Assembly (NCBI GenBank): GCA_043744805.1
Contig: JAYTTZ010000239.1
Coordinates: 1-55,631, forward strand
Source of the DNA: Gammaproteobacteria bacterium
GTDB lineage: Bacteria; Pseudomonadota; Gammaproteobacteria; Ga0077536
Direction: 5' to 3'
DNA length: 55,631 nt
Shown: positions 1-55,631 of the stretch, one piece after another
How the letters are laid out: every line of letters starts with the position of its first letter
How positions within the stretch are numbered: position 1 is the stretch's first letter
Made by a program: the position numbers and the translations under genes
Notes under the pieces: model-generated
Seen by the model: only the letters and a program-made list of their open reading frames with translations
Told to the model about the DNA's origin: nothing
Databases searched by the model: none

Positions 1-102
1 TTTTTGCCCCATAGCCGGGCTATGGGCCTGCAAATCCGGCACCAACTGTCCTGGCTGGGGCCGATTCTCGCTATCGACGCCCCAAGTCCGATAGGCTGCC
101 AG
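1..102. mobile_element. Partial MITE-like non-autonomous repeat, left copy, truncated by the window edge
   Basis: Bases 9-99 are the reverse complement of 55541-55631 at 90/91 identity. Internal palindrome cccatagcc-g-ggctatggg at 8-26. Outer end ...aagtccgataggctg is followed by CCAG (99-102), just past the stop of the FecR-like gene. Confidence 0.65.
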
Positions 103-107
103 GCACG

Positions 108-830
108 TCAGTAAGTGCGTCGACGGGGACGACGGTACGCACCACCCGCGCCCCGGAACGCCGGCTCGCGGCCAACCAGGCTTTCAACCAGCTTCAATTC
201 CTCGTCCGTGTGCTGCATGAAGCTTGCCTTGCGGATGCGCTGGCCGGCCGGCGCCTCGCGCAGGATGTAACGGGAGTCGTGGTAGCCCGCGTCGACGGTG
301 GCCCGGCTTCGGGCATCCCCAATCGCAGCGAGTTCGGTCACGCCGTAGCAGGTGCAGACGTAATCCCGGTCGGGCTCGACTTCGCAGTACACGCCAGTAC
401 CGCGGATGCCGATGGTGCTGGTGTAGGTCCCGATGCGGTGGGGCCGATGCGCAAACACGGACAGGAGCCCGCCGGTGAGCAGGCGCAGCCCCTGCACCAG
501 CAAGGGATCACCTGGCGGCGGACTCAGCTGCAAGCGCGAACTCGGGCGCAGGATGAAGGCGTCGCTTTCCACCCGGAAAATAATTTCGCTGGCGGCTCCG
601 GTCTCAACCAGATCGCCCCCGGTGATCGTCGACGCGGGCTGCGCCAGGACGCCGTTGATCCGGACGTCGCCTTTCAGGTGGTAAATCGAGCGGCCACCCA
701 GCAGTTCCGCTGCCAGGGCTGCCGCCGCAGGGTTGGCCCCCAGCACGCAGCCGCCAAGCACGGCCAGAAGCAGGCGGCGCCTGCCCGGATCAATCCCTTC
801 GTCGTGGCTGCGCATCGGGTTCCTCGCCAA
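108..830 (-). CDS. Tat-signal FecR-like domain protein (true start may be 815)
   Basis: GRRRLLL twin-arginine-like leader plus hydrophobic stretch; GDLVETG...F...LRLLTGGLLSVF...TIGIRGTG pattern typical of FecR beta-domains. Confidence 0.65.
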   Translation of the reverse strand: MARNPMRSHDEGIDPGRRRLLLAVLGGCVLGANPAAAALAAELLGGRSIYHLKGDVRINGVLAQPASTITGGDLVETGAASEIIFRVESDAFILRPSSRLQLSPPPGDPLLVQGLRLLTGGLLSVFAHRPHRIGTYTSTIGIRGTGVYCEVEPDRDYVCTCYGVTELAAIGDARSRATVDAGYHDSRYILREAPAGQRIRKASFMQHTDEELKLVESLVGREPAFRGAGGAYRRPRRRTY

Positions 831-897
831 GGTTCAGCAAAAATTTGTGTTGGCCACGGCATAATCCACCCAATCCCGCCGGACGAGGAATCCCTGC

Positions 898-1782
898 TTG
901 CCGCATCCCGCTCCCAGGCACCGCCTGCACCCTCGCCCGTGGCCCCTGCTGGTGCTCGCCTGCCTTGGCGTACCGGCGGCCGCTGCGCCAGCCTGGGACG
1001 TAGACCTCGCCCTGCACTACGAAGACAACCTCACGCGCGGGCAACTCGACACCGACCGGCTGGGTGACACCGCCGTCGAAGTTGGCGGGCACGGATCAAT
1101 GACCTTGCTCACCACCGAACGCAGCAGCCTCATCGGCGAAGCCGGCGTCAGCACCCAGTGGTGGCTGGATTACACCGCCGTGGCGCGTCTTGCGGGTGAC
1201 GGCGCGCTGCGCTATCGCACGCGCCTCGGGGCCGATAGCGCCGCACCGTGGCTGGAACTGGGACTTGCCGGGAGCGTGCTCCGGTTCCGGGACAGCGCGC
1301 TACGTGACGGCGCGCAAGGGCGTCTCGGGATCACCCTGGGTCAGCCCCTGAGTGAGCGGCTAAGCGGTCGCGTGGGCTACGTCTGGCAGGTCCGGGTGGC
1401 CGACGAGGACACCGTCTTCGATGCCACGACGCAGGACGTTTTCGCACAGCTGGATTTCGCGGTGAACGATCGCTGCCTGATCTATGGCGGGATCACCGTG
1501 CGGCAGGGAGATCTGGTGACGGTGGCCCTGGTGCCCAACGCGCGCGCGCTGCGGGCTGCGTCCGCCGTATCGAAGGATCTGGACACCGCCTTTGGCAGCG
1601 CGCCGCGCCGCGCCTACCGCATCGACGGGGACGTGGTGGAAGGCGAAGTGGGCATCAACCTGATGCTGCAAGCGGGACTGGCGCTCGACCTTGCCGCCGC
1701 CGGCTTCACGGCCGAGGCCGACGGCAGTAACCACTACCACGGGACAGGTCTGACCTTGAGCCTCCTGTGGCAGTTCAACTGA
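898..1782 (+). CDS. Putative outer-membrane beta-barrel protein
   Basis: Signal peptide ending AAAAPA; alternating amphipathic strands; C-terminal LTLSLLWQFN resembles an OMP terminal strand. Confidence 0.6.
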   Translation: MPHPAPRHRLHPRPWPLLVLACLGVPAAAAPAWDVDLALHYEDNLTRGQLDTDRLGDTAVEVGGHGSMTLLTTERSSLIGEAGVSTQWWLDYTAVARLAGDGALRYRTRLGADSAAPWLELGLAGSVLRFRDSALRDGAQGRLGITLGQPLSERLSGRVGYVWQVRVADEDTVFDATTQDVFAQLDFAVNDRCLIYGGITVRQGDLVTVALVPNARALRAASAVSKDLDTAFGSAPRRAYRIDGDVVEGEVGINLMLQAGLALDLAAAGFTAEADGSNHYHGTGLTLSLLWQFN

Positions 1783-1817
1783 GGTCCGCGGCGCCTGCGA
1801 CGGACCTCGACGACGCG

Positions 1818-4800
1818 CTACTGCGCCAGCAGGCGATCCAGCCACTGGTTGGAGAGCTTCTCCTGCACCGTGTTCTGGCGCAGGCGCGCACGGAGGTGAT
1901 CGAAGTCCACCAGATCCAGCGGCTGGTCCTGGTTGAAGCAGGAATAGACGAAGCTTTCCTCGCCCGTCCCGGGATCGACGTGGCGGCACAGGCACTGGGC
2001 ACAGACGCCCTTCATCATGCATTGCATCGGTGAGTTGATGGATCCGATGGCCTGGTGCCCGGCCTTGAGGTAAGGCGCAAGGACACCGCTCCGCGCTTTC
2101 TTCACCGCGTTCATCATGCCGTCCGAACCAATCACGATGATTTCGTCCGCCTCCGACAGCGCGATGGTGACTTCGCCCAGCTTGCCAGTGGAGTAGGCCA
2201 CGATGGTGTCAAGGATGTTGCCGACGAAGGTCTTGTCCTGCGGGCGTCCGGGCTTGATGGCCTCTACGCCTTCGCCCGGATCAACTGCCCACACCACCAC
2301 GTCGGCGGCGGCTTCGATGTCGCTCACCTTGAACACGTCCACCGGCCGCTTGTAGCCCGCGAAGTAGACGACGCGGTTGCCGGCGGCACGCAGCGCCTTG
2401 CCGATGGAGAACAGCACGGCGTTGCCGAGCCCGCCGCCGACCATCGCCACCGTGGTGTTCTTCGGGATATGCGTCGGCGCCCCGGTCACGCCCATCACCA
2501 CCAGTTGCTCGCCGGGCTTGAAGTGCATGAGGAGACGCGAGGAGGTCCCCATTTCCAGCGCGATGAGCGAGATGAGTCCTTCGTCCTCGTTGACCCAGGC
2601 GCCGGTCAGGGCGAGGCCTTCGGTGGCGAGCTTGGTGTCACCGATGGTTGCTGCGCGGGATTCGAAGTTCTGCACGCGGTAGAACTGGCCGGGCTCGAAG
2701 CGGCGCGCCGCGAACGGGGCGCGGGCCACCACTTCGACGATGGTCGGGGTGAGGCGATTGACCTCCACCACCCGCGCAACGAGCGCCTCGTCGAGATCGC
2801 CGAAGAAACGCAGCATCCCGGCGTCGCGGGCCGGCTGCTCGGCGGGCGACAGGCGGTCACGCTCTTCCGCGAAGAGGTTCGCGATGTAGGGATAGCCGTC
2901 CTTCGCGCTCGCCATCGCCTTCACCACGTTGCCGGCATACACGGGATGGTTGTCGCCGTAGAAGCTGACGTAACGGCCATTCTTCCGATACGAAGTGAAC
3001 GGTGCCGGTTCCGCGAGCTTCGGACCGCCCTGCCCCGTGCCCGCGCGCAGATCCGGCGCGCTGTGGGTGGCGCCTTCAGGCTCGAAGTGTGAGAAGAACT
3101 TGCCGGTGAGATCGAAGGTGCCCGGGTTCTCCGACTGGTAGATGGTGTTGGGCGACGTGCCTGCAGCCACGAAGAGGCCGCAGAGTTTCACTTCCACCTT
3201 CGACTTGCTGCCGTCGGCCCCGAGCTTCTCGAAAATCACCGCCCGCAGGGCGCCGAACTCGTCCGTCAAGGTTTCCAGCGGGTTCATATTGGGCGCGAGC
3301 TGGATGCCTTCAGTCAGGGCCTCGTTGATTTCTTCGTGGTTCTGGCGATAGGCCGGCGAGTCGGCGATGGTCTTGCGGTAGAACATCGTCACGCCGCCCC
3401 AGCCGTTGACCAGCGGTGCGAAGTCAGGCGCTTCACCGGCCGCAGCGGCACGCGTCCGCTCGGCGCGCACCGCACGACCGTGTGCCAGGAACTCATCGAG
3501 GATGCCGAGTTCCTCCTTGTCGAAGCGGGCACGCACCTTGGCTTCGCCCTGGTCCGTCACCAGGATTTCATAGCGCTTGAGGGTCTTCTCGACCTGGCGC
3601 GGGTAGTAGGCCATCAGTTCCGTGGTGGTATCGATAGCCGTGAGACCGCCACCCACAACGCCGCAGGGCAGGCGCACCTGCAGGTTGGTCATGGAGTCGT
3701 CCTTGGCCGCACCGGTGAGCTGCAGGCCCATCAGGAAGTCGGACGCCTTGCGCACGCCGCGCACGAGGTTGCCCTTGAGGCCGATGATCGAGGGCTTGCC
3801 GGCACCGGTGGCAAGCGCCACATGGTCGAAGCCGAGATCCCAGGCATCTTCCAGGGTCAGCGTGCCGCCAAAGCGCACGCCGCCGAACACGCGGAAGGAC
3901 TGGCGGCGCAACAGGGTGAGGTAGATGACTTTCAGGAAGTTCTTGTCCCAGCGCACCGTGATGCCGTATTCGGCCACGCCGCCAAAGCCGCTGACCACGC
4001 GGCGATCGAGTTCTTCGTAGAGCGTCTTGAACGCGGCCACCGGCGTAGGCGCCGTCGTGGCGGTGCCCGTCAGCGCTTCCGGCAGGGGTTCGAGCTTGAG
4101 TGCATCGATGCCCACCACCGCGAAGCCTTCGTTCAGCAGGTAGTGCGAGAGCGTGTAGCCGGCCGGGCCCATGCCCACCACCAGCACCTTGCGGCCGTTG
4201 AACGGCAGCAGGTACGGACGGCGCACGTTAAGCGGGTTCCAGCGCGTGAGGAAGCCGTAAATCTCGAAACCGTAAGGCAGGTCGAGCACGTCGGTCAGGA
4301 CGTTGGTTTCAATCTGCGGGATGTTGACCGGCTCGGTCTTCTGGTAAATGCAGCCCTTCATGCAGTCGTTGCAGATGCGGTGGCCGGTGCCGGGGCACAT
4401 CGGGTTGTCCACCACCACCAACGCCAGCGCGCCAATGTTGTCGCCCTGCCGCTTCAGCACGTGCATTTCGGAAATCTTTTCGCCCAGCGGGCAGCCGGCG
4501 GCGGTGACCCCCAGTGCATTAACCTTGAAGGAGTTGTCTTTCTTGTTGCGCATGCCCTTGGCGCAGGAGTCGGCGTCGCGGTCGTGGCAATAGATGCAGT
4601 GGTCCACTTCGTACAGCACCGTGCGTTGGCCGAAGCGCGGGTCGGTCAGCTTGAAGCCGTCACGGCGACGGCGGTGATTCTCGGGCCCCATCAGGGTGGT
4701 GAAGCCCTCGCGCTGGTTTTCAATGAAGTGCACGAGGTGCTGCACGTCGGTCTTGGCGGGTTCCTTGAACACCACCCAGTTAGCGGCCGCCGGGTAGCTC

Positions 4801-5435
4801 GCGGCGCCAGTCGACACCAGGAAACTCCATTCGGCGATGGCGAGTTCGCCAGCTGCAACGCGAGTCGCGAGGTCGGCGCCCGTGGGCAGGGCCTCGACGA
4901 ACGCCGGGGCGGCTTCACGCAGGCCGGAGGCCATCAGGCCGGCGCTGGCCAAGGCGTATTCCTTGTCGCCGGCACGGCCGACCGTGCCATCACAGGCCAC
5001 GACCAGCTTACGCACCACCTGCGTGAGTTCGCCGAAGCGGGCGGCGTCCACCGGCGCGCCCTTGAAGCGCTTCGCCAGGGTCGCCACGAATGCGTTACGG
5101 AACTTGAGCACCGTGTCGTCTTCATCGCGGATGGCCGCACGCTGTGCTTCCCACGGTTGTTCGATATTGAACAGTTTCGCCACGAAACGTCCCACGTACG
5201 GCGCGGTGTCGGTCAGCACTTCGGAGAGGGCTTCCGGAGTCATGCCTTCGCCCTGGTTGGCGCAGTAATCGGCATAGCGCGCGCCCAGGGCCGGGTCGCT
5301 GCTGGCAAGACCGGACGTGAACTCAGCGTAAAGCGTGGCGAGGGCGGCGGGATCGTAGAGGTCGGCGTAGGCGTAACCAGCAATACCGAGCGTCAAGGTG
5401 GACGCGGCATTTGAATCGACGTGAATGGCAGTCAT
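1818..5435 (-). CDS. Fused FAD/Fe-S oxidoreductase: GltD/NfnB-like (Fer4_20 + pyridine nucleotide-disulfide) plus C-terminal NfnA/PyrK-like FNR-2Fe2S module
   Basis: CIYCH..C..GCP and HRICNDCMKGC cluster motifs; VVGMGPAG and VVGGGLTAID dinucleotide motifs; PGQF, VGGGLG and SINSPMQCMMKGVCAQC...SC in the C-terminal part. Confidence 0.8.
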   Translation of the reverse strand: MTAIHVDSNAASTLTLGIAGYAYADLYDPAALATLYAEFTSGLASSDPALGARYADYCANQGEGMTPEALSEVLTDTAPYVGRFVAKLFNIEQPWEAQRAAIRDEDDTVLKFRNAFVATLAKRFKGAPVDAARFGELTQVVRKLVVACDGTVGRAGDKEYALASAGLMASGLREAAPAFVEALPTGADLATRVAAGELAIAEWSFLVSTGAASYPAAANWVVFKEPAKTDVQHLVHFIENQREGFTTLMGPENHRRRRDGFKLTDPRFGQRTVLYEVDHCIYCHDRDADSCAKGMRNKKDNSFKVNALGVTAAGCPLGEKISEMHVLKRQGDNIGALALVVVDNPMCPGTGHRICNDCMKGCIYQKTEPVNIPQIETNVLTDVLDLPYGFEIYGFLTRWNPLNVRRPYLLPFNGRKVLVVGMGPAGYTLSHYLLNEGFAVVGIDALKLEPLPEALTGTATTAPTPVAAFKTLYEELDRRVVSGFGGVAEYGITVRWDKNFLKVIYLTLLRRQSFRVFGGVRFGGTLTLEDAWDLGFDHVALATGAGKPSIIGLKGNLVRGVRKASDFLMGLQLTGAAKDDSMTNLQVRLPCGVVGGGLTAIDTTTELMAYYPRQVEKTLKRYEILVTDQGEAKVRARFDKEELGILDEFLAHGRAVRAERTRAAAAGEAPDFAPLVNGWGGVTMFYRKTIADSPAYRQNHEEINEALTEGIQLAPNMNPLETLTDEFGALRAVIFEKLGADGSKSKVEVKLCGLFVAAGTSPNTIYQSENPGTFDLTGKFFSHFEPEGATHSAPDLRAGTGQGGPKLAEPAPFTSYRKNGRYVSFYGDNHPVYAGNVVKAMASAKDGYPYIANLFAEERDRLSPAEQPARDAGMLRFFGDLDEALVARVVEVNRLTPTIVEVVARAPFAARRFEPGQFYRVQNFESRAATIGDTKLATEGLALTGAWVNEDEGLISLIALEMGTSSRLLMHFKPGEQLVVMGVTGAPTHIPKNTTVAMVGGGLGNAVLFSIGKALRAAGNRVVYFAGYKRPVDVFKVSDIEAAADVVVWAVDPGEGVEAIKPGRPQDKTFVGNILDTIVAYSTGKLGEVTIALSEADEIIVIGSDGMMNAVKKARSGVLAPYLKAGHQAIGSINSPMQCMMKGVCAQCLCRHVDPGTGEESFVYSCFNQDQPLDLVDFDHLRARLRQNTVQEKLSNQWLDRLLAQ

Positions 5436-5467
5436 GAAGCTCCGGGCGCATCAGCGCAGCAAGTGGA

Positions 5468-5485
5468 CCATACGGTAACGTATGG
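5468..5485. promoter_or_regulatory. Inverted repeat ccatacg-gtaa-cgtatgg, possible operator upstream of the oxidoreductase
   Basis: Perfect 7-bp inverted repeat about 30 bp upstream of the 5435 start. Confidence 0.3.
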
Positions 5486-5641
5486 AATTGTAAAGACAGT
5501 TCCAGGGGCTCGCAATCCGCCGGCGGCGAGCCTTCCCCGATCCGGAGGAAGGCCATGGAAATCCATTATTTACGCTTTGCCACCAGCAACCTCGCCCGGC
5601 AGATTCAACCGGCCGCGCAACGCTGACAAAGAGCGCGCTGC

Positions 5642-6293
5642 AGGGACTTCAGGATCAGCTTTCCCACTGACATCAGCGCCTGGCAGGACGCCAAGATGGC
5701 GGAGGATCATGGGTTCTTCCATCCCTGGTTCTATGACTCGCAGACGTGCTGCAGCGACGTCTATGCCAGCATGGCGCTCGTCGCCCACCACACCCGCAGC
5801 ATCAAGATCGGCACGCGCGTGTCCATCCTTGGCAACCGCATCGCGCCGGTTACCGCGCACTCCATCGCGACCATCAACGAACTGGTGCCTGGGCGCGTAA
5901 TCCTGGGCGTGGGCACCGGTTTTAACGGCCACACCGTGATGGGCATGCCGCCCATCACGCTGAAGACCATGCGCGAGCACATCGAGATTATCCGCGACCG
6001 CCCCGCTGGCAAAGCAGCGGTATCCCGCAAAGGTAGCCGCGAACGGCACGTCTGGGCGACGCTTCCAGGCAATGCAGCTTGCCCACCTGGTGTTCAGGCG
6101 CGAAGGCGCACGCGCCTACCTGCCGCCAGAACTCATCAAGGCCGGCACCCTCGCCGGCTCCGGACCTGAAATCATCGATCGCATCCGCGCACTCGAGGAA
6201 GCCGGCGTGACCAATATCGCGCTCAACGTCTGCGGCACGGATGCCCGCGAGATGATCCGGAAGTTCGGTCGGGAAGTGGTTTCGAAATACTGG
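5642..6293 (+). pseudogene. Degraded LLM-class flavin-dependent oxidoreductase (start lost, internal deletion, frameshift)
   Basis: In-frame upstream (R)DFRISFPTDISAWQDAKMAEDHGF..WFYDSQ..IKIGT..IAPVTAHSIATINELVPGRVILGVGTG is an LLM N-terminus. A different frame from 6072 gives the LLM C-terminus (EIIDRIRALEEAGVTNIAL..FGREVVSKY). The total is far shorter than an intact LLM. Confidence 0.75.
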
Positions 6294-6314
6294 TCGAAGG
6301 ACGGCCGTCCCTCG

Positions 6315-6350
6315 CGCCCCCCCTCGCCGCCAGGCAGCGAGGGGGGGGCG
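6315..6350. terminator. GC-rich stem-loop between convergent genes
   Basis: cgccccccctcgc pairs with gcgaggggggggcg (one bulged G). There is no clear U-tract, so terminator function is uncertain. Confidence 0.35.
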
Positions 6351-6374
6351 TGCCTTGGTCGAGGCGGGAACGCC

Positions 6375-7301
6375 TCAGAAGGCGACGTTGTCCCGGCCCT
6401 TCAATTTCAGCATTTCCCGCGCTTCCGCGGGGGTGGCCACTTCCAGCGACAGCGCTTCGATGACCGTGCGAATCCGCCGGACCTGCGCGGCATTGGTCTC
6501 GGCCAGGTGGCCTGGACCGTCCCACAACGAGTCTTCCAGGCCCACCCGCACCATCCCGCCCATCGCCGCCGACATGGTGGCAACCGGGATCTGGTTGCGA
6601 CCCGCCCCCAGCACCGACCAGAGGTAGTCGTTGCCAAACAGGCGGTCCGCCGTGCGCCGCATGTGGACCACGTCCTCGAAGTGCGCCCCAATAGCGCCGC
6701 GCAGCCCGAAGACTGACTGGATCAGGAGCGGCGGCTTGATGAGCTGCCGATCGAGGAAATGCGCGGCCGTGTACAGGTGCCCGATGTCATAGCACTCCAC
6801 CTCGAAGCGGGTGTTGTTGTCGCTGCACGACTCGAGGATGTGGGCGATGTCGCGGAAGGTGTTCTTGAAGACCCGATCCTCGCTGCCGGCCAGGTAGGGC
6901 CGTTCCCAGTCATGCTTGAATTCCTTGTAGCGCCCCATCATTTCGTAGAGCCCGAAATTCATCGAGCCCATGTTGAGGGAGGCCACTTCGGGCTTCAGCC
7001 TGAGCGCGGGCTGCAGCCGTTCTTCCACCAGCATGGTCGGGGCGCCGCCCGTGGTGAGGTTGATCACCACGTCCGACGCTGCCTTGATCTGCGGGCAGAA
7101 GTCCATGAAGAGCGCCGGATCCTGCGAAGGACTGCCATCCCCTGGCGTGCGGGCGTGGAGGTGCACGATCGCCGCGCCCGCCTCCGCCGCACCCAGTGCC
7201 GCTGCGGTGATTTCCGCTGCCGTGATCGGCAGGTAGGGCGACATCGTCGGGGTGTGGATCGCCCCGGTTACCGCACAGGTGATGATGACTTTCCTCGGCA
7301 T
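6375..7301 (-). CDS. BKACE family (DUF849) 3-keto-5-aminohexanoate cleavage-like protein
   Basis: MPRKVIITCAVTGAIHTPTMSPYLP; GAAIVHLHAR; NLTTGG; PEVASLNMGSMNF; FEVECYD; VRVGLEDS. Confidence 0.9.
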   Translation of the reverse strand: MPRKVIITCAVTGAIHTPTMSPYLPITAAEITAAALGAAEAGAAIVHLHARTPGDGSPSQDPALFMDFCPQIKAASDVVINLTTGGAPTMLVEERLQPALRLKPEVASLNMGSMNFGLYEMMGRYKEFKHDWERPYLAGSEDRVFKNTFRDIAHILESCSDNNTRFEVECYDIGHLYTAAHFLDRQLIKPPLLIQSVFGLRGAIGAHFEDVVHMRRTADRLFGNDYLWSVLGAGRNQIPVATMSAAMGGMVRVGLEDSLWDGPGHLAETNAAQVRRIRTVIEALSLEVATPAEAREMLKLKGRDNVAF

Positions 7302-7305
7302 TGGA

Positions 7306-7953
7306 TCAACCCTTCTGCGCCTGCATCGCCGCCAGCGCGGCACCTTGCGCGGCGTCGACCTGCTGGGCGAATGGACGCGCCTTGATCCGACCCAGGATCT
7401 CTCCCATGCCCGGGACTTCCTGCGTGATGTCCCAGCCGTCGTAGACAGCCTTGAGCGCCATCGTGGCATAGCCCAGCACGTGGTAGGCGTAGATATCCAC
7501 CAGCGAGAATTCCGCACCACCAAACCACTGTCCCTTGCCGGTCAGCTGGGCCAGCGCCTTCAGGCCGTTTTCAACCACCGGACGCACTTCGTCCACCGCG
7601 GCCTGCGACTTCGGCGCGCCGAAGAAGACATGGCCAAAATGGCGGCGCGCCGACAGTTCGATGTAGAGCTCGAAGATGCGCATCAGTTCGCGGGACTTGG
7701 CGCGCGCGAAGGCATCCTTGGGCAGGTGGCCGGGATGGATTTCCTCGAGGTAGTCGAGGATGGCGCTGGTTTCCGACAGGAAACCTTCCTGCACTTCGAT
7801 GCAAGGCACCTTGCCCATCGGGCTCCTGGCCTTGTACTCGCCTTCCTGGCTCGGTGTCGCGGCGGCTTCCTCGAAGGCAATGCCCTTTTCGAGCATCGCC
7901 AGCTTGACCATGTTGTAGTAGTTGCTGACCGGGATACCGTAAAGCTTGACCAT
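7306..7953 (-). CDS. Glutathione S-transferase
   Basis: MVKLYGIPVSNYYNMVKLAMLEKG; SPMGKVPC; LSETSAILDYLEE; aggag RBS upstream of the 7953 start. Confidence 0.9.
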   Translation of the reverse strand: MVKLYGIPVSNYYNMVKLAMLEKGIAFEEAAATPSQEGEYKARSPMGKVPCIEVQEGFLSETSAILDYLEEIHPGHLPKDAFARAKSRELMRIFELYIELSARRHFGHVFFGAPKSQAAVDEVRPVVENGLKALAQLTGKGQWFGGAEFSLVDIYAYHVLGYATMALKAVYDGWDITQEVPGMGEILGRIKARPFAQQVDAAQGAALAAMQAQKG

Positions 7954-8022
7954 CTGGAACTCTCCTCTGGGGAAACGCCGTTGTTGGGCACTCGCCGGCC
8001 TGCAGCTTGCCGGCATCAAACG

Positions 8023-10644
8023 TCAGGAATTCGCGCGCCTTGATTGCCAGCGCTCCACTGCGGACATGAGCGCGGGCAGGACGATGAGCGCGCTCGCCAG
8101 GGCATAGGCGAGCGACAGGGAAATCAGCACGCCCATGCCGGCCATGCCGGGATGCCTGGACACCGCCAGCGTGCCGAAGGACGCCACCGCCGTCATGCCA
8201 CTGAACAACACCGCGCGCGGGGTGCTGCTTTCCAGCAGCTTTACCACCCCGTCGCTGTGCTTGCGGCGAACCACGAGGTAGGCACCATAAGCGTTATTGA
8301 GGCCTATCAACAACGGCAGCGCGATGATGTTGGCGAAGTTGAGCGGGAAGTGGCTGAGCACGGAAGTTGCCACGGTAAGCAGCATGGCAAGCACCAGCGG
8401 CGCAGCCACCAACAGGGCGTCGATCCAGCCATGGAGCACCAGCGCGTGCATCACGATCGTCATCAGCAGCGCGCCCACCGAGGCCTTGAAGCAGGCATCG
8501 ATGACCACGTCACTGCCAATCACGAGTTCCACCGGCGCGCCGGTGGCCCCTTTGTCGGCACCCTGCACTTCCTTGACGAAGCGTCGCATGGCCGCGTTGT
8601 CGTTCAGGTTCTCCCGTGGGTACACCTCGATGCGCGCCCGCCCGTCCGGCGCGAGGTAACGCGCCTGCAGAATTGCCGGCAGGTCCTTGAGTTCAACCGG
8701 CGCGGCTTCCATCAAACTACTGAGGCGCTTCAGGGTCTGCGGCAGATCACCCAGCAACTGGGCGCGCAGCGCCGAGATGCGCACTGACGCCGCTTCTGGC
8801 TGCGCATCCAGCACCTTCAGTGCGGCGGCAAGACGCTTGGCGGCCGCCACCGCCCCGGCTTCGGTGAACTCGCCCAGGCGTCTGTCCAGCCGTCCGGCAA
8901 ACGCCTTGATGGCGGCAAGCTCGGTCGCGGCGGCGGGCGCCGGCTGTGGCGGCACGTCGATGACGCCGGTGAGCGAGGTGCGCATGCCATCGATGATGTC
9001 GAGTTTCTCCTGCTGGTCTGCCGGCACCAGGCTGTGCAGGGTGACCACCTTGTCCACGCTCGGCAGCTTGCCAAGCTGCGCCGCACTCGCCTCCGCCGCT
9101 TCCAGCGAGGGACTCAGGATCTGGATGGTGTAGGGCGTGGAGATGGGGTCGTTGGCCAGCGCGAGGTAAGCCTGCACGGAAGGACTGCTGCGGTCCTTGA
9201 GGTTGGCGGGATTGGGGTCGAACTCGGCGCGCGGCAGCAGCAGTGCGCTGCCCACCGCCAGCGCCCCTGCCCCGAGGAGGATGCTGCGTTCGTGGCGTCC
9301 GAGCACCCGCGCCAGCGCACCCGAACCCGGGGACTTCCGCAAGCGCACCCGCGGTGGGCGAAGCAGGGACAGCACGGCGGGCAGCAAGGTGATGTTCGCC
9401 ACCAGCGCCACGGCCATGCTGAAACTGGCAATGACACCCAGTTGCGCCAGCCCGCGATAGGCCGTCGGCACGAACGCGGAGAAGCAGAGGGCAGCGCCGA
9501 CTGCTGCCAGCAGCAACGCGCCACCCGCACCGTCGGCGGTGCGGCGGATCGCCGCTGCGCCCTGGCTGCCACCGTCGCATTCCTCCAGGTAGCGCATGGC
9601 GAACTGGATGCCGAAGTCCACGCCCATGCCGATGAACAGCACCGCGAAGCAAACCGAAATGATGTTCAGGCTGCCCACCAGGAGAGTGGCCAGCGCAGCA
9701 GTCCACACCAGCCCGGCGGCAAGCGTCACCAGCACGGCCAGCACCACGCCAGGCGAGCGCAGCCCCCAGATGAGCACCAGCGCCACCGCACCGAAGGACA
9801 GCAGCGTGGTGCTCCCTGCTTCGTCCGTCACGGTCACCAGTTCTTCGCTGTCCATGGGTGCGGGTCCGGTCACGCGGAAGCTGACGTCCGGCCAGTCTTG
9901 GTGCATACCGGCCAGCAGCGCGTGCAGCGCGTCGATGGCCGCCTGTTCCGGCTGGAAGGAGGTCGTCTCGCGCGCCGGGTTGATCAGCACGAAGGACCGT
10001 TGCGGTCCCTTGGTGCCGGGGAAGAGTTCATCTCGCCAATGGATCGCGGCGCCGCCAGGCTGCTCCAGCGCCTCGGCGATGCGCTCGAACATGCGGGTGA
10101 GCAACTGTTGCTGGCCTGCGTCGAGCGGTTGGTCCAGCGCGCGGGCCAGGGTGTCGAAGAGCCCGCGCAGGCTGGGATCGTGGGTCAGCGTGCCCAGCAA
10201 CGGCGCGGCGGCAGCAATGCGCTCGTCCACCGTCCAGAGTTCGTCGGTGGACAGGTAAAGCAGACCATTCCTGGCAAAGAACTCGCCGCCGCCCGGCTGC
10301 GACCAGGCGCTGGCGACGTCGGGATGCTCGCCAAGCCTTGCCACCAGGGCGTCGGCGGCTTCTTCCGCGAGGCCCGCATGCGCGGCTTCCGCGTAGACCA
10401 CCACGTCGCCGGGCAGGTGCGGGAAAGCAGCAGCGAGCGCAAGGTTTGCCTGCCGATGCGGCAGGCGAACGTCAATCATGTTCGTGGTGTCGGTGTCGAT
10501 GCTGATGTGGGTCGCGGTGTACCGGGCCGCGATTCCGGTCACGACGACGCCAAGCAGGAGCACGATCCACGCATGCGCGACGGACCACGCCGCGATGGCG
10601 TGGACGAAGCGTCGCGGCAGGATTTTGAGCGATTCCGGCATCAT
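8023..10644 (-). CDS. hpnN: MMPL/RND transporter, HpnN-type (hopanoid-associated family)
   Basis: ISIDTDTTNMI; FFARNGLLYLS; LFIGMGVDFGIQF; NFANIIALPLLIGL; two TM bundles with periplasmic loops. Confidence 0.75.
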   Translation of the reverse strand: MMPESLKILPRRFVHAIAAWSVAHAWIVLLLGVVVTGIAARYTATHISIDTDTTNMIDVRLPHRQANLALAAAFPHLPGDVVVYAEAAHAGLAEEAADALVARLGEHPDVASAWSQPGGGEFFARNGLLYLSTDELWTVDERIAAAAPLLGTLTHDPSLRGLFDTLARALDQPLDAGQQQLLTRMFERIAEALEQPGGAAIHWRDELFPGTKGPQRSFVLINPARETTSFQPEQAAIDALHALLAGMHQDWPDVSFRVTGPAPMDSEELVTVTDEAGSTTLLSFGAVALVLIWGLRSPGVVLAVLVTLAAGLVWTAALATLLVGSLNIISVCFAVLFIGMGVDFGIQFAMRYLEECDGGSQGAAAIRRTADGAGGALLLAAVGAALCFSAFVPTAYRGLAQLGVIASFSMAVALVANITLLPAVLSLLRPPRVRLRKSPGSGALARVLGRHERSILLGAGALAVGSALLLPRAEFDPNPANLKDRSSPSVQAYLALANDPISTPYTIQILSPSLEAAEASAAQLGKLPSVDKVVTLHSLVPADQQEKLDIIDGMRTSLTGVIDVPPQPAPAAATELAAIKAFAGRLDRRLGEFTEAGAVAAAKRLAAALKVLDAQPEAASVRISALRAQLLGDLPQTLKRLSSLMEAAPVELKDLPAILQARYLAPDGRARIEVYPRENLNDNAAMRRFVKEVQGADKGATGAPVELVIGSDVVIDACFKASVGALLMTIVMHALVLHGWIDALLVAAPLVLAMLLTVATSVLSHFPLNFANIIALPLLIGLNNAYGAYLVVRRKHSDGVVKLLESSTPRAVLFSGMTAVASFGTLAVSRHPGMAGMGVLISLSLAYALASALIVLPALMSAVERWQSRRANS

Positions 10645-11837
10645 GTGGCGCTCCTCCCCGCGTCGCCGGCAAGCCGGGGGCGGATGACGCCCTCGGCCAG
10701 CAGGGGGGCGATGACCGCCTCGTCATAACCAAGTTCGCGCGCGACCTCGGCGCCATGTTCGCTGCGCCCGGGCACGTGCCCACCGGCCTGACCCGGTTCG
10801 TTGCGGTACAGGATGGGCACGCCGAGCATCGGCATGCCGGCCTCGTCGACCACCCGCATGCCGCGTTCCACCGTTGCCGGATCGTTGAGCGCATCGTTCA
10901 GGGTGCGGAGCGGCGCGTAGCAGACGTCGATGTCGGCCAGCCAGTCCAGCCAGTGTTCGAGCGTTTCCTGCGCGAAGAAGCCATCGAGGAAGTGCCGCAG
11001 CGGCTGTTGGGCCGGGCCCGGCACTTCGCGGGTCAGCGGCAGCAGGTCGCGGCGCCCCGCCTTGTCCAGGAGATTGGCGCAGAAATGCGGTTCCATGCCG
11101 CCCAGCACCAGCGTCTTGCCGTCGCGGGTTTGATAGAGGTTGTAGAACGCCGCACCGCCCCAGTTGCGCTCCATGGGCACGTCGTGGGCGCGGTTTTCGA
11201 CGAAAGCAGGCCCTGCGTAGTTGGCGGTCCACGCCAGCAGGCAATCATGCAACGCGATGTCGAGGTAATCCCCCTGCCCTGTCTCGCGCTGGCGCAGCAG
11301 CGCCATCAGCACGCCGGAGAACGCCATCATCGAGCCCGCCATGTCGGCCGCCGGCATCCCCGGGTGGGTGGGACCGCCATCGCGGCCGCGATGGAAATCC
11401 AGCGTGCCGGCCATCGCTTCGATGGCGATATCGTGCGCGGGCTTGTCGCGATACGGACCGCTCTGGCCGAAGGCGGAGATCGAGCAGTAGACGATCTGCG
11501 GCGCGCGGGCGCGCACCGTGTCGTAATCAAGGCCGAGGCGCTGCATCACGCCGGGGCGGAATCCTTCGACCATCACGTCGGCGGTTTCCAGCAGCTTGAG
11601 CAGGAACTCCACCGCACGCGCGTCCTTGAGGTTGAGTTCGATGCTCCGCTTGCCGCGATGCGTGTTGCGGAACCACACCGTGTGCCCGCCTTGCGACAGG
11701 CCCAGTTCACGCGCCGGCTCACCGCCGGGTGGCTCGATGCGAATGACGTCCGCGCCGTGGTCGGCCATCATCATCGTGAAATGCGGACCGGGCAAAAACA
11801 TGGATAGGTCCACGACCTTGACGCCCGCAAGCTTCAT
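10641..11837 (-). CDS. CaiB/BaiF family III CoA-transferase
   Basis: KVVDLSMFLPGP; GADVIRIEPPGG; RGKRSIELNLK; ADVMVEGFRPG; HDI; ADMAGS. Stop overlaps the MMPL start (ATGA). Confidence 0.92.
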   Translation of the reverse strand: MKLAGVKVVDLSMFLPGPHFTMMMADHGADVIRIEPPGGEPARELGLSQGGHTVWFRNTHRGKRSIELNLKDARAVEFLLKLLETADVMVEGFRPGVMQRLGLDYDTVRARAPQIVYCSISAFGQSGPYRDKPAHDIAIEAMAGTLDFHRGRDGGPTHPGMPAADMAGSMMAFSGVLMALLRQRETGQGDYLDIALHDCLLAWTANYAGPAFVENRAHDVPMERNWGGAAFYNLYQTRDGKTLVLGGMEPHFCANLLDKAGRRDLLPLTREVPGPAQQPLRHFLDGFFAQETLEHWLDWLADIDVCYAPLRTLNDALNDPATVERGMRVVDEAGMPMLGVPILYRNEPGQAGGHVPGRSEHGAEVARELGYDEAVIAPLLAEGVIRPRLAGDAGRSAT

Positions 11838-11897
11838 GCGGCTGTCCTCCTGGAAAGCGAAATCAGGTCAATACCGGGGCACGGCGGCGGCGCGCCT

Positions 11898-12731
11898 TCA
11901 GGCGAGGGACCAGTCCACCCAGACCGGCGTGAGGTCCGCAGGCAGCGGCCCAGGTTGCCCGAGGCGCGCGTGATCGTTGTCGCCGCCGTGGAAATCACTG
12001 CCTGCCGAGGCGGCCAGCGCGTAGCGCCGGCAAAGGGCGGCAAGGTCGCGGGTGGTATTGGCAGATTGCCCGCCGCAGGCGACTTCAAGTGCCGTCCCAC
12101 CGGCCGCCTTGAAGTCTTCCACCAGTTCGCGGAGCCGCGAATGCGTGAAGCCGTACTTGGCCGGATGTGCGAGCACTGCAGTGCCGCCATCCGCCGTAAT
12201 CCAGTGTACGGCGTCGGCGAGTCCAGCCCAGGTCGGGTTGCCGCCGCCCGTCGCGTGATCGCCCAACCAGCGGTGGAAGGCATCGTCGATGCTGCGTGCC
12301 TTGCCTTCCGCCACGAGGTAGCGCGCGAAATGGGGTCGTCCCAGCACACCGTCCCCTGCAATGCGCCGGGCACCTTCATACGCGCCTTCGATGCCGCGCT
12401 TGTGGAGGCGCTCGCCGATAGCCTGGCCGCGTTCGTCGCGCAGCCGGCGCTGCCCGAGCACGCCATGCGCAAGCGGGCTGTCGGGCTGGTTGCGCAGGTT
12501 GAGGCCCAGCACATGCACCACCCGTCCGCGCCACTGCGCGGAGAGTTCGATGCCGATGAGGACTTCCATGTTGCTGTCGCGCACGACAGGACGCGCGGTC
12601 GGCAGGGTGTCGTGGTCGGTCACGCAGAAAAGGTCTACTCCGCACCGCGCGGCGCGGGCGCAGAGTTCATCCACCGGCAGCCAGCCATCGGAGGACGTGC
12701 TGTGGGCGTGGAGGTCGACCTTCAGCGCCAT
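11898..12731 (-). CDS. yciV: PHP domain phosphoesterase (YciV/TrpH, RNase AM-like)
   Basis: DLHAHSTSSDG; TDHDT; GIELS; GRPHFAR; LAHP; GSDFHG. Confidence 0.85.
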   Translation of the reverse strand: MALKVDLHAHSTSSDGWLPVDELCARAARCGVDLFCVTDHDTLPTARPVVRDSNMEVLIGIELSAQWRGRVVHVLGLNLRNQPDSPLAHGVLGQRRLRDERGQAIGERLHKRGIEGAYEGARRIAGDGVLGRPHFARYLVAEGKARSIDDAFHRWLGDHATGGGNPTWAGLADAVHWITADGGTAVLAHPAKYGFTHSRLRELVEDFKAAGGTALEVACGGQSANTTRDLAALCRRYALAASAGSDFHGGDNDHARLGQPGPLPADLTPVWVDWSLA

Positions 12732-12735
12732 GCGC

Positions 12736-13302
12736 TCACTGCAGGAGCACCCACGCGGCGAGCACGAGGGCGACGGCCGCCATGAAGTACCAGACCCCTA
12801 GCGTGGTCACGGTTTCCCTGGCCTCAGTCTGCACGGGCTGCGTGGAGTCGACTGCCGGCGCCTTTTCAGCGATGAGCGGCTCGAAGCGCTCGAAGAACTC
12901 CCCCGCCAGCTTCCGCGCCGTGCGGTCGATGATGGGGCCGCCCAACTGGCCAAGCTTGCCCCCCACTTCCGCCTTCACTTCGTAATTGAGCAGGGTGCCC
13001 GTGCCGTCTTCTTCCAGATGCACCCGGGCACTGACCTTGGCGTGCCCGACGGGGCCGGCCTTGCCGTCACCCACCAGGGTGTAGGACTCGGGTGGATTCA
13101 GGTCCTCGACTCGCATGTTGCCCGTGAAGCGCGCCGACAGCGGGCCAACCTTGGCGGCCACCGTAGCGACAAAAACGCCGGGTTCCGACTGTTCGAGGTT
13201 TTCACAACCCGGGATCGCCTGCTTGAGGAGTGCCGGGTCGTTCAGTGCCGCGAAGACTTTCTCGCGGCGCGCGTTGATACGGATTTGCTGTTTCAGTTCC
13301 AA
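12736..13302 (-). CDS. coxG: CoxG/SRPBCC family accessory protein with C-terminal TM anchor
   Basis: VFAALNDPALLKQAIPGCE; KVGPLSARFTG; GGKLGQLGG..IDRTA; TTG start. Confidence 0.85.
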   Translation of the reverse strand: MELKQQIRINARREKVFAALNDPALLKQAIPGCENLEQSEPGVFVATVAAKVGPLSARFTGNMRVEDLNPPESYTLVGDGKAGPVGHAKVSARVHLEEDGTGTLLNYEVKAEVGGKLGQLGGPIIDRTARKLAGEFFERFEPLIAEKAPAVDSTQPVQTEARETVTTLGVWYFMAAVALVLAAWVLLQ

Positions 13303-13327
13303 ACGTTGTTTCCCGGGCTCGTCTCGC

Positions 13328-15727
13328 TCAGGCGCGAGCAGCCGTGATTTTTGCCCACAAGGATGACGGCCTCAGCGGCAGTTCGGTGATTTCGATCCCG
13401 AACGGCGCCAGGGCGTCGACGATCGCGTTGCTGAGCGCGCCAGGCACGGAACTCGGCCGTCCTTCGCCGATGCCGCGCGTGCCGAGTGGCGTGTGCGGGC
13501 AGGGCGTGGAGGCGTAGCTGAGTTCGATGTCCGGCACGTCGGCCGCCGTTGCCATCTTGTAGTTCTCGAAGTCAGCGGTCAGCTGCTGGCCTTGCTCGTT
13601 GTAGATGAATTCCTCGAAGACCGTGTTGGACAAGCCCTGCACGATGGCGCCGTGCATCTGGCCGTCCACGATGTTCTGGTTGATCACGTTGCCCACGTCT
13701 TCCGAGGTGGCCCAGCGCTTGATCTTGAAATCGGCGGTGTTGATGTCGACTTCCACGATGCAGAAGTCCGCATTGAAGCAGATCATCGGCTTGGCCGCCT
13801 CGAAGAAGGCCGTCGCCTCGAGTCCACCTACCTCGCCTTCCGGCAGGTTGATCGGGGCCATGATGATGCGTTCGACAATCTCGCGGAAGGATTTGCGCTT
13901 GGCCGGATCCCGCAGGTAGATGACGTCACCGTTGACGAAGGCGAATTCTTCTACGGTCGCCCGCACGTCGAGATCATGGGCAAGGACGTGGGTGATTTTT
14001 TCCTTGAGATCCGCACAGGCCTTGTGCACGGCGCTCACGAAGTACGACCCCGCGCGTGCCCCGATGGTCCCGGCGCCGAAGGGCGTGGTGCCCGTGTCGC
14101 CGGTGGTGACGAGGGAATCCGACGGACTGATGCCGAACGTCGAGGCAACGACCTGCGCCACCGTAGTCTCGTGGCCCTGCCCGCCCGGCGCGTCGCCGCC
14201 AAAAATGAGCACCTTGCCGCGCGGGTCGATGCGCACCGTGGCTGCGCCGTAGCCTGGCTGGTTTTCCATCGGCACGAGGAGTTCGGAGGCCACGCCGGAG
14301 AGTTCGGCCCCGCAGGCGAAGCCGATGCCGATGTAGCGTCCCTGCTCGCGCAGCGCCGCCTGTTCGCGGCGGAAGGCCGGGAGATCGATGTGGGTCATGA
14401 GGTTGTCCCACACCTTGAGGAAGTCGCCGCTGTCGTAGTACTCGCCGGTGACGGTGGTGTAAGGCAGGCGCGGGATCATGTTCTTGCGGCGGACGTCGGA
14501 AGGTTCGAGGCCGCAACGGCGCGCGACCATGTCGACGCTGCGCTCCAGCGCGAAACGGGTGGGAAAATGGCCGAAGGCGCGCGACGGCGTGAGGCAGGCC
14601 TTGTTGGTGCTGGCCACCTTGAGTTTCACGTCACCCTTTTCCCAGGTGTAGACATTGGGCATTTCGACCTGGCCGAGGAACGGCATCACGAAGCCCCAGT
14701 ACACGCCCGTCTGGCCGGTGCCGTTGTTGGCGACGCCGCGGTTGCGCATGGCGATGAGCTTGCCGTCCTGCGTCGCCGCAACGTCCAGATCGTTCACCTG
14801 GTCGCGCTCCTGGCCCACGCTCATCAGGCTTTCGTAGCGCGATTCAATCCAGCGCACCGGCTTGCCGAGCTTGCGCGCGGCGTGGGCGATGACGATGTTC
14901 TCGCGGAAGAACGGCGCCTTCACGCCAAACCCGCCGCCCTGGTCACGCGGCGCGATGACGCGCACTTTCTCGCCGGGAATTTCGAGGATATCGATCAGCG
15001 CCAGTCGATCGATGTGTGGCCGCTGGGTGGTAATCCACGCCGTCAGGCCATCGGCCATGGACCAGTCGCACAGCACGCCGCGCGGTTCCAAGGGCGTGAC
15101 GCCGGTGCGATGGACGCGGAACCGGTTGCTCACCACCACCTCGGCGGACTGGAAGATCGCTTCGACCTCGGCCTCGTTTATCGCCTGTTCCTCCGGCGTC
15201 GCGCCGCCGGTGAAGGTCATGGAAAACATGAGGTTGCCGGGTTGGTCGTCGTGCACCTGCGGCGCGCCGGGTTCGAGTGCCGCTTCGGCGTCGATCACGA
15301 CCGGCAGTTCCTCGTAATCGACCACCACCAGTTCGGCGGCGTCTTCGGCGATGTACTTATCGCGCGCGATCACCACGGCCAGCGGATCACCGTGGTACTT
15401 CACCTTGTCGACCGCCAGGGCCCAGTACTCGGGGAAATTGGCCGGCAGGTTGGGCAGTAATACCGGCTGGAGCATGGACTTCACTTCGCGTTTGAAGTCT
15501 TCGCCCGTCAGCACCGCCATCACCCCGGGCAGTTCCAGCGCCGCGCTGGTGTCGATGCCCAGGATCCTGGCGTGGGCGTATTCGCTGCGCACGAACACCG
15601 CGTGAAGCATCCCCGGCAGCACGATGTCGCCCAGATACTTGCCCTGTCCGGTTACGAGCCGCAGGTCTTCCTTGCGCTCCATGCGTGCGCCCATCCATTC
15701 GGGAGCGTTCTTCTGTGGCGTTTCCAT
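13328..15727 (-). CDS. Xanthine dehydrogenase family Mo-cofactor large subunit (CoxL-like, not a bona fide CODH)
   Basis: RKEDLRLVTGQGKY; RSEYAHARI; GGGFGVK; GQGHETT; GQMHGAIVQGL; RGIGE. Confidence 0.88.
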   Translation of the reverse strand: METPQKNAPEWMGARMERKEDLRLVTGQGKYLGDIVLPGMLHAVFVRSEYAHARILGIDTSAALELPGVMAVLTGEDFKREVKSMLQPVLLPNLPANFPEYWALAVDKVKYHGDPLAVVIARDKYIAEDAAELVVVDYEELPVVIDAEAALEPGAPQVHDDQPGNLMFSMTFTGGATPEEQAINEAEVEAIFQSAEVVVSNRFRVHRTGVTPLEPRGVLCDWSMADGLTAWITTQRPHIDRLALIDILEIPGEKVRVIAPRDQGGGFGVKAPFFRENIVIAHAARKLGKPVRWIESRYESLMSVGQERDQVNDLDVAATQDGKLIAMRNRGVANNGTGQTGVYWGFVMPFLGQVEMPNVYTWEKGDVKLKVASTNKACLTPSRAFGHFPTRFALERSVDMVARRCGLEPSDVRRKNMIPRLPYTTVTGEYYDSGDFLKVWDNLMTHIDLPAFRREQAALREQGRYIGIGFACGAELSGVASELLVPMENQPGYGAATVRIDPRGKVLIFGGDAPGGQGHETTVAQVVASTFGISPSDSLVTTGDTGTTPFGAGTIGARAGSYFVSAVHKACADLKEKITHVLAHDLDVRATVEEFAFVNGDVIYLRDPAKRKSFREIVERIIMAPINLPEGEVGGLEATAFFEAAKPMICFNADFCIVEVDINTADFKIKRWATSEDVGNVINQNIVDGQMHGAIVQGLSNTVFEEFIYNEQGQQLTADFENYKMATAADVPDIELSYASTPCPHTPLGTRGIGEGRPSSVPGALSNAIVDALAPFGIEITELPLRPSSLWAKITAARA

Positions 15728-15736
15728 GGTGTTTCC

Positions 15737-16216
15737 TCAGCCTGCTTCTGCAGCAAGCATCCGCGCCGCCGTGCGTACCGCCCTGACGATATGGACATAG
15801 CCCGTGCAGCGGCAGAGGTTGCCGATGAGGCCCTGGCGGATGTCGTCGTCGCTGGGGTCGGGGTTGTGCTTGAGGAACTCGGTCATGTTCATGAGGATGC
15901 CCGGGGTGCAGAACCCGCACTGCAGCCCATGTTCCTCGCGGAAGGCGCGCTGCAGGGCGCTGAGTTCAGTGCCCCTGGCAAGGCCTTCTACCGTCGTGAT
16001 GTCATGGCCGTCGGCCTGGACCGCCAGCATCATGCAGCTTTTCACCGCTGCGCCGTCGAGAAGGACCGTGCAGGCCCCACACACGCCTTCGTGCGTGCAG
16101 CCGACGTGCGTGCCGGTGAGCGCCAGGCGCTCGCGCAGGAAATCCACCAGCAGCAGGCGCGCCTGGACGGTTTCCTCAAAGACTTCACCGTTGACCTTGA
16201 TGTTGACCGTCGGCAT
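15737..16216 (-). CDS. 2Fe-2S small subunit (CoxS-like)
   Basis: GTHVGCTHEGVCGACTV; KSC; QCGFCTPG; NLCRCTGY. Confidence 0.92.
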   Translation of the reverse strand: MPTVNIKVNGEVFEETVQARLLLVDFLRERLALTGTHVGCTHEGVCGACTVLLDGAAVKSCMMLAVQADGHDITTVEGLARGTELSALQRAFREEHGLQCGFCTPGILMNMTEFLKHNPDPSDDDIRQGLIGNLCRCTGYVHIVRAVRTAARMLAAEAG

Positions 16217-16220
16217 GGAC

Positions 16221-17105
16221 TTACTCCTCGTGGCCCGCGGCGCGGGCAAAGGCGCGGGCTGCCACTTCCTGGCCCAGCGTCCTGATGAGATTGCGGCGAT
16301 AGGCCACGTTGGCCCATTTGTCCGCCTGTGATTCGGCGGCTTCCGCGGCGACGTCGAAAGCCTTGGCAATCGCAGCCGCGTCCCCGGTGCCGCCGATGAG
16401 TGCAGCTTCCGCAGCCGGGGCACGCTGGGCACCGGCCGCGAGGCCCGCCAACGACACCCGCGCCGTGGTGCAGCGTCCCGCCGGGTCCAGGCTCACCGCC
16501 ACGCACACGCCGACCACGGGCAGCGCGTCCTTCACCAGTCCCCACTTCTTGTAGGCACTGCCACCGCGCCCGGCTGGCGCGTTGAAGTGCAGCGCCAGCA
16601 GGATTTCGTCGTCCGCCCGCGCCGTTTCGAGCGGGCCGATGAGGAAGTCTTCCGCCTTGACCTTGCGCGTGGCGCTGGCCGACTGCAGTTCCATTTCAGC
16701 GCCCAGCGCGAGTACCACGGCCGGCAGGCACGACGCCACGTAGTTCCAGCAGCAACTCCCGCCGATCGTGCCGCGATTGCGCACCTGGCGGTCACCGACG
16801 TGGCTCGCGGCATCGCGGAGCGCCGCGTAATGGCCCTTGAGGCGGGTGTCCCCGGCAATGGTCACGTAACGCGTCATCGCGCCCAGGGTGAGCGCGCCGC
16901 CGTCCGGCGCAATCCCGCGCAGCTCGGCAATGGCCTGGAGATCAATGAGGCAGCGCGGTCGCGCCATGCGGGATTTCATGGCCTGCATGAGGCTCTGGCC
17001 GCCGGCGATGAACATGGCATCGCCCGGTTCGTATTGGCCGAGGATGGCAAGTGCGTCCGCAAGCGTGGTGGGCCGGACGTAGTCGTCTATCGGTGCAGGA
17101 AACAT
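16221..17105 (-). CDS. FAD-binding medium subunit (CoxM-like)
   Basis: AGGQSLMQAMKSR; LIDL; IGAM-like LGAMT; QVRNRGTIGGS; AYKK. Confidence 0.9.
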   Translation of the reverse strand: MFPAPIDDYVRPTTLADALAILGQYEPGDAMFIAGGQSLMQAMKSRMARPRCLIDLQAIAELRGIAPDGGALTLGAMTRYVTIAGDTRLKGHYAALRDAASHVGDRQVRNRGTIGGSCCWNYVASCLPAVVLALGAEMELQSASATRKVKAEDFLIGPLETARADDEILLALHFNAPAGRGGSAYKKWGLVKDALPVVGVCVAVSLDPAGRCTTARVSLAGLAAGAQRAPAAEAALIGGTGDAAAIAKAFDVAAEAAESQADKWANVAYRRNLIRTLGQEVAARAFARAAGHEE

Positions 17106-17319
17106 GGCTCCCCCAAAGGACGCCAGGCTGTTCTCAAGCCAGGGCGCCCCATTGCCAGGTGTTGTTCCAGATGCTTTCAGCACCCGGGTAGTGCGGCCGC
17201 GGGGCTTGTCCCTCGTGCAGACCAACCAAGGTGCGGGGGTACCTTACCACTGACAGGCGCAGGACCCGCACCCCCTCCCGACCAAGTGCCTGGACGGCCT
17301 TTCCGGGAGAGGTCTATTT

Positions 17320-17470
17320 ATCAGACGATAATTAATTAGACAAGATTAAAGCACAAGGAAAAAAGATTAAATTCGCTTTTTATAACGAATTAAACCCAAT
17401 TTGAAAGAAAAACAGGCGCAGCCCTTGAAGGCTAATAATCGATCGATTAACTTAATTTCGAAATGTGCCA
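17320..17470. promoter_or_regulatory. AT-rich divergent promoter region with perfect 14-bp palindrome TAATCGATCGATTA (17436-17449)
   Basis: Sharp AT-rich patch in GC-rich DNA between divergent operons. The palindrome reads the same on both strands and lies ~70 bp upstream of the 17521 start. Confidence 0.6.
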
Positions 17471-17520
17471 AATCACGAGGCTGGTGGGCAACCACTGGCC
17501 TCCCGCTCAGGAGCCTTGTA

Positions 17521-18801
17521 ATGGCCACACGTCTGAAAGCGGGTCGTGCGCCCGCCCACCGCCGGGAAAACGACACGCAGGTTCGATTGACTGTCGAGAA
17601 AATGCTCCTCGACATCGAAGCCCGCGGTGACGCCGCGGTGCGCGACTACTCCGCGCAACTTGACCACTGGTCACCCCCATCCTTTCGCCTGGGCAAGGCC
17701 GAAATCCAGCAATGCATCGATGCCCTGCCGCCGCGTACCCTCGACGACATCCGCTTCGCGCAAGCCCAGATCCGGCGCTTCGCCCAGGTGCAATTGATGA
17801 GCCTGCGCGACGTCGAGATTGAAACCATCCCGGGCGTGGTCCTCGGCCACCGGAACATCCCCGTCAATTCAGTGGGGTGCTATGTCCCGGGCGGCAAATA
17901 CCCGATGGTGGCGTCCGCCCACATGAGCGTGCTTACCGCCAAGGTCGCGGGCGTAAAGCGCGTGATCGCCGCGACTCCACCCTTCAACGGCAAGCCGGAA
18001 CCGGCCACCATCGCCGCCATGGCAATGGCCGGGGCGGATGAAATCTACGTGCTCGGTGGCGTCCAGGCGCTGGCGATGATGGCGCTGGGCACCGGCCAGG
18101 TCGCGGCTGTTGACATGTTGGTCGGCCCGGGTAATGCGTACGTCGCAGAAGCCAAGCGCCAGCTCTTCGGCCGCGTCGGCATCGATCTCCTCGCCGGCCC
18201 AACCGAAACCCTGGTCTTATGCGACGACAGCGTCGACGCCGAACTGGTCGCGGTGGACCTCCTGGGCCAGGCCGAACACGGACCGACCTCACCGGCGATC
18301 TGCGTCACCACCTCCCACGCCATCGCCGAAGCCTTGCCGGCCGCAATCGAAGCCGTTCTCGCGCGACTCGACACCGCACCGGTCGCCCGCAGTGCCTGGG
18401 AGGATTACGGGGAAATCATCCTGTGCGAAACGCCGGAAGAAATGCTCTCCGAAGCCGAACGCATCTGCTCCGAGCACGTGCAGGTCATGACCCGGGACCC
18501 GGACTGGTTCCTCCAGCGCATGACCAACTACGGCGCGCTGTTCCTTGGCGCCCGCACCAACGTGGCTTATGGCGACAAGGTCATCGGCACCAACCACACC
18601 CTGCCCACGCAAGGTGCCGGGCGCTATACCGGTGGCTTGTGGGTCGGCAAGTTCATCAAGACCCACACCTACCAGCGCGTGCTGACCGACGCGGCCTCGG
18701 TGGAAATCGGCGAGTACTGCTCGCGCCTGTGCGAGATCGAGCATTTTTCCGGCCACAAGGAACAAGCCGACATCCGCGTGCGCCGCCTCAAGGCACGTTG
18801 A
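17521..18801 (+). CDS. Histidinol dehydrogenase paralog (HisD/HpsN-like family, substrate unknown)
   Basis: GCYVPGG; GGVQA; [12 protein letters not shown]; IDLLAGPTE; DLLGQAEHG; SEH; [16 protein letters not shown] aggag before the ATG at 17521. Confidence 0.8.
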
Positions 18802-18819
18802 CTACAAGGACCTAAACCC

Positions 18820-19665
18820 ATGAGCTACACCTTCATCCCTGGCGCCCGTTACCGCATGCCCTCGCATTTCGGCCCGATGTTCGGCCCGCGTAACCTCCCG
18901 CCCGGAGTCGTCCTGGACCACACGCGTTTCCCGGTTTCGACCGTGGTGACTTACCGATTCCTGTCCACGGTCGATGCGTTGTCGGCACACCTGCCGCCGG
19001 GTTTCGAAGTTGCCGGCGAGCCGGTCGTCTCCATCGACATCGCCTACGTCACCGAAATCCCCTGGCTGGCTGGACGTGGCTACAACCTCGCCCTGGTGTC
19101 GTGGCCCGCGACGTTCCGGGGCACCCGGGACACGGCAACGGGTCGCTTCGCGGCAGTGCTGTTCGAGAGCTTCGCCGATCCCATCCTGACCGGCCGGGAT
19201 GAACTCGGGCATCCCAAGATTTACTGCGAAATCCCGCCGCTGATCGTCTCCGGCAATGACCTCATCGCACGACTGGCCTGGGACGGCTTCGAATTCCTGC
19301 GCGTGTCGGTCAAGGAACTCTCGACGACGAAGCCTGCCTCGGCGGACGATTCCTTTCCCACCGCCGGGTGGCTGCAATGGAAGTACATCCCCGGCACGCC
19401 GCATGGCAATGGACCGGATGCAAGCTACCCCACGCACTCACCGGACCCGCTGGCGGCCGACCTCCATCCCAACGTGACCGTCGACGCGCGCCACTATGGC
19501 GTGGGCACGCTGGTGCGGCGCGAAGCAAGGTGGGAAGACATGCCGACCGTGTGGAACGTGGCGAATGGCATTGCCGCCCTGCCCCACCTGGAACCACGGC
19601 TCGCGGTGGTCACGAAAACCCACGGCTGGATCGGGGACGTCGGCGACACCCGGCGTTTGTACTGA
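18820..19665 (+). CDS. Acetoacetate decarboxylase-like (ADC superfamily) protein
   Basis: YRMPSHFGP N-terminus; LPPGFEVAGEPVV; GRGYN; PILTGRDELGHPKIY (candidate Schiff-base Lys). Confidence 0.8.
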   Translation: MSYTFIPGARYRMPSHFGPMFGPRNLPPGVVLDHTRFPVSTVVTYRFLSTVDALSAHLPPGFEVAGEPVVSIDIAYVTEIPWLAGRGYNLALVSWPATFRGTRDTATGRFAAVLFESFADPILTGRDELGHPKIYCEIPPLIVSGNDLIARLAWDGFEFLRVSVKELSTTKPASADDSFPTAGWLQWKYIPGTPHGNGPDASYPTHSPDPLAADLHPNVTVDARHYGVGTLVRREARWEDMPTVWNVANGIAALPHLEPRLAVVTKTHGWIGDVGDTRRLY

Positions 19666-19673
19666 GTCGCGCC

Positions 19674-20420
19674 ATGGCGACCTCGCTCAACGGGAAAATC
19701 GCCCTGGTCACGGGTGGCGCGGGCGGCATTGGCACCGCCATCTGTCGCCGCCTGGCGGGCGAAGGGGCCACGGTGGTCATCACCTATCAGACGCAACGCG
19801 CACGTGCCGAGGCCTTAATCGAGACACTGCCGGGTACTGGCCACTGGCTTAGCCCGGCGTCAGTCACCGATACGCCGGCGTTGTCGGCGCTGGCCCGCGA
19901 GATTGCCGAACGCCATGGTCGACTGGATATCCTCGTCAACAACGCCGGCGTGAGTCGCGTCGTGCCGCACGCCGATCTCGACGCCCTGGACGATGCCCTG
20001 ATCGACGCCATCTTCAACACCAACTGGCGTGGCGCCTTTGCCTGTGTGCGCGCGTTCCGCAGCCTGCTCGCGAGCCACCACGGGGTGGTGGTCAATATCT
20101 CTTCAATTGCCGGGAATACCGCCGTGGGCAGCAACATCGCCTACTGCGCGAGCAAGGCCGCGATGGATAACATGACCCGCGCCCTGGCCCGCGCCCTGGC
20201 CCCGGCGATCAGGATCCTGTCCATCGCACCCGGTTGGGTGGCCGGCGACTATGCCTCGCGCGCCGATCCCGCCTACCTGCAACTCCAGATTGACCGCACC
20301 CCACTCGGACGCATCGCCACCGCCGAGGACGTTGCCGAAGCCGTGTATGTCGCCTGTACCGGACTCACCTTCACGACGGGTGCCATCATCCCGGTGGATG
20401 GTGGTCGCCCCCTGAATTGA
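19674..20420 (+). CDS. SDR family NAD(P)-dependent oxidoreductase
   Basis: TGGAGGIG; DILVNNAG; NISS; YCASK; IPVDGG. Confidence 0.92.
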   Translation: MATSLNGKIALVTGGAGGIGTAICRRLAGEGATVVITYQTQRARAEALIETLPGTGHWLSPASVTDTPALSALAREIAERHGRLDILVNNAGVSRVVPHADLDALDDALIDAIFNTNWRGAFACVRAFRSLLASHHGVVVNISSIAGNTAVGSNIAYCASKAAMDNMTRALARALAPAIRILSIAPGWVAGDYASRADPAYLQLQIDRTPLGRIATAEDVAEAVYVACTGLTFTTGAIIPVDGGRPLN

Positions 20421-20427
20421 TCACACC

Positions 20428-21105
20428 ATGAAAGATGTCGGCAAGCCCGCGCGGCAGCGCCTGGCCCCGGATGCCCGCCAACAGCAAATCCTGGAAGGCG
20501 CCATCGCCTACTTCGCGGAATTCGGCTTCGAGGGTGGCACGCGAGCCCTGGCCAAGCACCTTGGCATCAGCCAGGCGCTGCTGTTCCGCTATTTTCCCTC
20601 GAAGGCCTCGTTGGTTGATCGCGTCTACGAAGTCGTGTTCCTGCAGCGTTGGGACACGCGATGGAAAGGACTCCTCACCGACCGCAGCGTGCCGCTGGTC
20701 GATCGCCTCAAGTGCTTCTACAAGGACTACAACCGCAGCATCGATCGCTACGAGGTCATTCGAATCTCCCTGTTCTCAGCCTTGCGCCACGAAAGTATCA
20801 GCCAGCGCTACGTCGCACGCCTGCGCGAGCAATTGCTCATCCCGATCGTCATGGAATGCCGCGCGCACCTCGGATTGCCGCTGGCGCCGGGCGAAGGGAT
20901 CCCGGCACTCGAGGAACAATTGATCCTGAGCCTGCACGCAACGGTCATCTACGGGATCATGCGCAAGCACGTCTTCCGCGCCGCGCCGCCGGTCGATAGC
21001 GATTTCCTGATCGAACTCTACGTCGATGCTTTCGTCAGCCATGCCGGCGAAGGCTTTCGTCGCATCCTGGCCCGCAGCGCCACGAGTGCTGGCGTCGCGG
21101 CGTGA
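20428..21105 (+). CDS. TetR/AcrR family transcriptional regulator
   Basis: RQQQILEGAIAYFAEFGFEGGTRALAKHLGISQALLFRYFPSK helix-turn-helix. Confidence 0.92.
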   Translation: MKDVGKPARQRLAPDARQQQILEGAIAYFAEFGFEGGTRALAKHLGISQALLFRYFPSKASLVDRVYEVVFLQRWDTRWKGLLTDRSVPLVDRLKCFYKDYNRSIDRYEVIRISLFSALRHESISQRYVARLREQLLIPIVMECRAHLGLPLAPGEGIPALEEQLILSLHATVIYGIMRKHVFRAAPPVDSDFLIELYVDAFVSHAGEGFRRILARSATSAGVAA

Positions 21106-21205
21106 CGAAGTTCACCCCGGCCAGCAACGGCCGTCGTCCCGTGAACGGGCATACTCATTGGCGTCCCATGGCGGGCGCACCCAGCATCATTCGAGCGAGG
21201 TTGAC

Positions 21206-22120
21206 GTGAACTATTCCATTGAATGCGTGGCTGCCGATTCCAACGAACTTGGCGAAGGCCCGATCTGGGACCAACGCGAGCAAGCCCTCTATTGGGTAGA
21301 CGGCACCGGGCGTCGTGTGGGGCGGCCGTCACTCTGGCGGCTCGACCCGCGCACTGGCGAGAAGCGGAGCTGGTCGCTGCAGCACGACGTGGGCGCCATG
21401 GCGCTGCGTGAATCCGGTGGCGCGGTGCTCGCACTGGACGACGGCTTCTACACGTTTGATTTCGACAGCGAAAAGCTGGAACTCATCACCCACATCGATG
21501 CCAATGAACCCCGCAGCCGCCTTAACGACGGCAAATGCGACCGGCGCGGTCGCTTCCTCGCCGGCGGCATGGATGACAAGGAAGAACTGGGCCTGTGCAG
21601 CCTGTGGCGGCTGGATCCGGACTTCTCCGTGACCCGTCTCGACCAGGGCATCATCTGTTCCAACGGTCCCTGTTTCAGCCCGGACGACCGCACTTTCTAT
21701 TTTGCTGACACTTTCCAGAAAGTGATGTGGGCCTACGATTACGACCTCACCAGCGGCGCGGTAGCCAACCGCCGGCAGTTCGCCGATACCCAGGCGGAAC
21801 GCGGCTTCTTCGACGGCAGCACCGTGGATGCCGAAGGCTGTGTCTGGAATGCACTGGTGATTGGCGGGGAACTCATCCGCTACACGCCGGACGGCGAAGT
21901 GGAACGCCGCATCGGCATGCCCGTGCGCAACATCACGAGCCTGTGCTTCGGCGGACCGCACCTGGATGAACTCTACGTGACGTCAATGGCGCGTGTGCGC
22001 CACCCCGCCGTGCACGCCCATTTTGCCAAGCAAGATAAGCCGCAGTTCGGCGCCGGCAGCCTGTTCCGGATCCGGGGCCTCGGCATCCAGGGTTTGCCCG
22101 AGCCGCGCTTCGCCGGTTGA
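21206..22120 (+). CDS. SMP-30/gluconolactonase/LRE family protein
   Basis: LGEGPIWD; RLNDGKCDRRGRF; SNGPCFSPD; DGSTVDAEG; GTG start after gagg. Confidence 0.9.
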   Translation: MNYSIECVAADSNELGEGPIWDQREQALYWVDGTGRRVGRPSLWRLDPRTGEKRSWSLQHDVGAMALRESGGAVLALDDGFYTFDFDSEKLELITHIDANEPRSRLNDGKCDRRGRFLAGGMDDKEELGLCSLWRLDPDFSVTRLDQGIICSNGPCFSPDDRTFYFADTFQKVMWAYDYDLTSGAVANRRQFADTQAERGFFDGSTVDAEGCVWNALVIGGELIRYTPDGEVERRIGMPVRNITSLCFGGPHLDELYVTSMARVRHPAVHAHFAKQDKPQFGAGSLFRIRGLGIQGLPEPRFAG

Positions 22121-22130
22121 TGGGTTCCCG

Positions 22131-23069
22131 ATGACCGCGCGTTATATGAACGACGTCCTGCCCACCCTGCGCGCCTGGCGCACCGAGGGGCACAGGGCAG
22201 CACTTGCTACGCTGGTATTCGTCGATGGGTCGGCGCCCCGGCCGCGCGGCAGCCAGATGGCCATCCGCGAAGACGGCCTGGCGGTCGGCAACCTCACGGG
22301 CGGCTGTGCAGAAGCTGCCATCATCGACGAGGCCAAGGCGCGGATTGCCGCTGGCACCAACCGACTGCTCCGCTATGGCAAGGATTCGCCCTACATGGAC
22401 ATCCGCCTGCCTTGCGGCTCCGGGATTGACGTCTTCTTCGACGTCACCCTGCCCCTTGCCACCCTCGAACTGATCACCAACGCCAACCGGAACCGCGACG
22501 CGGCCACCCTCGTCATCGATATCGATGCGCGTTCAGCCCGCGCGGTGCATGGCGATCAATTCACCCCGCGGCCAACTGAACGGGCGCGGCTTTGCGAACC
22601 GCCGCCACGCATCCTGGCGGCGGGCAAGGGGCCGCTGGTGCCGCTCATCGCCCAGTTGGGCACGGCTGCGGAATTCGAGGTAATCGTCTGGTCATCCGAA
22701 CCGGAGACTTTGGAAATGGCCCGGCCGCATGCCATCCACGCCCACGCCCTGACCACGCCGGAAGCCTTCCGCTGTGGCAAGCAGGACCGCTGGACCGCCT
22801 TCCTGTCGCTGTTCCATGAACATGCATGGGAACCGCCGCTCCTGCGCGAAGCGCTGGCGTCGGAGTGCTTCTACGTGGGTGCGCTTGGCAGCCGCCGGAC
22901 CGCTGAAGCGCGCCGCACACTGCTGCGCGACGAGGGTGTCGACGAGGTCGACATCGCTCGCATCCACGGCCCGGTGGGACTTGATATCGGGGCGCAAAGC
23001 CCGCCGGAAATAGTGCTCGCGATCCTGGGCCAGATCGTCGCCCAACGTCGCCAACGTAACCCGGCGTGA
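22131..23069 (+). CDS. xdhC: XdhC/CoxI family Mo-cofactor maturation protein
   Basis: GSAPRPRGSQM; GNLTGGCAE; LPCGSG; YVGALGSRR; IHGPVGLDIGAQSPPEI. Confidence 0.9.
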   Translation: MTARYMNDVLPTLRAWRTEGHRAALATLVFVDGSAPRPRGSQMAIREDGLAVGNLTGGCAEAAIIDEAKARIAAGTNRLLRYGKDSPYMDIRLPCGSGIDVFFDVTLPLATLELITNANRNRDAATLVIDIDARSARAVHGDQFTPRPTERARLCEPPPRILAAGKGPLVPLIAQLGTAAEFEVIVWSSEPETLEMARPHAIHAHALTTPEAFRCGKQDRWTAFLSLFHEHAWEPPLLREALASECFYVGALGSRRTAEARRTLLRDEGVDEVDIARIHGPVGLDIGAQSPPEIVLAILGQIVAQRRQRNPA

Positions 23070-23680
23070 GCCAGCGGCTTGCGGCCATCGTGCTGGCCGC
23101 GGGCTTTGGTCGACGCTTCGGTGGCAGCGGCAAGCTCCATGCCCTGCTGGACGGCGAACCCGTGCTCAAGCACAGCCTGCGGGCACTCGCGGGCCTCGCG
23201 CTGCTTGAACGCCTGGTTGTCGTCGCGCCAGGGGACGCCAGTGCCAGCGAACTTGCGTCCGCGTGTGGTGCGCGAACAATCGTAAATCCCGATCGGGCCG
23301 CGGGGCTCGGCAACTCTCTGGCATGCGGCGCACGGGCACTGTCCCCGGATGCCGACGGGGTGATGGTGCTGCTGGGCGACATGCCGCGGATCAGGTCCGC
23401 GACCCTGCAAGCACTGGCGGAACGGTGGCGCGGGCTGGGTCGCAACGACCTGTTGGCGCCCGCCTTCCAGGGACGGCGCGGCCACCCGGTGATTTTCGGA
23501 GCGGATTACTGGCCGGCGCTATGCCAGCTCGAAGGCGAGCAGGGCGCCCGCGATGTCCTCACGACCCATCGCGCAAAACTGGAGTTACTCGCGGTCGATG
23601 ACGCCGGGGTGCTGGTGGATATCGACACCCCGGCGGATCTCGCGGCGGCTGGAGAACCCTCCGACCGCCCGACGGCTTAA
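23066..23680 (+). CDS. mocA: Molybdenum cofactor cytidylyltransferase-like nucleotidyltransferase
   Basis: LAAGFGRRFG..KL; GLGNSL; LGDMP; RGHPVIF; GEQGAR; DIDTPAD. Confidence 0.85.
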   Translation: MSQRLAAIVLAAGFGRRFGGSGKLHALLDGEPVLKHSLRALAGLALLERLVVVAPGDASASELASACGARTIVNPDRAAGLGNSLACGARALSPDADGVMVLLGDMPRIRSATLQALAERWRGLGRNDLLAPAFQGRRGHPVIFGADYWPALCQLEGEQGARDVLTTHRAKLELLAVDDAGVLVDIDTPADLAAAGEPSDRPTA

Positions 23681-24507
23681 GCGGCGCGGCGACGCGTGAC
23701 CTTGCTGGCAGGAGCCTTCCTGGCCACCTTCCGCGTGGTCTTCACGGTGGCCTTTTTCGCCACTGCAGTCGTCTTGCGACGAACCGGCGCGGCGGCGGGC
23801 TTCGCCGCCACCTTGCGGGCGCGGGTTGCCACCTTGGCCGGGCGAGCCGTCGCCTTGGCCTTGGCCTTGGCTTTCCTGGCTGCCGGTTTGGCCGCAGGCG
23901 CGACGGAATCAGTCGAATAGATCTTCCCGCGCTTGCGGCTGGAGGCTTCCGACAAACCGGCCGCCGCAAGCATCGCCATCGCCTCAGTCGAGAATTCAGC
24001 CGACGGTGCGTCGCCCGCAATCACGAACATGAGCGTGGAATAACGAGTCTTCGAGCCCCGCGTCACGTTATGGAAGCGACGGAGCACGCCAGGCGGAAAG
24101 GAAATGACGTCGAGCGGGGCGAGGTCCACCGACTGCACCTTGCCACGCATGTCTTCCCAGCTTGCGCGCCAGGTGCCGTTGATGGCGATGAAGGTTTCGT
24201 TGGTATCGTGGTTATGCATCAGCGGGCCCTTGCCCGGCAGCGCCCGGCAGAAGCCCATGCTGAAGCCTTCGGAAATCTTGATGGCCGTCATGCGCGCAGC
24301 GTGATCGCCTACGGGCGACATCATTGCGCCTTCCTCGATCGCCGGCGGCTGGAAGCCAATCACGTTGTAGAGAATGCGTTCCGATCCCGACAACCGGCTG
24401 TCGGGCAAGCCGCCGTCGGTGCCCTTCACCTTCGAGAAGCGCGCGACGCGTTTCAACATCTCGCGGCGGTTAACCGGCTTGCGTGGAATCTGTTCTTGGT
24501 ATGACAT
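23677..24507 (-). CDS. Cupin domain protein with Lys/Arg/Ala-rich histone-like C-terminal tail
   Basis: PLMHNHDTNETF and DVISFPPGVLRRFHN cupin motifs; tail AAKPAARKAKAKAK...VTRRRAA. Confidence 0.75.
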   Translation of the reverse strand: MSYQEQIPRKPVNRREMLKRVARFSKVKGTDGGLPDSRLSGSERILYNVIGFQPPAIEEGAMMSPVGDHAARMTAIKISEGFSMGFCRALPGKGPLMHNHDTNETFIAINGTWRASWEDMRGKVQSVDLAPLDVISFPPGVLRRFHNVTRGSKTRYSTLMFVIAGDAPSAEFSTEAMAMLAAAGLSEASSRKRGKIYSTDSVAPAAKPAARKAKAKAKATARPAKVATRARKVAAKPAAAPVRRKTTAVAKKATVKTTRKVARKAPASKVTRRRAA

Positions 24508-24637
24508 GCGTTCGTCCCTTCGTTACTGAAGGCGGAAAGTAACGCAAGAGCGCTTGAGCGTATACCGGAAGGACTTCAGCGCCAGGTTTGGCGCCAGGGC
24601 CCGATCCCGTCAAACTCGCCCCGCCATCGAGATTCGA

Positions 24638-26107
24638 ATGACCGACGACACCCCGGATTCCCCGCCGCGCGACGTCCAGATGACTGGTACGCCGGGCCTG
24701 TGGGACTGGCTTGGAACCCAGGGCATCAGCCTCGGCTTCACCACCTACCAGACCAACCGGCTGTTCCTGGTGGGTTGCCATCCCGACGGCCGGCTAGCCG
24801 TGAACGAGCGCCTGTTCGACAAGCCCATGGGCCTCTTCGCCGAAAACGACAAGCTCTACATGGCCTGTCGCTACCAGATATTCCAGTTCGAGAATCGCCT
24901 TGGCGCGGGTGAGCAGCATCACGGCGCGGACCGGCTGTTCGTGCCCAGCACGTCCTGGTTTACCGGCAACCTGAACGTGCACGACGTGGTGATGACCCGC
25001 GACCGACGTCTTGTCTTCATCAACACGGACTTCAGCTGCCTGGCGACGCTCAAACCCGGTTTCAGCTTCGAGCCGCTGTGGCAACCGTCCTTCATCAGCA
25101 AGCTCGTCGCCGAAGATCGCTGCCACCTGAACGGTCTCGCGCTGGAAAACGGCGAGCCCGCCTATGTCACCGCCTGTAGCAGTACCGACGAAGCCGCCGG
25201 CTGGCGCGACCAGCGCAGCAATGGTGGCGTGGCCATCCACCTGCCCAGCAATGGCGTGGTGGCCTCTGGCCTGTCCATGCCGCACTCGCCGCGCGTCTAT
25301 CGCGGCAAGCTGTGGCTGCTGAATTCTGGCACCGGCGAACTCGGCCACGTGACCAACGGACGCTTCCACCCGCTGTGCTTCCTGCCCGGCTTCGTCCGCG
25401 GGCTCGTGCTGTGGCGCGACTTCGCCATTGTCGGGCTGTCGAAGCTACGCTCCAGGACGTTCGCCGGGCTCGAATTGGAACGCCGACTGGAAGCCCAGGG
25501 CCAGACCTCCCGGTGCGGCCTCGCGGTGGTCGATCTCACTACGGGCGCCCTGCTCCACAGCCTGCAGATCGACGGCGTGGTGGAAGAACTCTTCGACGTG
25601 GTGGTACTGCCCGGCGTGCGCCAGCCGCGCGCGGTCGGCTTCCAGGGTGACGACATCGACCGACTCGTGACCTTCCCGGGCTCCAACGGACTCGTCATCA
25701 CCAAACCTACCGTCCAGCGCCCCGGCATCGGCACCACGGGGCATTCGCCGGGGCTGCCGCGCGGCACACCCGAAACAACCCGCCTGTCGGTGAAGTACCA
25801 ACGCGTGTTCCACCTCAATCCCGACAACCTGCTGGACTACGAATCGATGACCTCGCCAAGCCTCGCGACGCGTTGGCCGACGCGAGCGCAGCGGGGAGAA
25901 CTGCTGGGCGTGGCGGCCTCGATCAATGGTGATCTGATTGGCCTGGCCGTAGCCGAGCGCTGGACCGATGAACACGCGCAACCCGCAGCGGAACTCATTT
26001 CCCTGAAAGTGCTGCCCGCCTATCCGGAAGGCCCCATCAGCGAGCGGCTCGTCAAACAACTGGAAGCGCTCGTTGGCCAGGCGCTGGCAGGGCCGCCGCC
26101 CGGGTAA
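24638..26107 (+). CDS. TIGR03032 (DUF4915) family protein with degenerate GNAT-like C-terminal extension
   Basis: FTTYQTNRLF; EDRCHLNGLA; GLSMPHSPR; LLNSGTG; PGFVRGL; ELFDVVVLPGV. Confidence 0.85.
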   Translation: MTDDTPDSPPRDVQMTGTPGLWDWLGTQGISLGFTTYQTNRLFLVGCHPDGRLAVNERLFDKPMGLFAENDKLYMACRYQIFQFENRLGAGEQHHGADRLFVPSTSWFTGNLNVHDVVMTRDRRLVFINTDFSCLATLKPGFSFEPLWQPSFISKLVAEDRCHLNGLALENGEPAYVTACSSTDEAAGWRDQRSNGGVAIHLPSNGVVASGLSMPHSPRVYRGKLWLLNSGTGELGHVTNGRFHPLCFLPGFVRGLVLWRDFAIVGLSKLRSRTFAGLELERRLEAQGQTSRCGLAVVDLTTGALLHSLQIDGVVEELFDVVVLPGVRQPRAVGFQGDDIDRLVTFPGSNGLVITKPTVQRPGIGTTGHSPGLPRGTPETTRLSVKYQRVFHLNPDNLLDYESMTSPSLATRWPTRAQRGELLGVAASINGDLIGLAVAERWTDEHAQPAAELISLKVLPAYPEGPISERLVKQLEALVGQALAGPPPG

Positions 26108-26201
26108 GCTCGATGGGTGCGCAAGGCTGCTACGCGCCAACTGAAATCCCCGGAGTGGCAGGCGCCACCCACCCGTTGCCTGGCCCGGACGGAGTTCCTC
26201 C

Positions 26202-26477
26202 ATGAGTTCGCCCCTGTTCAGCGCCCCGATCGTCAATCCCTTCGGGCTCGACACAGTCAACTCATGGGCAGCACCGTCCTGCGTGGACAGCGACGGCGAT
26301 GGCGATTTTTACGACCGCACCGCCGACGTGGTGTATGGCAACGTCGATACGGATCCAGCGCCTGGGTTCTCCCGCAAGGTGCTGGGACCTGCGACTCTTG
26401 TAATCGGGGACTTCTCCTCTGTGTGGGTGGCGATGCAAGGCTTAGCCACGTCGAAAAGAGAAATTGGCCTGCGCTAG
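26202..26477 (+). pseudogene. Internally deleted relic of an FG-GAP/RTX paralog (N-terminus fused to C-terminus)
   Basis: MSSPLFSAPIVNPFGL...DSDGDGDF matches the start of 35668. YDRTADVVYGNVDTDPAPGFSRKVLG...GDF matches the end of all three paralogs. Confidence 0.8.
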
Positions 26478-26510
26478 ACTCGGGGCCTCCTCACCATCGC
26501 GTAGTACCGC

Positions 26511-28619
26511 ATGATCGCGCAAAACCTGCAGCCCCCCCTCCCGCCAGCGAGCACCACCCCGGGCGCTTCGCCCAGCTTCGCCAATCCGCTCGGCAATGCC
26601 TTCGGGATCACCCTCGTGGGCAGCTATGCCAGTCCGGCGTTTGCTGATATCGACAACGACGGGGATCTGGATCTCTTCATCGGGGACGACAGCGGGCTGT
26701 GTCTGTTCGTCCAGAATTCGGGCAGCGCGAGCGCCCCCGCCTTCCACGCCGTGTGGGATGGCTTTGGCCTCGAGGATGTCGGGCGCTACGCGAGCCCGAG
26801 CTTCGCGGACATCGATGGCGATGGCGATCTCGATGCCTTCATCGGCAACTACGACGGGGAAGTTCGCTTCTTCCGCAACAGCGGCACGGCGAGTGCGCCT
26901 GCCTTCACCCCCGAAATCGACAACGGCGGCCTCGGCGACATGGGCTATGGCGCGAAACCCGCCTTCGTGGACATCGACGGCGATGGCGACTTCGACGCCT
27001 TCGTCGGCAGCCAGGCCGGGACCATCCACTTCTTCAGGAATACCGGTAGCGCGGGCGTACCGGCCTTCTCGGCTGAAACCGGCAATGGCGGTCTCGTCGA
27101 CGTCGGCTCCCAGGCCAGTCCGAGCTTCGCCGACATCGACGGCGATAGTGACTTCGATGTGCTGGTGGGCGAGCGCGGGGCGGGCTTGCGCTTCTTCCGC
27201 AACACTGGTGATGCCACGACGCCCGCCTTCAGCGAGGAAGCCGAACACTTCGGGCTGTATGGCGTGGGCTCGCACGCCAACGCCACGTTCGCGGATCTCG
27301 ACGGCGACGGCGTGCTCGACGTGCTGGTGGGTCGGGTTGATGGCAGCCACTATTTTTTTCGCAACACGGCGGGTAGCAACGTGTTGCCGGTGGTCCCACC
27401 GCCACCCGTCATCCGCTATGTGGACACGGCCTTCAAGGACGGCTTCGCTGCGCGAACCTTCCGCCTGGACGCCTCGGACGTGGACGCCGGGGACCAGCTT
27501 GGCGCTAATCTCGAAGGCGGCACGGACACCGGCAACGGCACAGTCACGCTGAGTGGACCCTATGGCAGCCTGGTGCTTGATCGCGCCAGCCGCGAGGCCA
27601 TTTTCACGCCCAACGCCAGCGCGATCGAAGCGCTCGCCGCAGCAGCCAGCGTGAGCATAACGTTCACGGTAACCGACGGCACCGGCACTGTCGCGCAAGT
27701 GCTCAACATCGAGATTTCACAGCGCGGCACGACGGAATCGGCAGGCGACGACGTGCTGGTCGGCACCGCCGCGGACGAGGTCTTCGATGCGCTCGGCGGG
27801 GATGACCAGATCGACGGCGGCGCGGGTATCGACACGGCGGCTTATGGCTCGGCCCCGGGCGGGGTTGTCGTCAGCCTTACCTCAGCCGCCGCGCAGGACA
27901 CGGTAAGCGCGGGCATGGATACGCTCGTCCGCATCGAGAACCTGTCGGGCTCCGCGTTCGCTGACCACTTGAGCGGCAACCTCGGGGCCAACCGGCTGGA
28001 CGGCTGGACTGGCGCAGATCTGTTGGCGGGCCTCGCCGGCAACGACACTTATCTCGTGGACAACGCGGGTGACGTGGTCACCGAGGTCGCCAACGCGGGC
28101 ACGGACACGGTACTCACCACACTTGCCAGCTACACCCTGGGCGCCAACGTCGAAATCGGCCGGATCACGGAGGGGAGCACGGCGAAACTGGCCGGCAATA
28201 GCCTCAACAACACCCTCGTGGGCGGCGCGGGCAACAATGTGCTGGTAGGCGATATGGGCGTGGACCGGCTGACCGGCGGCGCCGGCGCGGACACTTTCGA
28301 CTTCAACCGCGCCCGCGAGACAGGCCTCACCAGTGCGAGCCGCGACACCATCACCGATTTCACGCACGCTCAAGGCGACCGGCTGGACCTCGCGACCATC
28401 GACGCCAACACGAACCTTCCCGGCAACCAGCCCTTCACCAAGCCGGTAAGTTCGTCGCTGGCATTCTCCACCACGAAGACCTTCAAAGCCGCCGGACAGC
28501 TTTACTTCGACAAGGCCGCGCACGTGCTCTACGGCAACACGGATGTGGATCCCGCGCCAGAGTTCAGCCTCAAGGTGTTGGGTGCCACGAGCCTGGTCAC
28601 GGGCGATTTCCTGCTGTGA
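26511..28619 (+). CDS. Secreted FG-GAP repeat / VCBS / RTX Ca-binding protein, paralog A (one 5-repeat module)
   Basis: Five DxDGDGD FG-GAP repeats; cadherin/VCBS-like domain; GGxGxD nonapeptides; serralysin-like C-terminus ending GDFLL; no signal peptide. Confidence 0.85.
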   Translation: MIAQNLQPPLPPASTTPGASPSFANPLGNAFGITLVGSYASPAFADIDNDGDLDLFIGDDSGLCLFVQNSGSASAPAFHAVWDGFGLEDVGRYASPSFADIDGDGDLDAFIGNYDGEVRFFRNSGTASAPAFTPEIDNGGLGDMGYGAKPAFVDIDGDGDFDAFVGSQAGTIHFFRNTGSAGVPAFSAETGNGGLVDVGSQASPSFADIDGDSDFDVLVGERGAGLRFFRNTGDATTPAFSEEAEHFGLYGVGSHANATFADLDGDGVLDVLVGRVDGSHYFFRNTAGSNVLPVVPPPPVIRYVDTAFKDGFAARTFRLDASDVDAGDQLGANLEGGTDTGNGTVTLSGPYGSLVLDRASREAIFTPNASAIEALAAAASVSITFTVTDGTGTVAQVLNIEISQRGTTESAGDDVLVGTAADEVFDALGGDDQIDGGAGIDTAAYGSAPGGVVVSLTSAAAQDTVSAGMDTLVRIENLSGSAFADHLSGNLGANRLDGWTGADLLAGLAGNDTYLVDNAGDVVTEVANAGTDTVLTTLASYTLGANVEIGRITEGSTAKLAGNSLNNTLVGGAGNNVLVGDMGVDRLTGGAGADTFDFNRARETGLTSASRDTITDFTHAQGDRLDLATIDANTNLPGNQPFTKPVSSSLAFSTTKTFKAAGQLYFDKAAHVLYGNTDVDPAPEFSLKVLGATSLVTGDFLL

Positions 28620-30718
28620 GCCCGGATCCACGAGAATCCGCGCAGGCCTGCTTCCAGCAGGGGCGGACTGCGCGGCGCGACGGTGATGCAAGCGCCGCCA
28701 CCGCCCTGTTCCGCCGCGCCATTGCACTGGACCCAACCTACATCCCGCCTTACAACAACCTGGCCACCTTGCTGCAAGGTCTGGGTGAATCCGCTGCAGC
28801 CGTGGCGCTGCTGGAGCAGGCGCTCCAGCTGGGGCCGGACAAGCCTGTCTTGCACTGCAACCTCGCCAGCGCCCGGCAGATGCGCGGCGAGCTAGCCCTG
28901 GCGCGAGTCGGTTTCGAGGCAGCGATTGGACTGGATCCCGGCTTTTTCCTCGCCCATTTCAACCTGGGCAAACTCCTGGCGACCGAGGAAGCCTGGGCCG
29001 AGGCCGCGAGCGCCTACACGAAGGCCCTGCAACTCAAACCTGACGCTGGCGAGGTGCACCTCGAACTTGGCCATCTTTACCGCCAGCGCGACCGCTTCGA
29101 CGAGGCGCTGGACTGCTACAAGGCTGCAACGCGCCTGATGCCGGATTCGGCCGCAGCCCTCAATACCCTCGGTGCGCTCCTGCAGCAGCGTGGGGAGAGC
29201 AAGTTTTCGCGCCACTGTTACCAGCGGGCGCTCAAGCTAGCGCCCGATTTCGCCCTGGCCCACGCCAACCTCGCGATGCTCTGCGAAAACGCCGGCGAAC
29301 TCGAAACGGCCATCGCGCACTACACGCGGGCGGTAGCACTGCAACCGGACATGCTGAACGCCCACTACAACCTCAATTACCTGCGGCTGAAACTCGCCGA
29401 CTGGGAAGATCTGGACGCACGCATCGCGTCGCTGGCACGCCTTACCGCCGCCCACCTGGCGGAAGGTCGCACCGTCTCACTGCCGCTCTTTTCGCTGCTG
29501 TCCCTGCCCTTGCCCGCCGAACTGCTGCTGGCCGTCACCCGCAACATCGCGGACGGCCACGCCAGCGCTGCCCGGGCAATGCGCATGGATTTCCCGGCGC
29601 AAACCGTTGCCCTGGATCCCTCGCCGCCCAGGCTGCGCGTGGGCTATGTCTCGCCCGATTTCCGCCGCCATGCGGTGGGGCGCCTCATCCACGAGATGTT
29701 CCAGCACCATCGGCGGCCTGATTTCGAAATCTTCGCTTACAGCCTCTGCCCGGTGGAAGATCGTTTCACCACGGCCATCCGCGCAGGCTGCGACCATTAC
29801 CTGGACGCCAGCGAGCTCAGCGTGCCGGCGCTGGCCAAACGGATCCGCGACGACGGCATCCACATCCTCGTCGATCTCGCGGGCTATACCTCGAACGCAC
29901 GCACCACCCTTTTTGCCCTCAAGCCAGCCCCTGTGCAGGTTCAGTTCCTGGGCTATCCCGGCACCATGGGCGCCGACTTCATTCCCTACGTCCTTGCCGA
30001 CCAGACCCTGATCCCGCCCGCCGCCCGCCAGGGCTATACCGAGGAAGTCCTCTACCTCGACCACGCCTGGGTGTCCTCGCCCATGCTGATCCGGGACACC
30101 ACACCGAGTCGCCATGACTTCGGCCTGCCCGAGACCGGCGTGGTGTATTGCTGCTTCAACGGGATCTACAAGATCGAACCGCGGGTCTTCGGCTGCTGGA
30201 TGCGAATCCTGGGGCAGGTGCCGGGAAGCGTGCTGTGGCTGGCCGACGGTGGGCGAGCCCTGGTACGGGAGCGAATGCGCGAGCGCGCTGCCGCGCACGG
30301 CGTCGACCCGAACCGCCTGGTGTTCGCAGGGCACAACCTGCCGCACGCGGACTACCTTGCCCGTTATCGCGTCGCAGACCTGTTCCTGGACACCTTCACT
30401 TATAACGCCGGTTCAACGGCCGCAGGCACCCTGTGGGCCGGCTTGCCCCTGCTGTCCTGCCCCGGGCAAACCTATCCCTCGAGGATGGGGGCAAGTCTGT
30501 CCCACGCCGGAGGATTTACCGATACCCTCTGCGCCTCGGAAGCTGATTACGAAGCCCGCGCCGTTAGCCTTGGACAGGAACCAGCGCAGCTGGCGGACCT
30601 CAAGTCCCGACTGGCAAGCGCCGTGAGAGACGCGCCGCTGTTCAAGCCCGAGCGCTTCGTCAGCAACCTGGAAACCACCCTGGCAGCGCTTTGGCACCGG
30701 GTGGCGACGAAGGCGTGA
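28616..30718 (+). CDS. TPR-containing GT41 glycosyltransferase (O-GlcNAc transferase/SPINDLY-like)
   Basis: N-terminal TPRs; LRVGYVSPDFRRHAV; ILVDLAGYT; PAPVQVQFLGYPGT; CFNGIYKI; DLFLDTFTYNAGST. GTGA overlap with paralog A. Confidence 0.9.
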   Translation: MSPDPRESAQACFQQGRTARRDGDASAATALFRRAIALDPTYIPPYNNLATLLQGLGESAAAVALLEQALQLGPDKPVLHCNLASARQMRGELALARVGFEAAIGLDPGFFLAHFNLGKLLATEEAWAEAASAYTKALQLKPDAGEVHLELGHLYRQRDRFDEALDCYKAATRLMPDSAAALNTLGALLQQRGESKFSRHCYQRALKLAPDFALAHANLAMLCENAGELETAIAHYTRAVALQPDMLNAHYNLNYLRLKLADWEDLDARIASLARLTAAHLAEGRTVSLPLFSLLSLPLPAELLLAVTRNIADGHASAARAMRMDFPAQTVALDPSPPRLRVGYVSPDFRRHAVGRLIHEMFQHHRRPDFEIFAYSLCPVEDRFTTAIRAGCDHYLDASELSVPALAKRIRDDGIHILVDLAGYTSNARTTLFALKPAPVQVQFLGYPGTMGADFIPYVLADQTLIPPAARQGYTEEVLYLDHAWVSSPMLIRDTTPSRHDFGLPETGVVYCCFNGIYKIEPRVFGCWMRILGQVPGSVLWLADGGRALVRERMRERAAAHGVDPNRLVFAGHNLPHADYLARYRVADLFLDTFTYNAGSTAAGTLWAGLPLLSCPGQTYPSRMGASLSHAGGFTDTLCASEADYEARAVSLGQEPAQLADLKSRLASAVRDAPLFKPERFVSNLETTLAALWHRVATKA

Positions 30719-30957
30719 AACCATGGTCCCTCCTCCTGGGGCACGAGCTTCCTGAACTGTGACCGCGTACTGATTGATCCCTTATATAGGTGCTAGGCTT
30801 ATTTGAAGGCCAGCCAGATCGTGGGGCGGGTACGTCGGAGCTGATTTCCCCGGAAATCCGGGCCTCCGATGGCAACCCGGGCGCAGACCGCTTGCGCATG
30901 CCAGGTCGCGGCAGCCGTGTCCAAGTGTTCTCGCTCAAACAGGATGGGAGATCTGTC

Positions 30958-33900
30958 ATGTCAGATCCGCAATTCAGGCCCACGCCGCAGATGGATCCCT
31001 TCGGTCTCGCCGATGTGGGCTACTCGGCGACGCCAACCTTTGCCGACCTTGATGCCGACGGCGATCTGGATTTGCTGGTCGGTAACCTTGACGGCAATCT
31101 CCAGTACTTCCGTAATGTCGGCAGTGCCAGCGCCCCGGCTTTCGTCCACGATTCTGGCAATCTTAACCTCCCTGACGTCGGCTCATTCGCCGCCCCCACC
31201 CTGGGCGACGTCGATGCAGACGGTGATCTGGACCTGATTGTCGGCACGCTCACGCCGACGGGCGCCGAAATCCGGTTCTTTCGCAACGAAGGCACCAGCC
31301 TCGTCCCCAGTTTCACCAGCCAGGCCTCGGCCTTCGGCCTCATTGCCCCCGTAGACAACCTCGGCCCCCAGGTCTTCCCCACGCTGGTCGACATCGACCG
31401 CGATGGCGACCTCGACGCCGTGGTCGGCACGGGCAGCGGCGCGGTCTTCGTCTACATGAACACCGGCACCGTCCAGGTGCCCGCATTTTCATCGGAAGCA
31501 ACCGACCTCGGCCTCGGGGCCAACGGGGCCTACGCCCGCCCGAGCTTTGCGGACCTCGATGGCGACGGGGACCTCGACGCCCTCATTGGCTACGGGGATG
31601 GCAACTTCCACTACTTCCAGAACAACGGCACGGCCACCTTACCGTTGTTCAGCGCCGAGCCTGCACTGAACCCGTTTGGCTTTGGTGACATCGGCGCGCA
31701 CGCGGCGCCGGTACTCGTCGATATCGACCATGACGGCGACCTTGAAGCCTTCGTGGGCACGGACCTCGGCCACATTGCCTTCTTCTCGTCGGACCACCCG
31801 GGCATCACCGTCACCCTCAGCAACGGCGCGACCGCCGTGGCAGAAGGCAGCGGCGGCGCCACGGACACCTTCAACATCGTCCTGAGCAGCGCGCCCCTGG
31901 GCAACGTCGTGATTGCCCTGGACTTCACCAGCGGGCAAGTCACGGCCGATCTCGCCAGCCTCACCTTCACGGCCGACAACTGGAACGTGGCTCAAACGGT
32001 GACGGTTGCAGCCGTTGACGACCGGCGTGGCGAAGGCGCCCACCAGGGCATCATCCAGTTCCACGTCGGCGGCACTGACTCCCTGTACTCCGGCTTTGCC
32101 GTTGCCCCGGTCGTGGTAAACATCGCGGACAACGACCTGCCACAGGTTGATCCCACTTTCGCCGCGCCACTGGTAAACCCCTTCGGCCTCTACGGCGTGG
32201 GCGCGAACGCGAGCATTGCCCTGGTCGACATCGACAGCGATGGCGACCTTGATGCGTTCCTTGGCGGCGAACTGGGCAACAACATTTTCTTCCGGAATGG
32301 CGGCACCGACCTCGCGCCGACATTCGCCGCCGAACAGGACGATTTCGGCCTTTACACCGCGGGCAGCCAGGCCAAGGCCAGCTTCGTCGACCTCAATGCC
32401 GATGGGGATCTGGACGCCTTCCTCGTGAGCCCGGACGGGAGCACCAGCTTCCGCATGAATGTCGGCACCGCCAGTGCCCCGGCCTTCGTCAGCCAGGCCG
32501 GCAATTTTGGCCTTGGCAATCCCGGGCGGAACGCCAACCTGACCTTCGTCGACATCGATGGAGACGGTGATCAGGACGCCTTCGCCGGCCAGGCCAGCGG
32601 TGATTTCACGTTCTATCGCAACATTGGCACCACGGGCGAACCGGATTTCCAGCAGGAAACCGGCGTGTTCGGACTGGCCAACGTTGGTTCCAACGCCAGC
32701 CCGAACTTCATGGACATCGATGGGGACGGTGATCCGGATGCCCTGGTCGGCACGGGCACCGGTGATTTCATCCTGTTCCGCAACGCAGGCTCGGCAACCG
32801 CGCCGAATTTCATCAACGAAGCCAGCAATCCGTTCAACCTCCTGGGGGTCGGCGGCGCTGCCTCGCCGACCCTCGCCGACGTCGATGCCGACGGCGATCC
32901 GGACCTTCTCACCAGCGACCAGTCCGGCAACGTGCAGTTCTTCAATAACACGGCACTGCGCCCCGCCGGGCTCACCATTACGGTGTCGGATGGTTCCACG
33001 CTGTTGTCCGAAAACGGCATGACCGACGGCTACTCGGTGGTCCTCAACCGCGCGCCGACCCACGCCGTCGTGGTTTCGCTGGTCACCAACCACCAGGTCA
33101 CCACCAGCGATGTCGCAGAACTCGTGTTCACGCCCGCGAACTGGGACATCCCCCAGACCGTCATGCTCGCGGCGATCGACGACACCGTGGGCGAAGGCAG
33201 CCAGTTGGTGGTGGTCGCCCATCGCGCGAGCAGCGCGGACAGCCATTACGACGGCTTGGTCATCAACAGCGTGGTCGCCAAGGTCTTCGACAACGACCTC
33301 GCGGTAACCGCACAACCCAGTTTTGCCAATCCCGAGGCAAACCCCTTTGGTCTCGCCAATACAGGTCCGAGCGCGAAGCCGGCCTTCGCCGACCTCGACG
33401 GTGACGGCGATCTCGACGTCGTCGTCGGCCTCAACGACGGCAGCTTCCGTTTCTTCCGCAACGAGGGCTCGACAACCGCGCCAAGTTTCGTGGCGAAAGG
33501 AGAGACCTTTGGCCTCGGCAACGTGGGCAGTATCGCCAGCCCCGCGTTCGTCGACATCGACACCGATGGCGATCTGGATGCCTTCGTGGGCAACCTCAAC
33601 AGCAGCACCGCCTTCTTCCTCAACGTCGGTACCGCCACGGCGCCGGCCTTTGTCCAGGAAAGCAGCAGCTTTGGCCTCGATGACGGTGGCAACGGCGCCG
33701 ACCCGGCCTTCGTCGACATCGACGGCGATGGTGACCTCGATGCCTTTGTTGGCCAGTGGGGCAGCGACACCCTGTTCTTCCGCAACGTCGGCACCGCCAC
33801 GGCACCCGAATTCTCCGGGGAAAGCGACAATTTCGGCCTTGCCGGCGTGGGTCTCGGCGCGAGCCCGACCTTTGCGGACCTCGACGGAGACGGTGACCTC

Positions 33901-35364
33901 GACGCCCTGCTTGGCCAAGCCGGCGGCGCCATGTTGTTCTACCGCAATCTTGGCAGCGCGCTGTTGCCGAACTTCGTCAGCGAATCAACCCAGCTTGGCC
34001 TGACCTCGGTACAATCCGCCGCGTCGCCGGAGTTCGTCGATATCGACGGTGACGGCGATCTTGATGCCCTGATCGGCAACGGTAAGGGCGATCTCCTGTT
34101 CTTCCGCAACACGGCCGGGACGAACGCCGTACCTGTCGTGTCGCTGGCACCGGATGACGCGCGCTACGTCGATACGCGCTTCGATGACCGCTTCGGGGTC
34201 GTTACCCGCCAGTTCACAGCCACCGACGCCGATGGCAACACCAAGACCTTTGGCATCGCGGGCGGCATCGACCTCGGAGCACTCGTGAGCAAGGCCGGTG
34301 ACTACGGCCTGCTGACCATCGATAAGGCGAGCGGCCTGCTGCGCTTCACGCCGAACGATGCTGCGATAGAGGCTCTGAACGCCAACGCCTCGGCGGAATT
34401 CACCGTCACGGTGACCGATGGTACCGGCACGGTCAGCGCCCCATTCCGGGTGAACGTAACCCAGGACGGCGCGACCGAAAGCAACGGCGACGACACCCTC
34501 GCCGGCACCACTGGCAATGATTTCTTCGACAGCCTGGCGGGCAACGACACCCTCGACGGTGGGGCGGGTATCGACCAGATTTCCTTTGCCTCCGCACTCT
34601 CAGGCGTCACGGTGAGCCTGGTGATCACCAGCCCTCAGGACACCGGTGGCAGCGGCGTGGATACCTTGTTCAATTTCGAAAACATACTGGGCTCGGCGTC
34701 CAAGGACTTCCTCACCGGCAACGCGCTGGCGAATGTTCTGAACGGCGGCGCGGACGCCGACAAGATGGCCGGGGGTGCAGGCTCTGATACCTACTACGTG
34801 GACCACGTGGGAGACCGCGTAAGCGAGGCCGGCACCGGCGGAACGGCAGATACGGTGTACAGCAAGCTCGCCAGTTACACGCTCCCACCCAACGTCGAAA
34901 TTGGCCGCATCAATACCACTGCAGCGGCGAACCTGACGGGCAATACCGGCGCCAACACGCTGGTTGGCGGCACCGGCAAGAACGTGCTGGTGGGCGGACT
35001 TGGCGCGGACAAGCTCGCCGGCGGCCTGGGCGCCGATCGCTTTGAATTCAATACCCTGGCGGAATCCGGCATTGCGACGACGACGCGGGACAGCATCCTG
35101 GACTTCTCACACGCGCAGGGTGATCGAATCGATCTCTTCGATCTGGACGCCAACAGCGCCGTCGCCGGCGGCCAGGCGTTCACCAAGCTGGTCAGCAGCG
35201 CCACTGCCTTCAGTGCGAGCAAGTCGTTCACGGCCGCAGGGCAGTTGTACTACGACCAGACCGCGGACGTTCTTTATGGCAACACGGACAGCGATCCAGC
35301 CGCCGAGTTTTCGATCAAGGTGCTGGGCGTCACCTCGCTCGTCCCGGGCGACTTCGTGCTCTAG
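30958..35364 (+). CDS. Secreted FG-GAP/Ig-like/VCBS/RTX protein, paralog B (three 5-repeat modules)
   Basis: 15 FG-GAP repeats in three blocks separated by Calx-beta/Ig-like domains (FTxxNWxxxQTV..A.DD); RTX repeats; C-terminus GDFVL; RBS ggag before the ATG at 30958. Confidence 0.85.
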   Translation: MSDPQFRPTPQMDPFGLADVGYSATPTFADLDADGDLDLLVGNLDGNLQYFRNVGSASAPAFVHDSGNLNLPDVGSFAAPTLGDVDADGDLDLIVGTLTPTGAEIRFFRNEGTSLVPSFTSQASAFGLIAPVDNLGPQVFPTLVDIDRDGDLDAVVGTGSGAVFVYMNTGTVQVPAFSSEATDLGLGANGAYARPSFADLDGDGDLDALIGYGDGNFHYFQNNGTATLPLFSAEPALNPFGFGDIGAHAAPVLVDIDHDGDLEAFVGTDLGHIAFFSSDHPGITVTLSNGATAVAEGSGGATDTFNIVLSSAPLGNVVIALDFTSGQVTADLASLTFTADNWNVAQTVTVAAVDDRRGEGAHQGIIQFHVGGTDSLYSGFAVAPVVVNIADNDLPQVDPTFAAPLVNPFGLYGVGANASIALVDIDSDGDLDAFLGGELGNNIFFRNGGTDLAPTFAAEQDDFGLYTAGSQAKASFVDLNADGDLDAFLVSPDGSTSFRMNVGTASAPAFVSQAGNFGLGNPGRNANLTFVDIDGDGDQDAFAGQASGDFTFYRNIGTTGEPDFQQETGVFGLANVGSNASPNFMDIDGDGDPDALVGTGTGDFILFRNAGSATAPNFINEASNPFNLLGVGGAASPTLADVDADGDPDLLTSDQSGNVQFFNNTALRPAGLTITVSDGSTLLSENGMTDGYSVVLNRAPTHAVVVSLVTNHQVTTSDVAELVFTPANWDIPQTVMLAAIDDTVGEGSQLVVVAHRASSADSHYDGLVINSVVAKVFDNDLAVTAQPSFANPEANPFGLANTGPSAKPAFADLDGDGDLDVVVGLNDGSFRFFRNEGSTTAPSFVAKGETFGLGNVGSIASPAFVDIDTDGDLDAFVGNLNSSTAFFLNVGTATAPAFVQESSSFGLDDGGNGADPAFVDIDGDGDLDAFVGQWGSDTLFFRNVGTATAPEFSGESDNFGLAGVGLGASPTFADLDGDGDLDALLGQAGGAMLFYRNLGSALLPNFVSESTQLGLTSVQSAASPEFVDIDGDGDLDALIGNGKGDLLFFRNTAGTNAVPVVSLAPDDARYVDTRFDDRFGVVTRQFTATDADGNTKTFGIAGGIDLGALVSKAGDYGLLTIDKASGLLRFTPNDAAIEALNANASAEFTVTVTDGTGTVSAPFRVNVTQDGATESNGDDTLAGTTGNDFFDSLAGNDTLDGGAGIDQISFASALSGVTVSLVITSPQDTGGSGVDTLFNFENILGSASKDFLTGNALANVLNGGADADKMAGGAGSDTYYVDHVGDRVSEAGTGGTADTVYSKLASYTLPPNVEIGRINTTAAANLTGNTGANTLVGGTGKNVLVGGLGADKLAGGLGADRFEFNTLAESGIATTTRDSILDFSHAQGDRIDLFDLDANSAVAGGQAFTKLVSSATAFSASKSFTAAGQLYYDQTADVLYGNTDSDPAAEFSIKVLGVTSLVPGDFVL

Positions 35365-35667
35365 CACGGCTTGCCGAGCCAGCACCATGAAGGCAGACGC
35401 CCACCTTGAACGCCTTCCGTGCTCCTCGTTGGTGGCGCAGCATGGTGGGATGGCGCCTGGATGCGAGACGCGTGTCGCAATTACGTAGCGCCCACCCTGT
35501 GGACATCGTTCAAACTGCCGATGTCCTCATGATGATGGGCGATGGCCTCCTGCGAGTCGCGCGCGATACGAGCGTCCCTCCCTCGGTCGCTGCCGCGTCC
35601 TGACAACCGGCCACGGCCTCGCGCTTCAAGACGAGCATTGCGTTAAGCACGACCCAGGAGTACCCGA

Positions 35668-38600
35668 GTGTCCAGCCCTTTGTTTGGTCCGCCCCTCATC
35701 AACCCGTTTGGACTGTTCGACGTGGGCGCGAGCGCAAAGCCGGTGTTCGCCGATCTCGACGGCGACGGGGACTTCGATCTTTACGTCGGCAGGAGCGACG
35801 GCCTCGTCAGGGTCCTCCTGAACACGGGTAGTGCCAACCTACCGGCCTTTACCAACGCCGGCATCGCCACGCTCGGCCTGATCAACCTGGGCACCTTTTC
35901 CGCGCCCACTTTCGTTGACATCGACGGTGACGGCGACCTTGATGCCTTCCAGGGTAATGGGGTCGGCAACACCATTTTTTACCGCAATACCGGCACGGCC
36001 ACGGCGCCTGCCTTCTTCAAGCAGACCTCGGCGTTTGGAATCAGCGATGTCGGCGACTATGCCGCGCCGGCCTTCGCGGACATCGACCACGACGGCGACA
36101 TGGATGCCTTCATCGGCGGCAAGGACGGCGTTACGCGGTTTTTCCGCAACCAGGGGACTTCAACGGCCCCCGCCTTCGTGCTCCAGACCAGCAACTTCGG
36201 CCTTACCGACGTCGGCAACCGTGCCGCTCCCGCTTTTGCCGACTTCGACCAGGACGGCGACCTCGACGCCTTCATTGGCAACGCCAGCGGTGGCATCACT
36301 TATTTCGTCAACTCGGGCACGAACGTGGCACCGGCCTTCAGTGAGTCCACCACGACGTTTGGCCTTGTTGGCGGTGGCGGGCTCAATGCCTCCCCGGGCT
36401 TCGGCGACATCGATGGCGATGGGGATCTCGACGCCTTCGTCGGCACCCAGGACGGCAACACCACCTTCCAATTGAACGGCAATCCGGCCCCGGTGACGAT
36501 TGCCATCAACGGCGGCGTCCTCACCCTCACGGAAGGTGGCGCCAACGACTTCTACACGGTGGTACTGAACGTCCAGCCCATCAGCAATGTCGTCATCGGG
36601 CTGATTCAGGATGGCCGGGTAACCGCACTTGCCTCCTCGCTGACATTCACGCCGCAGAACTGGAACATCCCCCAGGCCGTCACCGTAAAGGCAGTGAACG
36701 ATACCGTTTACGAGGGCACCCACTTTGGCCTCATCCAGCACACGGTCATCAGTGCCGATCCCCAATACGGTGGCAAGGCCGCCGCCCCCGTGTCAGCCAC
36801 CATCACTGACAACGATCTCATTCCCGGCGAAGCCAGTTTCTCCCCGCCGCTGACCAATCCTTTCGGCATCACCAACGTCGGCTATATCTCGCACCCCGAG
36901 TTCGCCGACATCGACGGTGACGGGGACATGGATCTCTTCATCGGCACCTACGACGGCACGACGCGGTTTTTCCTCAACGCGGGGACTACCAGCATGCCCG
37001 CCTTCGTGCTCCAGACCAGCAACTTCGGCCTTGCCGACGTCGGCAAGAGCGCCGCCCCGGCGTTCGTCGACATCGATGCTGACGGGGATCTGGATGCCTT
37101 CGTAGGCAACGCAGCGGGCCAAATCGTGTTCTTCCGCAATACCGGGACGGTCAGCACGCCAGGCTTTACCAGCGAAACGGGAAATTTCGGGCTGGCCTTC
37201 ACCGACACCTACGCCACCCCGACGTTCGTCGACATCGATGGGGACGGCGACCTCGACGCCGTGATCGGCGGCTACAGTGGGAGCACGGTGTTCTTCCGCA
37301 ACAGCGGCACCGCTAGCGCCCCCAACTTCGGCCCAACGGCAACCAATGCCTTCGGTCTTGCGCAGGTCGCGTCCAATGCCACTCCGAGCTTTGCCGACAT
37401 CGACGGCGACGGCGACAAGGATGCCTTCATTACCGGCTTCTTCGATGAAATCATCCTTTCCCGCAATACGGGAGGCCTGAACTCGCCGAGTTTCAGCACC
37501 GACACAGGCACCTTCGGCCTCGCGATTACGGGCATGCGGGCAGTGCCGACCTTCGTCGACATCAACGGTGACGGCGACCTCGACGCCTTCATCGGGGACA
37601 ACTACGGTGACCTCCAGTTCTTCGAAAACCTGCGCGTAAACAACACCAACCCGGTACTGGGCTTCGCAGCCACCATCAACTACATCGACACGGTGGTAGA
37701 CGACGCCTTCGCGCCGATTACCCGCTCCCTGAAGGTCACCGACGTCAACCTCGGCGATTCGCTCACCTTCGGGATCCTCGGTGGCGGCGACGACGGCACC
37801 ACGGCCAGCTTCACGAGTGATTTCGGCGTCCTGACGCTCCTGAAGGCCACCGGTGTATTTACCTTCCTGCCGAACGACGCCGCCATCGAGGCCTTGAGCA
37901 GCGCAGCGAGCGAAGACTTCATCATCACCGTAACCGACGGTATGGGCACGGCCCAGCGCTTCCTCACGCTCAGCATCGCGCAGAGCGGCGTGACCGAAAC
38001 CGAGGGCGCCGACGTGCTCACCGGCACGGTCGGCGATGACCTCTTCGATGGTTTTGGTGGCGACGATATCTTCAACGGCCTGGCGGGTAACGACACGGTC
38101 GGGTTCGGCTCGGCAGCCGTTGGCGTCACGGTAAGCCTGGCGACGACCCAGCTGCAGGACACAGGTGTCGGCAGCGTCACGCTCAACAGCATCGAGAACC
38201 TGACGGGCTCCGCGTTCGACGACGTGCTCATCAGCAGCAGTGGCAACAACATCCTGAATGGCGCGGGGGGTGCCGACACAGCGTCTTATGCCGCGGCCAC
38301 CGGAGCCGTGAGCGTAAGCCTGCTGGTGGCCGGCGCGCAGGACACCGTGAACGCCGGCGCCGACACCCTCGTCAACATTGAAAACCTCACCGGTTCGGCC
38401 TCCAACGACACCCTGACCGGCGACGCGCAGGACAATGTCCTCGACGGCGGTGCTGGCGTGGACATCCTCACCGGTGGCGACGGGTCGGACACTTACGTCG
38501 TCGATAGCCTCACCGATGTCGTCAACGAAACCAATCCCGTAGCCGCTACGGGCGGCTTCGATTGGCTCTTCACTTCGGTGAGCGGGCTCACTTTGCCCAC

Positions 38601-41463
38601 CAATGTCGAGAACGGCCGAATCCTCGAGCTGGGCACGCTCGAGGCCCCCTTCACCCTCACCGGGAACGCCCTCGACAACATCCTCATTTCCGGGGATGGC
38701 GACGACGTCCTCGATGGGGGCGTCGGCAGCGATACGGCCGACTACCGGTTTGCCCCGGATGGCGTGACGGTCAGTCTTACGGCCAATGGCGCACAGGACA
38801 CTCTCGGTGCCGGTAGCGACCTGCTGCTCAGGATCGAGAATCTCACCGGCTCCGACTTCGACGACAACCTGACCGGGACCGCAGCCGCCAATCGCCTGGA
38901 CGGCGGTGCAGGCGCCGACGTGATGAACGGCGGTGATGGATCGGACGTTTACACCGTCGATGACCCCGGCGACGTCGTGATCGAAACAAATGCCAACGCA
39001 ACGACCGGTGGCACCGACTGGGTGTTGAGCAAGCTCGCTGCGTACACCCTGCCCAGCAATGTTGAAAACGGGAAAATCGCCGGTTCAGGCGCGGCCAGCC
39101 TGACGGGCAACTCGCTCAACAATGAACTGGTGTCGGGGGAAGGCAACAACACCCTGAACGGCGGCGCTGGCACCGATACGGCTGATTACAGCACTGCCGC
39201 AGGCGCAGTGACCGTGAACCTGGGCATCGGCCCGCAGGCCACCGGCGGTTCTGGCACCGTTACCCTGGTTTCCATCGAGAACCTGCGCGGTTCGGCTTTC
39301 GACGATGTGCTGGGCGGTAACGTCGACACTAACCTGCTCGACGGGGCAGCAGGCGTGGATACGGTGACCTACGCGACGGCCACCGGCAGTGTCACCGTCA
39401 ACCTCGCACTCACGACCGCCCAGAACACGGTCGGCGCGGGCACTGACACCCTGCGCAATTTCGAGAACCTGACGGGCTCTCGCTTCGATGACCTCCTGAC
39501 GGGCAGTGCAGGTTCAAACGTGCTGGACGGCGGCGTGGGTGCCGACAGAATGACCGGGGGCGACGGCGCCGATACCTATTACGTCGACAACGTGGGCGAC
39601 CTCGTGGTCGAAACCAACGCGTCACTCCTCATCGGCGGCCGCGATCTGGTCCTGAGTAACCTGGCCGCCTACACCCTGCCGGCTAACGTCGAGGACGGCC
39701 GAATTGTCCTGGCTGGCCTCGCCAGCCTGACCGGTAACAGCCTCGACAACGTCCTGTTCTCCGGCCCCGGGGACAAGATCCTGAATGGCGGCGCGGGCAA
39801 TGACACCGCGAACTACAGCCTGTCCACCAGCCTGGTGACCGTGAACCTGGCGATCACCGGTCCCCAGACCACCGGGGGCGGCGGCATGGACACGCTGCTC
39901 AACCTCGAAAACCTGACGGGCACCGCATTCAGCGACACGCTTACCGGTGATGGCGGCGCCAATATCCTCGACGGCGGCGCGGGCGCAGACGTGCTCACGG
40001 GCGGTGATGGTTCGGACATTTTCTACGTCGACAACATCGGCGACACGCTGGTTGAAACCAGTGGTGCAAACAGCGGGACCGACTGGGCGTACAGCTACCT
40101 GGCCACTTTCCTGCTGCCAGCCAACATCGAGAACGGGCGCATCCTTGCCAGTGGCTCGGCCGATCTCCAGGGTAATGCGCTCAACAACGTGCTGGTCTCC
40201 GGCACTGGCAACAACATCCTGGACGGCGGTAGCGGCATCGACACCGCGGACTATCGCAGCGCCAGTGGTTTCGTCACCGTCAGCCTCGCAGTCCTGACGG
40301 CGCAGGCCACCGCCAGCTCCGGCCTCGACACCCTGCTCAGCATCGAAAACCTTACAGGGTCCGGCTTCAACGATCAGCTGGCGGGCAACGCCGGTAACAA
40401 TGTGATCGATGGTGGCAATGGCACCGACACCCTCACCTACGCCGCCGCCAGTGGCCGGGTCACGGTGGATCTCGCCCTTGGAGGCGAACAAGACACCACG
40501 AATGCGGGCATGGACACCCTGATCAGCATCGAGAACCTCGTCGGCACTGCACTCGATGACGTCCTGGGGGGCAACGCCAGCGACAACGCCCTGAGCGGCG
40601 GTGCGGGCAACGACCTCCTGAATGGCGGTGCGGGCAACGACCTCCTGAACGGCGGCGACGGCATTGACTCCCTGACCGGTGGGTTTGGGGCGGACAACCT
40701 GAACGGCGATGACGGCAACGATGTCCTGAACGGCGATGACGGCGATGACAGCCTGGCCGGCGGCGGCGATGTCGATAGCCTCTTTGGCGGCGCCGGGAAC
40801 GACATCCTCGACGGCGGCACTGGTGCGGATCAGATGTCCGGTGGTGGCGGCAACGATACCTACTTCATCGACGACGCCGGGGACGTGGTGACCGAGGCCA
40901 GCGGTACAACCGCCGGGATCGATACGGTCGTCAGCAGCCTCGCGAACTACAAGCTGTTATCGAACTTCGAAAACGGGCGCATCGACAGTGCCGCCAACCT
41001 GAACCTCAGCGGCAACTCGCTCAAGAACGCCCTGACCGGCGGCGCGGGCAATAACGTCCTGTTCGGTGCGGGTGGCGCGGATACCCTTAAAGGTGGCCTT
41101 GGCGCGGATACCCTTAAAGGTGGCCTTGGCGCCGACTTCTTCGACTTCAATACCCTCGCGGAATCCGGGATCACGACCACCACGCGCGACACCATCCTGG
41201 ATTTCACCCGCAGCCACGGCGACCGGATTGACCTCGTGGGCATCGACGCCAACACGGCAGTGGCCCATAACCAGGCGTTCAGCAAGGTCACGAGTTCGGC
41301 CACGGCGTTTTCGGCGACGAAGACCTTCACCGGGGCGGGACAACTTTATTTCGACACCAAGTCCCACGTGCTCTACGGCAACGTGGACGCCGATCCTGCG
41401 GCCGAGTTCTCTATCAAGGTGCTCGGCATCGCGAGCCTCGCCAAAGGCGATTTCCTGCTCTAG
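35668..41463 (+). CDS. Secreted FG-GAP/Ig-like/VCBS/RTX protein, paralog C (two 5-repeat modules, long RTX stalk)
   Basis: 10 FG-GAP repeats in two blocks; one Ig-like spacer; five TLPxNVExGRI-type RTX units; C-terminus GDFLL; GTG start after aggag. Confidence 0.88.
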   Translation: MSSPLFGPPLINPFGLFDVGASAKPVFADLDGDGDFDLYVGRSDGLVRVLLNTGSANLPAFTNAGIATLGLINLGTFSAPTFVDIDGDGDLDAFQGNGVGNTIFYRNTGTATAPAFFKQTSAFGISDVGDYAAPAFADIDHDGDMDAFIGGKDGVTRFFRNQGTSTAPAFVLQTSNFGLTDVGNRAAPAFADFDQDGDLDAFIGNASGGITYFVNSGTNVAPAFSESTTTFGLVGGGGLNASPGFGDIDGDGDLDAFVGTQDGNTTFQLNGNPAPVTIAINGGVLTLTEGGANDFYTVVLNVQPISNVVIGLIQDGRVTALASSLTFTPQNWNIPQAVTVKAVNDTVYEGTHFGLIQHTVISADPQYGGKAAAPVSATITDNDLIPGEASFSPPLTNPFGITNVGYISHPEFADIDGDGDMDLFIGTYDGTTRFFLNAGTTSMPAFVLQTSNFGLADVGKSAAPAFVDIDADGDLDAFVGNAAGQIVFFRNTGTVSTPGFTSETGNFGLAFTDTYATPTFVDIDGDGDLDAVIGGYSGSTVFFRNSGTASAPNFGPTATNAFGLAQVASNATPSFADIDGDGDKDAFITGFFDEIILSRNTGGLNSPSFSTDTGTFGLAITGMRAVPTFVDINGDGDLDAFIGDNYGDLQFFENLRVNNTNPVLGFAATINYIDTVVDDAFAPITRSLKVTDVNLGDSLTFGILGGGDDGTTASFTSDFGVLTLLKATGVFTFLPNDAAIEALSSAASEDFIITVTDGMGTAQRFLTLSIAQSGVTETEGADVLTGTVGDDLFDGFGGDDIFNGLAGNDTVGFGSAAVGVTVSLATTQLQDTGVGSVTLNSIENLTGSAFDDVLISSSGNNILNGAGGADTASYAAATGAVSVSLLVAGAQDTVNAGADTLVNIENLTGSASNDTLTGDAQDNVLDGGAGVDILTGGDGSDTYVVDSLTDVVNETNPVAATGGFDWLFTSVSGLTLPTNVENGRILELGTLEAPFTLTGNALDNILISGDGDDVLDGGVGSDTADYRFAPDGVTVSLTANGAQDTLGAGSDLLLRIENLTGSDFDDNLTGTAAANRLDGGAGADVMNGGDGSDVYTVDDPGDVVIETNANATTGGTDWVLSKLAAYTLPSNVENGKIAGSGAASLTGNSLNNELVSGEGNNTLNGGAGTDTADYSTAAGAVTVNLGIGPQATGGSGTVTLVSIENLRGSAFDDVLGGNVDTNLLDGAAGVDTVTYATATGSVTVNLALTTAQNTVGAGTDTLRNFENLTGSRFDDLLTGSAGSNVLDGGVGADRMTGGDGADTYYVDNVGDLVVETNASLLIGGRDLVLSNLAAYTLPANVEDGRIVLAGLASLTGNSLDNVLFSGPGDKILNGGAGNDTANYSLSTSLVTVNLAITGPQTTGGGGMDTLLNLENLTGTAFSDTLTGDGGANILDGGAGADVLTGGDGSDIFYVDNIGDTLVETSGANSGTDWAYSYLATFLLPANIENGRILASGSADLQGNALNNVLVSGTGNNILDGGSGIDTADYRSASGFVTVSLAVLTAQATASSGLDTLLSIENLTGSGFNDQLAGNAGNNVIDGGNGTDTLTYAAASGRVTVDLALGGEQDTTNAGMDTLISIENLVGTALDDVLGGNASDNALSGGAGNDLLNGGAGNDLLNGGDGIDSLTGGFGADNLNGDDGNDVLNGDDGDDSLAGGGDVDSLFGGAGNDILDGGTGADQMSGGGGNDTYFIDDAGDVVTEASGTTAGIDTVVSSLANYKLLSNFENGRIDSAANLNLSGNSLKNALTGGAGNNVLFGAGGADTLKGGLGADTLKGGLGADFFDFNTLAESGITTTTRDTILDFTRSHGDRIDLVGIDANTAVAHNQAFSKVTSSATAFSATKTFTGAGQLYFDTKSHVLYGNVDADPAAEFSIKVLGIASLAKGDFLL
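40597..40650 (+). repeat. 27-bp tandem duplication (RTX nonapeptide GGAGNDLLN x2)
   Basis: ggcggtgcgggcaacgacctcctgaa(t/c) twice, 26/27 identical. Confidence 0.9.
41074..41127 (+). repeat. Perfect 27-bp tandem duplication (GADTLKGGL x2)
   Basis: ggcgcggatacccttaaaggtggcctt repeated exactly. Confidence 0.95.
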
Positions 41464-41596
41464 AGCCGGGTACGGCCCCCTTCTCCGGCGTGGGAGTTGA
41501 TCAGCACTGCGGCTTCTTGATTGTTGCATTGCCGCATTCGAAGGCTACACTCCAGGGTACCCACCCACCCGCCACCCGCGCGAGGAGGCGAACCGC

Positions 41597-42142
41597 ATGT
41601 ACCGTCTAATCCATTCCCTGGGCCCGCTCGACCGCCCGAGCTTGAAGGATCATTTCCTCCACCTTTCCGACGATGATCGGCGCCTGCGATTTGGCGGCGC
41701 GCTGCCGGACGACATGCTGGTCGAGTACGTCGACCGTATGGACTTCGGCCGCGACCAGGTGCTTGGCGTGTTCGACGCCCGTTTTGAAGTCATCGCCGTC
41801 GCCCACGTCGGCTTACTGCCGGACGGCACGGCCGAGATTGGCCTGAGCGTCCTGCAGGAACACCGCCGTGAAGGCCTGGCCCTGCGCCTGGTCCGTCGTG
41901 CCATCAAGGGCGCGACGATTTATGGCTGCACCCGCTTGTGGATCCACTTCCTCACCGAAAACCGCGCAATGGCGACCTTGACCCGGAAGCTGGGGATGCA
42001 GATCACCTCGGTGCTCGGCGAATCCGACGCTTACATGGTCCTGCCTGCGGCGTCCGCGCTGGAAATCGGCGTCACGCTCTGCAGCGAGCAAATCGACGCC
42101 ATGCTCGGCGCGTTGCGGCACTGGGTGCCCCGCGCCGCCTGA
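41597..42142 (+). CDS. GNAT family N-acetyltransferase
   Basis: HFLHLSDDDRRLRFG; AEIGLSVLQEHRREGLALRLV; ENRAMATL..KLG; RBS gaggagg. Confidence 0.85.
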   Translation: MYRLIHSLGPLDRPSLKDHFLHLSDDDRRLRFGGALPDDMLVEYVDRMDFGRDQVLGVFDARFEVIAVAHVGLLPDGTAEIGLSVLQEHRREGLALRLVRRAIKGATIYGCTRLWIHFLTENRAMATLTRKLGMQITSVLGESDAYMVLPAASALEIGVTLCSEQIDAMLGALRHWVPRAA

Positions 42143-42146
42143 ACGC

Positions 42147-44462
42147 TTATTTGTCGTCCAGCACCCACACGCCATTCCAATCCGATGCGGGCGGCGACAG
42201 AGCGAGGCGCGTGCAGCGCCCCACGTAGAGCGCAGCGGTCTGGTCGGCGGGATTGATCGCGAGGACGTCGCTGAAGGCGCTGCTGGCATCCGCCCAGCGC
42301 TGCTGGCGGTAGAACACGAGGCCGTTGCGGAACTGGCGCAAGGCGTCCATCAGGCCGGGGTAGGACTCCTCGGAGTGGTAATCCATCACCTCGAACACCG
42401 CCACCGGCTGGGTCTTGCCTTTCACCACGACGAGATCGATTTCGCGCGTCGTATAGGTCGCCCGCAACCGGCGGTAGGTGAATTCGCTGATGAGGATATG
42501 CGTGCCGTATTGCTTGCAGGCCGATTCCAGCCGCGCGGCCAGGTTCACGCCGTCCCCGATGATCGTGAAGTCCATGCGCTTGCGGGAGCCGATATTGCCG
42601 GAGACCACCACGTCGGTGTTGAGTCCGATGCCGATGTCGATCGCAGGCTTGCCTTCACTGGCGCGCTGCTGGTTCCACACGGTGAGGTCACGCATCATGC
42701 CGATGGCCGCGCGCACCGCGCGGTCGGCGTCGTCGTCGTGCGGCACGGGGATGCCAAACGCCGCCATGATGGCGTCGCCGATGAACTTGTCGAGCATGCC
42801 CTCCTCGCGCTGGATGCAGTCGACCATCAGCGTGAAGTATTCGTTGAGCAGGGCCACTGTGCCCTGTGCGCCGAGTTGCTCGGTAATGGTGGTAAAGCTG
42901 CGCACGTCGGAAAACAACACCGTCGCCGTGACGGACTGCCCGCCAAGCACTTCGGCGCCGCTCGCGATCAGCTTGTCGGCAATCCCCGGATCCATGTAGC
43001 GCGCCATCGTCGACTTGAGCCGCTTTTCGTTGCTGATGTCCTCGATCATCAGCATCGAACCAATGCGCTGCTTTTCAACCGACAGCAGGGGCAAGGCGGT
43101 GACGTTCACCGACATCACCTCTTCGCCCACCACCAGTTCCGCGTCGACCATGGTCTCGGTGCCTTCGGTCTCGGCCACCTGCTTAAGCTTGTCCAGCACC
43201 CAGGCATTGGGCCCGGTGAAGCACTCGGCCGCCGGCTTGTGGAGGAGGTCTGCCGGGCGCACCCGCAGGAGCCTCGCGCCGGCCGCGTTGCAGGTGACGA
43301 TGCGCTCCTGCTCGTCGAGCGTGATGACGCCGTTCGACATGGATTCGAGCATCGCCTCGTTGTAGTTCTTCATGTTCTGCACGTCGGCGAACAGCTTGGC
43401 GTTCTCCAGCGCAATCGAGATCTGCGCGGTGAACGCGCGCAGACGAGACTCGTCCTCGCTGGAAAACGGTCCTCCGCGCTTGTTGAGCACCTGCGTCACC
43501 CCGATGGTCTTGCCTGATTTGTTGGTAATCGGCACGCAGAGGATAGAGCGCGTGAAGTAACCGGTCTGCCGGTCGAAGGCCGGGTTGAACCGGAGATCCG
43601 CGTAGGCGTAGGGGATGTTGATCGACTTGCCCGTGGTGAACACGGCACCCGCGATGCCCACGTGGTTGGGCAGCCGAATCTGCATGGACTCCAGGCCCTG
43701 CCCCACTTCCGACCACAGCTGGCAGGTCTTGTCATCGTTGAGGAACAGGGTCGAGCGCTCAGCGTTGAGGAGCCGCGTGGCCTCGCTCATGACCTTCTGC
43801 AGCAGCGAACCGAGCTTGATGTCTGCCGTCACGTCGGACACGACGTCGATGAACGCCATTTCCTGCTGCCGCAGCGCCTGCATGCGTTCGATGAACTGTG
43901 TGCTCTGCAGCGCCACGGTGCCGTGGCTGGTCATCGCCTCGAACAGCTGCAGGTCCTGCCGCGTGAAGCGTCCGCCCTTCTTGTTGAGCGTCTGGGCCAC
44001 GCCGATGATTTCGTTCTTCACGGTGCGGATGGGCACGCACAGGATGCTGCGAGTGATGAAACCGGTCTGTTCGTCGACGGAACGGTTGAAGCGGGGATCG
44101 TCGTAGGCTGCGTGGATGATCAGGGCTTCACCGGTCGTGAACACATGCCCCGCGACGCCGCTGGAGTTCAGGATGCGGATTTCACGCTGGATGTTGCCTT
44201 GCGCGATGCGTGAATAAAGCTCGTTGGTGCTGGGGTCGTTGAGGAACAGCGACCCGCGTTCGGTTGCCAGTTCCGCCGTGGTCAGGTCGACCAGCGCCCG
44301 CAAGACTTCGTCGAGGGTGTCGTAGGACGCCATCTGGCGCGTAACGGCAAGCAGCAGTTCGGCCTCGCGCAGGCGCCGGCGCTCGCGACGGTCGATGGCG
44401 GGCGCGCCGGCCTGGTCCTTCGGGAGGGGGGCTTCGGCGTCTTCGCCCGTACGCTTATCCAT
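42147..44462 (-). CDS. Class III adenylate cyclase, GAF-GAF-PAS-CYC-TPR architecture
   Basis: Two GAF domains with LNK..F..D(E) motifs; PAS; VLFSDVRSFT; DKFIGDAIMA; DFTIIGDGVNLAARLE. Confidence 0.9.
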   Translation of the reverse strand: MDKRTGEDAEAPLPKDQAGAPAIDRRERRRLREAELLLAVTRQMASYDTLDEVLRALVDLTTAELATERGSLFLNDPSTNELYSRIAQGNIQREIRILNSSGVAGHVFTTGEALIIHAAYDDPRFNRSVDEQTGFITRSILCVPIRTVKNEIIGVAQTLNKKGGRFTRQDLQLFEAMTSHGTVALQSTQFIERMQALRQQEMAFIDVVSDVTADIKLGSLLQKVMSEATRLLNAERSTLFLNDDKTCQLWSEVGQGLESMQIRLPNHVGIAGAVFTTGKSINIPYAYADLRFNPAFDRQTGYFTRSILCVPITNKSGKTIGVTQVLNKRGGPFSSEDESRLRAFTAQISIALENAKLFADVQNMKNYNEAMLESMSNGVITLDEQERIVTCNAAGARLLRVRPADLLHKPAAECFTGPNAWVLDKLKQVAETEGTETMVDAELVVGEEVMSVNVTALPLLSVEKQRIGSMLMIEDISNEKRLKSTMARYMDPGIADKLIASGAEVLGGQSVTATVLFSDVRSFTTITEQLGAQGTVALLNEYFTLMVDCIQREEGMLDKFIGDAIMAAFGIPVPHDDDADRAVRAAIGMMRDLTVWNQQRASEGKPAIDIGIGLNTDVVVSGNIGSRKRMDFTIIGDGVNLAARLESACKQYGTHILISEFTYRRLRATYTTREIDLVVVKGKTQPVAVFEVMDYHSEESYPGLMDALRQFRNGLVFYRQQRWADASSAFSDVLAINPADQTAALYVGRCTRLALSPPASDWNGVWVLDDK

Positions 44463-45000
44463 GGTGGCTCACCTGTTCCAGCTGTTCCCGCAACAACACG
44501 ATGGTGTTGCGCAGGTGGGTGATGTCCGTGCGGGCGGTCGTTTCGCCATGCGTCACCGCGTTGTCCCGATCCAGGCGCATGGATTCGAGTGCTTCGCGCA
44601 GTTGGATAATCGTCGCCTTGAACTGCTCGAGTTCATGGTGGGCGACCGTTTGCAGGTTCTGCGCCGCCGCCTGGTGCACGAGTTGTGCTTGCTCAAGCGT
44701 CACTCGGAGCGCGGCCACGGCGTCTTTCAGCTGGGCGATTTCCTGCAGCCCGGCGGCATGCGCCTGCTGGACTGCAAAATCACGCTCCAGCCGGGCCCGT
44801 TCGAGTTCGTCGCGCAATGCCGAGATCGTCGTCCTGAGCTGGCCGATTTCACCCGCCGCCCCCGTCTGCACCGCCGTCACGCCGGCACGCGCGTCGGCCT
44901 GGAACTGCTCCAGGGCTTCGCGCAGCGCAATCACGGTGCGCTTGAGGTCACGGACCTCGGCGCGCTCAAGGGTGAGTTCGACTTCCAGTTCGTCGCTCAT
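44455..45000 (-). CDS. Coiled-coil protein of ~4.6 tandem 36-aa repeats
   Basis: Repeats E-x-x-x-L-[KR]-x-T-[IV]-x-x-L-R-x-x-L-E; 8-bp overlap with the cyclase start. Confidence 0.75.
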   Translation of the reverse strand: MSDELEVELTLERAEVRDLKRTVIALREALEQFQADARAGVTAVQTGAAGEIGQLRTTISALRDELERARLERDFAVQQAHAAGLQEIAQLKDAVAALRVTLEQAQLVHQAAAQNLQTVAHHELEQFKATIIQLREALESMRLDRDNAVTHGETTARTDITHLRNTIVLLREQLEQVSHHG

Positions 45001-45072
45001 GCCAGACGGACTCCCGGGGATCTTCGTGCCGTGGTCAGGTCCTGCCCAGCGGTCTGGCGGGCACGCAGCGGT

Positions 45073-46092
45073 TCAGGCCGCGTGGACGCCTGCGACCAGT
45101 TCCGGCCACCGCGCGAAACTGCCTTCGCCGCCCATGGTGGAATACAGGGAGATGCGATCAAGCACGCCTGCGTAGCGTTTACGCAAGGTCTCGCCCAGGG
45201 TGGCCGATGGCGCGAACACCACGATTTCGTCCAACAGGGCATCCGGCACGTGCGCGCCCATGTCGTCCAGCTTTCCTTCACGCATCATCTGGCCCAGCTT
45301 CTTGCAGAGATCGCCCTGCCCGTGGAACTCAAGCACGGTGGCATAGCTTGGCGTGGACGCATAGAACGCAATCTGCCGGCGCACCGAAGCTTCCATCCTG
45401 GCGCGCTCGATCTCGGTGTCGCCGGTGACCACGAAGACCGGCGAATAAAGCTCCAGGTCATCCACGGTCTTGCCGCGCGAGCGCGCGCCCTCATCGAGCG
45501 CCGGGCGCACCACGTCCCGCAGGTAGGGCACCGTGTGCATGGGGTGGACGTGGAAGCCGTCCGCGCACTCGCCGGCCGCGCGGCACATGCGCGGGTTCAC
45601 GCCTGCCAGGTAAATCGGTGGGAAGGGAAAATCGAGCGGACCCGGATTGAAGAACTCATTGATGAGTTTGAACTGGTAGAACGGGCCTTCGTAAGTTGGC
45701 TTGGCGCCGGTCTGGAAGGTATTCCAGATGGCACGTACGCAGTGGATGTAATCGGTCACGCGTGCGGCCGGGTGATCGAAGGGCATGGAGAAGCGCCGTT
45801 CCACGTGCTGGCGAATCTGCGTGCCAAGGCCAAGGCGGAAGCGGCCACTGGAGTAGCGCTGCAGATCCCAGGCGATTTGCGCGGTGGAGAATGGCGTGCG
45901 GGCGAACGCCACCGCGATATTGGTCCCGATCTCAAGCCTGCTCGTGGCCGCGGCGGCAAATGCCAGTGGGAAAAAGGCGTCGTGGGCGGCTTCGAAGGTC
46001 CAGACGCAGTCGATGCCCAGACTTTCAAGTTCCCTTGCACGGCTGGCCACTTCGGCCGGCGCCATGGCCGGCATCAGGCTGTCGATTTTCAC
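45073..46092 (-). CDS. LLM-class oxidoreductase, TIGR03617-like (predicted F420-dependent)
   Basis: EAAHDAFFPL; LEIGTNIAVAFARTP; GRFRLGLGTQIRQHVERRFS; HPMHT; IAFYASTPSY. GTG start inferred. Confidence 0.8.
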   Translation of the reverse strand: MKIDSLMPAMAPAEVASRARELESLGIDCVWTFEAAHDAFFPLAFAAAATSRLEIGTNIAVAFARTPFSTAQIAWDLQRYSSGRFRLGLGTQIRQHVERRFSMPFDHPAARVTDYIHCVRAIWNTFQTGAKPTYEGPFYQFKLINEFFNPGPLDFPFPPIYLAGVNPRMCRAAGECADGFHVHPMHTVPYLRDVVRPALDEGARSRGKTVDDLELYSPVFVVTGDTEIERARMEASVRRQIAFYASTPSYATVLEFHGQGDLCKKLGQMMREGKLDDMGAHVPDALLDEIVVFAPSATLGETLRKRYAGVLDRISLYSTMGGEGSFARWPELVAGVHAA

Positions 46093-46126
46093 TTGGTCTG
46101 CCCTTTGGTGTTTTCCTGCATGGATT

Positions 46127-46975
46127 TCACGCGTCGCCTCCCAGTACGTGGATGATGACGCCACCGGATTTCTCGTCGTCCTCGAGGGTCACCAGCTTGC
46201 GGCTGGCGGCTTCCTCCAGCAGCTTGCTGAAGGACTTGAAGCCGTAGTACGACTCGCTGAAGCCAGGGCGGCGGCGCTTGATGGCCTGCTTGACCATCGA
46301 GCCCCAGATTTTGTCTTCGGTTCCGCGCTCGGCGATCAGCGCGTCGACCGTTTCCATCACGATGTCGAGTGCTTCCTGCTTGCGATCGGTTTCGGCCGGC
46401 GGGCTCGTCTTTCCATCCGGTGCCTTGTCGTTCTCGGCCTGTCCCTTGTCGCTCGTGGCCGTCGCCTTGCGGGCCCGCGGACGGCGCTTTTCCTTTTCCA
46501 CCCGCACGAGGTCATCGTAATAGATGAACTCGTCGCAGTTGGAAATGAGGAGATCAGAGGTGGATTGCTTCACGCCGACGCCAATCACCTTCTTGTTGTT
46601 CTCGCGCAGCTTGCTCACCAGGGGCGAGAAGTCGGAGTCACCGCTGATCACGACGAAGGTATCGACGTGGGACTTGGTGTAGCAGAGGTCGAGCGCGTCG
46701 ACGACCAGGCGGATGTCAGCCGAATTCTTGCCCGACATCCGCACGTGCGGGATTTCGATGAGTTCGAAGGCGGCTTCGTGCATGGTGCCCTTGAACTCCT
46801 TGTAGCGGTCCCAGTCGCAGTAGGCCTTCTTGACCACGATGTTGCCCTTGAGCAGGAGTCGCTCCAGGACCTTGCCGATTTCGAACCTGGAATACTTGGC
46901 GTCGCGTGCGCCCAGGGCGATGTTCTCGAAATCGCAGAACAGCGCCATGATGCTGGTGTCTGATGGAATAGCCAT
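46127..46975 (-). CDS. NYN domain protein (LabA/DUF88) with C-terminal OST-HTH/LOTUS domain
   Basis: ALFCDFEN; GKNSADIRLVVDA; ISGDSDFSPLV; FIYYDDL; FSESYYGFKSFSKLL. Confidence 0.9.
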   Translation of the reverse strand: MAIPSDTSIMALFCDFENIALGARDAKYSRFEIGKVLERLLLKGNIVVKKAYCDWDRYKEFKGTMHEAAFELIEIPHVRMSGKNSADIRLVVDALDLCYTKSHVDTFVVISGDSDFSPLVSKLRENNKKVIGVGVKQSTSDLLISNCDEFIYYDDLVRVEKEKRRPRARKATATSDKGQAENDKAPDGKTSPPAETDRKQEALDIVMETVDALIAERGTEDKIWGSMVKQAIKRRRPGFSESYYGFKSFSKLLEEAASRKLVTLEDDEKSGGVIIHVLGGDA

Positions 46976-47120
46976 GCTGGTGCGTGCTTCCCTGGCGGGG
47001 CCGATGGCCGCGCCGGCTGGATGGACAAGGCGGCATTGTAAGGGGGGGCTTCGCCGCCGCCTACCGCGCCCCTGGCGCCTCGGGCATGATGCGGGCACCC
47101 CGCCCTCGACAGGATGCCCC

Positions 47121-47963
47121 ATGGCCACCGACATCATGCTCACCGATACCTGCGTCGATTACCGCCCGATCAGCGAGGCCAGGAAGCTCAAGGGCCTGCG
47201 CCTGATCCTTGGCGCGTACGCGATCCCCGGCCCCTGGCGGGAAGCCTGCAAGGGCCTCTTCCACGTCAAGCAGGTGCCGTTCGTGTCCGTGGCGACTGCC
47301 AGCGCCGGGCGGTCTGATCTCGAATTCGGCATGACTGAAGCCGACAACGAACTCATGGAATGGACCGGCCAGGCCAGCGCGCCGGTTGCCGCGTGGAACG
47401 ACGAACGCCCGGTCTCCAGCTGGCTGGAGCAGGTCAACCTCGCGGAGCGCATCAATCCGGAACCGCCGCTGGTGCCCGACGCCGCGGCCGATCGCGTACT
47501 GATGTTCGGCTTCCTGAATGAGATTGCCGGCGAAGGCGGACTCGGCTGGACCAAGCGCATCGGCATCATCCATCGCAAGCTCCCCACCTTGCCGCCGGGA
47601 GATCCCGCGCGGGTATTCTGGAACCACCTGGCCGCCAAGTACCGCTACACGCCGGATCTTGGACGCGCCGCGCCCGCGCGAATCGCCTCGATCGTCCATG
47701 CGCTCCACCTGCAACTCGTGGCCTCGCAGGCCAGGGGAGAGCGGTATTTCATCGGCGGACGCCTTTCGGCCCTGGACCTCTACTGGTCGACCTTCGTGAC
47801 CCTGCTCGATCCCCTCCCGCCCGCGCTGTGCCCGATGGCGACAAGCTTCCGCGAGCACTACGCCAACCCCGACCCCGAAGTGCAGGCGGTGCTGTCGCCC
47901 GAGTTGCTGGCCCATCGCGATTTCATTTACCGCGAGCACCTGGAACTGCCCATCGTCTTTTGA
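47121..47963 (+). CDS. GST-like protein
   Basis: PGPWREACKGLFHVK; TGQASAPV; AERINPEPPLVP; YFIGGRLSALDLYW GST C-domain motif. Confidence 0.7.
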   Translation: MATDIMLTDTCVDYRPISEARKLKGLRLILGAYAIPGPWREACKGLFHVKQVPFVSVATASAGRSDLEFGMTEADNELMEWTGQASAPVAAWNDERPVSSWLEQVNLAERINPEPPLVPDAAADRVLMFGFLNEIAGEGGLGWTKRIGIIHRKLPTLPPGDPARVFWNHLAAKYRYTPDLGRAAPARIASIVHALHLQLVASQARGERYFIGGRLSALDLYWSTFVTLLDPLPPALCPMATSFREHYANPDPEVQAVLSPELLAHRDFIYREHLELPIVF

Positions 47964-48021
47964 GCGCAAGCGCGCGCCTTCCCCGCGGCGACAGCGGTCG
48001 CCACCGGGAAGGCCTTGGCGC

Positions 48022-49815
48022 TCAGAAAGCGTCCGCTTCCAGCGCCATCATGTTCTCCGCCCCGGCTTCCACCCGCGCCCGGTGCACGGCAGTTTCCGGC
48101 AACAGGTGCGAGGCGAAGTAACGCGCCGTAATGAGCTTGTTCGCATAGAAGCTCGGGTCACTGGCACCGGCATCGAGCGCGCGGATCGCGGCGCTGGCCA
48201 TCGTCAACCACTGTTCGCCCAAGGCCACCAGGCCCATCAGGTGCAGGAAGGCATGTGAACCCGCTGCGGCGTTGTCGGGCTTCATCAGCGCGTTCCGCAT
48301 CAGCCACTGGGTGGCGCCGTGCAAATCGCCCAGGGCCCGACGCAACGCGTCCACGAGCCCCTGCAGGCGCGGTTCGGCACTCGCGTTGTTGAGTGCGTGT
48401 TCAATCCCGGTCAGCCACAGCCTGAGCGCCCGGCCGCCGTTCATCGGCAGCTTGCGCGCCACCAGATCCAGCGCCTGGATGCCGTTGGCGCCTTCGTAAA
48501 TCATCGCGATGCGCGCGTCGCGCACGAACTGCTCCATCCCCCATTCGCGCACGTAGCCGTGACCGCCCAGGCACTGCTGGGCATTGGTCGCGTTCGCATA
48601 GCCCTTGTCAGTGAAATAGGCCTTGATCACAGGAGTGAGGAGCCCGATGAGGTCGTCCGCCTGCTGGCGTTCTTCGGCGGTTTCGGCCACCTGCGCCAGA
48701 TCCACCTGCAGCGCGCCCCACAGCATCAGGCTGCGCGCAGCCTCGTTGAAGGCGCGGCTGTCCATCAGCATGCGGCGGACGTCCGGGTGGACGATGATGG
48801 GATCGGCCTTGCCGGCGGGATTCTTCGGGCCCGACACCGCTCGTCCCTGCAGGCGTTCGCGGGCGTATTTCGCGGCGTTCTGGTAGGAGACTTCAGACTG
48901 GCCGAGGCCCTGTACGCCCACCCCGAGCCGCGCGGCGTTCATCATGATGAACATCGCGCGCAGGCCCTTGTCACGCTCGCCCACCAGGTAACCGGTCGCG
49001 CCGTCGTAGTTCATCACGCAGGTGGCGTTACCGTGGATACCCATCTTTTTCTCGAGGTTGCCGCAGGCCACCGCGTTGCGTGCGCCGAGGCGGCCCGCGT
49101 CGTCCACCAGGATCTTGGGCACGATGAACAGCGAGATGCCTTTCACGCTGTCCGGGGAGTCCGGCATCTTGGCCAGCACGAGGTGGATGATGTTTTCGGT
49201 GAGATCGTGCTCGCCGGCGGAAATGAAAATCTTGGTGCCGGTGATGCGATAGCTGCCGTCCGATGCGGGTTCGGCGCGGGTGCGCAGGAGTCCGAGATCG
49301 GTGCCGCAATGGGGTTCGGTGAGGTTCATGGTGCCGCTCCAGCGGCCTTCCAGCATCGGCGGTACGTAGCGCGCCTGGAGTTCGGGGGAACCCACCGCCT
49401 CGATGGCGGCAATCGCACCCAGGGTCAGCATGGGATACATGGTGAAGGCCATGTTGGCGCTGATGAAGTATTCCTCCAGCGCACTGGCGACGAGGTGGGG
49501 CAGGCCCTGTCCGCCGAACTCGGCCTTGCCTGCCAAGGCGCCCCAGCCACCTTCGGCAAACTGGCGATAGGCTGCGCGAAAGCCGGGCGCCGTGGTGACC
49601 TGGCCGTCGGCGGCGCGCTGGCAGCCGTGGAGGTCACCGATCTGGTTCAGGGGTTGCAGCACTTCCTCGGCGAACTTGGCGCCTTCGGCCAGGATGGCTG
49701 CGGTGAGGTCGGGAGTTGCGTCGGCGAACGCCGGCAGGCCCGCGTAGCGCTCGAGCCCGAGCACTTCGTTGAGGATGAAAAGACTCTCGCGCACCGGTGC
49801 CTTGTACTCGGCCAT
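48022..49815 (-). CDS. Acyl-CoA dehydrogenase (long, FadE5/DmdC-like)
   Basis: [14 protein letters not shown]; ITGTKIFIS; GISLFIVPK; EKKMGIHG; QQCLGGHGY; [13 protein letters not shown]. Confidence 0.92.
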
Positions 49816-49940
49816 GGCCCTGCTCCCCGTCCTGTTTTAATTCGCCGATAGTAGCCGCTTCCGAAGGCTCCCGGCGTGGGCCGGGCGGACTGCGGCGGCG
49901 CGCTAGGCGATGTCCCCCCGGTTCATTAGAATCGACTGAC

Positions 49941-50348
49941 ATGAGCTACACCCCCCACCCTGCGACACCTACCATCCAGACCCGCTTCGCGGTGACCCTG
50001 GCGCGTTTCGGCGGGGAACTGGTGTGGTCGACGACCTACACCGGAACCCGGGCCGCCCTGATCAAGGCCTGCCTGGCCAGCAAGGCCCAGTTTCCCACCC
50101 TGACCAAGGCCCGCTCCTCGGCCAACGGCGCGCACCAGGAGTCGGGACGCTGGTACCTGTGGCAGGAAAACCCGCTGGATGACGTCTGGAGCATCACCTA
50201 CTACTCCGCCGGCTTCCTCGATGAACTCGACAAGGAACAGCTTCTCGCCCTGCAACGGCACCTCCTGCAGGTCCTCCAGATCACGCCGGAAACCATCGGC
50301 GCAATCGTGCTTGAATGGCGCAAACACGCCGACCGCGAGCATCCCTGA
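49941..50348 (+). CDS. Hypothetical protein (135 aa)
   Basis: Fills the gap between acyl-CoA dehydrogenase and RluA; GC3-biased codons; no recognised motif. Confidence 0.55.
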   Translation: MSYTPHPATPTIQTRFAVTLARFGGELVWSTTYTGTRAALIKACLASKAQFPTLTKARSSANGAHQESGRWYLWQENPLDDVWSITYYSAGFLDELDKEQLLALQRHLLQVLQITPETIGAIVLEWRKHADREHP

Positions 50349-50419
50349 AGCGCCGGGCGCCAGCGGCCGGCTGGGTACCACCCCAGCTGGGTGGTACGCC
50401 GGGACAGGATCCGGGCCGA

Positions 50420-51268
50420 GTGGTGCTCAGTCGCGAACTCGTCGTTCCGCGCGGCATGCCCACCTCGGCACCAGAAGCCCTGGCGGCAGTCACGGGACTG
50501 TCCAAGCTCCGGATTAAGGACGCCATGCATAAGGGCGCGGTATGGCTGCAGCGGGGCACGCGTAAGCCGTTCCGTCTCCGGCATATCTCCACCCCGATTG
50601 AAGGCGGCGACCGACTCTCGATCCATTACGATTCAGCGGTGCTTGAGCGCGCCCCCCCCGCGGCGCGACTCGTCAGCAACCAGGCGCGCTACAGCGTCTG
50701 GTTCAAGCCGGCGGGCCTGCTGGTGGACGGGTCACGCTATGGCGATCACGCCACCCTCGCCGCCCAGGTCAGTGCCACGTTCGGCGAAAAATTCGAAATC
50801 CACCTCGTGCACCGGCTGGACATGGAAGCCAGTGGGCTGGTGGTTGCCGCGCACTCCGCCAAGGCCATGGCGCGCCTCTCCGCGCTCTTTGCCGAGCGGC
50901 GCGTCGACAAGCGTTACCGCATCACGGTGCTGGGCGATCTGCGGCCACGCGGCGCACTGGGACGCATCGAGCAGCCACTGGACGACAAGCCCGCCACCAG
51001 CGAGTGGCTGGTCGAGTCCTACGACCCTGCCCGCAACACGACCACCGTCCAGGTGCGCATGCTGAGTGGTCGTTACCACCAGATCCGACGCCACTTCGCC
51101 GGCATTGGTTTTCCCGTCATCGGCGACCCACGCTACGGCAGCGGCAACCAGAACGAGGCCGCCCTGCAACTCGAGGCCATCGGGATCTGCTTCAGCGACC
51201 CCTGGCGCAACGAGCCGGTGGGCTTCGGGGAGTGCGCCGAGTTCATAGCGCCGCTCGCGACACCATGA
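50420..51268 (+). CDS. RluA family pseudouridine synthase (start uncertain)
   Basis: WFKPAGL; VHRLDMEASGL with catalytic Asp; KRYR; SGRYHQIRRH; PVIGDPRYG; LQL. Confidence 0.88.
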   Translation: MVLSRELVVPRGMPTSAPEALAAVTGLSKLRIKDAMHKGAVWLQRGTRKPFRLRHISTPIEGGDRLSIHYDSAVLERAPPAARLVSNQARYSVWFKPAGLLVDGSRYGDHATLAAQVSATFGEKFEIHLVHRLDMEASGLVVAAHSAKAMARLSALFAERRVDKRYRITVLGDLRPRGALGRIEQPLDDKPATSEWLVESYDPARNTTTVQVRMLSGRYHQIRRHFAGIGFPVIGDPRYGSGNQNEAALQLEAIGICFSDPWRNEPVGFGECAEFIAPLATP

Positions 51269-51660
51269 GCCTGCGCAAGCTCGATCCCGAGCACGACACC
51301 TACGTGGCGCTCGCCACCTACCGCCGCGATGGTCAAGAAGTCCGCACCCCGCTGTGGATTGCCGGGACCGGGCCTGAATTCCACTGCTTCAGCGCCGGCA
51401 ATGCGGGCAAGATCAAGCGGATCCGCACCAACCCACGGGTGAAGCTTGCACCCTGCGACAGGCGTGGCGGCGCGCTTGGTGAATGGCGCGAAGCCCGCGC
51501 CCGCCTGCTGTCCGACCCGACCGAGATTGCCACCGCCCACGCCGCCCTCCGGCGCAAGTACGGCTTGAAGATGTGGATAGCCGACCTGGCGTCCCGCCTT
51601 GCTGGTCGCCTCGGCAACCGTGTCTACCTCACCTTTGCCCTGGAATCGCCGGCCCCATGA
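51265..51660 (+). CDS. PPOX-class F420-dependent oxidoreductase-like protein (Rv2061-like)
   Basis: YVALATYRRDGQEVRTPLW; GKIKRIRTNPRVKLAPCDRRG; LRRKYG. ATGA overlap with RluA. Confidence 0.85.
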   Translation: MSLRKLDPEHDTYVALATYRRDGQEVRTPLWIAGTGPEFHCFSAGNAGKIKRIRTNPRVKLAPCDRRGGALGEWREARARLLSDPTEIATAHAALRRKYGLKMWIADLASRLAGRLGNRVYLTFALESPAP

Positions 51661-52331
51661 CCCCGCCCGGCCCCACCCTGGCCGCCACGCCCACGATCAA
51701 TTTCGAGCACCCGCTGGTCGCGGCGTTCGTCAAACGCCATCGCGGCGACGGTTCGCTGCAGGACCAGGTGGTAAGGCTTTACTACGCGGTGCGGGACGAA
51801 ATCCGCTACGACCCCTACTCCATCGACTTGAGCCTTGAAGGCCTTTCCGCCAGCCACGCCCTTGAAACCGGGCGTGGCTGGTGCGTGACCAAGGCGGTGC
51901 TGCTGACCGCCTGCGTGCGGTCGATCGGCGTCCGCTCGCGCCTCGGCTTCGCGGACGTCAGGAACCACCTGTCCACCGAGCGTATGCGCCGCCTGATGCA
52001 GACGGACGAGTTCGTCTTCCACGGCTACAGCGCAATCCGGCTGCACGGCCAGTGGGTGAAGGCGACGCCCGCGTTCAACCTGTCGCTGTGCGAGAAGTTC
52101 AGGATCAAGCCGCTCGAATTCGACGGCACAGCGGATTCGATCTACCACGCCTTCGACCTCGACGGCCGGGAGCACATGGAATACCTCCGCTACCGGGGTG
52201 AGTTCAACGACGTGCCCGTGGCTGACATGAAGGCCGAGTTCGCCCGCGTTTACCCGCCCATGATGCAGGCGCTGGAGACCGGCGACTTCGACACCGAAGT
52301 CGCCGCAGAGACAACCGCCGCTAGTCGATAA
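51657..52331 (+). CDS. Transglutaminase-like family protein
   Basis: LYYAVRDEIRY; GRGWCVTKAVLL; FHGYS; WVKATP (Cys-His catalytic pattern). ATGA overlap with the PPOX gene. Confidence 0.85.
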   Translation: MTPPGPTLAATPTINFEHPLVAAFVKRHRGDGSLQDQVVRLYYAVRDEIRYDPYSIDLSLEGLSASHALETGRGWCVTKAVLLTACVRSIGVRSRLGFADVRNHLSTERMRRLMQTDEFVFHGYSAIRLHGQWVKATPAFNLSLCEKFRIKPLEFDGTADSIYHAFDLDGREHMEYLRYRGEFNDVPVADMKAEFARVYPPMMQALETGDFDTEVAAETTAASR

Positions 52332-53487
52332 GCGAGGTCACCACGAGATCCGCGAGCCGCTGCAGGCGCTCGCAGTGGTAAGTCTCTTCCATGAGGCCGG
52401 TGGAGAGGAAGGCAAAGCTCAGTTCCTGCACCGGATCCACCCAGAAGCAGGTGGAGCCCGCACCCCAGCCGCAAAAAGTACGCGGGCTCGAGAAATTGCT
52501 GAGCGGGCCGGGCTGCACGCCTTCGCCGCGGGTAAAGAAGCCAATGCCGATGTTCGCGGGCCAGGCCTGCCAGCCACGGGTGTCGCGCGCGTAGTCGAAA
52601 AGCACGTTGCGCAGCTCGCCGGTGTGGTTGCGGGCGCAGTACTCCAGCGTGCGCGGCGAAAGGATGCGCACGCCGTCGAGTTCGCCGCCGCGCGCCAGCA
52701 TCTGCACAAAGCGATGCAGGTCGTCGATGGTCGTGAGGTAACCGCCGGCCGGCACTTCCGCGCCTTCCATGGTCACCACGTGGCCCACGCCAATCACGTC
52801 CTCTGGCGTGAACATGCCAGCTTCCTCGTAGCAGGCCACCACCGGGCACAGCCGTGCGAGGAGATCCGCGCGGGGCCCGAGGCTGGTGTTGGCCATGCCA
52901 AGCGGCTGGAACAAGTCTTCGGTGATGATGCGACCAAAGCTGCGCTGCCCGCCGTCCACCCGCCGCAGCATCTCCGCAATCACCGCGTGCGCGACGATGA
53001 TGGAGTAGTTCACCCGTTCGCCCGGCAGCGACTCCGGCCGCTGGGCGGCGACCCAGGCGGTGAGTTTGGTGACGTTGGTGAGCACCTCGAGCGGCGCTGC
53101 GGGAATCGCCGAGAGCAGTCCGCTGGTATGGGTCATGAGCTGGAACAGGGTGATTTCGCGCAGTCCACGCGACGAAAATTCCGGGATGACTTCACGCACC
53201 TGCATCGCGAGGTGGAGATCGCCACGCTCAATCCGGTTCAGCACCAGCGCATTGGTGAACTGCTTGCCGATGGAGAACGACACGAAGCTGTCGTCCACCT
53301 TGAGCTGCCGGCCGGCGGCTTTGTCAGCATGTCCAAGCGTGAGGTCCAGCACCACCGCACCACGCCGCGCCACCCGCAGGTTGGCGCCGTGGTAACGCCC
53401 GGCCAGGAGGTCCTGGTTGATGCGTGCTGCTACCCGCCCGAGTCGCGTCGGATCAAAGCCCTGGCGGGCTGCTGCCGTGGTCACCAT
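52321..53487 (-). CDS. Serine hydrolase, beta-lactamase class C/esterase family
   Basis: SIGK (SxxK); LMTHTSG; PGERVNYS; LFQPLGMANT; WVDP. Confidence 0.88.
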   Translation of the reverse strand: MVTTAAARQGFDPTRLGRVAARINQDLLAGRYHGANLRVARRGAVVLDLTLGHADKAAGRQLKVDDSFVSFSIGKQFTNALVLNRIERGDLHLAMQVREVIPEFSSRGLREITLFQLMTHTSGLLSAIPAAPLEVLTNVTKLTAWVAAQRPESLPGERVNYSIIVAHAVIAEMLRRVDGGQRSFGRIITEDLFQPLGMANTSLGPRADLLARLCPVVACYEEAGMFTPEDVIGVGHVVTMEGAEVPAGGYLTTIDDLHRFVQMLARGGELDGVRILSPRTLEYCARNHTGELRNVLFDYARDTRGWQAWPANIGIGFFTRGEGVQPGPLSNFSSPRTFCGWGAGSTCFWVDPVQELSFAFLSTGLMEETYHCERLQRLADLVVTSLID

Positions 53488-53538
53488 CCGGAGGTCTCCC
53501 CGTCATTGCTGTGGGTTGGTTGGTCGTCGGGACCAGCT

Positions 53539-54342
53539 TCAAATCTTCTTCGGGCCGTAGCTTGCCTGGAGGCTGTCGAGCGGCGACTTCTGGATGCCGT
53601 GGTTGGGAATGGGATAGCGCAGCCCGTTGTTGCTCAGTGCTTCAAGCCCTGCCACCGCCCCCGGCAGGAAGCTCGGCGGCATCGCCATCAACATTTCCTC
53701 GTCCAGCACGCCGCCGAACTTGCGTTCCGCGTAGCAGGGGATCGACAGCGAAGGCTCACCGGTCTTAAGCGCATTGCCCCAGGAATCGGCGCACGCGCTT
53801 TCGCCTACGCAACTGAAGTTCAGCTTGCGGTAGTTCCGGTACTGCAGGCCGTTGACCAGGGTAATCATCTGGCCCGGGGTCCCGTAAAGGAGGCAGATAT
53901 CCGGGTTGTCGAGACGGCCTGCCGTAAGCGGTGACACCGCCACGGCTGCGTATTCGCCATGGCTCGCGCAACTCATCGCTTGCTGGTGCGCGGCGGTGTC
54001 CTCGAGGGTGGCGTACCACACGCCTTTCATGGGTTCGCCGCGCAGCCATTCCGCATTGGCCGGATGCAGGCCTACCACCGCGCCGCATTGCGCGCCCATG
54101 AGGTTGTCCATCGTCACGCCCAGGGTCCAGCCGAGCCAGCGGCCCTGGCCCACGATCTGGTCGAAGGCGAGCTTCTCGCCCACCGGAGGCCGACGCATCC
54201 TGGGCACGGCCATCATCCCGGCCTCGGTGCGGAAGCGTTTCAGGCCGATCGGCGTCGCCTTGAGGCGAAGATAGCGATTGAGCGCATCGACCAGCGCCGG
54301 GTAGTCGTAAGCAGTGTCGTCGCCCCAACAATTCGCACTCAT
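53539..54342 (-). CDS. DUF169 domain protein
   Basis: YLRLKATPIGLK; YGTPGQMITLVNGL; GESACADS; PCYAERKFGG..DEE. Confidence 0.8.
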   Translation of the reverse strand: MSANCWGDDTAYDYPALVDALNRYLRLKATPIGLKRFRTEAGMMAVPRMRRPPVGEKLAFDQIVGQGRWLGWTLGVTMDNLMGAQCGAVVGLHPANAEWLRGEPMKGVWYATLEDTAAHQQAMSCASHGEYAAVAVSPLTAGRLDNPDICLLYGTPGQMITLVNGLQYRNYRKLNFSCVGESACADSWGNALKTGEPSLSIPCYAERKFGGVLDEEMLMAMPPSFLPGAVAGLEALSNNGLRYPIPNHGIQKSPLDSLQASYGPKKI

Positions 54343-54812
54343 GGCCGTACCCTCACGAGGCCCATCCCCTTGAACGTCATCACGGGCTCACCGCTTGTAT
54401 CCAGCACGTCGACCTGGTGGTGGAGCAGGCCACGGTCGGGCTTTGATTTCGAGATACGCGCGTCGAGCACTGTCACCTTCACTTCCAGCACCATCCCGGG
54501 CCGCACGGGCTTGAGCCAGCGGATTTCATCGAGGCCGGGCGAACCCAGGCCGCCACGGGAAGAAATGAACTCATCGACCATCAAACGCATGACCGCCGAA
54601 CCCGTGTGCCAACCGCTCGCGATGATCCCGCCATACGGGGAGGCGGCCGCCGCGACCGCATCTACGTGGAAAGGCTGGGGATCGAAGCGCCGCGCAAAAT
54701 CGATGATTGCGGCTTCGTCCAGGCTGAAGGTGCCAAGCGTGTAGGTGGCACCGGGATCGTAATCCTCGAACCAGCGCTCGCCGGGTGGATTCGTGAAGCG
54801 GGCTGGGCGCAT
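54339..54812 (-). CDS. MaoC family dehydratase
   Basis: WFEDY; FARRFDPQPFHVD; IIASGWHT; GLDEIRWLKPVRPG. Confidence 0.9.
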   Translation of the reverse strand: MRPARFTNPPGERWFEDYDPGATYTLGTFSLDEAAIIDFARRFDPQPFHVDAVAAAASPYGGIIASGWHTGSAVMRLMVDEFISSRGGLGSPGLDEIRWLKPVRPGMVLEVKVTVLDARISKSKPDRGLLHHQVDVLDTSGEPVMTFKGMGLVRVRP

Positions 54813-54941
54813 GGGGGACGCTCAAGGTGGGGACCGCCGCACTATAGCCGGGGTGCAGGTGGACTGCATGCGGGGCTACCGTGCATCATTCGACGCCATT
54901 GACGCGCCACAGGTGGCTGCGGAATCGGGGAGGTTGGACGA

Positions 54942-55541
54942 GTGGTCATCCTGTGGCTGGCGATCTATTTCGGCGTGCTGGCGTGGTCCGCCTTCAATCC
55001 TCACGACTATCTCACGTGGTGGCTGGAAGTGGCTCCGGCCCTCATTGGCCTGCTGCTGCTCTGGGCCACCCGACGCACTTTCCCGCTCACGCCGCTCGCC
55101 TATATCCTGGTGCTTGGCCACTGCATCGTCTTGATGATCGGCGGGCACTACACCTATGCCCACGTGCCGCTGTTCGACACCCTGCAGGCCACCTTTGGTT
55201 TTGAACGCAACCACTACGATCGCTTCGCGCACCTCGTCCAGGGCTTCGTGCCGGCGCTGCTGGCGCGCGAAATCCTGTTGCGCCGTCGGGTGCTGGCGAA
55301 GCGGGGCTGGCTGGGTTTCCTGGTGCTCTGCATCTGCCTCGCGCTCAGCGCGAGCTACGAACTCATCGAATGGCGTGTCGCCGTGGCCTCGGGCACGGCC
55401 GCAAACGCCTTCCTTGGCACCCAGGGTGATCCCTGGGACACCCAGAGCGACATGGCGCTCGCGGGTCTCGGGGCAATTTTGAGCCTGATGGCGTGCCGGC
55501 GCTTCCACGACCGGCAACTGCGCAAGTTCAGTTCGCTCTAG
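54942..55541 (+). CDS. DUF2238 (YjdF-like) inner membrane protein
   Basis: WWLEVAP; IGGHYTYAHVP; RNHYDRFAH; YELIEW; GTQGDPWDTQSDM. Confidence 0.9.
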   Translation: MVILWLAIYFGVLAWSAFNPHDYLTWWLEVAPALIGLLLLWATRRTFPLTPLAYILVLGHCIVLMIGGHYTYAHVPLFDTLQATFGFERNHYDRFAHLVQGFVPALLAREILLRRRVLAKRGWLGFLVLCICLALSASYELIEWRVAVASGTAANAFLGTQGDPWDTQSDMALAGLGAILSLMACRRFHDRQLRKFSSL

Positions 55542-55631
55542 CAGCCTGTCGGACTTGGGGCGTCGATAGCGAGAATCGGCCCCAGCCAGGACAGTTGGTG
55601 CCGGATTTGCAGGCCCATAGCCCGGCTATGG
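55538..55631. mobile_element. Partial MITE-like repeat, right copy, abutting the TAG stop of the DUF2238 gene at CTAG
   Basis: ctag-cagcctgtcggactt... is the reverse complement of window bases 9-99. It ends in the ccatagcccggctatgg palindrome at the window edge. Confidence 0.65.

Follow-up and report, generated by a model that had tools for sequence, protein, structure and literature searches.

The window, the whole 55,631-nucleotide stretch of DNA that was analysed, carries on its minus strand (1818..5435) an uninterrupted open reading frame with an ATG start. According to the ORF list and the translation, it encodes a protein of 1205 residues followed by a stop codon, here called P0001. Homologues at 60-86% identity are collinear with P0001 over the full length. 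The AlphaFold model of the full-length protein is very confident (pLDDT 94.7, pTM 0.94) and shows a closed and compact unit. A look-up of the exact sequence returned no database record.

The N-terminal domain of P0001 (residues 1-255; 4671..5435, minus strand) is all-alpha and has a precomputed match to Pfam PF27156, RP005_N. The first-pass annotation described the NfnB-like and NfnA-like parts of the chain and missed this domain, which takes up the first ~255 residues. The domain contains no conserved Cys or His and has a conserved hydrophobic core. Modelled alone with AF2, it is composed of ~11 helices (pLDDT 91.8). A Foldseek search against solved structures gave no match at E<=0.001, and VIA-align matched no solved fold, the top Z being 6.4 over 65 residues. 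Sigma-factor region 4, which appeared in VIA-align as three-helix pieces of 60 residues (Z 5-6.4), was rejected as a relative. These matches are attributed to chance because, for helical models, the stated level of noise is higher than their Z values. The 255-residue domain could be a dock for a partner enzyme.

Residues 256-400 (4236..4670, minus strand) form a helical domain that probably holds two [4Fe-4S] clusters, as suggested by a weak Pfam Fer4_20 match and by invariant ligand residues. The candidate ligands of the first cluster are C280-x2-C283-x7-C291 ... C315-P, and those of the second are C355-x2-C358-x3-C362-x13-E376. E376 is the Glu of the sequence IPQIET, and the profile alignment pairs it with the Glu in the LER motif of Nfn. 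The FAD and NADPH Rossmann domains that follow (residues 401-880; 2796..4235, minus strand) resemble those of NfnB and GltD, based on a Pfam Pyr_redox_2 match and on profile and Foldseek matches. In the NfnB-like module as a whole (residues 256-880), we located GMGPAG at 421-426, a putative FAD motif, GFGGV at 483-487 and GD at 827-828; the predicted NADPH motif consists of GGGLTAID at 595-602 plus Y686-R687-K688. A family-specific helical hairpin of ~65 residues (residues ~610-675; 3411..3608, minus strand) is inserted in the NADPH domain after the GGG motif and before the YRK strand. It appears as two long helices in the DSSP assignment of the full-length model and is skipped by the Nfn profile alignments.

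The C-terminal part of the chain (residues 881-1205; 1821..2795, minus strand) is an FAD/NAD module similar to NfnA and NfnS, as found by profile comparison with the PDB and by Foldseek. This FNR-type module, which starts at about residue 881, has the motifs EGLALTGA (939-946) and MGVTG (981-985) and an intact NAD motif, GGGLGNA (1000-1006). Toward its end, the motif C1139-x5-C1145-x2-C1148-x17-C1166 (1938..2021, minus strand), which reads QCMMKGVCAQC...SC, is the predicted site of a [2Fe-2S] cluster with four Cys ligands, judging from its position and its invariant Cys.

Both halves of P0001 were compared with known proteins. The best profile matches of the NfnB-like half are NfnI-L, Xfn and T. 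maritima (Tm) NfnB, with E-values of 1e-24 to 1e-29. The NfnA-like half matches NfnI-S (2.4e-18), Tm NfnA (1.6e-16) and PyrK (1.4e-6) in the PDB. In Foldseek, the NfnB-like half reached TM scores on the target of 0.78-0.83, with 5vj7_A and 5jfc_L at E ~1e-21 and TM 0.82-0.83, and the NfnA-like half reached 0.88 and 0.84. The P0001 model finds its best structural matches in P. furiosus NfnI/Xfn and T. maritima NfnAB, in the large subunit as well as the small one. As judged by profiles and the model, both halves are closer to the Nfn/Xfn subunits than to DPD, GltD or PyrK; the ranking against the Nfn, Xfn, GltD and PyrK families rests on relative PDB profile E-values. These results agree with the first-pass annotation, which had proposed a single-chain flavoprotein with an NfnB-like part followed by an NfnA-like part, a Glu ligand candidate in IPQIET and an all-Cys [2Fe-2S] motif, and they place the motifs where it had placed them. 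A literature search on 9N5U yielded nothing beyond NfnABC (Bfu-type), an unrelated enzyme.

P0001 belongs, as an ordinary member, to the RP005_N / PRK06567-like family, which is very large. The family is already known, being named in Pfam and NCBIfam and mentioned in papers, and B-to-A fused Nfn homologues have been described previously (PMC6405883, PMC3641634). The fusion is not unusual. Precomputed matches to RP005_N (PF27156.1) are present on P0001 and all close homologues, and the family profile matches P0001 with 1584.7 bits over positions 4-1154. The family comprises at least 1021 clusters at 50% identity in at least 6 phyla, and its carriers are mostly aerobes. It also occurs in nearly all Rickettsiales (PMC3641634). 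The best NCBIfam match of P0001 is NF005128, at 597.6 bits and under the equivalog cut-off of 1072; by sequence, P0001 belongs to the wider RP005/PRK06567-like family and lies outside the Rickettsial equivalog. A 1032-residue frame in a sampled 1.1-Mb genome matches positions 10-977 of the family profile only. When a split two-gene form was sought, the only matches were short contig-end fragments of the fused family. In the literature searched, we found annotations and comparative remarks only and no biochemical characterisation of any family member.

Conservation within the family was analysed in alignments of 56 and 70 members with identity down to about 32%. The twelve putative Fe-S ligands are invariant, eight Cys/Glu at the two [4Fe-4S] sites and four Cys at the [2Fe-2S] site, and on these alignments their invariance is far above chance expectation. 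The four [2Fe-2S] Cys are discernible in ~115 of 150 family representatives. The NAD motif is degenerate in 23 of the 56 sampled branches (~40%), all of which retain every Fe-S ligand. Therefore, NAD coupling cannot be the core function of the family.

The P0001 gene stands alone. There is no gltB or pyrD nearby, and neither is adjacent in the loci of relatives. No conserved neighbour was found within 6 kb: across 84 loci from at least 6 phyla, every neighbour family is limited to 8 loci or fewer, as counted by clustering after spurious antisense ORFs inside the gene had been removed. The neighbourhoods are unrelated between loci and share nothing beyond single lineages. A canonical GltD (711 bits) is encoded elsewhere in the genome, on contig C173. 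The genome also encodes a haem-copper oxidase and PntB. The first-pass annotation had described a stand-alone gene with no adjacent gltB or pyrD in an apparently aerobic organism, and this description holds. A search of the host genome for Fpr with NF008178 gave no match at E<=1e-25, and PF00175 is found there only in a BenC-like reductase, PaaE and CysJ. Candidate electron acceptors encoded in the genome are two adrenodoxin-type [2Fe-2S] ferredoxin-like genes and one short flavodoxin.

Fpr (NF008178) is a plain FNR of 250 residues that contains a single FAD and lacks Fe-S clusters. In a survey of 401 Pseudomonadota genomes, 38 carry the RP005/PRK06567-like family and 189 carry Fpr. Fpr is present in only one of the 38 family carriers (G012) versus 188 of the 363 non-carriers, an exclusion that is a correlation among related genomes. 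The count takes in an unpublished genome (G383), an Fpr-positive non-carrier, and does not change materially without it. At the genus level, Fpr was found in 2 of 21 carrier genera (g96, in G012, and g94, in G294) versus 123 of 191 others. There are contrasts within taxonomic families as well, since Fpr is present and the RP005-like gene absent in G028 of family f40 and in G294 of family f41. Three carriers from other phyla also lack Fpr. All 17 carriers among the sampled Myxococcota are without Fpr; the expected overlap is only ~1.7, so an overlap of 0 is not significant and is uninformative alone. Both Fpr and the RP005-like gene are missing from most genomes of family f41 and from 146 of 181 Myxococcota, and an 'either/or' rule therefore fails. 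PntB is present in 34 of the 38 carriers, a rate equal to that in non-carriers, and shows no exclusion like that of Fpr.

Taken at even chances, P0001 would be a soluble, stand-alone iron-sulfur flavoprotein, effectively a fusion of NfnB and NfnA that follows a helical domain. Its most likely function is that of the cell's NADPH:ferredoxin/flavodoxin oxidoreductase, the role of Fpr in other aerobic Proteobacteria, and we give this reading about half of our confidence. By analogy with NfnAB/NfnI, the FAD in the NfnB-like module would take electrons from NADPH and hand them on, through the two [4Fe-4S] clusters, one of them Glu-ligated, to a low-potential carrier outside the protein, for example ferredoxin or flavodoxin. 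The second FAD, with its NAD(H) site, would be reached by another branch, through the all-Cys [2Fe-2S] cluster. GltD-type proteins that work alone as ferredoxin-NADP reductases are known (PMC9365771). The first-pass annotation had left the choice between a transhydrogenase and a ferredoxin:NADP reductase. The phyletic data favour the reductase, since carriers are without Fpr, and do not favour the transhydrogenase, since PntB co-occurs and ~40% of the sampled branches have lost the NAD motif.

The structural likeness to NfnI, Xfn and Tm NfnAB, the nearest solved structures, together with the presence of both Nfn modules, intact NADPH and NAD motifs and a site for a Glu-ligated cluster, would also suit a true electron-bifurcating Nfn, which would mainly act as a transhydrogenase and link the pools of NADH, NADPH and ferredoxin, like NfnAB in anaerobes. 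However, PntB transhydrogenase is present in nearly all carriers and in the host genome, and carriers are mainly aerobic. The Asp held responsible for the high-potential [2Fe-2S] cluster in Nfn (PMC6405883) is a Cys here, in a loop longer by one residue, and the branches with a degenerate NAD motif have kept all Fe-S ligands. We consider such an enzyme quite unlikely. Alternatively, P0001 could be the electron-input component of an unlinked catalytic enzyme, like GltD for GltB or the N-terminal half of DPD for its pyrimidine site. The N-terminal domain would then be a docking surface, which fits its conserved hydrophobic core, its lack of cofactor ligands and its match to no known fold. GltD-like modules often serve partner enzymes, and the many genomes without both Fpr and the RP005-like family indicate that replacement of Fpr is not the whole story. 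This arrangement is nevertheless unlikely: no neighbour is conserved within 6 kb in the 84 loci, the full-length model is closed and compact, and the exclusion of Fpr is not predicted by it.

The automatic names suggest a fusion of the glutamate synthase small subunit with '2-polyprenylphenol hydroxylase' or PyrK, with a function in glutamate, ubiquinone or pyrimidine metabolism. Besides the database names, this is supported by weak NCBIfam matches to GltD, gltA and PyrK models, but the scores are far under the cut-offs (35 and 18 bits versus 447.7 and 483 for the GltD models TIGR01317 and TIGR01318; 19-36 bits versus 219-314 for the PyrK models). The genome has its canonical GltD on another contig, and the gene has neither gltB nor pyrD as a neighbour, here or in relatives. 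The family is also kept in reduced genomes of the Rickettsiales type, and Ehrlichia is stated to be without GOGAT (PMC4251998, PMC3641634). A function of this kind is very improbable.

If the family is, as we favour, the NADPH:ferredoxin reductase of bacteria without Fpr, it would supply a missing piece in the metabolic reconstructions of these bacteria, among them Methylococcales, many Myxococcota and Acidobacteriota and nearly all Rickettsiales (PMC3641634). The missing piece affects Fe-S assembly, the activation of radical-SAM enzymes and other steps that depend on ferredoxin or flavodoxin. A bolder proposal, which we advance tentatively and regard as rather unlikely, is that in obligate aerobes the single-chain enzyme runs the Nfn reaction in reverse, taking electrons from NADPH to low-potential ferredoxin while NAD+ serves as co-acceptor. 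Bifurcation would then be the housekeeping route of ferredoxin reduction, driven by the high NADPH/NADP+ and low NADH/NAD+ ratios found in aerobic cells. Fpr would no longer be needed, and the all-Cys [2Fe-2S] cluster and the N-terminal domain would be adaptations of the device to an oxic cytoplasm. If the enzyme does bifurcate, flavin-based electron bifurcation would extend from anaerobes to strict aerobes, and the protein would provide a single-polypeptide model for studies of the mechanism.

P0001 shares with NfnAB/NfnI two predicted [4Fe-4S] sites with one Glu ligand and putative FAD and NADPH sites in the large part, and a small part with likely FAD and [2Fe-2S] sites and an NAD motif. 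The identity to NfnAB is ~20-26%, and the P0001 family is found mainly in aerobes. NfnAB consists of two subunits or of a clostridial A-to-B fusion, whereas P0001 is a single chain in B-to-A order with the additional N-terminal domain and helical insert. The [4Fe-4S] motifs of Nfn are RCx2Cx4Cx3CPV and GRVCPQExQCx3C (PMC6405883). All the Nfn-type [4Fe-4S] ligand residues are present in P0001 with a different spacing, Cx2Cx7Cx23CP instead of Cx2Cx4Cx3CP in the first motif and Cx2Cx3C instead of Cx5Cx3C in the second. In the [2Fe-2S] motif, Nfn has Asp(Cys)3, DGTGMCGxCR (PMC6405883), whereas P0001 has four Cys with the Cx5C spacing; the substitution of Cys for Asp and the additional loop residue are invariant in the RP005/PRK06567-like family. 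The Nfn flavin strand ERxPxT reads E-G-L-A-L-T in P0001, which retains the Glu and Thr and not the Arg and Pro.

Among the fused proteins, 'Pattern C' Nfn of Actinobacteria and Proteobacteria (PRK12779; PMC6405883) has, like P0001, the NfnB-like part first and the NfnA-like part last on one chain. Unlike P0001, these proteins have ~944 residues and no RP005_N, and P0001 scores 105.2 bits with their model NF009415, below the cut-off of 1519. The Rickettsial NF005128 type has the same domain order as P0001, including RP005_N, and is shorter, with ~1031 residues versus ~1200 in the gammaproteobacterial branch of P0001. Fpr is not a member of the RP005/PRK06567-like family; the same job is proposed for both, and the two are almost never found in one genome.

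The gene at 1818-5435 (minus strand) is one ATG-started ORF of 1205 codons. The G+C content of 62-68% across the region accounts for many spurious overlapping ORFs; the frame encoding the product, P0001, has more than 8000 word-sharing homologues, with full-length relatives at 60-86% identity. Its best named model is NF005128 (PRK06567), at 597.6 bits under a cut-off of 1072; PRK12779, the 'pattern C' fused Nfn model, gave just 105 bits versus a cut-off of 1519. Searched exhaustively at E<=1e-30, a set of 1.84 billion representatives yielded 1021 clusters of the family, mostly 1000-1250 aa long. Named carrier genomes include Methylococcales, Sorangium, Myxococcus, Corallococcus and Labilithrix, and carrier MAGs come from Acidobacteriota, Planctomycetota, Gemmatimonadota, Nitrospirota and Binatia. 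The 'GltD-UbiB chimera' is found in nearly all Rickettsiales and was thought to be sparse elsewhere (PMC3641634). Fused Nfn homologues in B-to-A order have already been described (PMC6405883). No biochemical characterisation of any family member was found in the literature searched. A split two-gene form of the family was rejected, the short matches being contig-end fragments. P0001 is an ordinary representative of a family that is known and uncharacterised. Its locus adds little past one further member; the question that the family poses is worthwhile and can be tested directly.

The gene stands alone, as the first-pass annotation had inferred. When all ORFs within 6 kb were clustered for 84 loci, no conserved neighbour family was present in more than 8, and those shared were lineage-restricted. 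The close relative L015 (86% identity) has the same local order of CoA-transferase III, MMPL, GST, BKACE and then a divergent luciferase-like monooxygenase. The syntenic block covers 6375-12514 (minus strand), with the CoA-transferase III at 10641-11837, the MMPL transporter at 8023-10644 and a probable GST and BKACE. More distant family members have unrelated surroundings (MutS-like/HAGH, GatCAB/LemA, NUDIX/FtsJ). The divergent monooxygenase (5645-6290, plus strand; ORFs 5696-6169 and 6072-6716) seems disrupted. The L015 homologue is intact (357 aa); its residues 2-137 and 280-357 align in two separate frames, ~142 codons are absent between the matching parts, and the second frame continues to 6716. 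The cause is either decay into a pseudogene or misassembly of the MAG.

Every motif named in the first-pass annotation was located in P0001 at the position it gave. Residues 1-255 form an all-helical domain with a precomputed assignment to Pfam PF27156 'RP005_N'. Its invariant positions are nearly all hydrophobic and include no conserved Cys or His in a 47-sequence alignment; it was modelled in isolation with a pLDDT of 91.8, and a fold search found no credible solved-structure relative. The two-cluster domain (residues 256-400) carries C280-x2-C283-x7-C291, C315-P316 and C355-x2-C358-x3-C362-x13-E376. Alignments of 56 and of 70 family sequences, the most distant at ~32% identity, show no variation at the eight candidate [4Fe-4S] ligands or at H284 and D289; C347 is not conserved. 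In a profile alignment, E376 aligns with the Glu of the '...LER' motif in P. furiosus NfnI-L and Xfn. The GltD/NfnB-type FAD and NADPH Rossmann domains (residues 401-880) contain invariant or nearly invariant motifs (GMGPAG 421-426, GFGGV 483-487, GGGLTAID 595-602, Y686-R687-K688 and G827-D828). The GGG motif and the YRK strand are separated by an inserted helical hairpin of ~65 residues (~610-675).

The FNR-type module (residues 881-1205) contains EGLALTGA (939-946), MGVTG (981-985) and GGGLGNA (1000-1006). The all-Cys [2Fe-2S] motif reported at first pass is present as C1139-x5-C1145-x2-C1148-x17-C1166, with no variation at any of the four Cys in the family alignments. The additional Cys of 'CLC' is not conserved, most members having 'CLQ'. 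At the NAD motif (columns 1000-1006 of alignment A1), 32 of the 56 sampled sequences, P0001 included, read GGG[LV]G[NT]A, one reads GEGAGNA, and 23 (~40%) are degenerate, for example IIGDESS or the member at L013:8512-9471. The Fe-S ligands and NADPH site are retained in all 56 whatever the state of the NAD motif. Therefore, NAD(H) coupling cannot be the unifying function of the whole family. Members without GGGxGNA mostly have the 'QCMLKGVCAQCLQWQ' variant of the 2Fe-2S motif, and these branches may represent a functionally distinct subfamily. NAD(H) coupling may operate in P0001's own branch.

We examined the distribution of the gene relative to Fpr, the ferredoxin/flavodoxin-NADP+ reductase, and to the transhydrogenase marker PntB. 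The sample of 401 Pseudomonadota genomes comprised 38 carriers and 363 non-carriers (family profile E<=1e-100; NF008178 for Fpr, E<=1e-25; PF02233 for PntB, E<=1e-40). Fpr was present in 1 carrier (G012) and 188 non-carriers, and PntB in 34 and 320, respectively; no exclusion between the gene and PntB was seen in these genomes. By genus, Fpr occurs in 2/21 carrier genera (g96 in G012, g94 in G294) versus 123/191 others. The heavily sampled family f41 is uninformative here because Fpr is nearly absent from it with or without the gene. With f41 removed, Fpr was found in 1 of 16 carriers (11 families) versus roughly two-thirds of non-carriers, f41 having been counted by hand and approximately. 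Within-family contrasts are as expected: G028 (f40) and G294 (f41) are Fpr-positive and lack the gene. The counts take in one unpublished genome (G383, an Fpr-positive non-carrier), which leaves the result unaffected. Among 181 Myxococcota, the gene was found in 17, Fpr in 18 and both in none, with ~1.7 co-occurrences expected. Fpr was also not found in the carriers Sorangium, a Pyrinomonadaceae MAG and a Planctomycetota MAG. The gene and Fpr almost never occur together, and this is strong within Pseudomonadota. A stricter 'one or the other' rule does not hold, as 146 of the 181 Myxococcota have neither. Members of f41 (genomes of ~1.2-3 Mb) also mostly have neither, with Fpr in 1 genome and an RP005-type protein in 22; their NADPH:ferredoxin reductase, if any, must be of a third kind.

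In the host MAG (3.66 Mb, 325 contigs, 92.5% complete), no Fpr was found by the NF008178 search or among the PF00175 proteins, which are a BenC-like reductase, PaaE and CysJ only. The genome encodes two adrenodoxin-type ferredoxin-like proteins, one short flavodoxin, one haem-copper oxidase subunit I and PntB. A second, 608-aa GltD/NfnB-like protein (contig C113; L099:1023-2849, minus strand) is of the PRK12771 type (390.6 bits, under a cut-off of 516). The C-terminal part of this protein has weak 4Fe-4S dicluster (NuoI/RnfB-like) matches, and an unassigned 317-aa ORF lies upstream of its gene.

The first-pass annotation proposed a transhydrogenase or a ferredoxin:NADP reductase; its observations were confirmed and this interpretation was partly supported. 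The exclusion of Fpr favours the reductase, and the most likely reading, to which we give about an even chance, is that P0001 is a self-contained NADPH:ferredoxin/flavodoxin oxidoreductase on the Nfn plan, acting in Fpr's role. A chiefly transhydrogenase role is disfavoured because PntB co-occurs with the gene. The NAD branch could make P0001 a bifurcating enzyme working toward ferredoxin reduction, a reading that we consider rather unlikely. The intact NAD site allows this. That bifurcation is not essential to the family is suggested by the Cys4 cluster and by the NAD-less branches. Since the helical N-terminal domain is unexplained, P0001 could also be a reductase for a partner enzyme.

The AlphaFold2 model of P0001 (70-sequence alignment, beginning at residue 7) is compact, with a mean pLDDT of 94.7 and a pTM of 0.94. 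Foldseek matched it to the large subunits of Xfn (5vj7_A, E 2.5e-21, TM on target 0.82) and NfnI (5jfc_L, 3e-21, 0.83), the NfnI small subunit (5jca_S, 1.4e-19, 0.88), and T. maritima NfnB (4ylf_B, 1.4e-18, 0.78) and NfnA (4ylf_A, 1.0e-15, 0.84); dihydropyrimidine dehydrogenase ranked after these subunits. Sequence profiles gave the same ranking: the NfnB-like part matched NfnL/Xfn/NfnB at 1e-24 to 1e-29 versus 1.5e-12 for B. subtilis GltD, and the NfnA-like part matched NfnS at 2.4e-18 and NfnA at 1.6e-16 versus 1.4e-6 for PyrK. Both rankings support the earlier single-chain reading, making 'NfnB plus NfnA on one chain' a fair description in fold as well as in sequence. A GltD/PyrK annotation was rejected, these profiles being weaker than Nfn and a canonical GltD being encoded on host contig C173 (711 bits).

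The published Nfn signatures are ERxPxT, DGTGMCGxCRx10CV, RCx2Cx4Cx3CPV and GRVCPQExQCx3Cx13Gx2ER (PMC6405883). Relative to these, P0001 retains the Glu and Thr of the flavin strand ERxPxT and lacks its Arg and Pro, has a 23-residue insert ahead of CP in the first cluster motif, and has a second cluster motif that is 3 residues shorter. In the [2Fe-2S] site, Cys replaces the Asp ligand in a loop extended by one residue. The [2Fe-2S] cluster of Nfn has an unusually high potential (+80 mV), which has been tied to the Asp ligand (PMC6405883), and for that reason the Cys4 cluster of P0001 would be expected to have a lower potential than its Nfn counterpart.

Follow-up and report, generated by a model that had tools for sequence, protein, structure and literature searches.

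In the window analysed here (the whole stretch of DNA, 55.6 kb), two arms of genes are transcribed divergently from a single intergenic region. Gene identities were assigned by Pfam and NCBIfam profile searches and by sequence searches of the PDB, and these confirmed in place all eleven genes that an earlier note on this DNA had named. The outer limits given there, 12736 and 23680, also hold, whereas the starts of the HisD-like, coxS, SDR, and SGL genes had to be refined: the true start of the HisD-like gene is the ATG at 17521 (the TTG at 17401 was discarded), and that of coxS was set by its match to a 159-aa orthologue in locus L001. The features are as follows.

12736-13302, minus strand: coxG-like SRPBCC protein with a C-terminal membrane helix (Pfam COXG, 1e-28)
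13328-15727, minus strand: coxL-like molybdopterin (MCD) large subunit (Pfam Ald_Xan_dh_C, hammerhead, and MoCoBD_1/2)
15737-16216, minus strand: coxS-like small subunit with two [2Fe-2S] clusters (Pfam Fer2_2, 2e-30, and Fer2)
16221-17105, minus strand: coxM-like FAD-binding medium subunit, XDH/CoxLMS family (Pfam FAD_binding_5, 7e-43, and CO_deh_flav_C)
17318-17331, unstranded: operator-like palindrome A, TTATCAGACGATAA, a match to the pattern TWATC-N4-GATWA
17436-17449, unstranded: operator-like palindrome B, TAATCGATCGATTA, a match to TWATC-N4-GATWA, 72 bp upstream of the HisD-like start
17521-18801, plus strand: HisD-like protein, an HpsN-like HisD paralogue (Pfam Histidinol_dh, E 8e-131)
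18820-19665, plus strand: ADC-like protein, acetoacetate-decarboxylase superfamily, 3CMB-like family (PF06314, E 1e-19)
19674-20420, plus strand: classical SDR (Pfam adh_short)
20428-21105, plus strand: TetR-family regulator (Pfam TetR_N, 6e-12)
21206-22120, plus strand: SGL, an SMP-30/gluconolactonase-family lactonase (Pfam SGL, E 6e-81)
22131-23069, plus strand: XdhC-family Mo-cofactor insertion chaperone (Pfam XdhC_CoxI and XdhC_C)
23066-23680, plus strand: MocA-like molybdenum cofactor cytidylyltransferase (Pfam NTP_transf_3, 1e-36)
23677-24507, minus strand: cupin-like gene with a Lys/Ala-rich, histone-H1-like C-terminal tail (weak Pfam Cupin_2 match)

Within each arm the genes are spaced by -4 to 25 nt, the exception being the gap of 103 nt between the TetR and SGL genes; xdhC starts 10 nt past SGL, and mocA overlaps xdhC by 4 nt. 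The cupin-like gene is convergent with mocA, and its product has no PDB or NCBIfam match. In 8 related loci, some of them without xdhC and mocA, it likewise borders the cluster on the right, and it is a possible accessory gene. No transporter, kinase, or dehydratase pointing to a sugar substrate was found in the locus. Elsewhere in the window, five genes from the cluster, lies its sole BKACE gene (6375-7250), which matches the 3,5-dioxohexanoate:acetyl-CoA acetone transferase equivalog and is not kept beside the cluster in relatives.

The earlier description of two arms diverging from one AT-rich region is borne out. The coxM|HisD intergenic region (415 bp) holds the most AT-rich 150 bp of the 55.6 kb, and its 160-bp core (17310-17470) reaches 68% A+T against 35% window-wide. 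It also contains both of the window's matches to the 14-bp palindrome TWATC-N4-GATWA (5-4-5), where 0.03 would be expected. The same pattern stands at the equivalent intergenic position in 9 related loci and is absent elsewhere among the 88 loci searched, and at the position of palindrome B the relatives carry a conserved box, TAATAATCGATCGCTCA. Since the TetR protein has an N-terminal HTH (TetR_N) and the shared region of the cluster has these inverted repeats, TWATC-N4-GATWA is likely the operator of this regulator, as predicted from the motif; tetR itself is conserved inside the cluster in 18 loci. Both arms would then apparently be under one TetR repressor.

The minus-strand arm encodes an enzyme of the three-subunit XDH-family architecture, with the hammerhead and two MoCo domains in L, two [2Fe-2S] clusters in S, and FAD in M (Pfam). 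Its PDB matches range from 8e-137 to 5e-117, and the best for CoxL are 8UEM, 1T3Q, and 1N5W. CoxL was considered as a CO dehydrogenase and rejected: its active-site loop, TNKACLTPSRAFGHF, has neither the Cys of the form I motif AYRCSFR nor the two-residue insertion, and it scores 501 bits against the NCBIfam CODH model, the cut-off of which is 991. Set beside the form I loop AYxCSFR with its Cu-binding Cys, the loop ACLTPSRAFGHF is two residues shorter and has no Cys there. The catalytic Glu is kept, as GTRGIGEGRP aligns with GAKGVGES and GIKGMGES (reference positions Glu763 in OcCoxL and Glu743 in Qor), with GIGEG here against GMGES in Qor. Judged from these alignments the loop is of the Qor/Kdh type, at least as near the N-heterocycle hydroxylases (Qor, Kdh) as the aldehyde oxidoreductases. 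Against the named NCBIfam equivalogs (CODH, glyceraldehyde DH, XDH, 4-HBCR) all CoxLMS scores fall far under the cut-offs. The MocA-like protein has TIGR03310 (MocA/YgfJ) as its best NCBIfam match, at 127 bits under a 186-bit cut-off. CoxG has been described as a quinone shuttle or membrane anchor (PMC12202499, PMC11962113); the coxG product here, in which the C-terminal sequence LGVWYFMAAVALVLAAWVLLQ is hydrophobic, is by analogy a probable counterpart.

The HisD-like label given earlier can be made more specific: the protein is an HpsN-like paralogue of a distinct, highly conserved subfamily, with the SDR rather than the ADC-like protein as its conserved partner. In the PDB it is closer to HpsN (8V35, 4e-112) than to HisD (1e-73), and it is 47% identical to CpHpsN, a DHPS dehydrogenase. 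An identity as histidinol dehydrogenase proper was rejected on this weaker similarity, on the motif, which is not the G-S-A-P-L of HisD proper, and on a score of 226 bits against the full-length NCBIfam HisD equivalog PRK13770 (cut-off 647), even though its score clears the generic domain model TIGR00069. The protein keeps the Zn ligands (Gln and His in GQAEH, an Asp, and a His from the partner chain) as well as Glu-His and Asp-Lys of the catalytic set, and LGQAEH, CSEH, GDKV, and GTNHT are shared by all of the 120 closest homologues. In HpsN the motif is G-R-Y-A/S-H, and its final His binds the sulfonate (PMC11382572); here it is G-K-Y-P-M, with Met where CpHpsN has His126. G-K-Y-P-M/L is found in 119 of the 120 (the remaining one has G-K-D-P-M), so that the last residue is Met or Leu throughout. 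These proteins are 77-88% identical across Gamma- and Betaproteobacteria and Gemmatimonadota. We predict from the retained residues that the HisD-like protein is a Zn/NAD+ four-electron alcohol-to-acid dehydrogenase of a separate G-K-Y-P-M/L subfamily.

For the ADC-like protein the sole PDB sequence match is 3CMB (26% identity), which is itself uncharacterised. An AlphaFold model (pLDDT 80, pTM 0.82) gave 24 Foldseek matches with E <= 0.001, all of them ADC-superfamily chains, which assigns it the ADC beta-cone fold. Each of 20 orthologues has Lys133 (of GHPK) and Glu116, which line up with PK and WE in 3CMB; the two residues are candidate counterparts of the Schiff-base Lys of CaADC, K115, and its Glu partner, the BLAST alignment with CaADC being ambiguous. 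The protein is modelled as a putative Schiff-base beta-keto-acid decarboxylase or aldolase-type enzyme, with decarboxylation putative because the fold is equidistant, by Foldseek, from true decarboxylases and aldolase-dehydratases. Its orthologous group is confined to uncultured Gammaproteobacteria and has no member with a functional name. Orthologues of the SDR (54-68% identity) directly follow the HisD-like gene in Pseudomonas, Burkholderia, Rudaea, Massilia, and MAGs, and ADC paralogues in Chloroflexota likewise adjoin SDRs. The lactonase matches PF08450, the SMP-30/LRE-family six-bladed propeller domain, at 1-245 of 246, with regucalcin (2e-43) and 7PLB (2e-40) as best PDB matches. In relatives its gene lies downstream of tetR or upstream of the HisD-like gene.

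The reading that we prefer, with a probability of roughly 0.4, is a TetR-repressed divergent catabolic locus for a small oxygen-rich compound of the sugar, lactol, or lactone type, degraded by a five-step route. The cytoplasmic CoxLMS Mo(MCD) dehydrogenase, matured by XdhC and MocA and coupled by CoxG to the respiratory quinone, would oxidise a cyclic hemiacetal or an aldehyde, or perhaps a ring C-H beside a heteroatom, and so yield a lactone or an acid. The SMP-30 lactonase would open the lactone to a carboxylate bearing a terminal CH2OH, which the HpsN-like HisD paralogue would take to COO- by four-electron oxidation, the carboxylate of the hydroxy-acid replacing the sulfonate of DHPS at the Zn site. 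The partner SDR would then turn a secondary hydroxyl into the keto group of a beta-keto or 2-oxo acid, and the ADC-like protein may use its conserved Lys for decarboxylation or retro-aldol cleavage of this acid. Release of TetR from both palindromic operators would be triggered by the substrate or by an intermediate. Gene identities, retained catalytic residues, conserved gene order, the operator motif, and the lack of CODH and HpsN signatures were observed; how the steps are ordered, that a lactone is formed on the way, what the carboxylate does, and what kind of substrate is used we infer. Compatible with the chemistry would be 3,4- or 2,4-dihydroxybutyrate-type lactones, tetronate or deoxy-aldonate lactones, and pantolactone/pantoate.

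An unlikely alternative, though the most probable of three rivals, is a heteroaromatic substrate, which takes up the heterocycle option of the earlier note. CoxLMS would hydroxylate a ring of the pyridine, pyrone, or furan type at the position beside its heteroatom, a ring hydroxymethyl group would be oxidised to a carboxylate by the HisD paralogue, the SDR and SGL would handle a lactol or lactone between neighbouring substituents, as in vitamin B6 catabolism, and the ADC-like protein would remove a carboxyl group. Quinoline 2-oxidoreductase and 6-hydroxypseudooxynicotine dehydrogenase do give the best alignments to the CoxL loop, which lacks the CODH insertion, and the Met/Leu that ends the HisD-like motif resembles that of true HisD, the substrate of which has an imidazole. 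CoxG homologues accompany 3-hydroxypyridine dehydrogenase (cited in PMC11962113). In Pseudomonas, Burkholderia, Rudaea, and Massilia the HisD-like-SDR pair sits among aromatic-type genes, namely a group A FAD monooxygenase (closest to HpxO and NicC), an extradiol-type glyoxalase, and a Rieske protein; the Burkholderia monooxygenase is, however, not specifically MHPCO-like (67 bits vs 95 bits for HpxO). The locus itself has no ring-cleavage dioxygenase, amidase, or deaminase, the weak cupin being the sole candidate. Aromatic carboxylates are ill-suited to Schiff-base ADC chemistry, and one lineage keeps the whole HisD arm without coxMSL.

Gene order in relatives bears on whether the two arms form one unit. 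A search for the HisD paralogue together with ADC and CoxMSL, which the earlier note had proposed, found the combination in 12 related loci: the cluster recurs, with both arms, in uncultured Gammaproteobacteria, where coxM orthologues (63-77% identity) adjoin the HisD-like gene. The claim of a single pathway locus therefore stands as far as these 12 loci, the placement of xdhC and mocA, and the shared palindrome pair go, but not as an obligate linkage. The lineage of L003/L004, L021, and L022 has coxG|HisD-ADC-SDR-TetR-SGL without coxMSL, xdhC, or mocA, and in the 6.3-Mb genome of L094 a 75%-identical CoxL orthologue lies on one chromosome with the HisD-like-SDR pair but more than 10 kb away; the Mo step is thus not essential to the core. 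In L089, orthologues of coxG-L-S-M (63-78% identity) lie beside the HisD-like gene (83%) and, directly after it, SGL (82%), with no ADC-like, SDR, or TetR gene. This arrangement, coxMSLG|HisD-SGL, ties the Mo enzyme, lactonase, and HisD paralogue together, and it makes the fourth and fifth steps of the model dispensable there. The HisD-like-SDR pair is conserved in every other genomic context examined. Directly after the SDR gene, in the position held here by the ADC-like gene, L086, L087, L090, and L091 have an FAH-family enzyme (in L093 it is a few kb away). Enzymes of this family act on beta-dicarbonyl and 2-oxo acids, which supports a scheme where the SDR supplies a keto acid for C-C cleavage by the enzyme that follows.

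These same arrangements also bear on the improbable case that the arms are independent neighbours, with coxMSLG, xdhC, and mocA encoding a respiratory Mo dehydrogenase of unrelated function, HisD-ADC-SDR-TetR-SGL being self-sufficient, and adjacency reflecting the inherited gene order of one clade. The lineage without coxMSL and the distant orthologue in L094 would fit this, as would the finding that in cultured bacteria no CoxLMS orthologue lies near the HisD-like-SDR pair. So would the presence in relatives of the same unrelated backbone genes flanking the cluster (PHP, GNAT, luciferase-like, NYN); much of the synteny comes from such related genomes, and co-occurrence is weaker as independent evidence. 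What argues against independence is that xdhC and mocA, which serve the minus-strand Mo enzyme, are embedded in the plus-strand arm with the 10-nt gap and 4-nt overlap described above. xdhC is found only in loci with coxMSL or in loci too short to judge, and no informative locus has xdhC and mocA without coxMSL. Further, a rare palindrome occurs twice in the shared intergenic region, coxG remains with the HisD arm even where coxMSL is absent, and L089 keeps coxMSLG|HisD-SGL where ADC-SDR-TetR was lost or never present.

Catabolism of an organosulfonate of the DHPS or sulfolactate type, with the HisD paralogue as a true HpsN, the SDR as HpsO-like, and the other enzymes processing sulfolactate or sulfolactaldehyde, is very improbable: the closest characterised homologue is indeed sulfopropanediol 3-dehydrogenase (8V35), JGI gives many homologues that name, and the HisD-like-SDR adjacency mirrors hpsN-hpsO (PMC11382572), but the His126 that binds the sulfonate is gone, whereas HpsN proper keeps identical substrate-binding residues in orthologues of 55% identity, and Pfam and NCBIfam searches of the window found neither a sulfolyase (SuyAB, Xsc, CuyA) nor an exporter or dehydrogenase for sulfite.

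The cluster joins two enzyme subfamilies without a characterised member, the HpsN-like HisD paralogue and the 3CMB-type ADC-superfamily protein, beside a non-CODH CoxLMS. Taken together, and going by sequence, these genes of an uncultured sediment bacterium look like an undescribed route by which a small oxygen-rich compound is oxidised. A bolder and doubtful extension is that the G-K-Y-P-M/L proteins are a third HisD-fold class, which would oxidise omega-hydroxy-carboxylates (4-hydroxy-acids) to dicarboxylates with a carboxylate as Zn ligand in place of the sulfonate or imidazole. These proteins, the partner SDR, and an enzyme of ADC-like or FAH type that cleaves keto acids would make up a widespread and undescribed module for the catabolism of gamma-lactones and deoxy-aldonates, wired to the respiratory chain by a new, lactone-forming CoxLMS-CoxG in sediment and freshwater Gammaproteobacteria. 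If so, the module might contain the genes still lacking for orphan activities, for example the oxidation of pantoate or dihydroxybutyrate.

Identifying the substrate would correct a widespread mis-annotation, as the HisD-like homologues, hundreds of them at 77-88% identity in Pseudomonas, Burkholderia, Massilia, Gemmatimonadota, and lake and sediment MAGs, are mislabelled 'histidinol dehydrogenase' or 'sulfopropanediol 3-dehydrogenase' in databases. It would give a function to a CoxL clade common in uncultured Gammaproteobacteria, part of the large pool of 'CO dehydrogenase-like' genes lacking assigned substrates, and would probably bring to light a new way in which a small oxygenated carbon source is oxidised within the carbon cycle of fresh water and sediments. 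For the inducer search, TetR and its predicted operator offer a biosensor scaffold.

Among known systems, hpsNOP of Cupriavidus pinatubonensis (PDB 8V35; PMC11382572) holds the nearest characterised homologue of the HisD-like protein and shares the Zn ligands, Glu-His, Asp-Lys, and adjacent SDR. It differs in its sulfonate-binding His, which is Met or Leu in the subfamily described here, and the present cluster has neither hpsP nor a sulfolyase. With the CoxLMS/Qor branch (Mo-CODH, 8UEM and 1N5W; quinoline 2-oxidoreductase, 1T3Q; Kdh, 7DQX) the locus has in common the L/M/S subunits, catalytic Glu, CoxG, and maturation by XdhC and MocA, whereas the AYRCSFR Cys loop of CO dehydrogenase is absent here. 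The ADC superfamily (CaADC/CvADC, MppR, Sbi00515, Swit_4259, 3CMB) shares with the ADC-like protein its fold (Foldseek probability 1.0 for every one) and, putatively, a conserved Lys within G-x-P-K and a Glu upstream of it, with sequence-level similarity limited to 3CMB. Two further routes may resemble the model. In bacterial pantoate degradation a lactone gives a hydroxy-acid, followed by alcohol-to-acid oxidation and oxidative decarboxylation of a substituted malate, and to our knowledge its genes are orphan; in furoate degradation a Mo hydroxylase makes a lactone, which is then hydrolysed. A CoA ligase and a UbiD/UbiX decarboxylase, on which the HMF route depends, are both absent from the cluster.

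The earlier note did not recognise the gene combination as a characterised pathway, and none was found in the literature or among NCBIfam equivalogs; there is, however, a partial precedent in oxidative deoxyribose catabolism (PMC6365646), the pathway logic of which appears nearest by analogy. In Pseudomonas simiae WCS417 an XDH-family, MCD-type Mo dehydrogenase turns deoxyribose into a lactone; a lactonase then opens the ring, an SDR forms a beta-keto acid, and this acid is cleaved, Mo-cofactor nucleotidylation being required (PMC6365646). A Mo enzyme, a lactonase, an SDR, and, putatively, C-C cleavage are common to both. A P. simiae-type pathway was nonetheless rejected for this locus, which has CoxLMS with CoxG and has its BKACE gene (6375-7250) outside the cluster. 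The Mo enzyme of P. simiae is periplasmic, of the IorAB type, and works with cytochrome c, whereas the one here is cytoplasmic, a CoxLMS accompanied by CoxG. Cleavage in P. simiae falls to a BKACE that shares an operon with the SDR and lactonase, a place taken here by the ADC-superfamily protein, and the P. simiae pathway has no HisD/HpsN-type four-electron dehydrogenase, whereas this cluster has one.

The genes of the locus were called from an ORF listing of the window (G+C content, 65%) together with Pfam and NCBIfam scans. Every gene named in the earlier note was recovered, with only small start-codon corrections. They form two arms: a minus-strand coxM/S/L/G arm (the cox arm) and a plus-strand arm running from the HisD-like to the MocA-like gene (the HisD arm).

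Genes of the two arms, from the ORF listing and the Pfam and NCBIfam scans
12736-13302, minus strand: coxG
13328-15727, minus strand: coxL
15737-16216, minus strand: coxS
16221-17105, minus strand: coxM
17521-18801, plus strand: HisD-like
18820-19665, plus strand: acetoacetate decarboxylase (ADC)-like
19674-20420, plus strand: SDR
20428-21105, plus strand: TetR
21206-22120, plus strand: SMP-30/gluconolactonase-family lactonase (SGL)
22131-23069, plus strand: XdhC
23066-23680, plus strand: MocA-like

Intergenic spacing inside either arm is -4 to 25 nt, the exception being TetR-SGL at 103 nt. The arms were described earlier as divergent around an AT-rich region, and this holds: the 415-bp gap between coxM and the HisD-like gene has a 160-bp core that is 68% A+T and includes the most AT-rich 150 bp of the entire window.

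Combining the gene and context findings with the precedent of oxidative deoxyribose catabolism in P. simiae, we propose a general five-step scheme, to which we would give a probability of roughly 0.4. In the first step the Mo enzyme would form a lactone, by oxidising a lactol or aldehyde or else by hydroxylating a ring, with electrons passing to quinone via CoxG, and SGL would hydrolyse that lactone. The HisD-like enzyme would then perform a four-electron oxidation of the freed terminal CH2OH, the SDR would oxidise a secondary alcohol, and the ADC-like protein would complete the route by decarboxylation or retro-aldol cleavage.

CoxL has the full domain set and the catalytic Glu. In its active-site loop, the Cys found in form I CO dehydrogenase is absent, as is that enzyme's two-residue insertion, which rules out that identity; the best alignment of the loop is to quinoline 2-oxidoreductase and 6-hydroxypseudooxynicotine dehydrogenase. 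A heteroaromatic route is an alternative that we consider rather unlikely. Against the named NCBIfam equivalogs, every score of the Mo enzyme is about half of the cut-off. CoxL homologues of at least 72% identity all come from uncultured Gammaproteobacteria and carry generic names only. CoxG combines an N-terminal SRPBCC domain with a C-terminal hydrophobic helix. Proteins of this name extract quinone and couple Mo-CODH to the respiratory chain (PMC12202499), and CoxG-like proteins can anchor other dehydrogenases (PMC11962113).

The five-step scheme draws on both arms, which the earlier note expected to co-occur. All window proteins were mapped by tblastn against 85 loci (numbered with an L prefix). 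HisD-ADC-SDR-TetR stay together wherever the contig permits, with SGL either 3' of TetR or 5' of HisD, and the ADC-like orthologues (at least 57% identity) are confined to uncultured Gammaproteobacteria or Pseudomonadota of lake and sediment origin. Divergent coxM/S/L is present in 12 loci (L001, L002, L006, L007, L009-L014, L017, and L020), xdhC in nine and mocA in eight; neither xdhC nor mocA was found in any locus shown to be without coxMSL. Linkage is thus usual, but not universal. The most divergent branch (L003/L004, L021, and L022; ADC identity, 57-59%) retains coxG|HisD-ADC-SDR-TetR-SGL and is without coxMSL, xdhC, and mocA, and in a 6.3-Mb genome a CoxL orthologue (75% identity) is on the same chromosome as a HisD-like-SDR pair (80%) but more than 10 kb away from it.

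One might therefore regard the arms as two independent units that are merely adjacent. Part of their co-occurrence is indeed inherited gene order, because the relatives have unrelated genes on either flank in common as well (PHP at the left; GNAT, luciferase-like, and NYN at the right). Stronger arguments for a functional link are that xdhC and mocA sit inside the HisD arm, that locus L089 retains the adjacency in a different arrangement, where orthologous coxG-L-S-M (65/78/73/63% identity) adjoins HisD-like (83%) and SGL (82%) only, and that a predicted operator is common to both arms. On balance, we hold independence to be improbable.

This predicted operator came from comparing upstream regions across related loci, which have two conserved boxes upstream of the HisD-like gene. 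Both reduce to a single 5-4-5 palindrome, TWATC-N4-GATWA, with exactly two copies in the window (17318-17331 and 17436-17449) against 0.03 expected; none of 100 shuffles reached two. The exact palindrome occurs in 9 of the 88 loci fetched at that stage, once each and always at the equivalent position 5' of HisD-like. Such an arrangement is what one would expect of paired TetR operators within a divergent promoter, and the palindromes are the best available sequence evidence for a regulator common to both arms. A simple sigma-70 scan found no promoter in the gap, and scans for terminators and sigma-70 sites gave nothing useful, either between the arms or at the ends of the cluster. The window derives from a sediment metagenome, and no RNA run among those searched contains it.

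Some observations on the flanks bear on where the cluster ends. Leftward extension of the core (PHP, CoA-transferase, MMPL, GST, and BKACE) was ruled out by the identities of PHP and MMPL and by sporadic conservation, relatives keeping the CoA-transferase, GST, and BKACE genes only occasionally. The PHP-domain protein (11898-12731, minus strand), 4 nt 3' of coxG and kept beside it in five related loci, resembles 3',5'-nucleoside bisphosphate phosphatase (pAp-phosphatase)/RNase RNM (PDB 7UG9 and 2YB1); it is probably a housekeeping protein whose gene shares a transcript with the cox arm. The MMPL protein (8023-10644, minus strand) is an HpnN-type hopanoid transporter (TIGR03480, 831 bits against a cut-off of 752), which suggests that the organism makes hopanoids. 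Further left, a 1210-aa ORF (1818-5450, minus strand) has a weak mid-protein Pyr_redox_2 match as its sole hit.

On the right, a gene for a weakly matching cupin-domain protein (23677-24507, minus strand) converges on mocA with a 4-nt overlap and is kept at this edge in eight related loci; its product has a Lys/Ala-rich, histone-H1-like C-terminal tail of about 90 residues, and no PDB or NCBIfam match was found for it. Relative to related genomes, 24554-41463 is an insertion of about 17 kb encoding a DUF4915 protein and three FG-GAP/RTX repeat proteins (702, 1524, and 1938 aa). Homologues of the window genes at 41501-49836 (GNAT, luciferase-like, NYN, and acyl-CoA dehydrogenase) lie just past the right end of the cluster in L001/L002, L012, L017, and L020, directly after the cupin gene in all of these except L012.

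Searched against PDB, the HisD-like protein matches HpsN (sulfopropanediol, or DHPS, 3-dehydrogenase; 4e-112) far ahead of true HisD (1e-73), with 47% identity to the Cupriavidus pinatubonensis enzyme. The diagnostic loop reads G-R-Y-A/S-H in HpsN, where His126 binds the sulfonate, and G-S-A-P-L in HisD (PMC11382572); in the window it is G-K-Y-P-M. Among the 120 closest database homologues (at least 77% identity), 119 have G-K-Y-P-M/L and the remaining one G-K-D-P-M, and all 120 keep the Zn ligands, Glu-His, Asp-Lys, and other catalytic residues. True HpsN orthologues at 55% identity have identical substrate-binding residues (PMC12814064). Judged by this loop against the motifs of HpsN and HisD, the protein represents a third subfamily, neither one nor the other, and a strikingly conserved one. 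Its members in Pseudomonas citronellolis, P. putida, Burkholderia multivorans, Paraburkholderia, Massilia, Rudaea, and Gemmatimonadota are 78-82% identical to it, and homologues are variously named 'histidinol dehydrogenase' or 'sulfopropanediol 3-dehydrogenase'. A sulfonate pathway is accordingly very improbable, the DHPS route being rejected because the His126 motif is missing and the window encodes no sulfolyase. Under the lactone scheme, ring opening of a gamma-lactone gives HOCH2-C-C-COO-, in which the atoms are spaced as they are in DHPS (HOCH2-C-C-SO3-); this may be why an HpsN-like enzyme could have lost the sulfonate-specific His.

In seven of nine other contexts, an SDR orthologous to that of the window (54-68% identity) lies directly 3' of HisD-like; the exceptions are a Gemmatimonas locus (L088) and L089. 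Around the pair in Pseudomonas, Burkholderia, Rudaea, Massilia, and one metagenome scaffold lie genes for an FAH-family protein (FAA_hydro_N_2 + FAA_hydrolase), a 3-beta-HSD-family dehydrogenase resembling DenD, and an SGL-family protein of another subfamily than the window SGL. An FAD monooxygenase, a glyoxalase of the extradiol type, a small Rieske protein, and an S9-type hydrolase are usually encoded there as well. All of these accompanying genes fall short of the NCBIfam equivalog cut-offs. Most HisD-like contexts include a lactonase-family protein, and the SDR and a keto-acid C-C-cleaving enzyme (ADC-like in the window, FAH-type elsewhere) are gained or lost together, L089 being without both. 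From this pattern, we infer one module: lactonase, HisD-like, SDR, and keto-acid decarboxylase or hydrolase.

The large recurrent cluster around the pair (L086, L087, L090, L091, and L093, from Pseudomonas citronellolis-like, Burkholderia multivorans, Rudaea, Massilia putida, and metagenome scaffold sources) is apparently uncharacterised. It encodes SGL, ABM or CMD, FAH(N2), the DenD-like dehydrogenase, extradiol-type glyoxalase, small Rieske protein, group A FAD monooxygenase, S9 hydrolase, and a CrtO-like FAD protein, with uptake genes of MFS, OprB or DUF1302/DUF1329/BNR/MMPL type. A link to the oxidative pinoresinol (lignan) catabolism of Pseudomonas SG-MS2 is possible, although the enzymes of the Novosphingobium pinoresinol pathway differ. 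A vitamin B6-type pathway finds no support, the FAD monooxygenase of the Burkholderia cluster being nearer HpxO and NicC than MHPCO. Mo enzymes recur near the G-K-Y-P-M/L subfamily in two large genomes (L092 and L094, 1-6600), where two other CoxL-like genes, with 34% identity to the window CoxL (one split in L092 into 222- and 560-aa ORFs), are found at a distance of 3-10 kb from HisD-like-SDR; a BVMO, an Amidohydro_2 protein, an alpha/beta-hydrolase, and a cupin are encoded nearby.

The sole PDB sequence match of the ADC-like protein is 3CMB, an uncharacterised protein. Its AlphaFold model (pLDDT 80, pTM 0.82) has Foldseek matches in the ADC superfamily only, about equidistant from true decarboxylases (CvADC), MppR, and the aldolase-dehydratases Sbi00515 and Swit_4259. 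Lys133 (in GHPK) and Glu116 are invariant across orthologues, consistent with putative Schiff-base chemistry. Contexts of paralogues at 41-47% identity (LysR|DUF4865-ADC in Alphaproteobacteria, GD_AH-ADC-PhyH in L005, and ADC-BKACE in L055 and L064) proved uninformative for the window orthologue. The window's own BKACE (6375-7250, minus strand) scores 488 bits against a cut-off of 430 for NCBIfam 3,5-dioxohexanoate:acetyl-CoA acetone transferase, which acts in triacetate/phloroglucinol-type cleavage. Two alphaproteobacterial MAGs (L055, 10912-, and L064, 10948-) carry, directly 3' of an ADC-like paralogue (43-44% identity), a BKACE with 66-68% identity to that of the window, an arrangement that hints that ADC-like enzymes are linked with BKACE in beta-keto-acid metabolism.

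The locus is of value mainly for a HisD-like subfamily that is very widespread and mislabelled, for a CoxL clade that is an orphan, and for a testable predicted operator-repressor pairing that could serve to find the inducer. The earlier note recognised no characterised pathway, and we concur: our literature search found no paper combining these enzymes, and no core protein reaches an NCBIfam equivalog, so the locus appears undescribed. Its overall logic does have precedent. In the oxidative deoxyribose catabolism of P. simiae, a Mo dehydrogenase forms a lactone, a lactonase opens it, an SDR generates a beta-keto acid, and C-C cleavage follows (PMC6365646); this is the one described pathway with the same logic as our scheme.

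What the first reader, a model, noticed from the sequence alone, without database searches (positions are those of the whole stretch)
28616..30718. OGT/SPINDLY-like enzyme translationally coupled to adhesin A, with a repeated candidate acceptor loop
Seen: the GT41 start overlaps the paralog A stop (GTGA, 28616-28619), and the catalytic-looking motifs DFRRH and FNGIYK are intact. Most FG-GAP repeats in the paralogs carry an N-x-G-[ST]-x-[ST]-x-P-x-F loop (NSGTASAPAF, NVGTATAPAF, NEGSTTAPSF). These loops have no N-x-S/T sequon at that Asn but are Ser/Thr- and Pro-rich. Inference: O-glycosylation of a periodic site on the repeats; the sugar donor is unknown (eukaryotic OGT uses UDP-GlcNAc, SPY uses GDP-fucose).
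Basis: partly seen in the sequence, partly recalled or inferred. Interest (0 to 1): 0.7.

Follow-up and report, generated by a model that had tools for sequence, protein, structure and literature searches.

The report
Glycosyltransferase module beside secreted propeller-repeat proteins
A bacterial relative of the human O-GlcNAc transferase sits in a gene module (the enzyme, an uncharacterised propeller protein called DUF4915, and giant secreted FG-GAP repeat proteins) that recurs in several bacterial phyla, which makes those repeat proteins the first testable natural substrates for this kind of bacterial enzyme.

Summary
A 700-aa TPR + GT41 gene (28616-30718) starts in a GTGA overlap with the stop of a 702-aa FG-GAP/RTX protein. 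DFRRH and FNGIYK align to hOGT D554-H558 and N838-K842. The junction is identical in independent assemblies from four sediment metagenome runs.

- In 80 GT41 loci from species genomes, 11 of the 13 enzymes most like this one have a DUF4915/TIGR03032 gene beside them. Only 1 of the other 67 does.
- Many relatives are fused to DUF4915.
- At least 14 of 21 such modules carry a giant FG-GAP protein within 10 kb, often with RTX repeats. Controls: 2 of 68.
- The window has the same trio (DUF4915 at 24638-26107).

The enzyme-to-repeat-protein link is therefore conserved. The proposed acceptor loop is not tied to GT41. It is the strand 3-4 hairpin of a widespread five-bladed FG-GAP module. Its Ser/Thr richness tracks DUF4915, including Bacteroidota pairs with no GT41, and several GT41-linked proteins lack the strict motif.

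The active site is XcOGT-like, not SPY-like overall, but has Tyr at hOGT C917 and Gly at H920, so GlcNAc is doubtful as donor.

No paper mentions DUF4915. This is a new variant of the dedicated glycosyltransferase-adhesin theme.

The parts
24638..26107 (+). DUF4915/TIGR03032 gene. It is a cytoplasmic beta-propeller (about residues 14-345) plus a C-terminal GNAT-like domain whose acetyl-CoA motif is degenerate. The ORF as listed starts at TTG 24554. The likely start is ATG 24638.
   Evidence: Pfam PF16261 4.7e-128. NCBIfam TIGR03032 4.5e-135. A 99%-identical 489-aa protein, P0121, starts at MTDDTP. AlphaFold model pLDDT 83. Foldseek finds only generic six-bladed propellers. Where homologues have YRHQGIGTAL, the window has YPEGPISERL.
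26202..26477 (+). 91-aa mini-ORF. It joins the N-terminal first FG-GAP repeat directly to a C-terminal secretion-signal-like segment. Probably a deletion remnant of a further paralogue.
   Evidence: Translation: MSSPLFSAPIVNPFGL...DSDGDGDF | YDRTADVVYGNVDTDPAPGFSRKVLGPATLVIGDF. Compare the N-terminus of C and the C-termini of A, B and C.
26511..28619 (+). Paralogue A (702 aa). One five-repeat FG-GAP module (about residues 25-290, 26583-27380), then a VCBS/Ig-like region, RTX nonapeptides, and a conserved C-terminal T1SS-type tail.
   Evidence: Pfam FG-GAP_3 7e-30 and HemolysinCabind 6e-17. TIGR03661 at threshold. Five-bladed model pLDDT 87, pTM 0.88.
28616..28619 (+). GTGA stop/start overlap between paralogue A and the GT41 gene.
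   Evidence: Confirmed in independent contigs.
28616..30718 (+). TPR-GT41 glycosyltransferase (700 aa). About 7 TPRs (residues 8-260) followed by N- and C-catalytic lobes, with no intervening domain.
   Evidence: Pfam PF13844 1.2e-78 and TPR families. PDB matches: hOGT 434 bits, XcOGT 278, SPY 255. TPR Asn ladder N48, N82, N116, N183, N218, N252.
29657..29671 (+). DFRRH (residues 348-352), aligned to hOGT D554-H558 and, from memory, XcOGT H218.
   Evidence: Ungapped alignment. D348, F349 and H352 conserved in 89 GT41 genes.
30155..30172 (+). FNGIYK (residues 514-519). K519 = hOGT K842, the donor phosphate-binding lysine.
   Evidence: alignments. K519 present in 86 of 89.
30401..30418 (+). YNAGST (residues 596-601), the donor-binding loop. 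Y596 sits at hOGT C917 / SPY Y744 / XcOGT Y463; G599 at H920; S600 at T921; T601 at T922. Y-N-A-G-[AS]-T is the signature of the DUF4915-linked subfamily.
   Evidence: Role of the C917/Y744 position from PMC9715652.
30790..35364 (+). Paralogue B. Three five-repeat FG-GAP modules, then RTX repeats and the conserved C-terminal tail. The ORF starts at GTG 30790; the likely start is ATG 30958 (MSDPQF...).
   Evidence: Pfam FG-GAP_3 3e-60 and HemolysinCabind. 15 repeats. N-terminus.
35668..41463 (+). Paralogue C (1931 aa). Two five-repeat FG-GAP modules, a long RTX array, and the conserved C-terminal tail.
   Evidence: Pfam HemolysinCabind 6e-72 and FG-GAP_3 4e-36. 10 repeats..

Best explanation
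The window carries a conserved protein-modification module, not a general O-GlcNAc system. A cytoplasmic TPR-GT41 glycosyltransferase and a cytoplasmic DUF4915 beta-propeller protein act together on the giant FG-GAP repeat proteins encoded beside them. They would act while those proteins are still unfolded in the cytoplasm, before export. Here export is by a type I secretion system, as the RTX repeats and the C-terminal signal indicate.

Most likely chemistry: the TPR superhelix, with its asparagine ladder, holds an extended stretch of the substrate, and the GT41 domain transfers a single sugar from a nucleotide sugar to Ser/Thr hydroxyls. The nucleotide is probably UDP, and the sugar probably smaller than GlcNAc. 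The Ser/Thr-rich strand 3-4 hairpin (N-T-G-T-A-T-A-P-x-F) is the leading but unproven candidate site. DUF4915 either prepares or recognises the same repeat, or modifies the sugar further. In some lineages a GNAT domain and an APS kinase suggest acetylation and sulfation.

Shown: gene anatomy, conserved catalytic residues, conserved synteny and fusions, predicted folds. Inferred: that the FG-GAP proteins are the acceptors, O-linkage, the site, the donor, and the role of DUF4915.
For: 1. Intact enzyme. PF13844 1.2e-78 with 7 TPRs. D348/H352, N515/K519 and T601 match hOGT D554/H558, N838/K842 and T922 and are conserved across 89 GT41 genes. The TPR Asn ladder is kept in 6 of 7 repeats.

2. Subfamily-specific synteny with DUF4915. 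Among 80 genome loci ranked by similarity, DUF4915 lies within 10 kb in 11 of the top 13 and in 1 of the other 67. It is also present in all context look-ups of close homologues that returned a locus: L001, L003-L006, L087-L089.

3. Fusions. DUF4915 is fused to TPR-GT41 in both orders, and also to GT2, GNAT and DUF707.

4. FG-GAP neighbours. An FG-GAP protein lies within 10 kb in 6 of 12 DUF4915+ loci against 2 of 68 DUF4915- loci in the genome scan, Fisher p = 7e-5. Adding Pfam checks and context look-ups gives at least 14 of 21 modules. Several neighbours carry RTX repeats: L004, L012, L016, L089.

5. Tight gene boundaries recur by ORF/gene calls. GTGA here; the giant ORF ends at 6278 where the GT41 ORF begins in L011; the fused enzyme ends at 12904 where the FG-GAP gene starts in L089.

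6. Topology fits. By eye, GT41, DUF4915 and paralogue A have no N-terminal signal peptide, and A, B and C share RTX repeats and a conserved C-terminal tail.

7. The loop is a predicted surface hairpin between strands 3 and 4 of each blade. Its Ser/Thr frequency is 0.56/0.70/0.56 in linked proteins against 0.14/0.43/0.24 in unlinked ones at columns 39, 41 and 43.

8. The Y-N-A-G-[AS]-T donor loop is specific to the linked subfamily. Tyr at the hOGT C917 position is proposed to exclude GlcNAc (PMC9715652).
Against: - There is no biochemical or mass-spectrometric evidence. All support is guilt by association.
- The link is one-directional. Of 80 FG-GAP loci from metagenomes, only 1 had DUF4915 and none had GT41 within 10 kb.
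- The strict loop motif is almost absent from some GT41-linked FG-GAP proteins (L003, L010, L087, L088).
- The same loop is present in Bacteroidota proteins that have DUF4915 but no GT41. The loop cannot be a GT41-specific acceptor.
- The Ser/Thr contrast is confounded by relatedness, because the linked proteins are closer to the HMM source.
- No T1SS genes, no nucleotide-sugar genes and no APS kinase lie in the window.
- The closest solved bacterial relatives have no established native substrate, as reviewed in PMC9715652: XcOGT showed no O-GlcNAc activity on bacterial lysates or peptides, and TtOGT none in vitro.
- hOGT H498 is not conserved (F292).
Confidence: 0.55

Rival explanations
1. 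Ligand-receptor relation rather than enzyme-substrate. GT41/DUF4915, elsewhere with GT2, GNAT, APS kinase or sulfatase, builds or decorates a non-protein glycoconjugate. This could be an acetylated or sulfated oligo- or polysaccharide, or a small glycoside. The secreted FG-GAP propellers would be the lectin-like, Ca2+-dependent proteins that bind it on the cell surface.
For: The FG-GAP module model matches integrin-like fungal GlcNAc lectins (AAL2 4tqj, PVL 2bwm) at E about 1e-5, alongside CRTAC1 and integrins. DUF4915 is also fused to GT2 domains, typical of polysaccharide synthesis. APS kinase or CysDN sits beside the module in L004, L005, L006 and L089, and a sulfatase in L011. These are typical glycan-decoration functions.
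Against: Every characterised GT41 enzyme I know of acts on proteins (my knowledge, plus PMC9715652). The TPR array with an Asn ladder is a peptide-binding device. Neither GT41 nor DUF4915 shows a membrane segment or export signal by eye, and no polysaccharide export genes recur in the neighbourhoods. In Bacteroidota a lone DUF4915 pairs with FG-GAP genes with no glycosyltransferase within 10 kb.
Confidence: 0.2
2. DUF4915 is the primary modifier, or a dedicated maturation factor, of the FG-GAP repeat and targets the N-T-G-T hairpin. The GT41 is a lineage-specific add-on. It either extends that modification or modifies DUF4915 or other regions (linkers, cadherin/Ig domains) rather than the loop.
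For: DUF4915 sits next to FG-GAP T9SS proteins without GT41 in Lentimicrobium, Crocinitomicaceae and L095. Ser/Thr at loop columns 39 and 41 is highest in the DUF4915-only group, 0.80 and 0.80. DUF4915 is more conserved (58-69% identity) than GT41 (45-62%) across the same taxa. It has many invariant His, Cys, Asp and Arg residues.
Against: No catalytic homologue was found. Foldseek gives only generic propellers at about 10% identity. The DUF4915-only group is just 4 ORFs. This model overlaps the best explanation rather than excluding it.
Confidence: 0.3
3. General OGT-like regulator. The enzyme modifies many unrelated cytoplasmic proteins, and its position among the paralogues is incidental.
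For: Eukaryotic OGT and SPY have hundreds of substrates. A GT41 enzyme in Yersinia pestis was reported to O-GlcNAcylate multiple proteins (PMC11329713 abstract).
Against: The synteny is conserved across phyla and restricted to this subfamily, with fusions and tightly abutting gene boundaries. The GlcNAc-pocket residues are not conserved.
Confidence: 0.07
4. HMW1C-like N-glycosylation of the invariant loop asparagine.
For: HMW1C-type GT41 enzymes are encoded beside their adhesin substrate and act in the cytoplasm (PMC3012730, PMC10507012 abstracts). The loop Asn is the most conserved loop residue.
Against: That Asn has Gly at +2, so there is no N-x-S/T sequon. The same Asn is conserved in FG-GAP repeats in general, which points to a structural role (column 38). 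The enzyme has the TPR array and OGT-type lobes, and its best PDB matches are OGTs.
Confidence: 0.05

Closest known systems
XcOGT (XCC0866, Xanthomonas campestris; PDB 2JLB/2VSN)
   Same: Bacterial TPR + GT41 without the intervening domain. It is the best match to the C-lobe (159 bits). It shares Tyr at the hOGT C917 position, Tyr at H901, His at K898, and the FNxxYK lysine.
   Different: XcOGT keeps His-Thr-Thr (NAHTT) where this subfamily has Gly-[AS]-Thr (NAGST). XcOGT has fewer TPRs, and no cognate substrate or DUF4915/FG-GAP context is known for it. Its context was not examined here.
Human OGT / plant SEC (O-GlcNAc transferases)
   Same: TPR array with Asn ladder. D554/H558 and K842 equivalents are present. 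Highest overall score (434 bits).
   Different: No intervening domain. C917 is Tyr, H920 is Gly, T921 is Ser, H498 is Phe. The enzyme sits in a dedicated operon-like context rather than acting as a global regulator.
SPINDLY (plant protein O-fucosyltransferase; PDB 7Y4I, 8DTF)
   Same: GT41 with TPRs and no intervening domain. Tyr at the Y744 position, proposed to exclude GlcNAc (PMC9715652).
   Different: Much weaker similarity in the catalytic C-lobe (58 bits against 159 for XcOGT). Guanine-binding determinants were not compared.
HMW1C / NGT with HMW1A adhesin (Haemophilus, Actinobacillus, Aggregatibacter)
   Same: A cytoplasmic GT41 enzyme encoded next to the large secreted adhesin it glycosylates at many sites before export. 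This is the closest functional analogy.
   Different: HMW1C lacks TPRs, makes N-linked hexose at N-x-S/T, and its substrate uses two-partner secretion. Here the enzyme is OGT-type, the substrates are FG-GAP/RTX (T1SS-type) proteins, and a DUF4915 partner is present.
Autotransporter heptosyltransferases (TibC/TibA, Aah/AIDA-I) and GtfA/GtfB with serine-rich repeat adhesins (from my own knowledge)
   Same: Dedicated cytoplasmic O-glycosyltransferases encoded beside a repetitive adhesin and modifying a periodic site in its repeats.
   Different: Unrelated enzyme families, different substrate folds and different secretion routes.

Membership tests
CAZy GT41 (OGT-type protein glycosyltransferase) | Match to the GT41 catalytic domain over both lobes | tested here: met
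   PF13844 E = 1.2e-78, 265 bits against a cutoff of 25, in two stretches. hOGT, XcOGT, SPY and TtOGT all match by phmmer.
CAZy GT41 (OGT-type protein glycosyltransferase) | N-terminal TPR array with the substrate-binding asparagine ladder | tested here: met
   TPR families over residues about 8-260. Asn at 48, 82, 116, 183, 218 and 252; Glu at 150.
CAZy GT41 (OGT-type protein glycosyltransferase) | Conserved catalytic and donor-phosphate residues (hOGT D554, H558, K842, T922) | tested here: met
   These correspond to D348, H352, K519 and T601. They are invariant or nearly so in 89 GT41 genes.
O-GlcNAc transferase sensu stricto (UDP-GlcNAc donor) | hOGT sugar and pyrophosphate pocket residues C917, H920, T921; H498; intervening domain | tested here: not met
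   These positions are Y596, G599, S600 and F292. Query residues 485-497 bridge hOGT chain positions 703-830 (7yea sequence index), so the intervening domain is absent.
O-GlcNAc transferase sensu stricto (UDP-GlcNAc donor) | Transfer of GlcNAc to Ser/Thr | not testable with these tools
   Needs an enzyme assay.
SPINDLY-type O-fucosyltransferase | Closest sequence relationship to SPY | tested here: not met
   C-lobe scores: SPY 58 bits, XcOGT 159, hOGT 112.
SPINDLY-type O-fucosyltransferase | Tyr at the Y744 position, which narrows the sugar pocket | tested here: met
   Y596 aligns with XcOGT Y463 and hOGT C917. The equivalence of these positions to SPY Y744 comes from PMC9715652.
HMW1C-like N-glycosyltransferase | TPR-less architecture, with N-x-S/T sequons in the neighbouring adhesin used as sites | tested here: not met
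   TPRs are present. The conserved loop Asn has Gly at +2.
RTX / type I secretion substrate (paralogues A, B, C) | RTX nonapeptide repeats plus a C-terminal secretion signal | tested here: met
   PF00353 6e-17, 2.5e-13 and 6e-72. The last ~60 residues are conserved among A, B and C and end in GDF[LV]L. TIGR03661 scores 17.9 bits against a cutoff of 17.6 for A.
RTX / type I secretion substrate (paralogues A, B, C) | Cognate ABC transporter, membrane-fusion protein and outer-membrane factor nearby | tested here: not met
   None among the window ORFs scanned. These genes can be unlinked, so this does not exclude T1SS.
Translationally coupled gene pair | Stop/start overlap on one strand with an unambiguous downstream start | tested here: met
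   GTGA at 28616-28619, and this is the only start upstream of the conserved N-terminus.
Translationally coupled gene pair | Co-transcription and dependence of downstream translation on upstream translation | not testable with these tools
   Only DNA runs of sediment metagenomes hold the sequence. The consensus promoter/terminator scan was uninformative.

The most novel reading that the evidence does not exclude
DUF4915/TIGR03032 is a new kind of cytoplasmic protein-modifying enzyme dedicated to the strand 3-4 hairpin of five-bladed FG-GAP propeller repeats. It acts alone in Bacteroidota. In Proteobacteria, cyanobacteria and Myxococcota it works with a TPR-GT41, and sometimes GT2, GNAT and PAPS supply, to build a periodic and possibly acetylated or sulfated O-glycan on giant secreted proteins. 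That would be the first native substrate class and pathway for bacterial OGT homologues, and the first glycosylated family of T1SS/RTX cargo.
Probability: 0.3. Interest if true: 0.85.

Novelty: new variant of a known kind. Interest (0 to 1): 0.66.

Why it matters
To my knowledge, bacterial TPR-GT41 'OGT' homologues are widespread, but the solved ones (XcOGT, TtOGT) have no established native substrate or donor. What they do is an open question.

This module supplies a concrete and testable enzyme-substrate hypothesis. The candidate substrate is encoded in the same operon-like unit, is repetitive, so there would be many sites per molecule, and is easy to express as a 270-residue module.

The module also gives a first functional context to DUF4915/TIGR03032. 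That family has about 950 clusters at 50% identity (E <= 1e-30) and no mention in the searched literature.

If confirmed, the finding would add glycosylation to the known pre-export modifications of type I secretion cargo, of which acylation is the established example. It would also bear on how giant adhesin-like proteins of methanotrophs, purple sulfur bacteria and filamentous cyanobacteria are matured.

Tried and rejected
- Literature. No paper holds 'DUF4915' or 'TIGR03032'. Searches for GT41 + FG-GAP and for RTX/T1SS + O-glycosylation + TPR found nothing relevant.
- Function of DUF4915. Profile search of PDB sequences gave only marginal GNAT hits, E about 0.5. Foldseek of a good model gave only generic six-bladed propellers at about 10% identity (LRE, YWTD, Vgb lyase, NHL). 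An arylsulfotransferase-like role, suggested by the APS kinase neighbours, had no structural support among the top 50 hits, so I dropped it as a claim.
- tblastn with window proteins under-detected partners. It missed DUF4915 in L032 and FG-GAP in L004, L012, L087 and L088. I replaced it with HMMs and Pfam (against 38, 79, 81).
- Reverse association. The metagenome scan with the FG-GAP alignment mostly returned distant FG-GAP proteins on short contigs. It shows one-directionality but is a weak estimate.
- Accessory genes. Beyond the trio and an occasional APS kinase, nothing recurs. Neighbours include cytochromes, glycoside hydrolases, RuBisCO and ArsA.
- Organism identity. Exact look-ups of housekeeping proteins were not in the collection. 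The genome scan found no relative above 50% identity. All that is known is that it is a 65% GC sediment-metagenome bacterium.
- The context look-up for Thiorhodococcus P0024 returned nothing.
- The promoter/terminator consensus scan was uninformative in this high-GC DNA.
- The nucleotide part of the donor (UDP or GDP) could not be settled, because I had no residue-level alignment to SPY.

Full report
**1. What is in the window**

The window is 65% GC. It is held, nearly or completely, by Logan contigs of four sediment-metagenome runs from one study.

On the + strand there is a compact unit:
- a DUF4915/TIGR03032 gene. The ORF runs 24554-26107, but the likely start is ATG 24638, judged from the 99%-identical 489-aa protein P0121;
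- a 91-aa remnant ORF (26202-26477);
- paralogue A (26511-28619; FG-GAP_3 x5 plus RTX);
- the TPR-GT41 gene (28616-30718);
- paralogue B (30790 or 30958 to 35364; 15 FG-GAP repeats plus RTX);
- paralogue C (35668-41463; 10 FG-GAP repeats plus a long RTX array).

The flanking genes are ordinary metabolism and signalling: hisD, SDR, TetR, SMP-30, XdhC/MobA, a CoxLMS-like molybdoenzyme, and a GAF-PAS-cyclase. The window ORFs scanned include no type I secretion genes, no nucleotide-sugar genes and no PAPS genes.

**2. Checking the observation**

The GTGA overlap is real. GTG is at 28616-28618 and TGA at 28617-28619. GTG 28616 is the first possible start of its ORF. No other start codon lies before the N-terminal motif conserved in 33 homologues.

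Two 17-kb contigs assembled independently from other runs match 24400-31400 without a single difference. Two 594-bp contigs from further runs span the junction.

DFRRH (residues 348-352) aligns without gaps to hOGT D554-F-G-N-H558. FNGIYK (514-519) aligns to hOGT FNQLYK842 and XcOGT FNNSYK. D348, F349, H352, N515, K519 and T601 are conserved in 89 GT41 genes collected here.

The strict loop pattern occurs 15 times in 30 repeats (A 2, B 7, C 6; one of the six in C is the similar element at a repeat start). The relaxed form N-x-G-[ST]-x3-P-x-F occurs in 25 of 30.

**3. The enzyme**

It has about 7 TPRs, and 6 of 7 carry the asparagine of the 'Asn ladder'. To my knowledge, that ladder binds extended substrate peptides in hOGT. 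The two catalytic lobes follow with no intervening domain.

The C-lobe is closest to Xanthomonas XcOGT (159 bits), then hOGT (112), and far from SPINDLY (58).

In the donor loop, hOGT C917-N-G-H920-T-T reads Y596-N-A-G599-S-T here. Y-N-A-G-[AS]-T is a signature of the subfamily defined below, while other bacterial GT41s vary at these positions.

Zhu et al. 2022 (PMC9715652) argue that an aromatic residue at the C917 position narrows the sugar pocket and disfavours GlcNAc. This holds for SPY Y744, XcOGT Y463 and TtOGT Y419. They note that XcOGT showed no O-GlcNAc activity on bacterial lysates or peptides, and TtOGT none in vitro.

The enzyme looks active, is probably not a GlcNAc transferase, and its donor cannot be named from sequence.

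**4. The decisive evidence is comparative**

Context look-ups of close homologues (52-58% identity) showed a DUF4915 gene beside the GT41 every time. These were Methylovulum, Methylobacter S3L5C, a MAG and two metagenome contigs. In most of them a giant FG-GAP protein was present too.

Thiorhodovibrio and Oscillatoria princeps show GT41, then DUF4915-GNAT, then a giant protein of more than 3000 aa. That protein proved to be made of FG-GAP repeats.

In Nostoc linckia a single DUF4915-TPR-GT41 fusion protein is followed, with overlapping boundaries, by an FG-GAP + cadherin + RTX protein and an APS kinase.

A scan of one genome per species with a GT41 alignment gave 80 loci graded from 50% to 29% identity.
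- DUF4915 is within 10 kb in 11 of the 13 most similar. The two misses are at or near contig ends.
- It is within 10 kb in only 1 of the remaining 67.
- FG-GAP repeats are found in 6 of 12 DUF4915-positive loci against 2 of 68 negative ones (Fisher p = 7e-5).
- Pfam adds FG-GAP+RTX proteins in L004 and L012, a cadherin+RTX protein cut at its N-terminus in L016, and an fn3 giant in L011.

In total, at least 14 of 21 modules have an FG-GAP protein within 10 kb.

DUF4915 is also fused to GT41 in both orders, and to GT2, GNAT, TPR and DUF707 domains.

APS kinase or CysDN sits next to the module in four loci, and a sulfatase in one. None is in the window.

**5. DUF4915**

The family is large: 946 clusters at 50% identity at E <= 1e-30. 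It is very conserved, at 58-69% identity from this window to Methylococcaceae, Nitrosomonas and Lyngbya. It is absent from the searched literature.

The model (pLDDT 83) is a beta-propeller followed by a GNAT-like domain. Foldseek finds only generic six-bladed propellers.

In the window protein the GNAT acetyl-CoA motif is degenerate: YPEGPISERL where relatives have YRHQGIGTAL.

No signal peptide is visible in the proteobacterial or Bacteroidota members.

**6. The loop**

The FG-GAP module of paralogue A is predicted with confidence (pLDDT 87, pTM 0.88) as five four-stranded blades. N-x-G-T-A-S-A lies in the hairpin between strands 3 and 4, and P-x-F starts strand 4. The best PDB match is CRTAC1, then integrins and integrin-like fungal lectins.

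In most linked ORFs, repeat numbers are multiples of five.

The same module, with the same N-T-G-T-x-x-x-P-x-F hairpin, is common elsewhere. That includes Bacteroidota proteins with T9SS sorting domains.

In Lentimicrobium and a Crocinitomicaceae contig those genes are immediately preceded by a propeller-only DUF4915 gene, with no GT41 within 10 kb. One metagenome locus, L095, shows the same pair on a 2.5-kb contig.

Conversely, 80 FG-GAP loci from metagenomes gave DUF4915 in 1 and GT41 in 0. Some GT41-linked FG-GAP proteins have almost no strict loops.

Averaged per ORF, Ser/Thr frequency at the three loop columns is:
- 0.56/0.70/0.56 in GT41+DUF4915-linked proteins;
- 0.80/0.80/0.45 in DUF4915-only proteins;
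- 0.14/0.43/0.24 in unlinked ones.

Loop density differs modestly (0.47 against 0.26, p = 0.02). These contrasts are suggestive but confounded by relatedness. They point to DUF4915 at least as much as to GT41.

**7. Mechanism proposed**

I take the unit to be a dedicated pre-export modification system. GT41 (glycosyl transfer to Ser/Thr of an extended chain held in the TPR lumen) and DUF4915 (unknown step) would act in the cytoplasm on unfolded FG-GAP cargo. That cargo is then exported, here by type I secretion and in Bacteroidota via Sec/T9SS.

Shown: anatomy, conserved residues, synteny, fusions and folds. Inferred: substrate identity, O-linkage, site and donor.

The main rival is that the enzymes make a glycoconjugate which the lectin-like propellers bind. 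A second model gives DUF4915 the primary role.

**8. Comparison with known systems and verdict**

By function, the closest analogue is HMW1C with HMW1A: a cytoplasmic GT41 beside the adhesin it glycosylates. That enzyme is TPR-less and N-linking. By sequence, the closest is XcOGT, which has no known native substrate.

The enzyme is a member of GT41. It fails the tests for an O-GlcNAc transferase in the strict sense, for SPINDLY and for HMW1C.

The finding is a new variant of a known theme and a useful handle on two open questions: what bacterial OGT homologues do, and what DUF4915 is.

Noticed in passing
L090:8700-11326 and L091:7513-11308 (also L095): In Bacteroidota (Lentimicrobium, Crocinitomicaceae), a propeller-only DUF4915 gene sits immediately upstream of one or two ~435-aa five-repeat FG-GAP proteins with T9SS sorting domains. 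No GT41 lies within 10 kb. The DUF4915-FG-GAP pairing is therefore broader than the GT41 link.
   Followed up: partly
L004:1330-4040, L005:2-550, L006:9380-9949, L089:16763-17326; L011:10798-12240: APS kinase (or CysNC+CysD) lies directly beside the GT41/DUF4915 module in four loci, and a sulfatase (with an SGSH_C domain) in a fifth. This hints at sulfation as a further step. No such gene is in the window.
   Followed up: partly
window 26202-26477 (+): A 91-aa ORF joins the N-terminus and first Ca2+-binding loop of an FG-GAP paralogue directly to a C-terminal secretion-signal-like segment (YDRTADVVYGNVDTDPAPGF...GDF). It looks like an internal-deletion remnant of a fourth paralogue.
   Followed up: partly
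window 26583-27380, 31000-34200, 35700-37700; loci L001-L089: In most linked ORFs, FG-GAP repeats come in blocks of five (5, 10, 15, 20, 25 or 30 per protein). One block is predicted as a closed five-bladed propeller, not the seven blades of integrins.
   Followed up: partly
window 25950-26107 (C-terminus of the DUF4915 protein): The GNAT-like tail has lost the acetyl-CoA motif: PEGPIS in place of HQGIG. This is also true in the 99%-identical P0121. Many relatives likewise lack a Pfam GNAT hit, so acetyl transfer is probably dispensable.
   Followed up: partly
window paralogues A-C, each 54-aa repeat (HMM columns 4-13 and 38-47): Each repeat holds two similar elements: [DN]-V-G-S-x-A-S-P-T-F at its start and N-T-G-T-A-T-A-P-A-F in the 3-4 hairpin. 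There are thus two Ser/Thr-Pro-x-Phe hairpins per blade. Column 12 is also Ser/Thr-enriched in linked proteins (0.56 against 0.28).
   Followed up: partly
P0281, P0318, P0340 (L090:10001-11326, L091:8606-11308): The Bacteroidota FG-GAP/T9SS proteins carry a conserved, helix-rich extension of about 60-85 residues before the hydrophobic signal-peptide-like segment. This is unusual for Sec substrates and could be a recognition element.
   Followed up: no
L054:4258-7919: A distant GT41 (30% identity, Prolixibacteraceae) with no DUF4915 nearby is directly followed by a 416-aa FG-GAP protein. This may be an independent GT41-FG-GAP pairing.
   Followed up: no
window 30790-30958: The listed start of paralogue B (GTG 30790) adds 56 residues with no similarity to the other paralogues. 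ATG 30958 (MSDPQFRPTPQMDPFGL) is the more likely start, which leaves about 240 bp between the GT41 gene and B.
   Followed up: partly
window 13328-17225 (-) and 21993-23680 (+): A CoxL/M/S-type molybdenum hydroxylase cluster with XdhC and MobA-like maturation genes nearby. Ordinary and unrelated to the finding.
   Followed up: no
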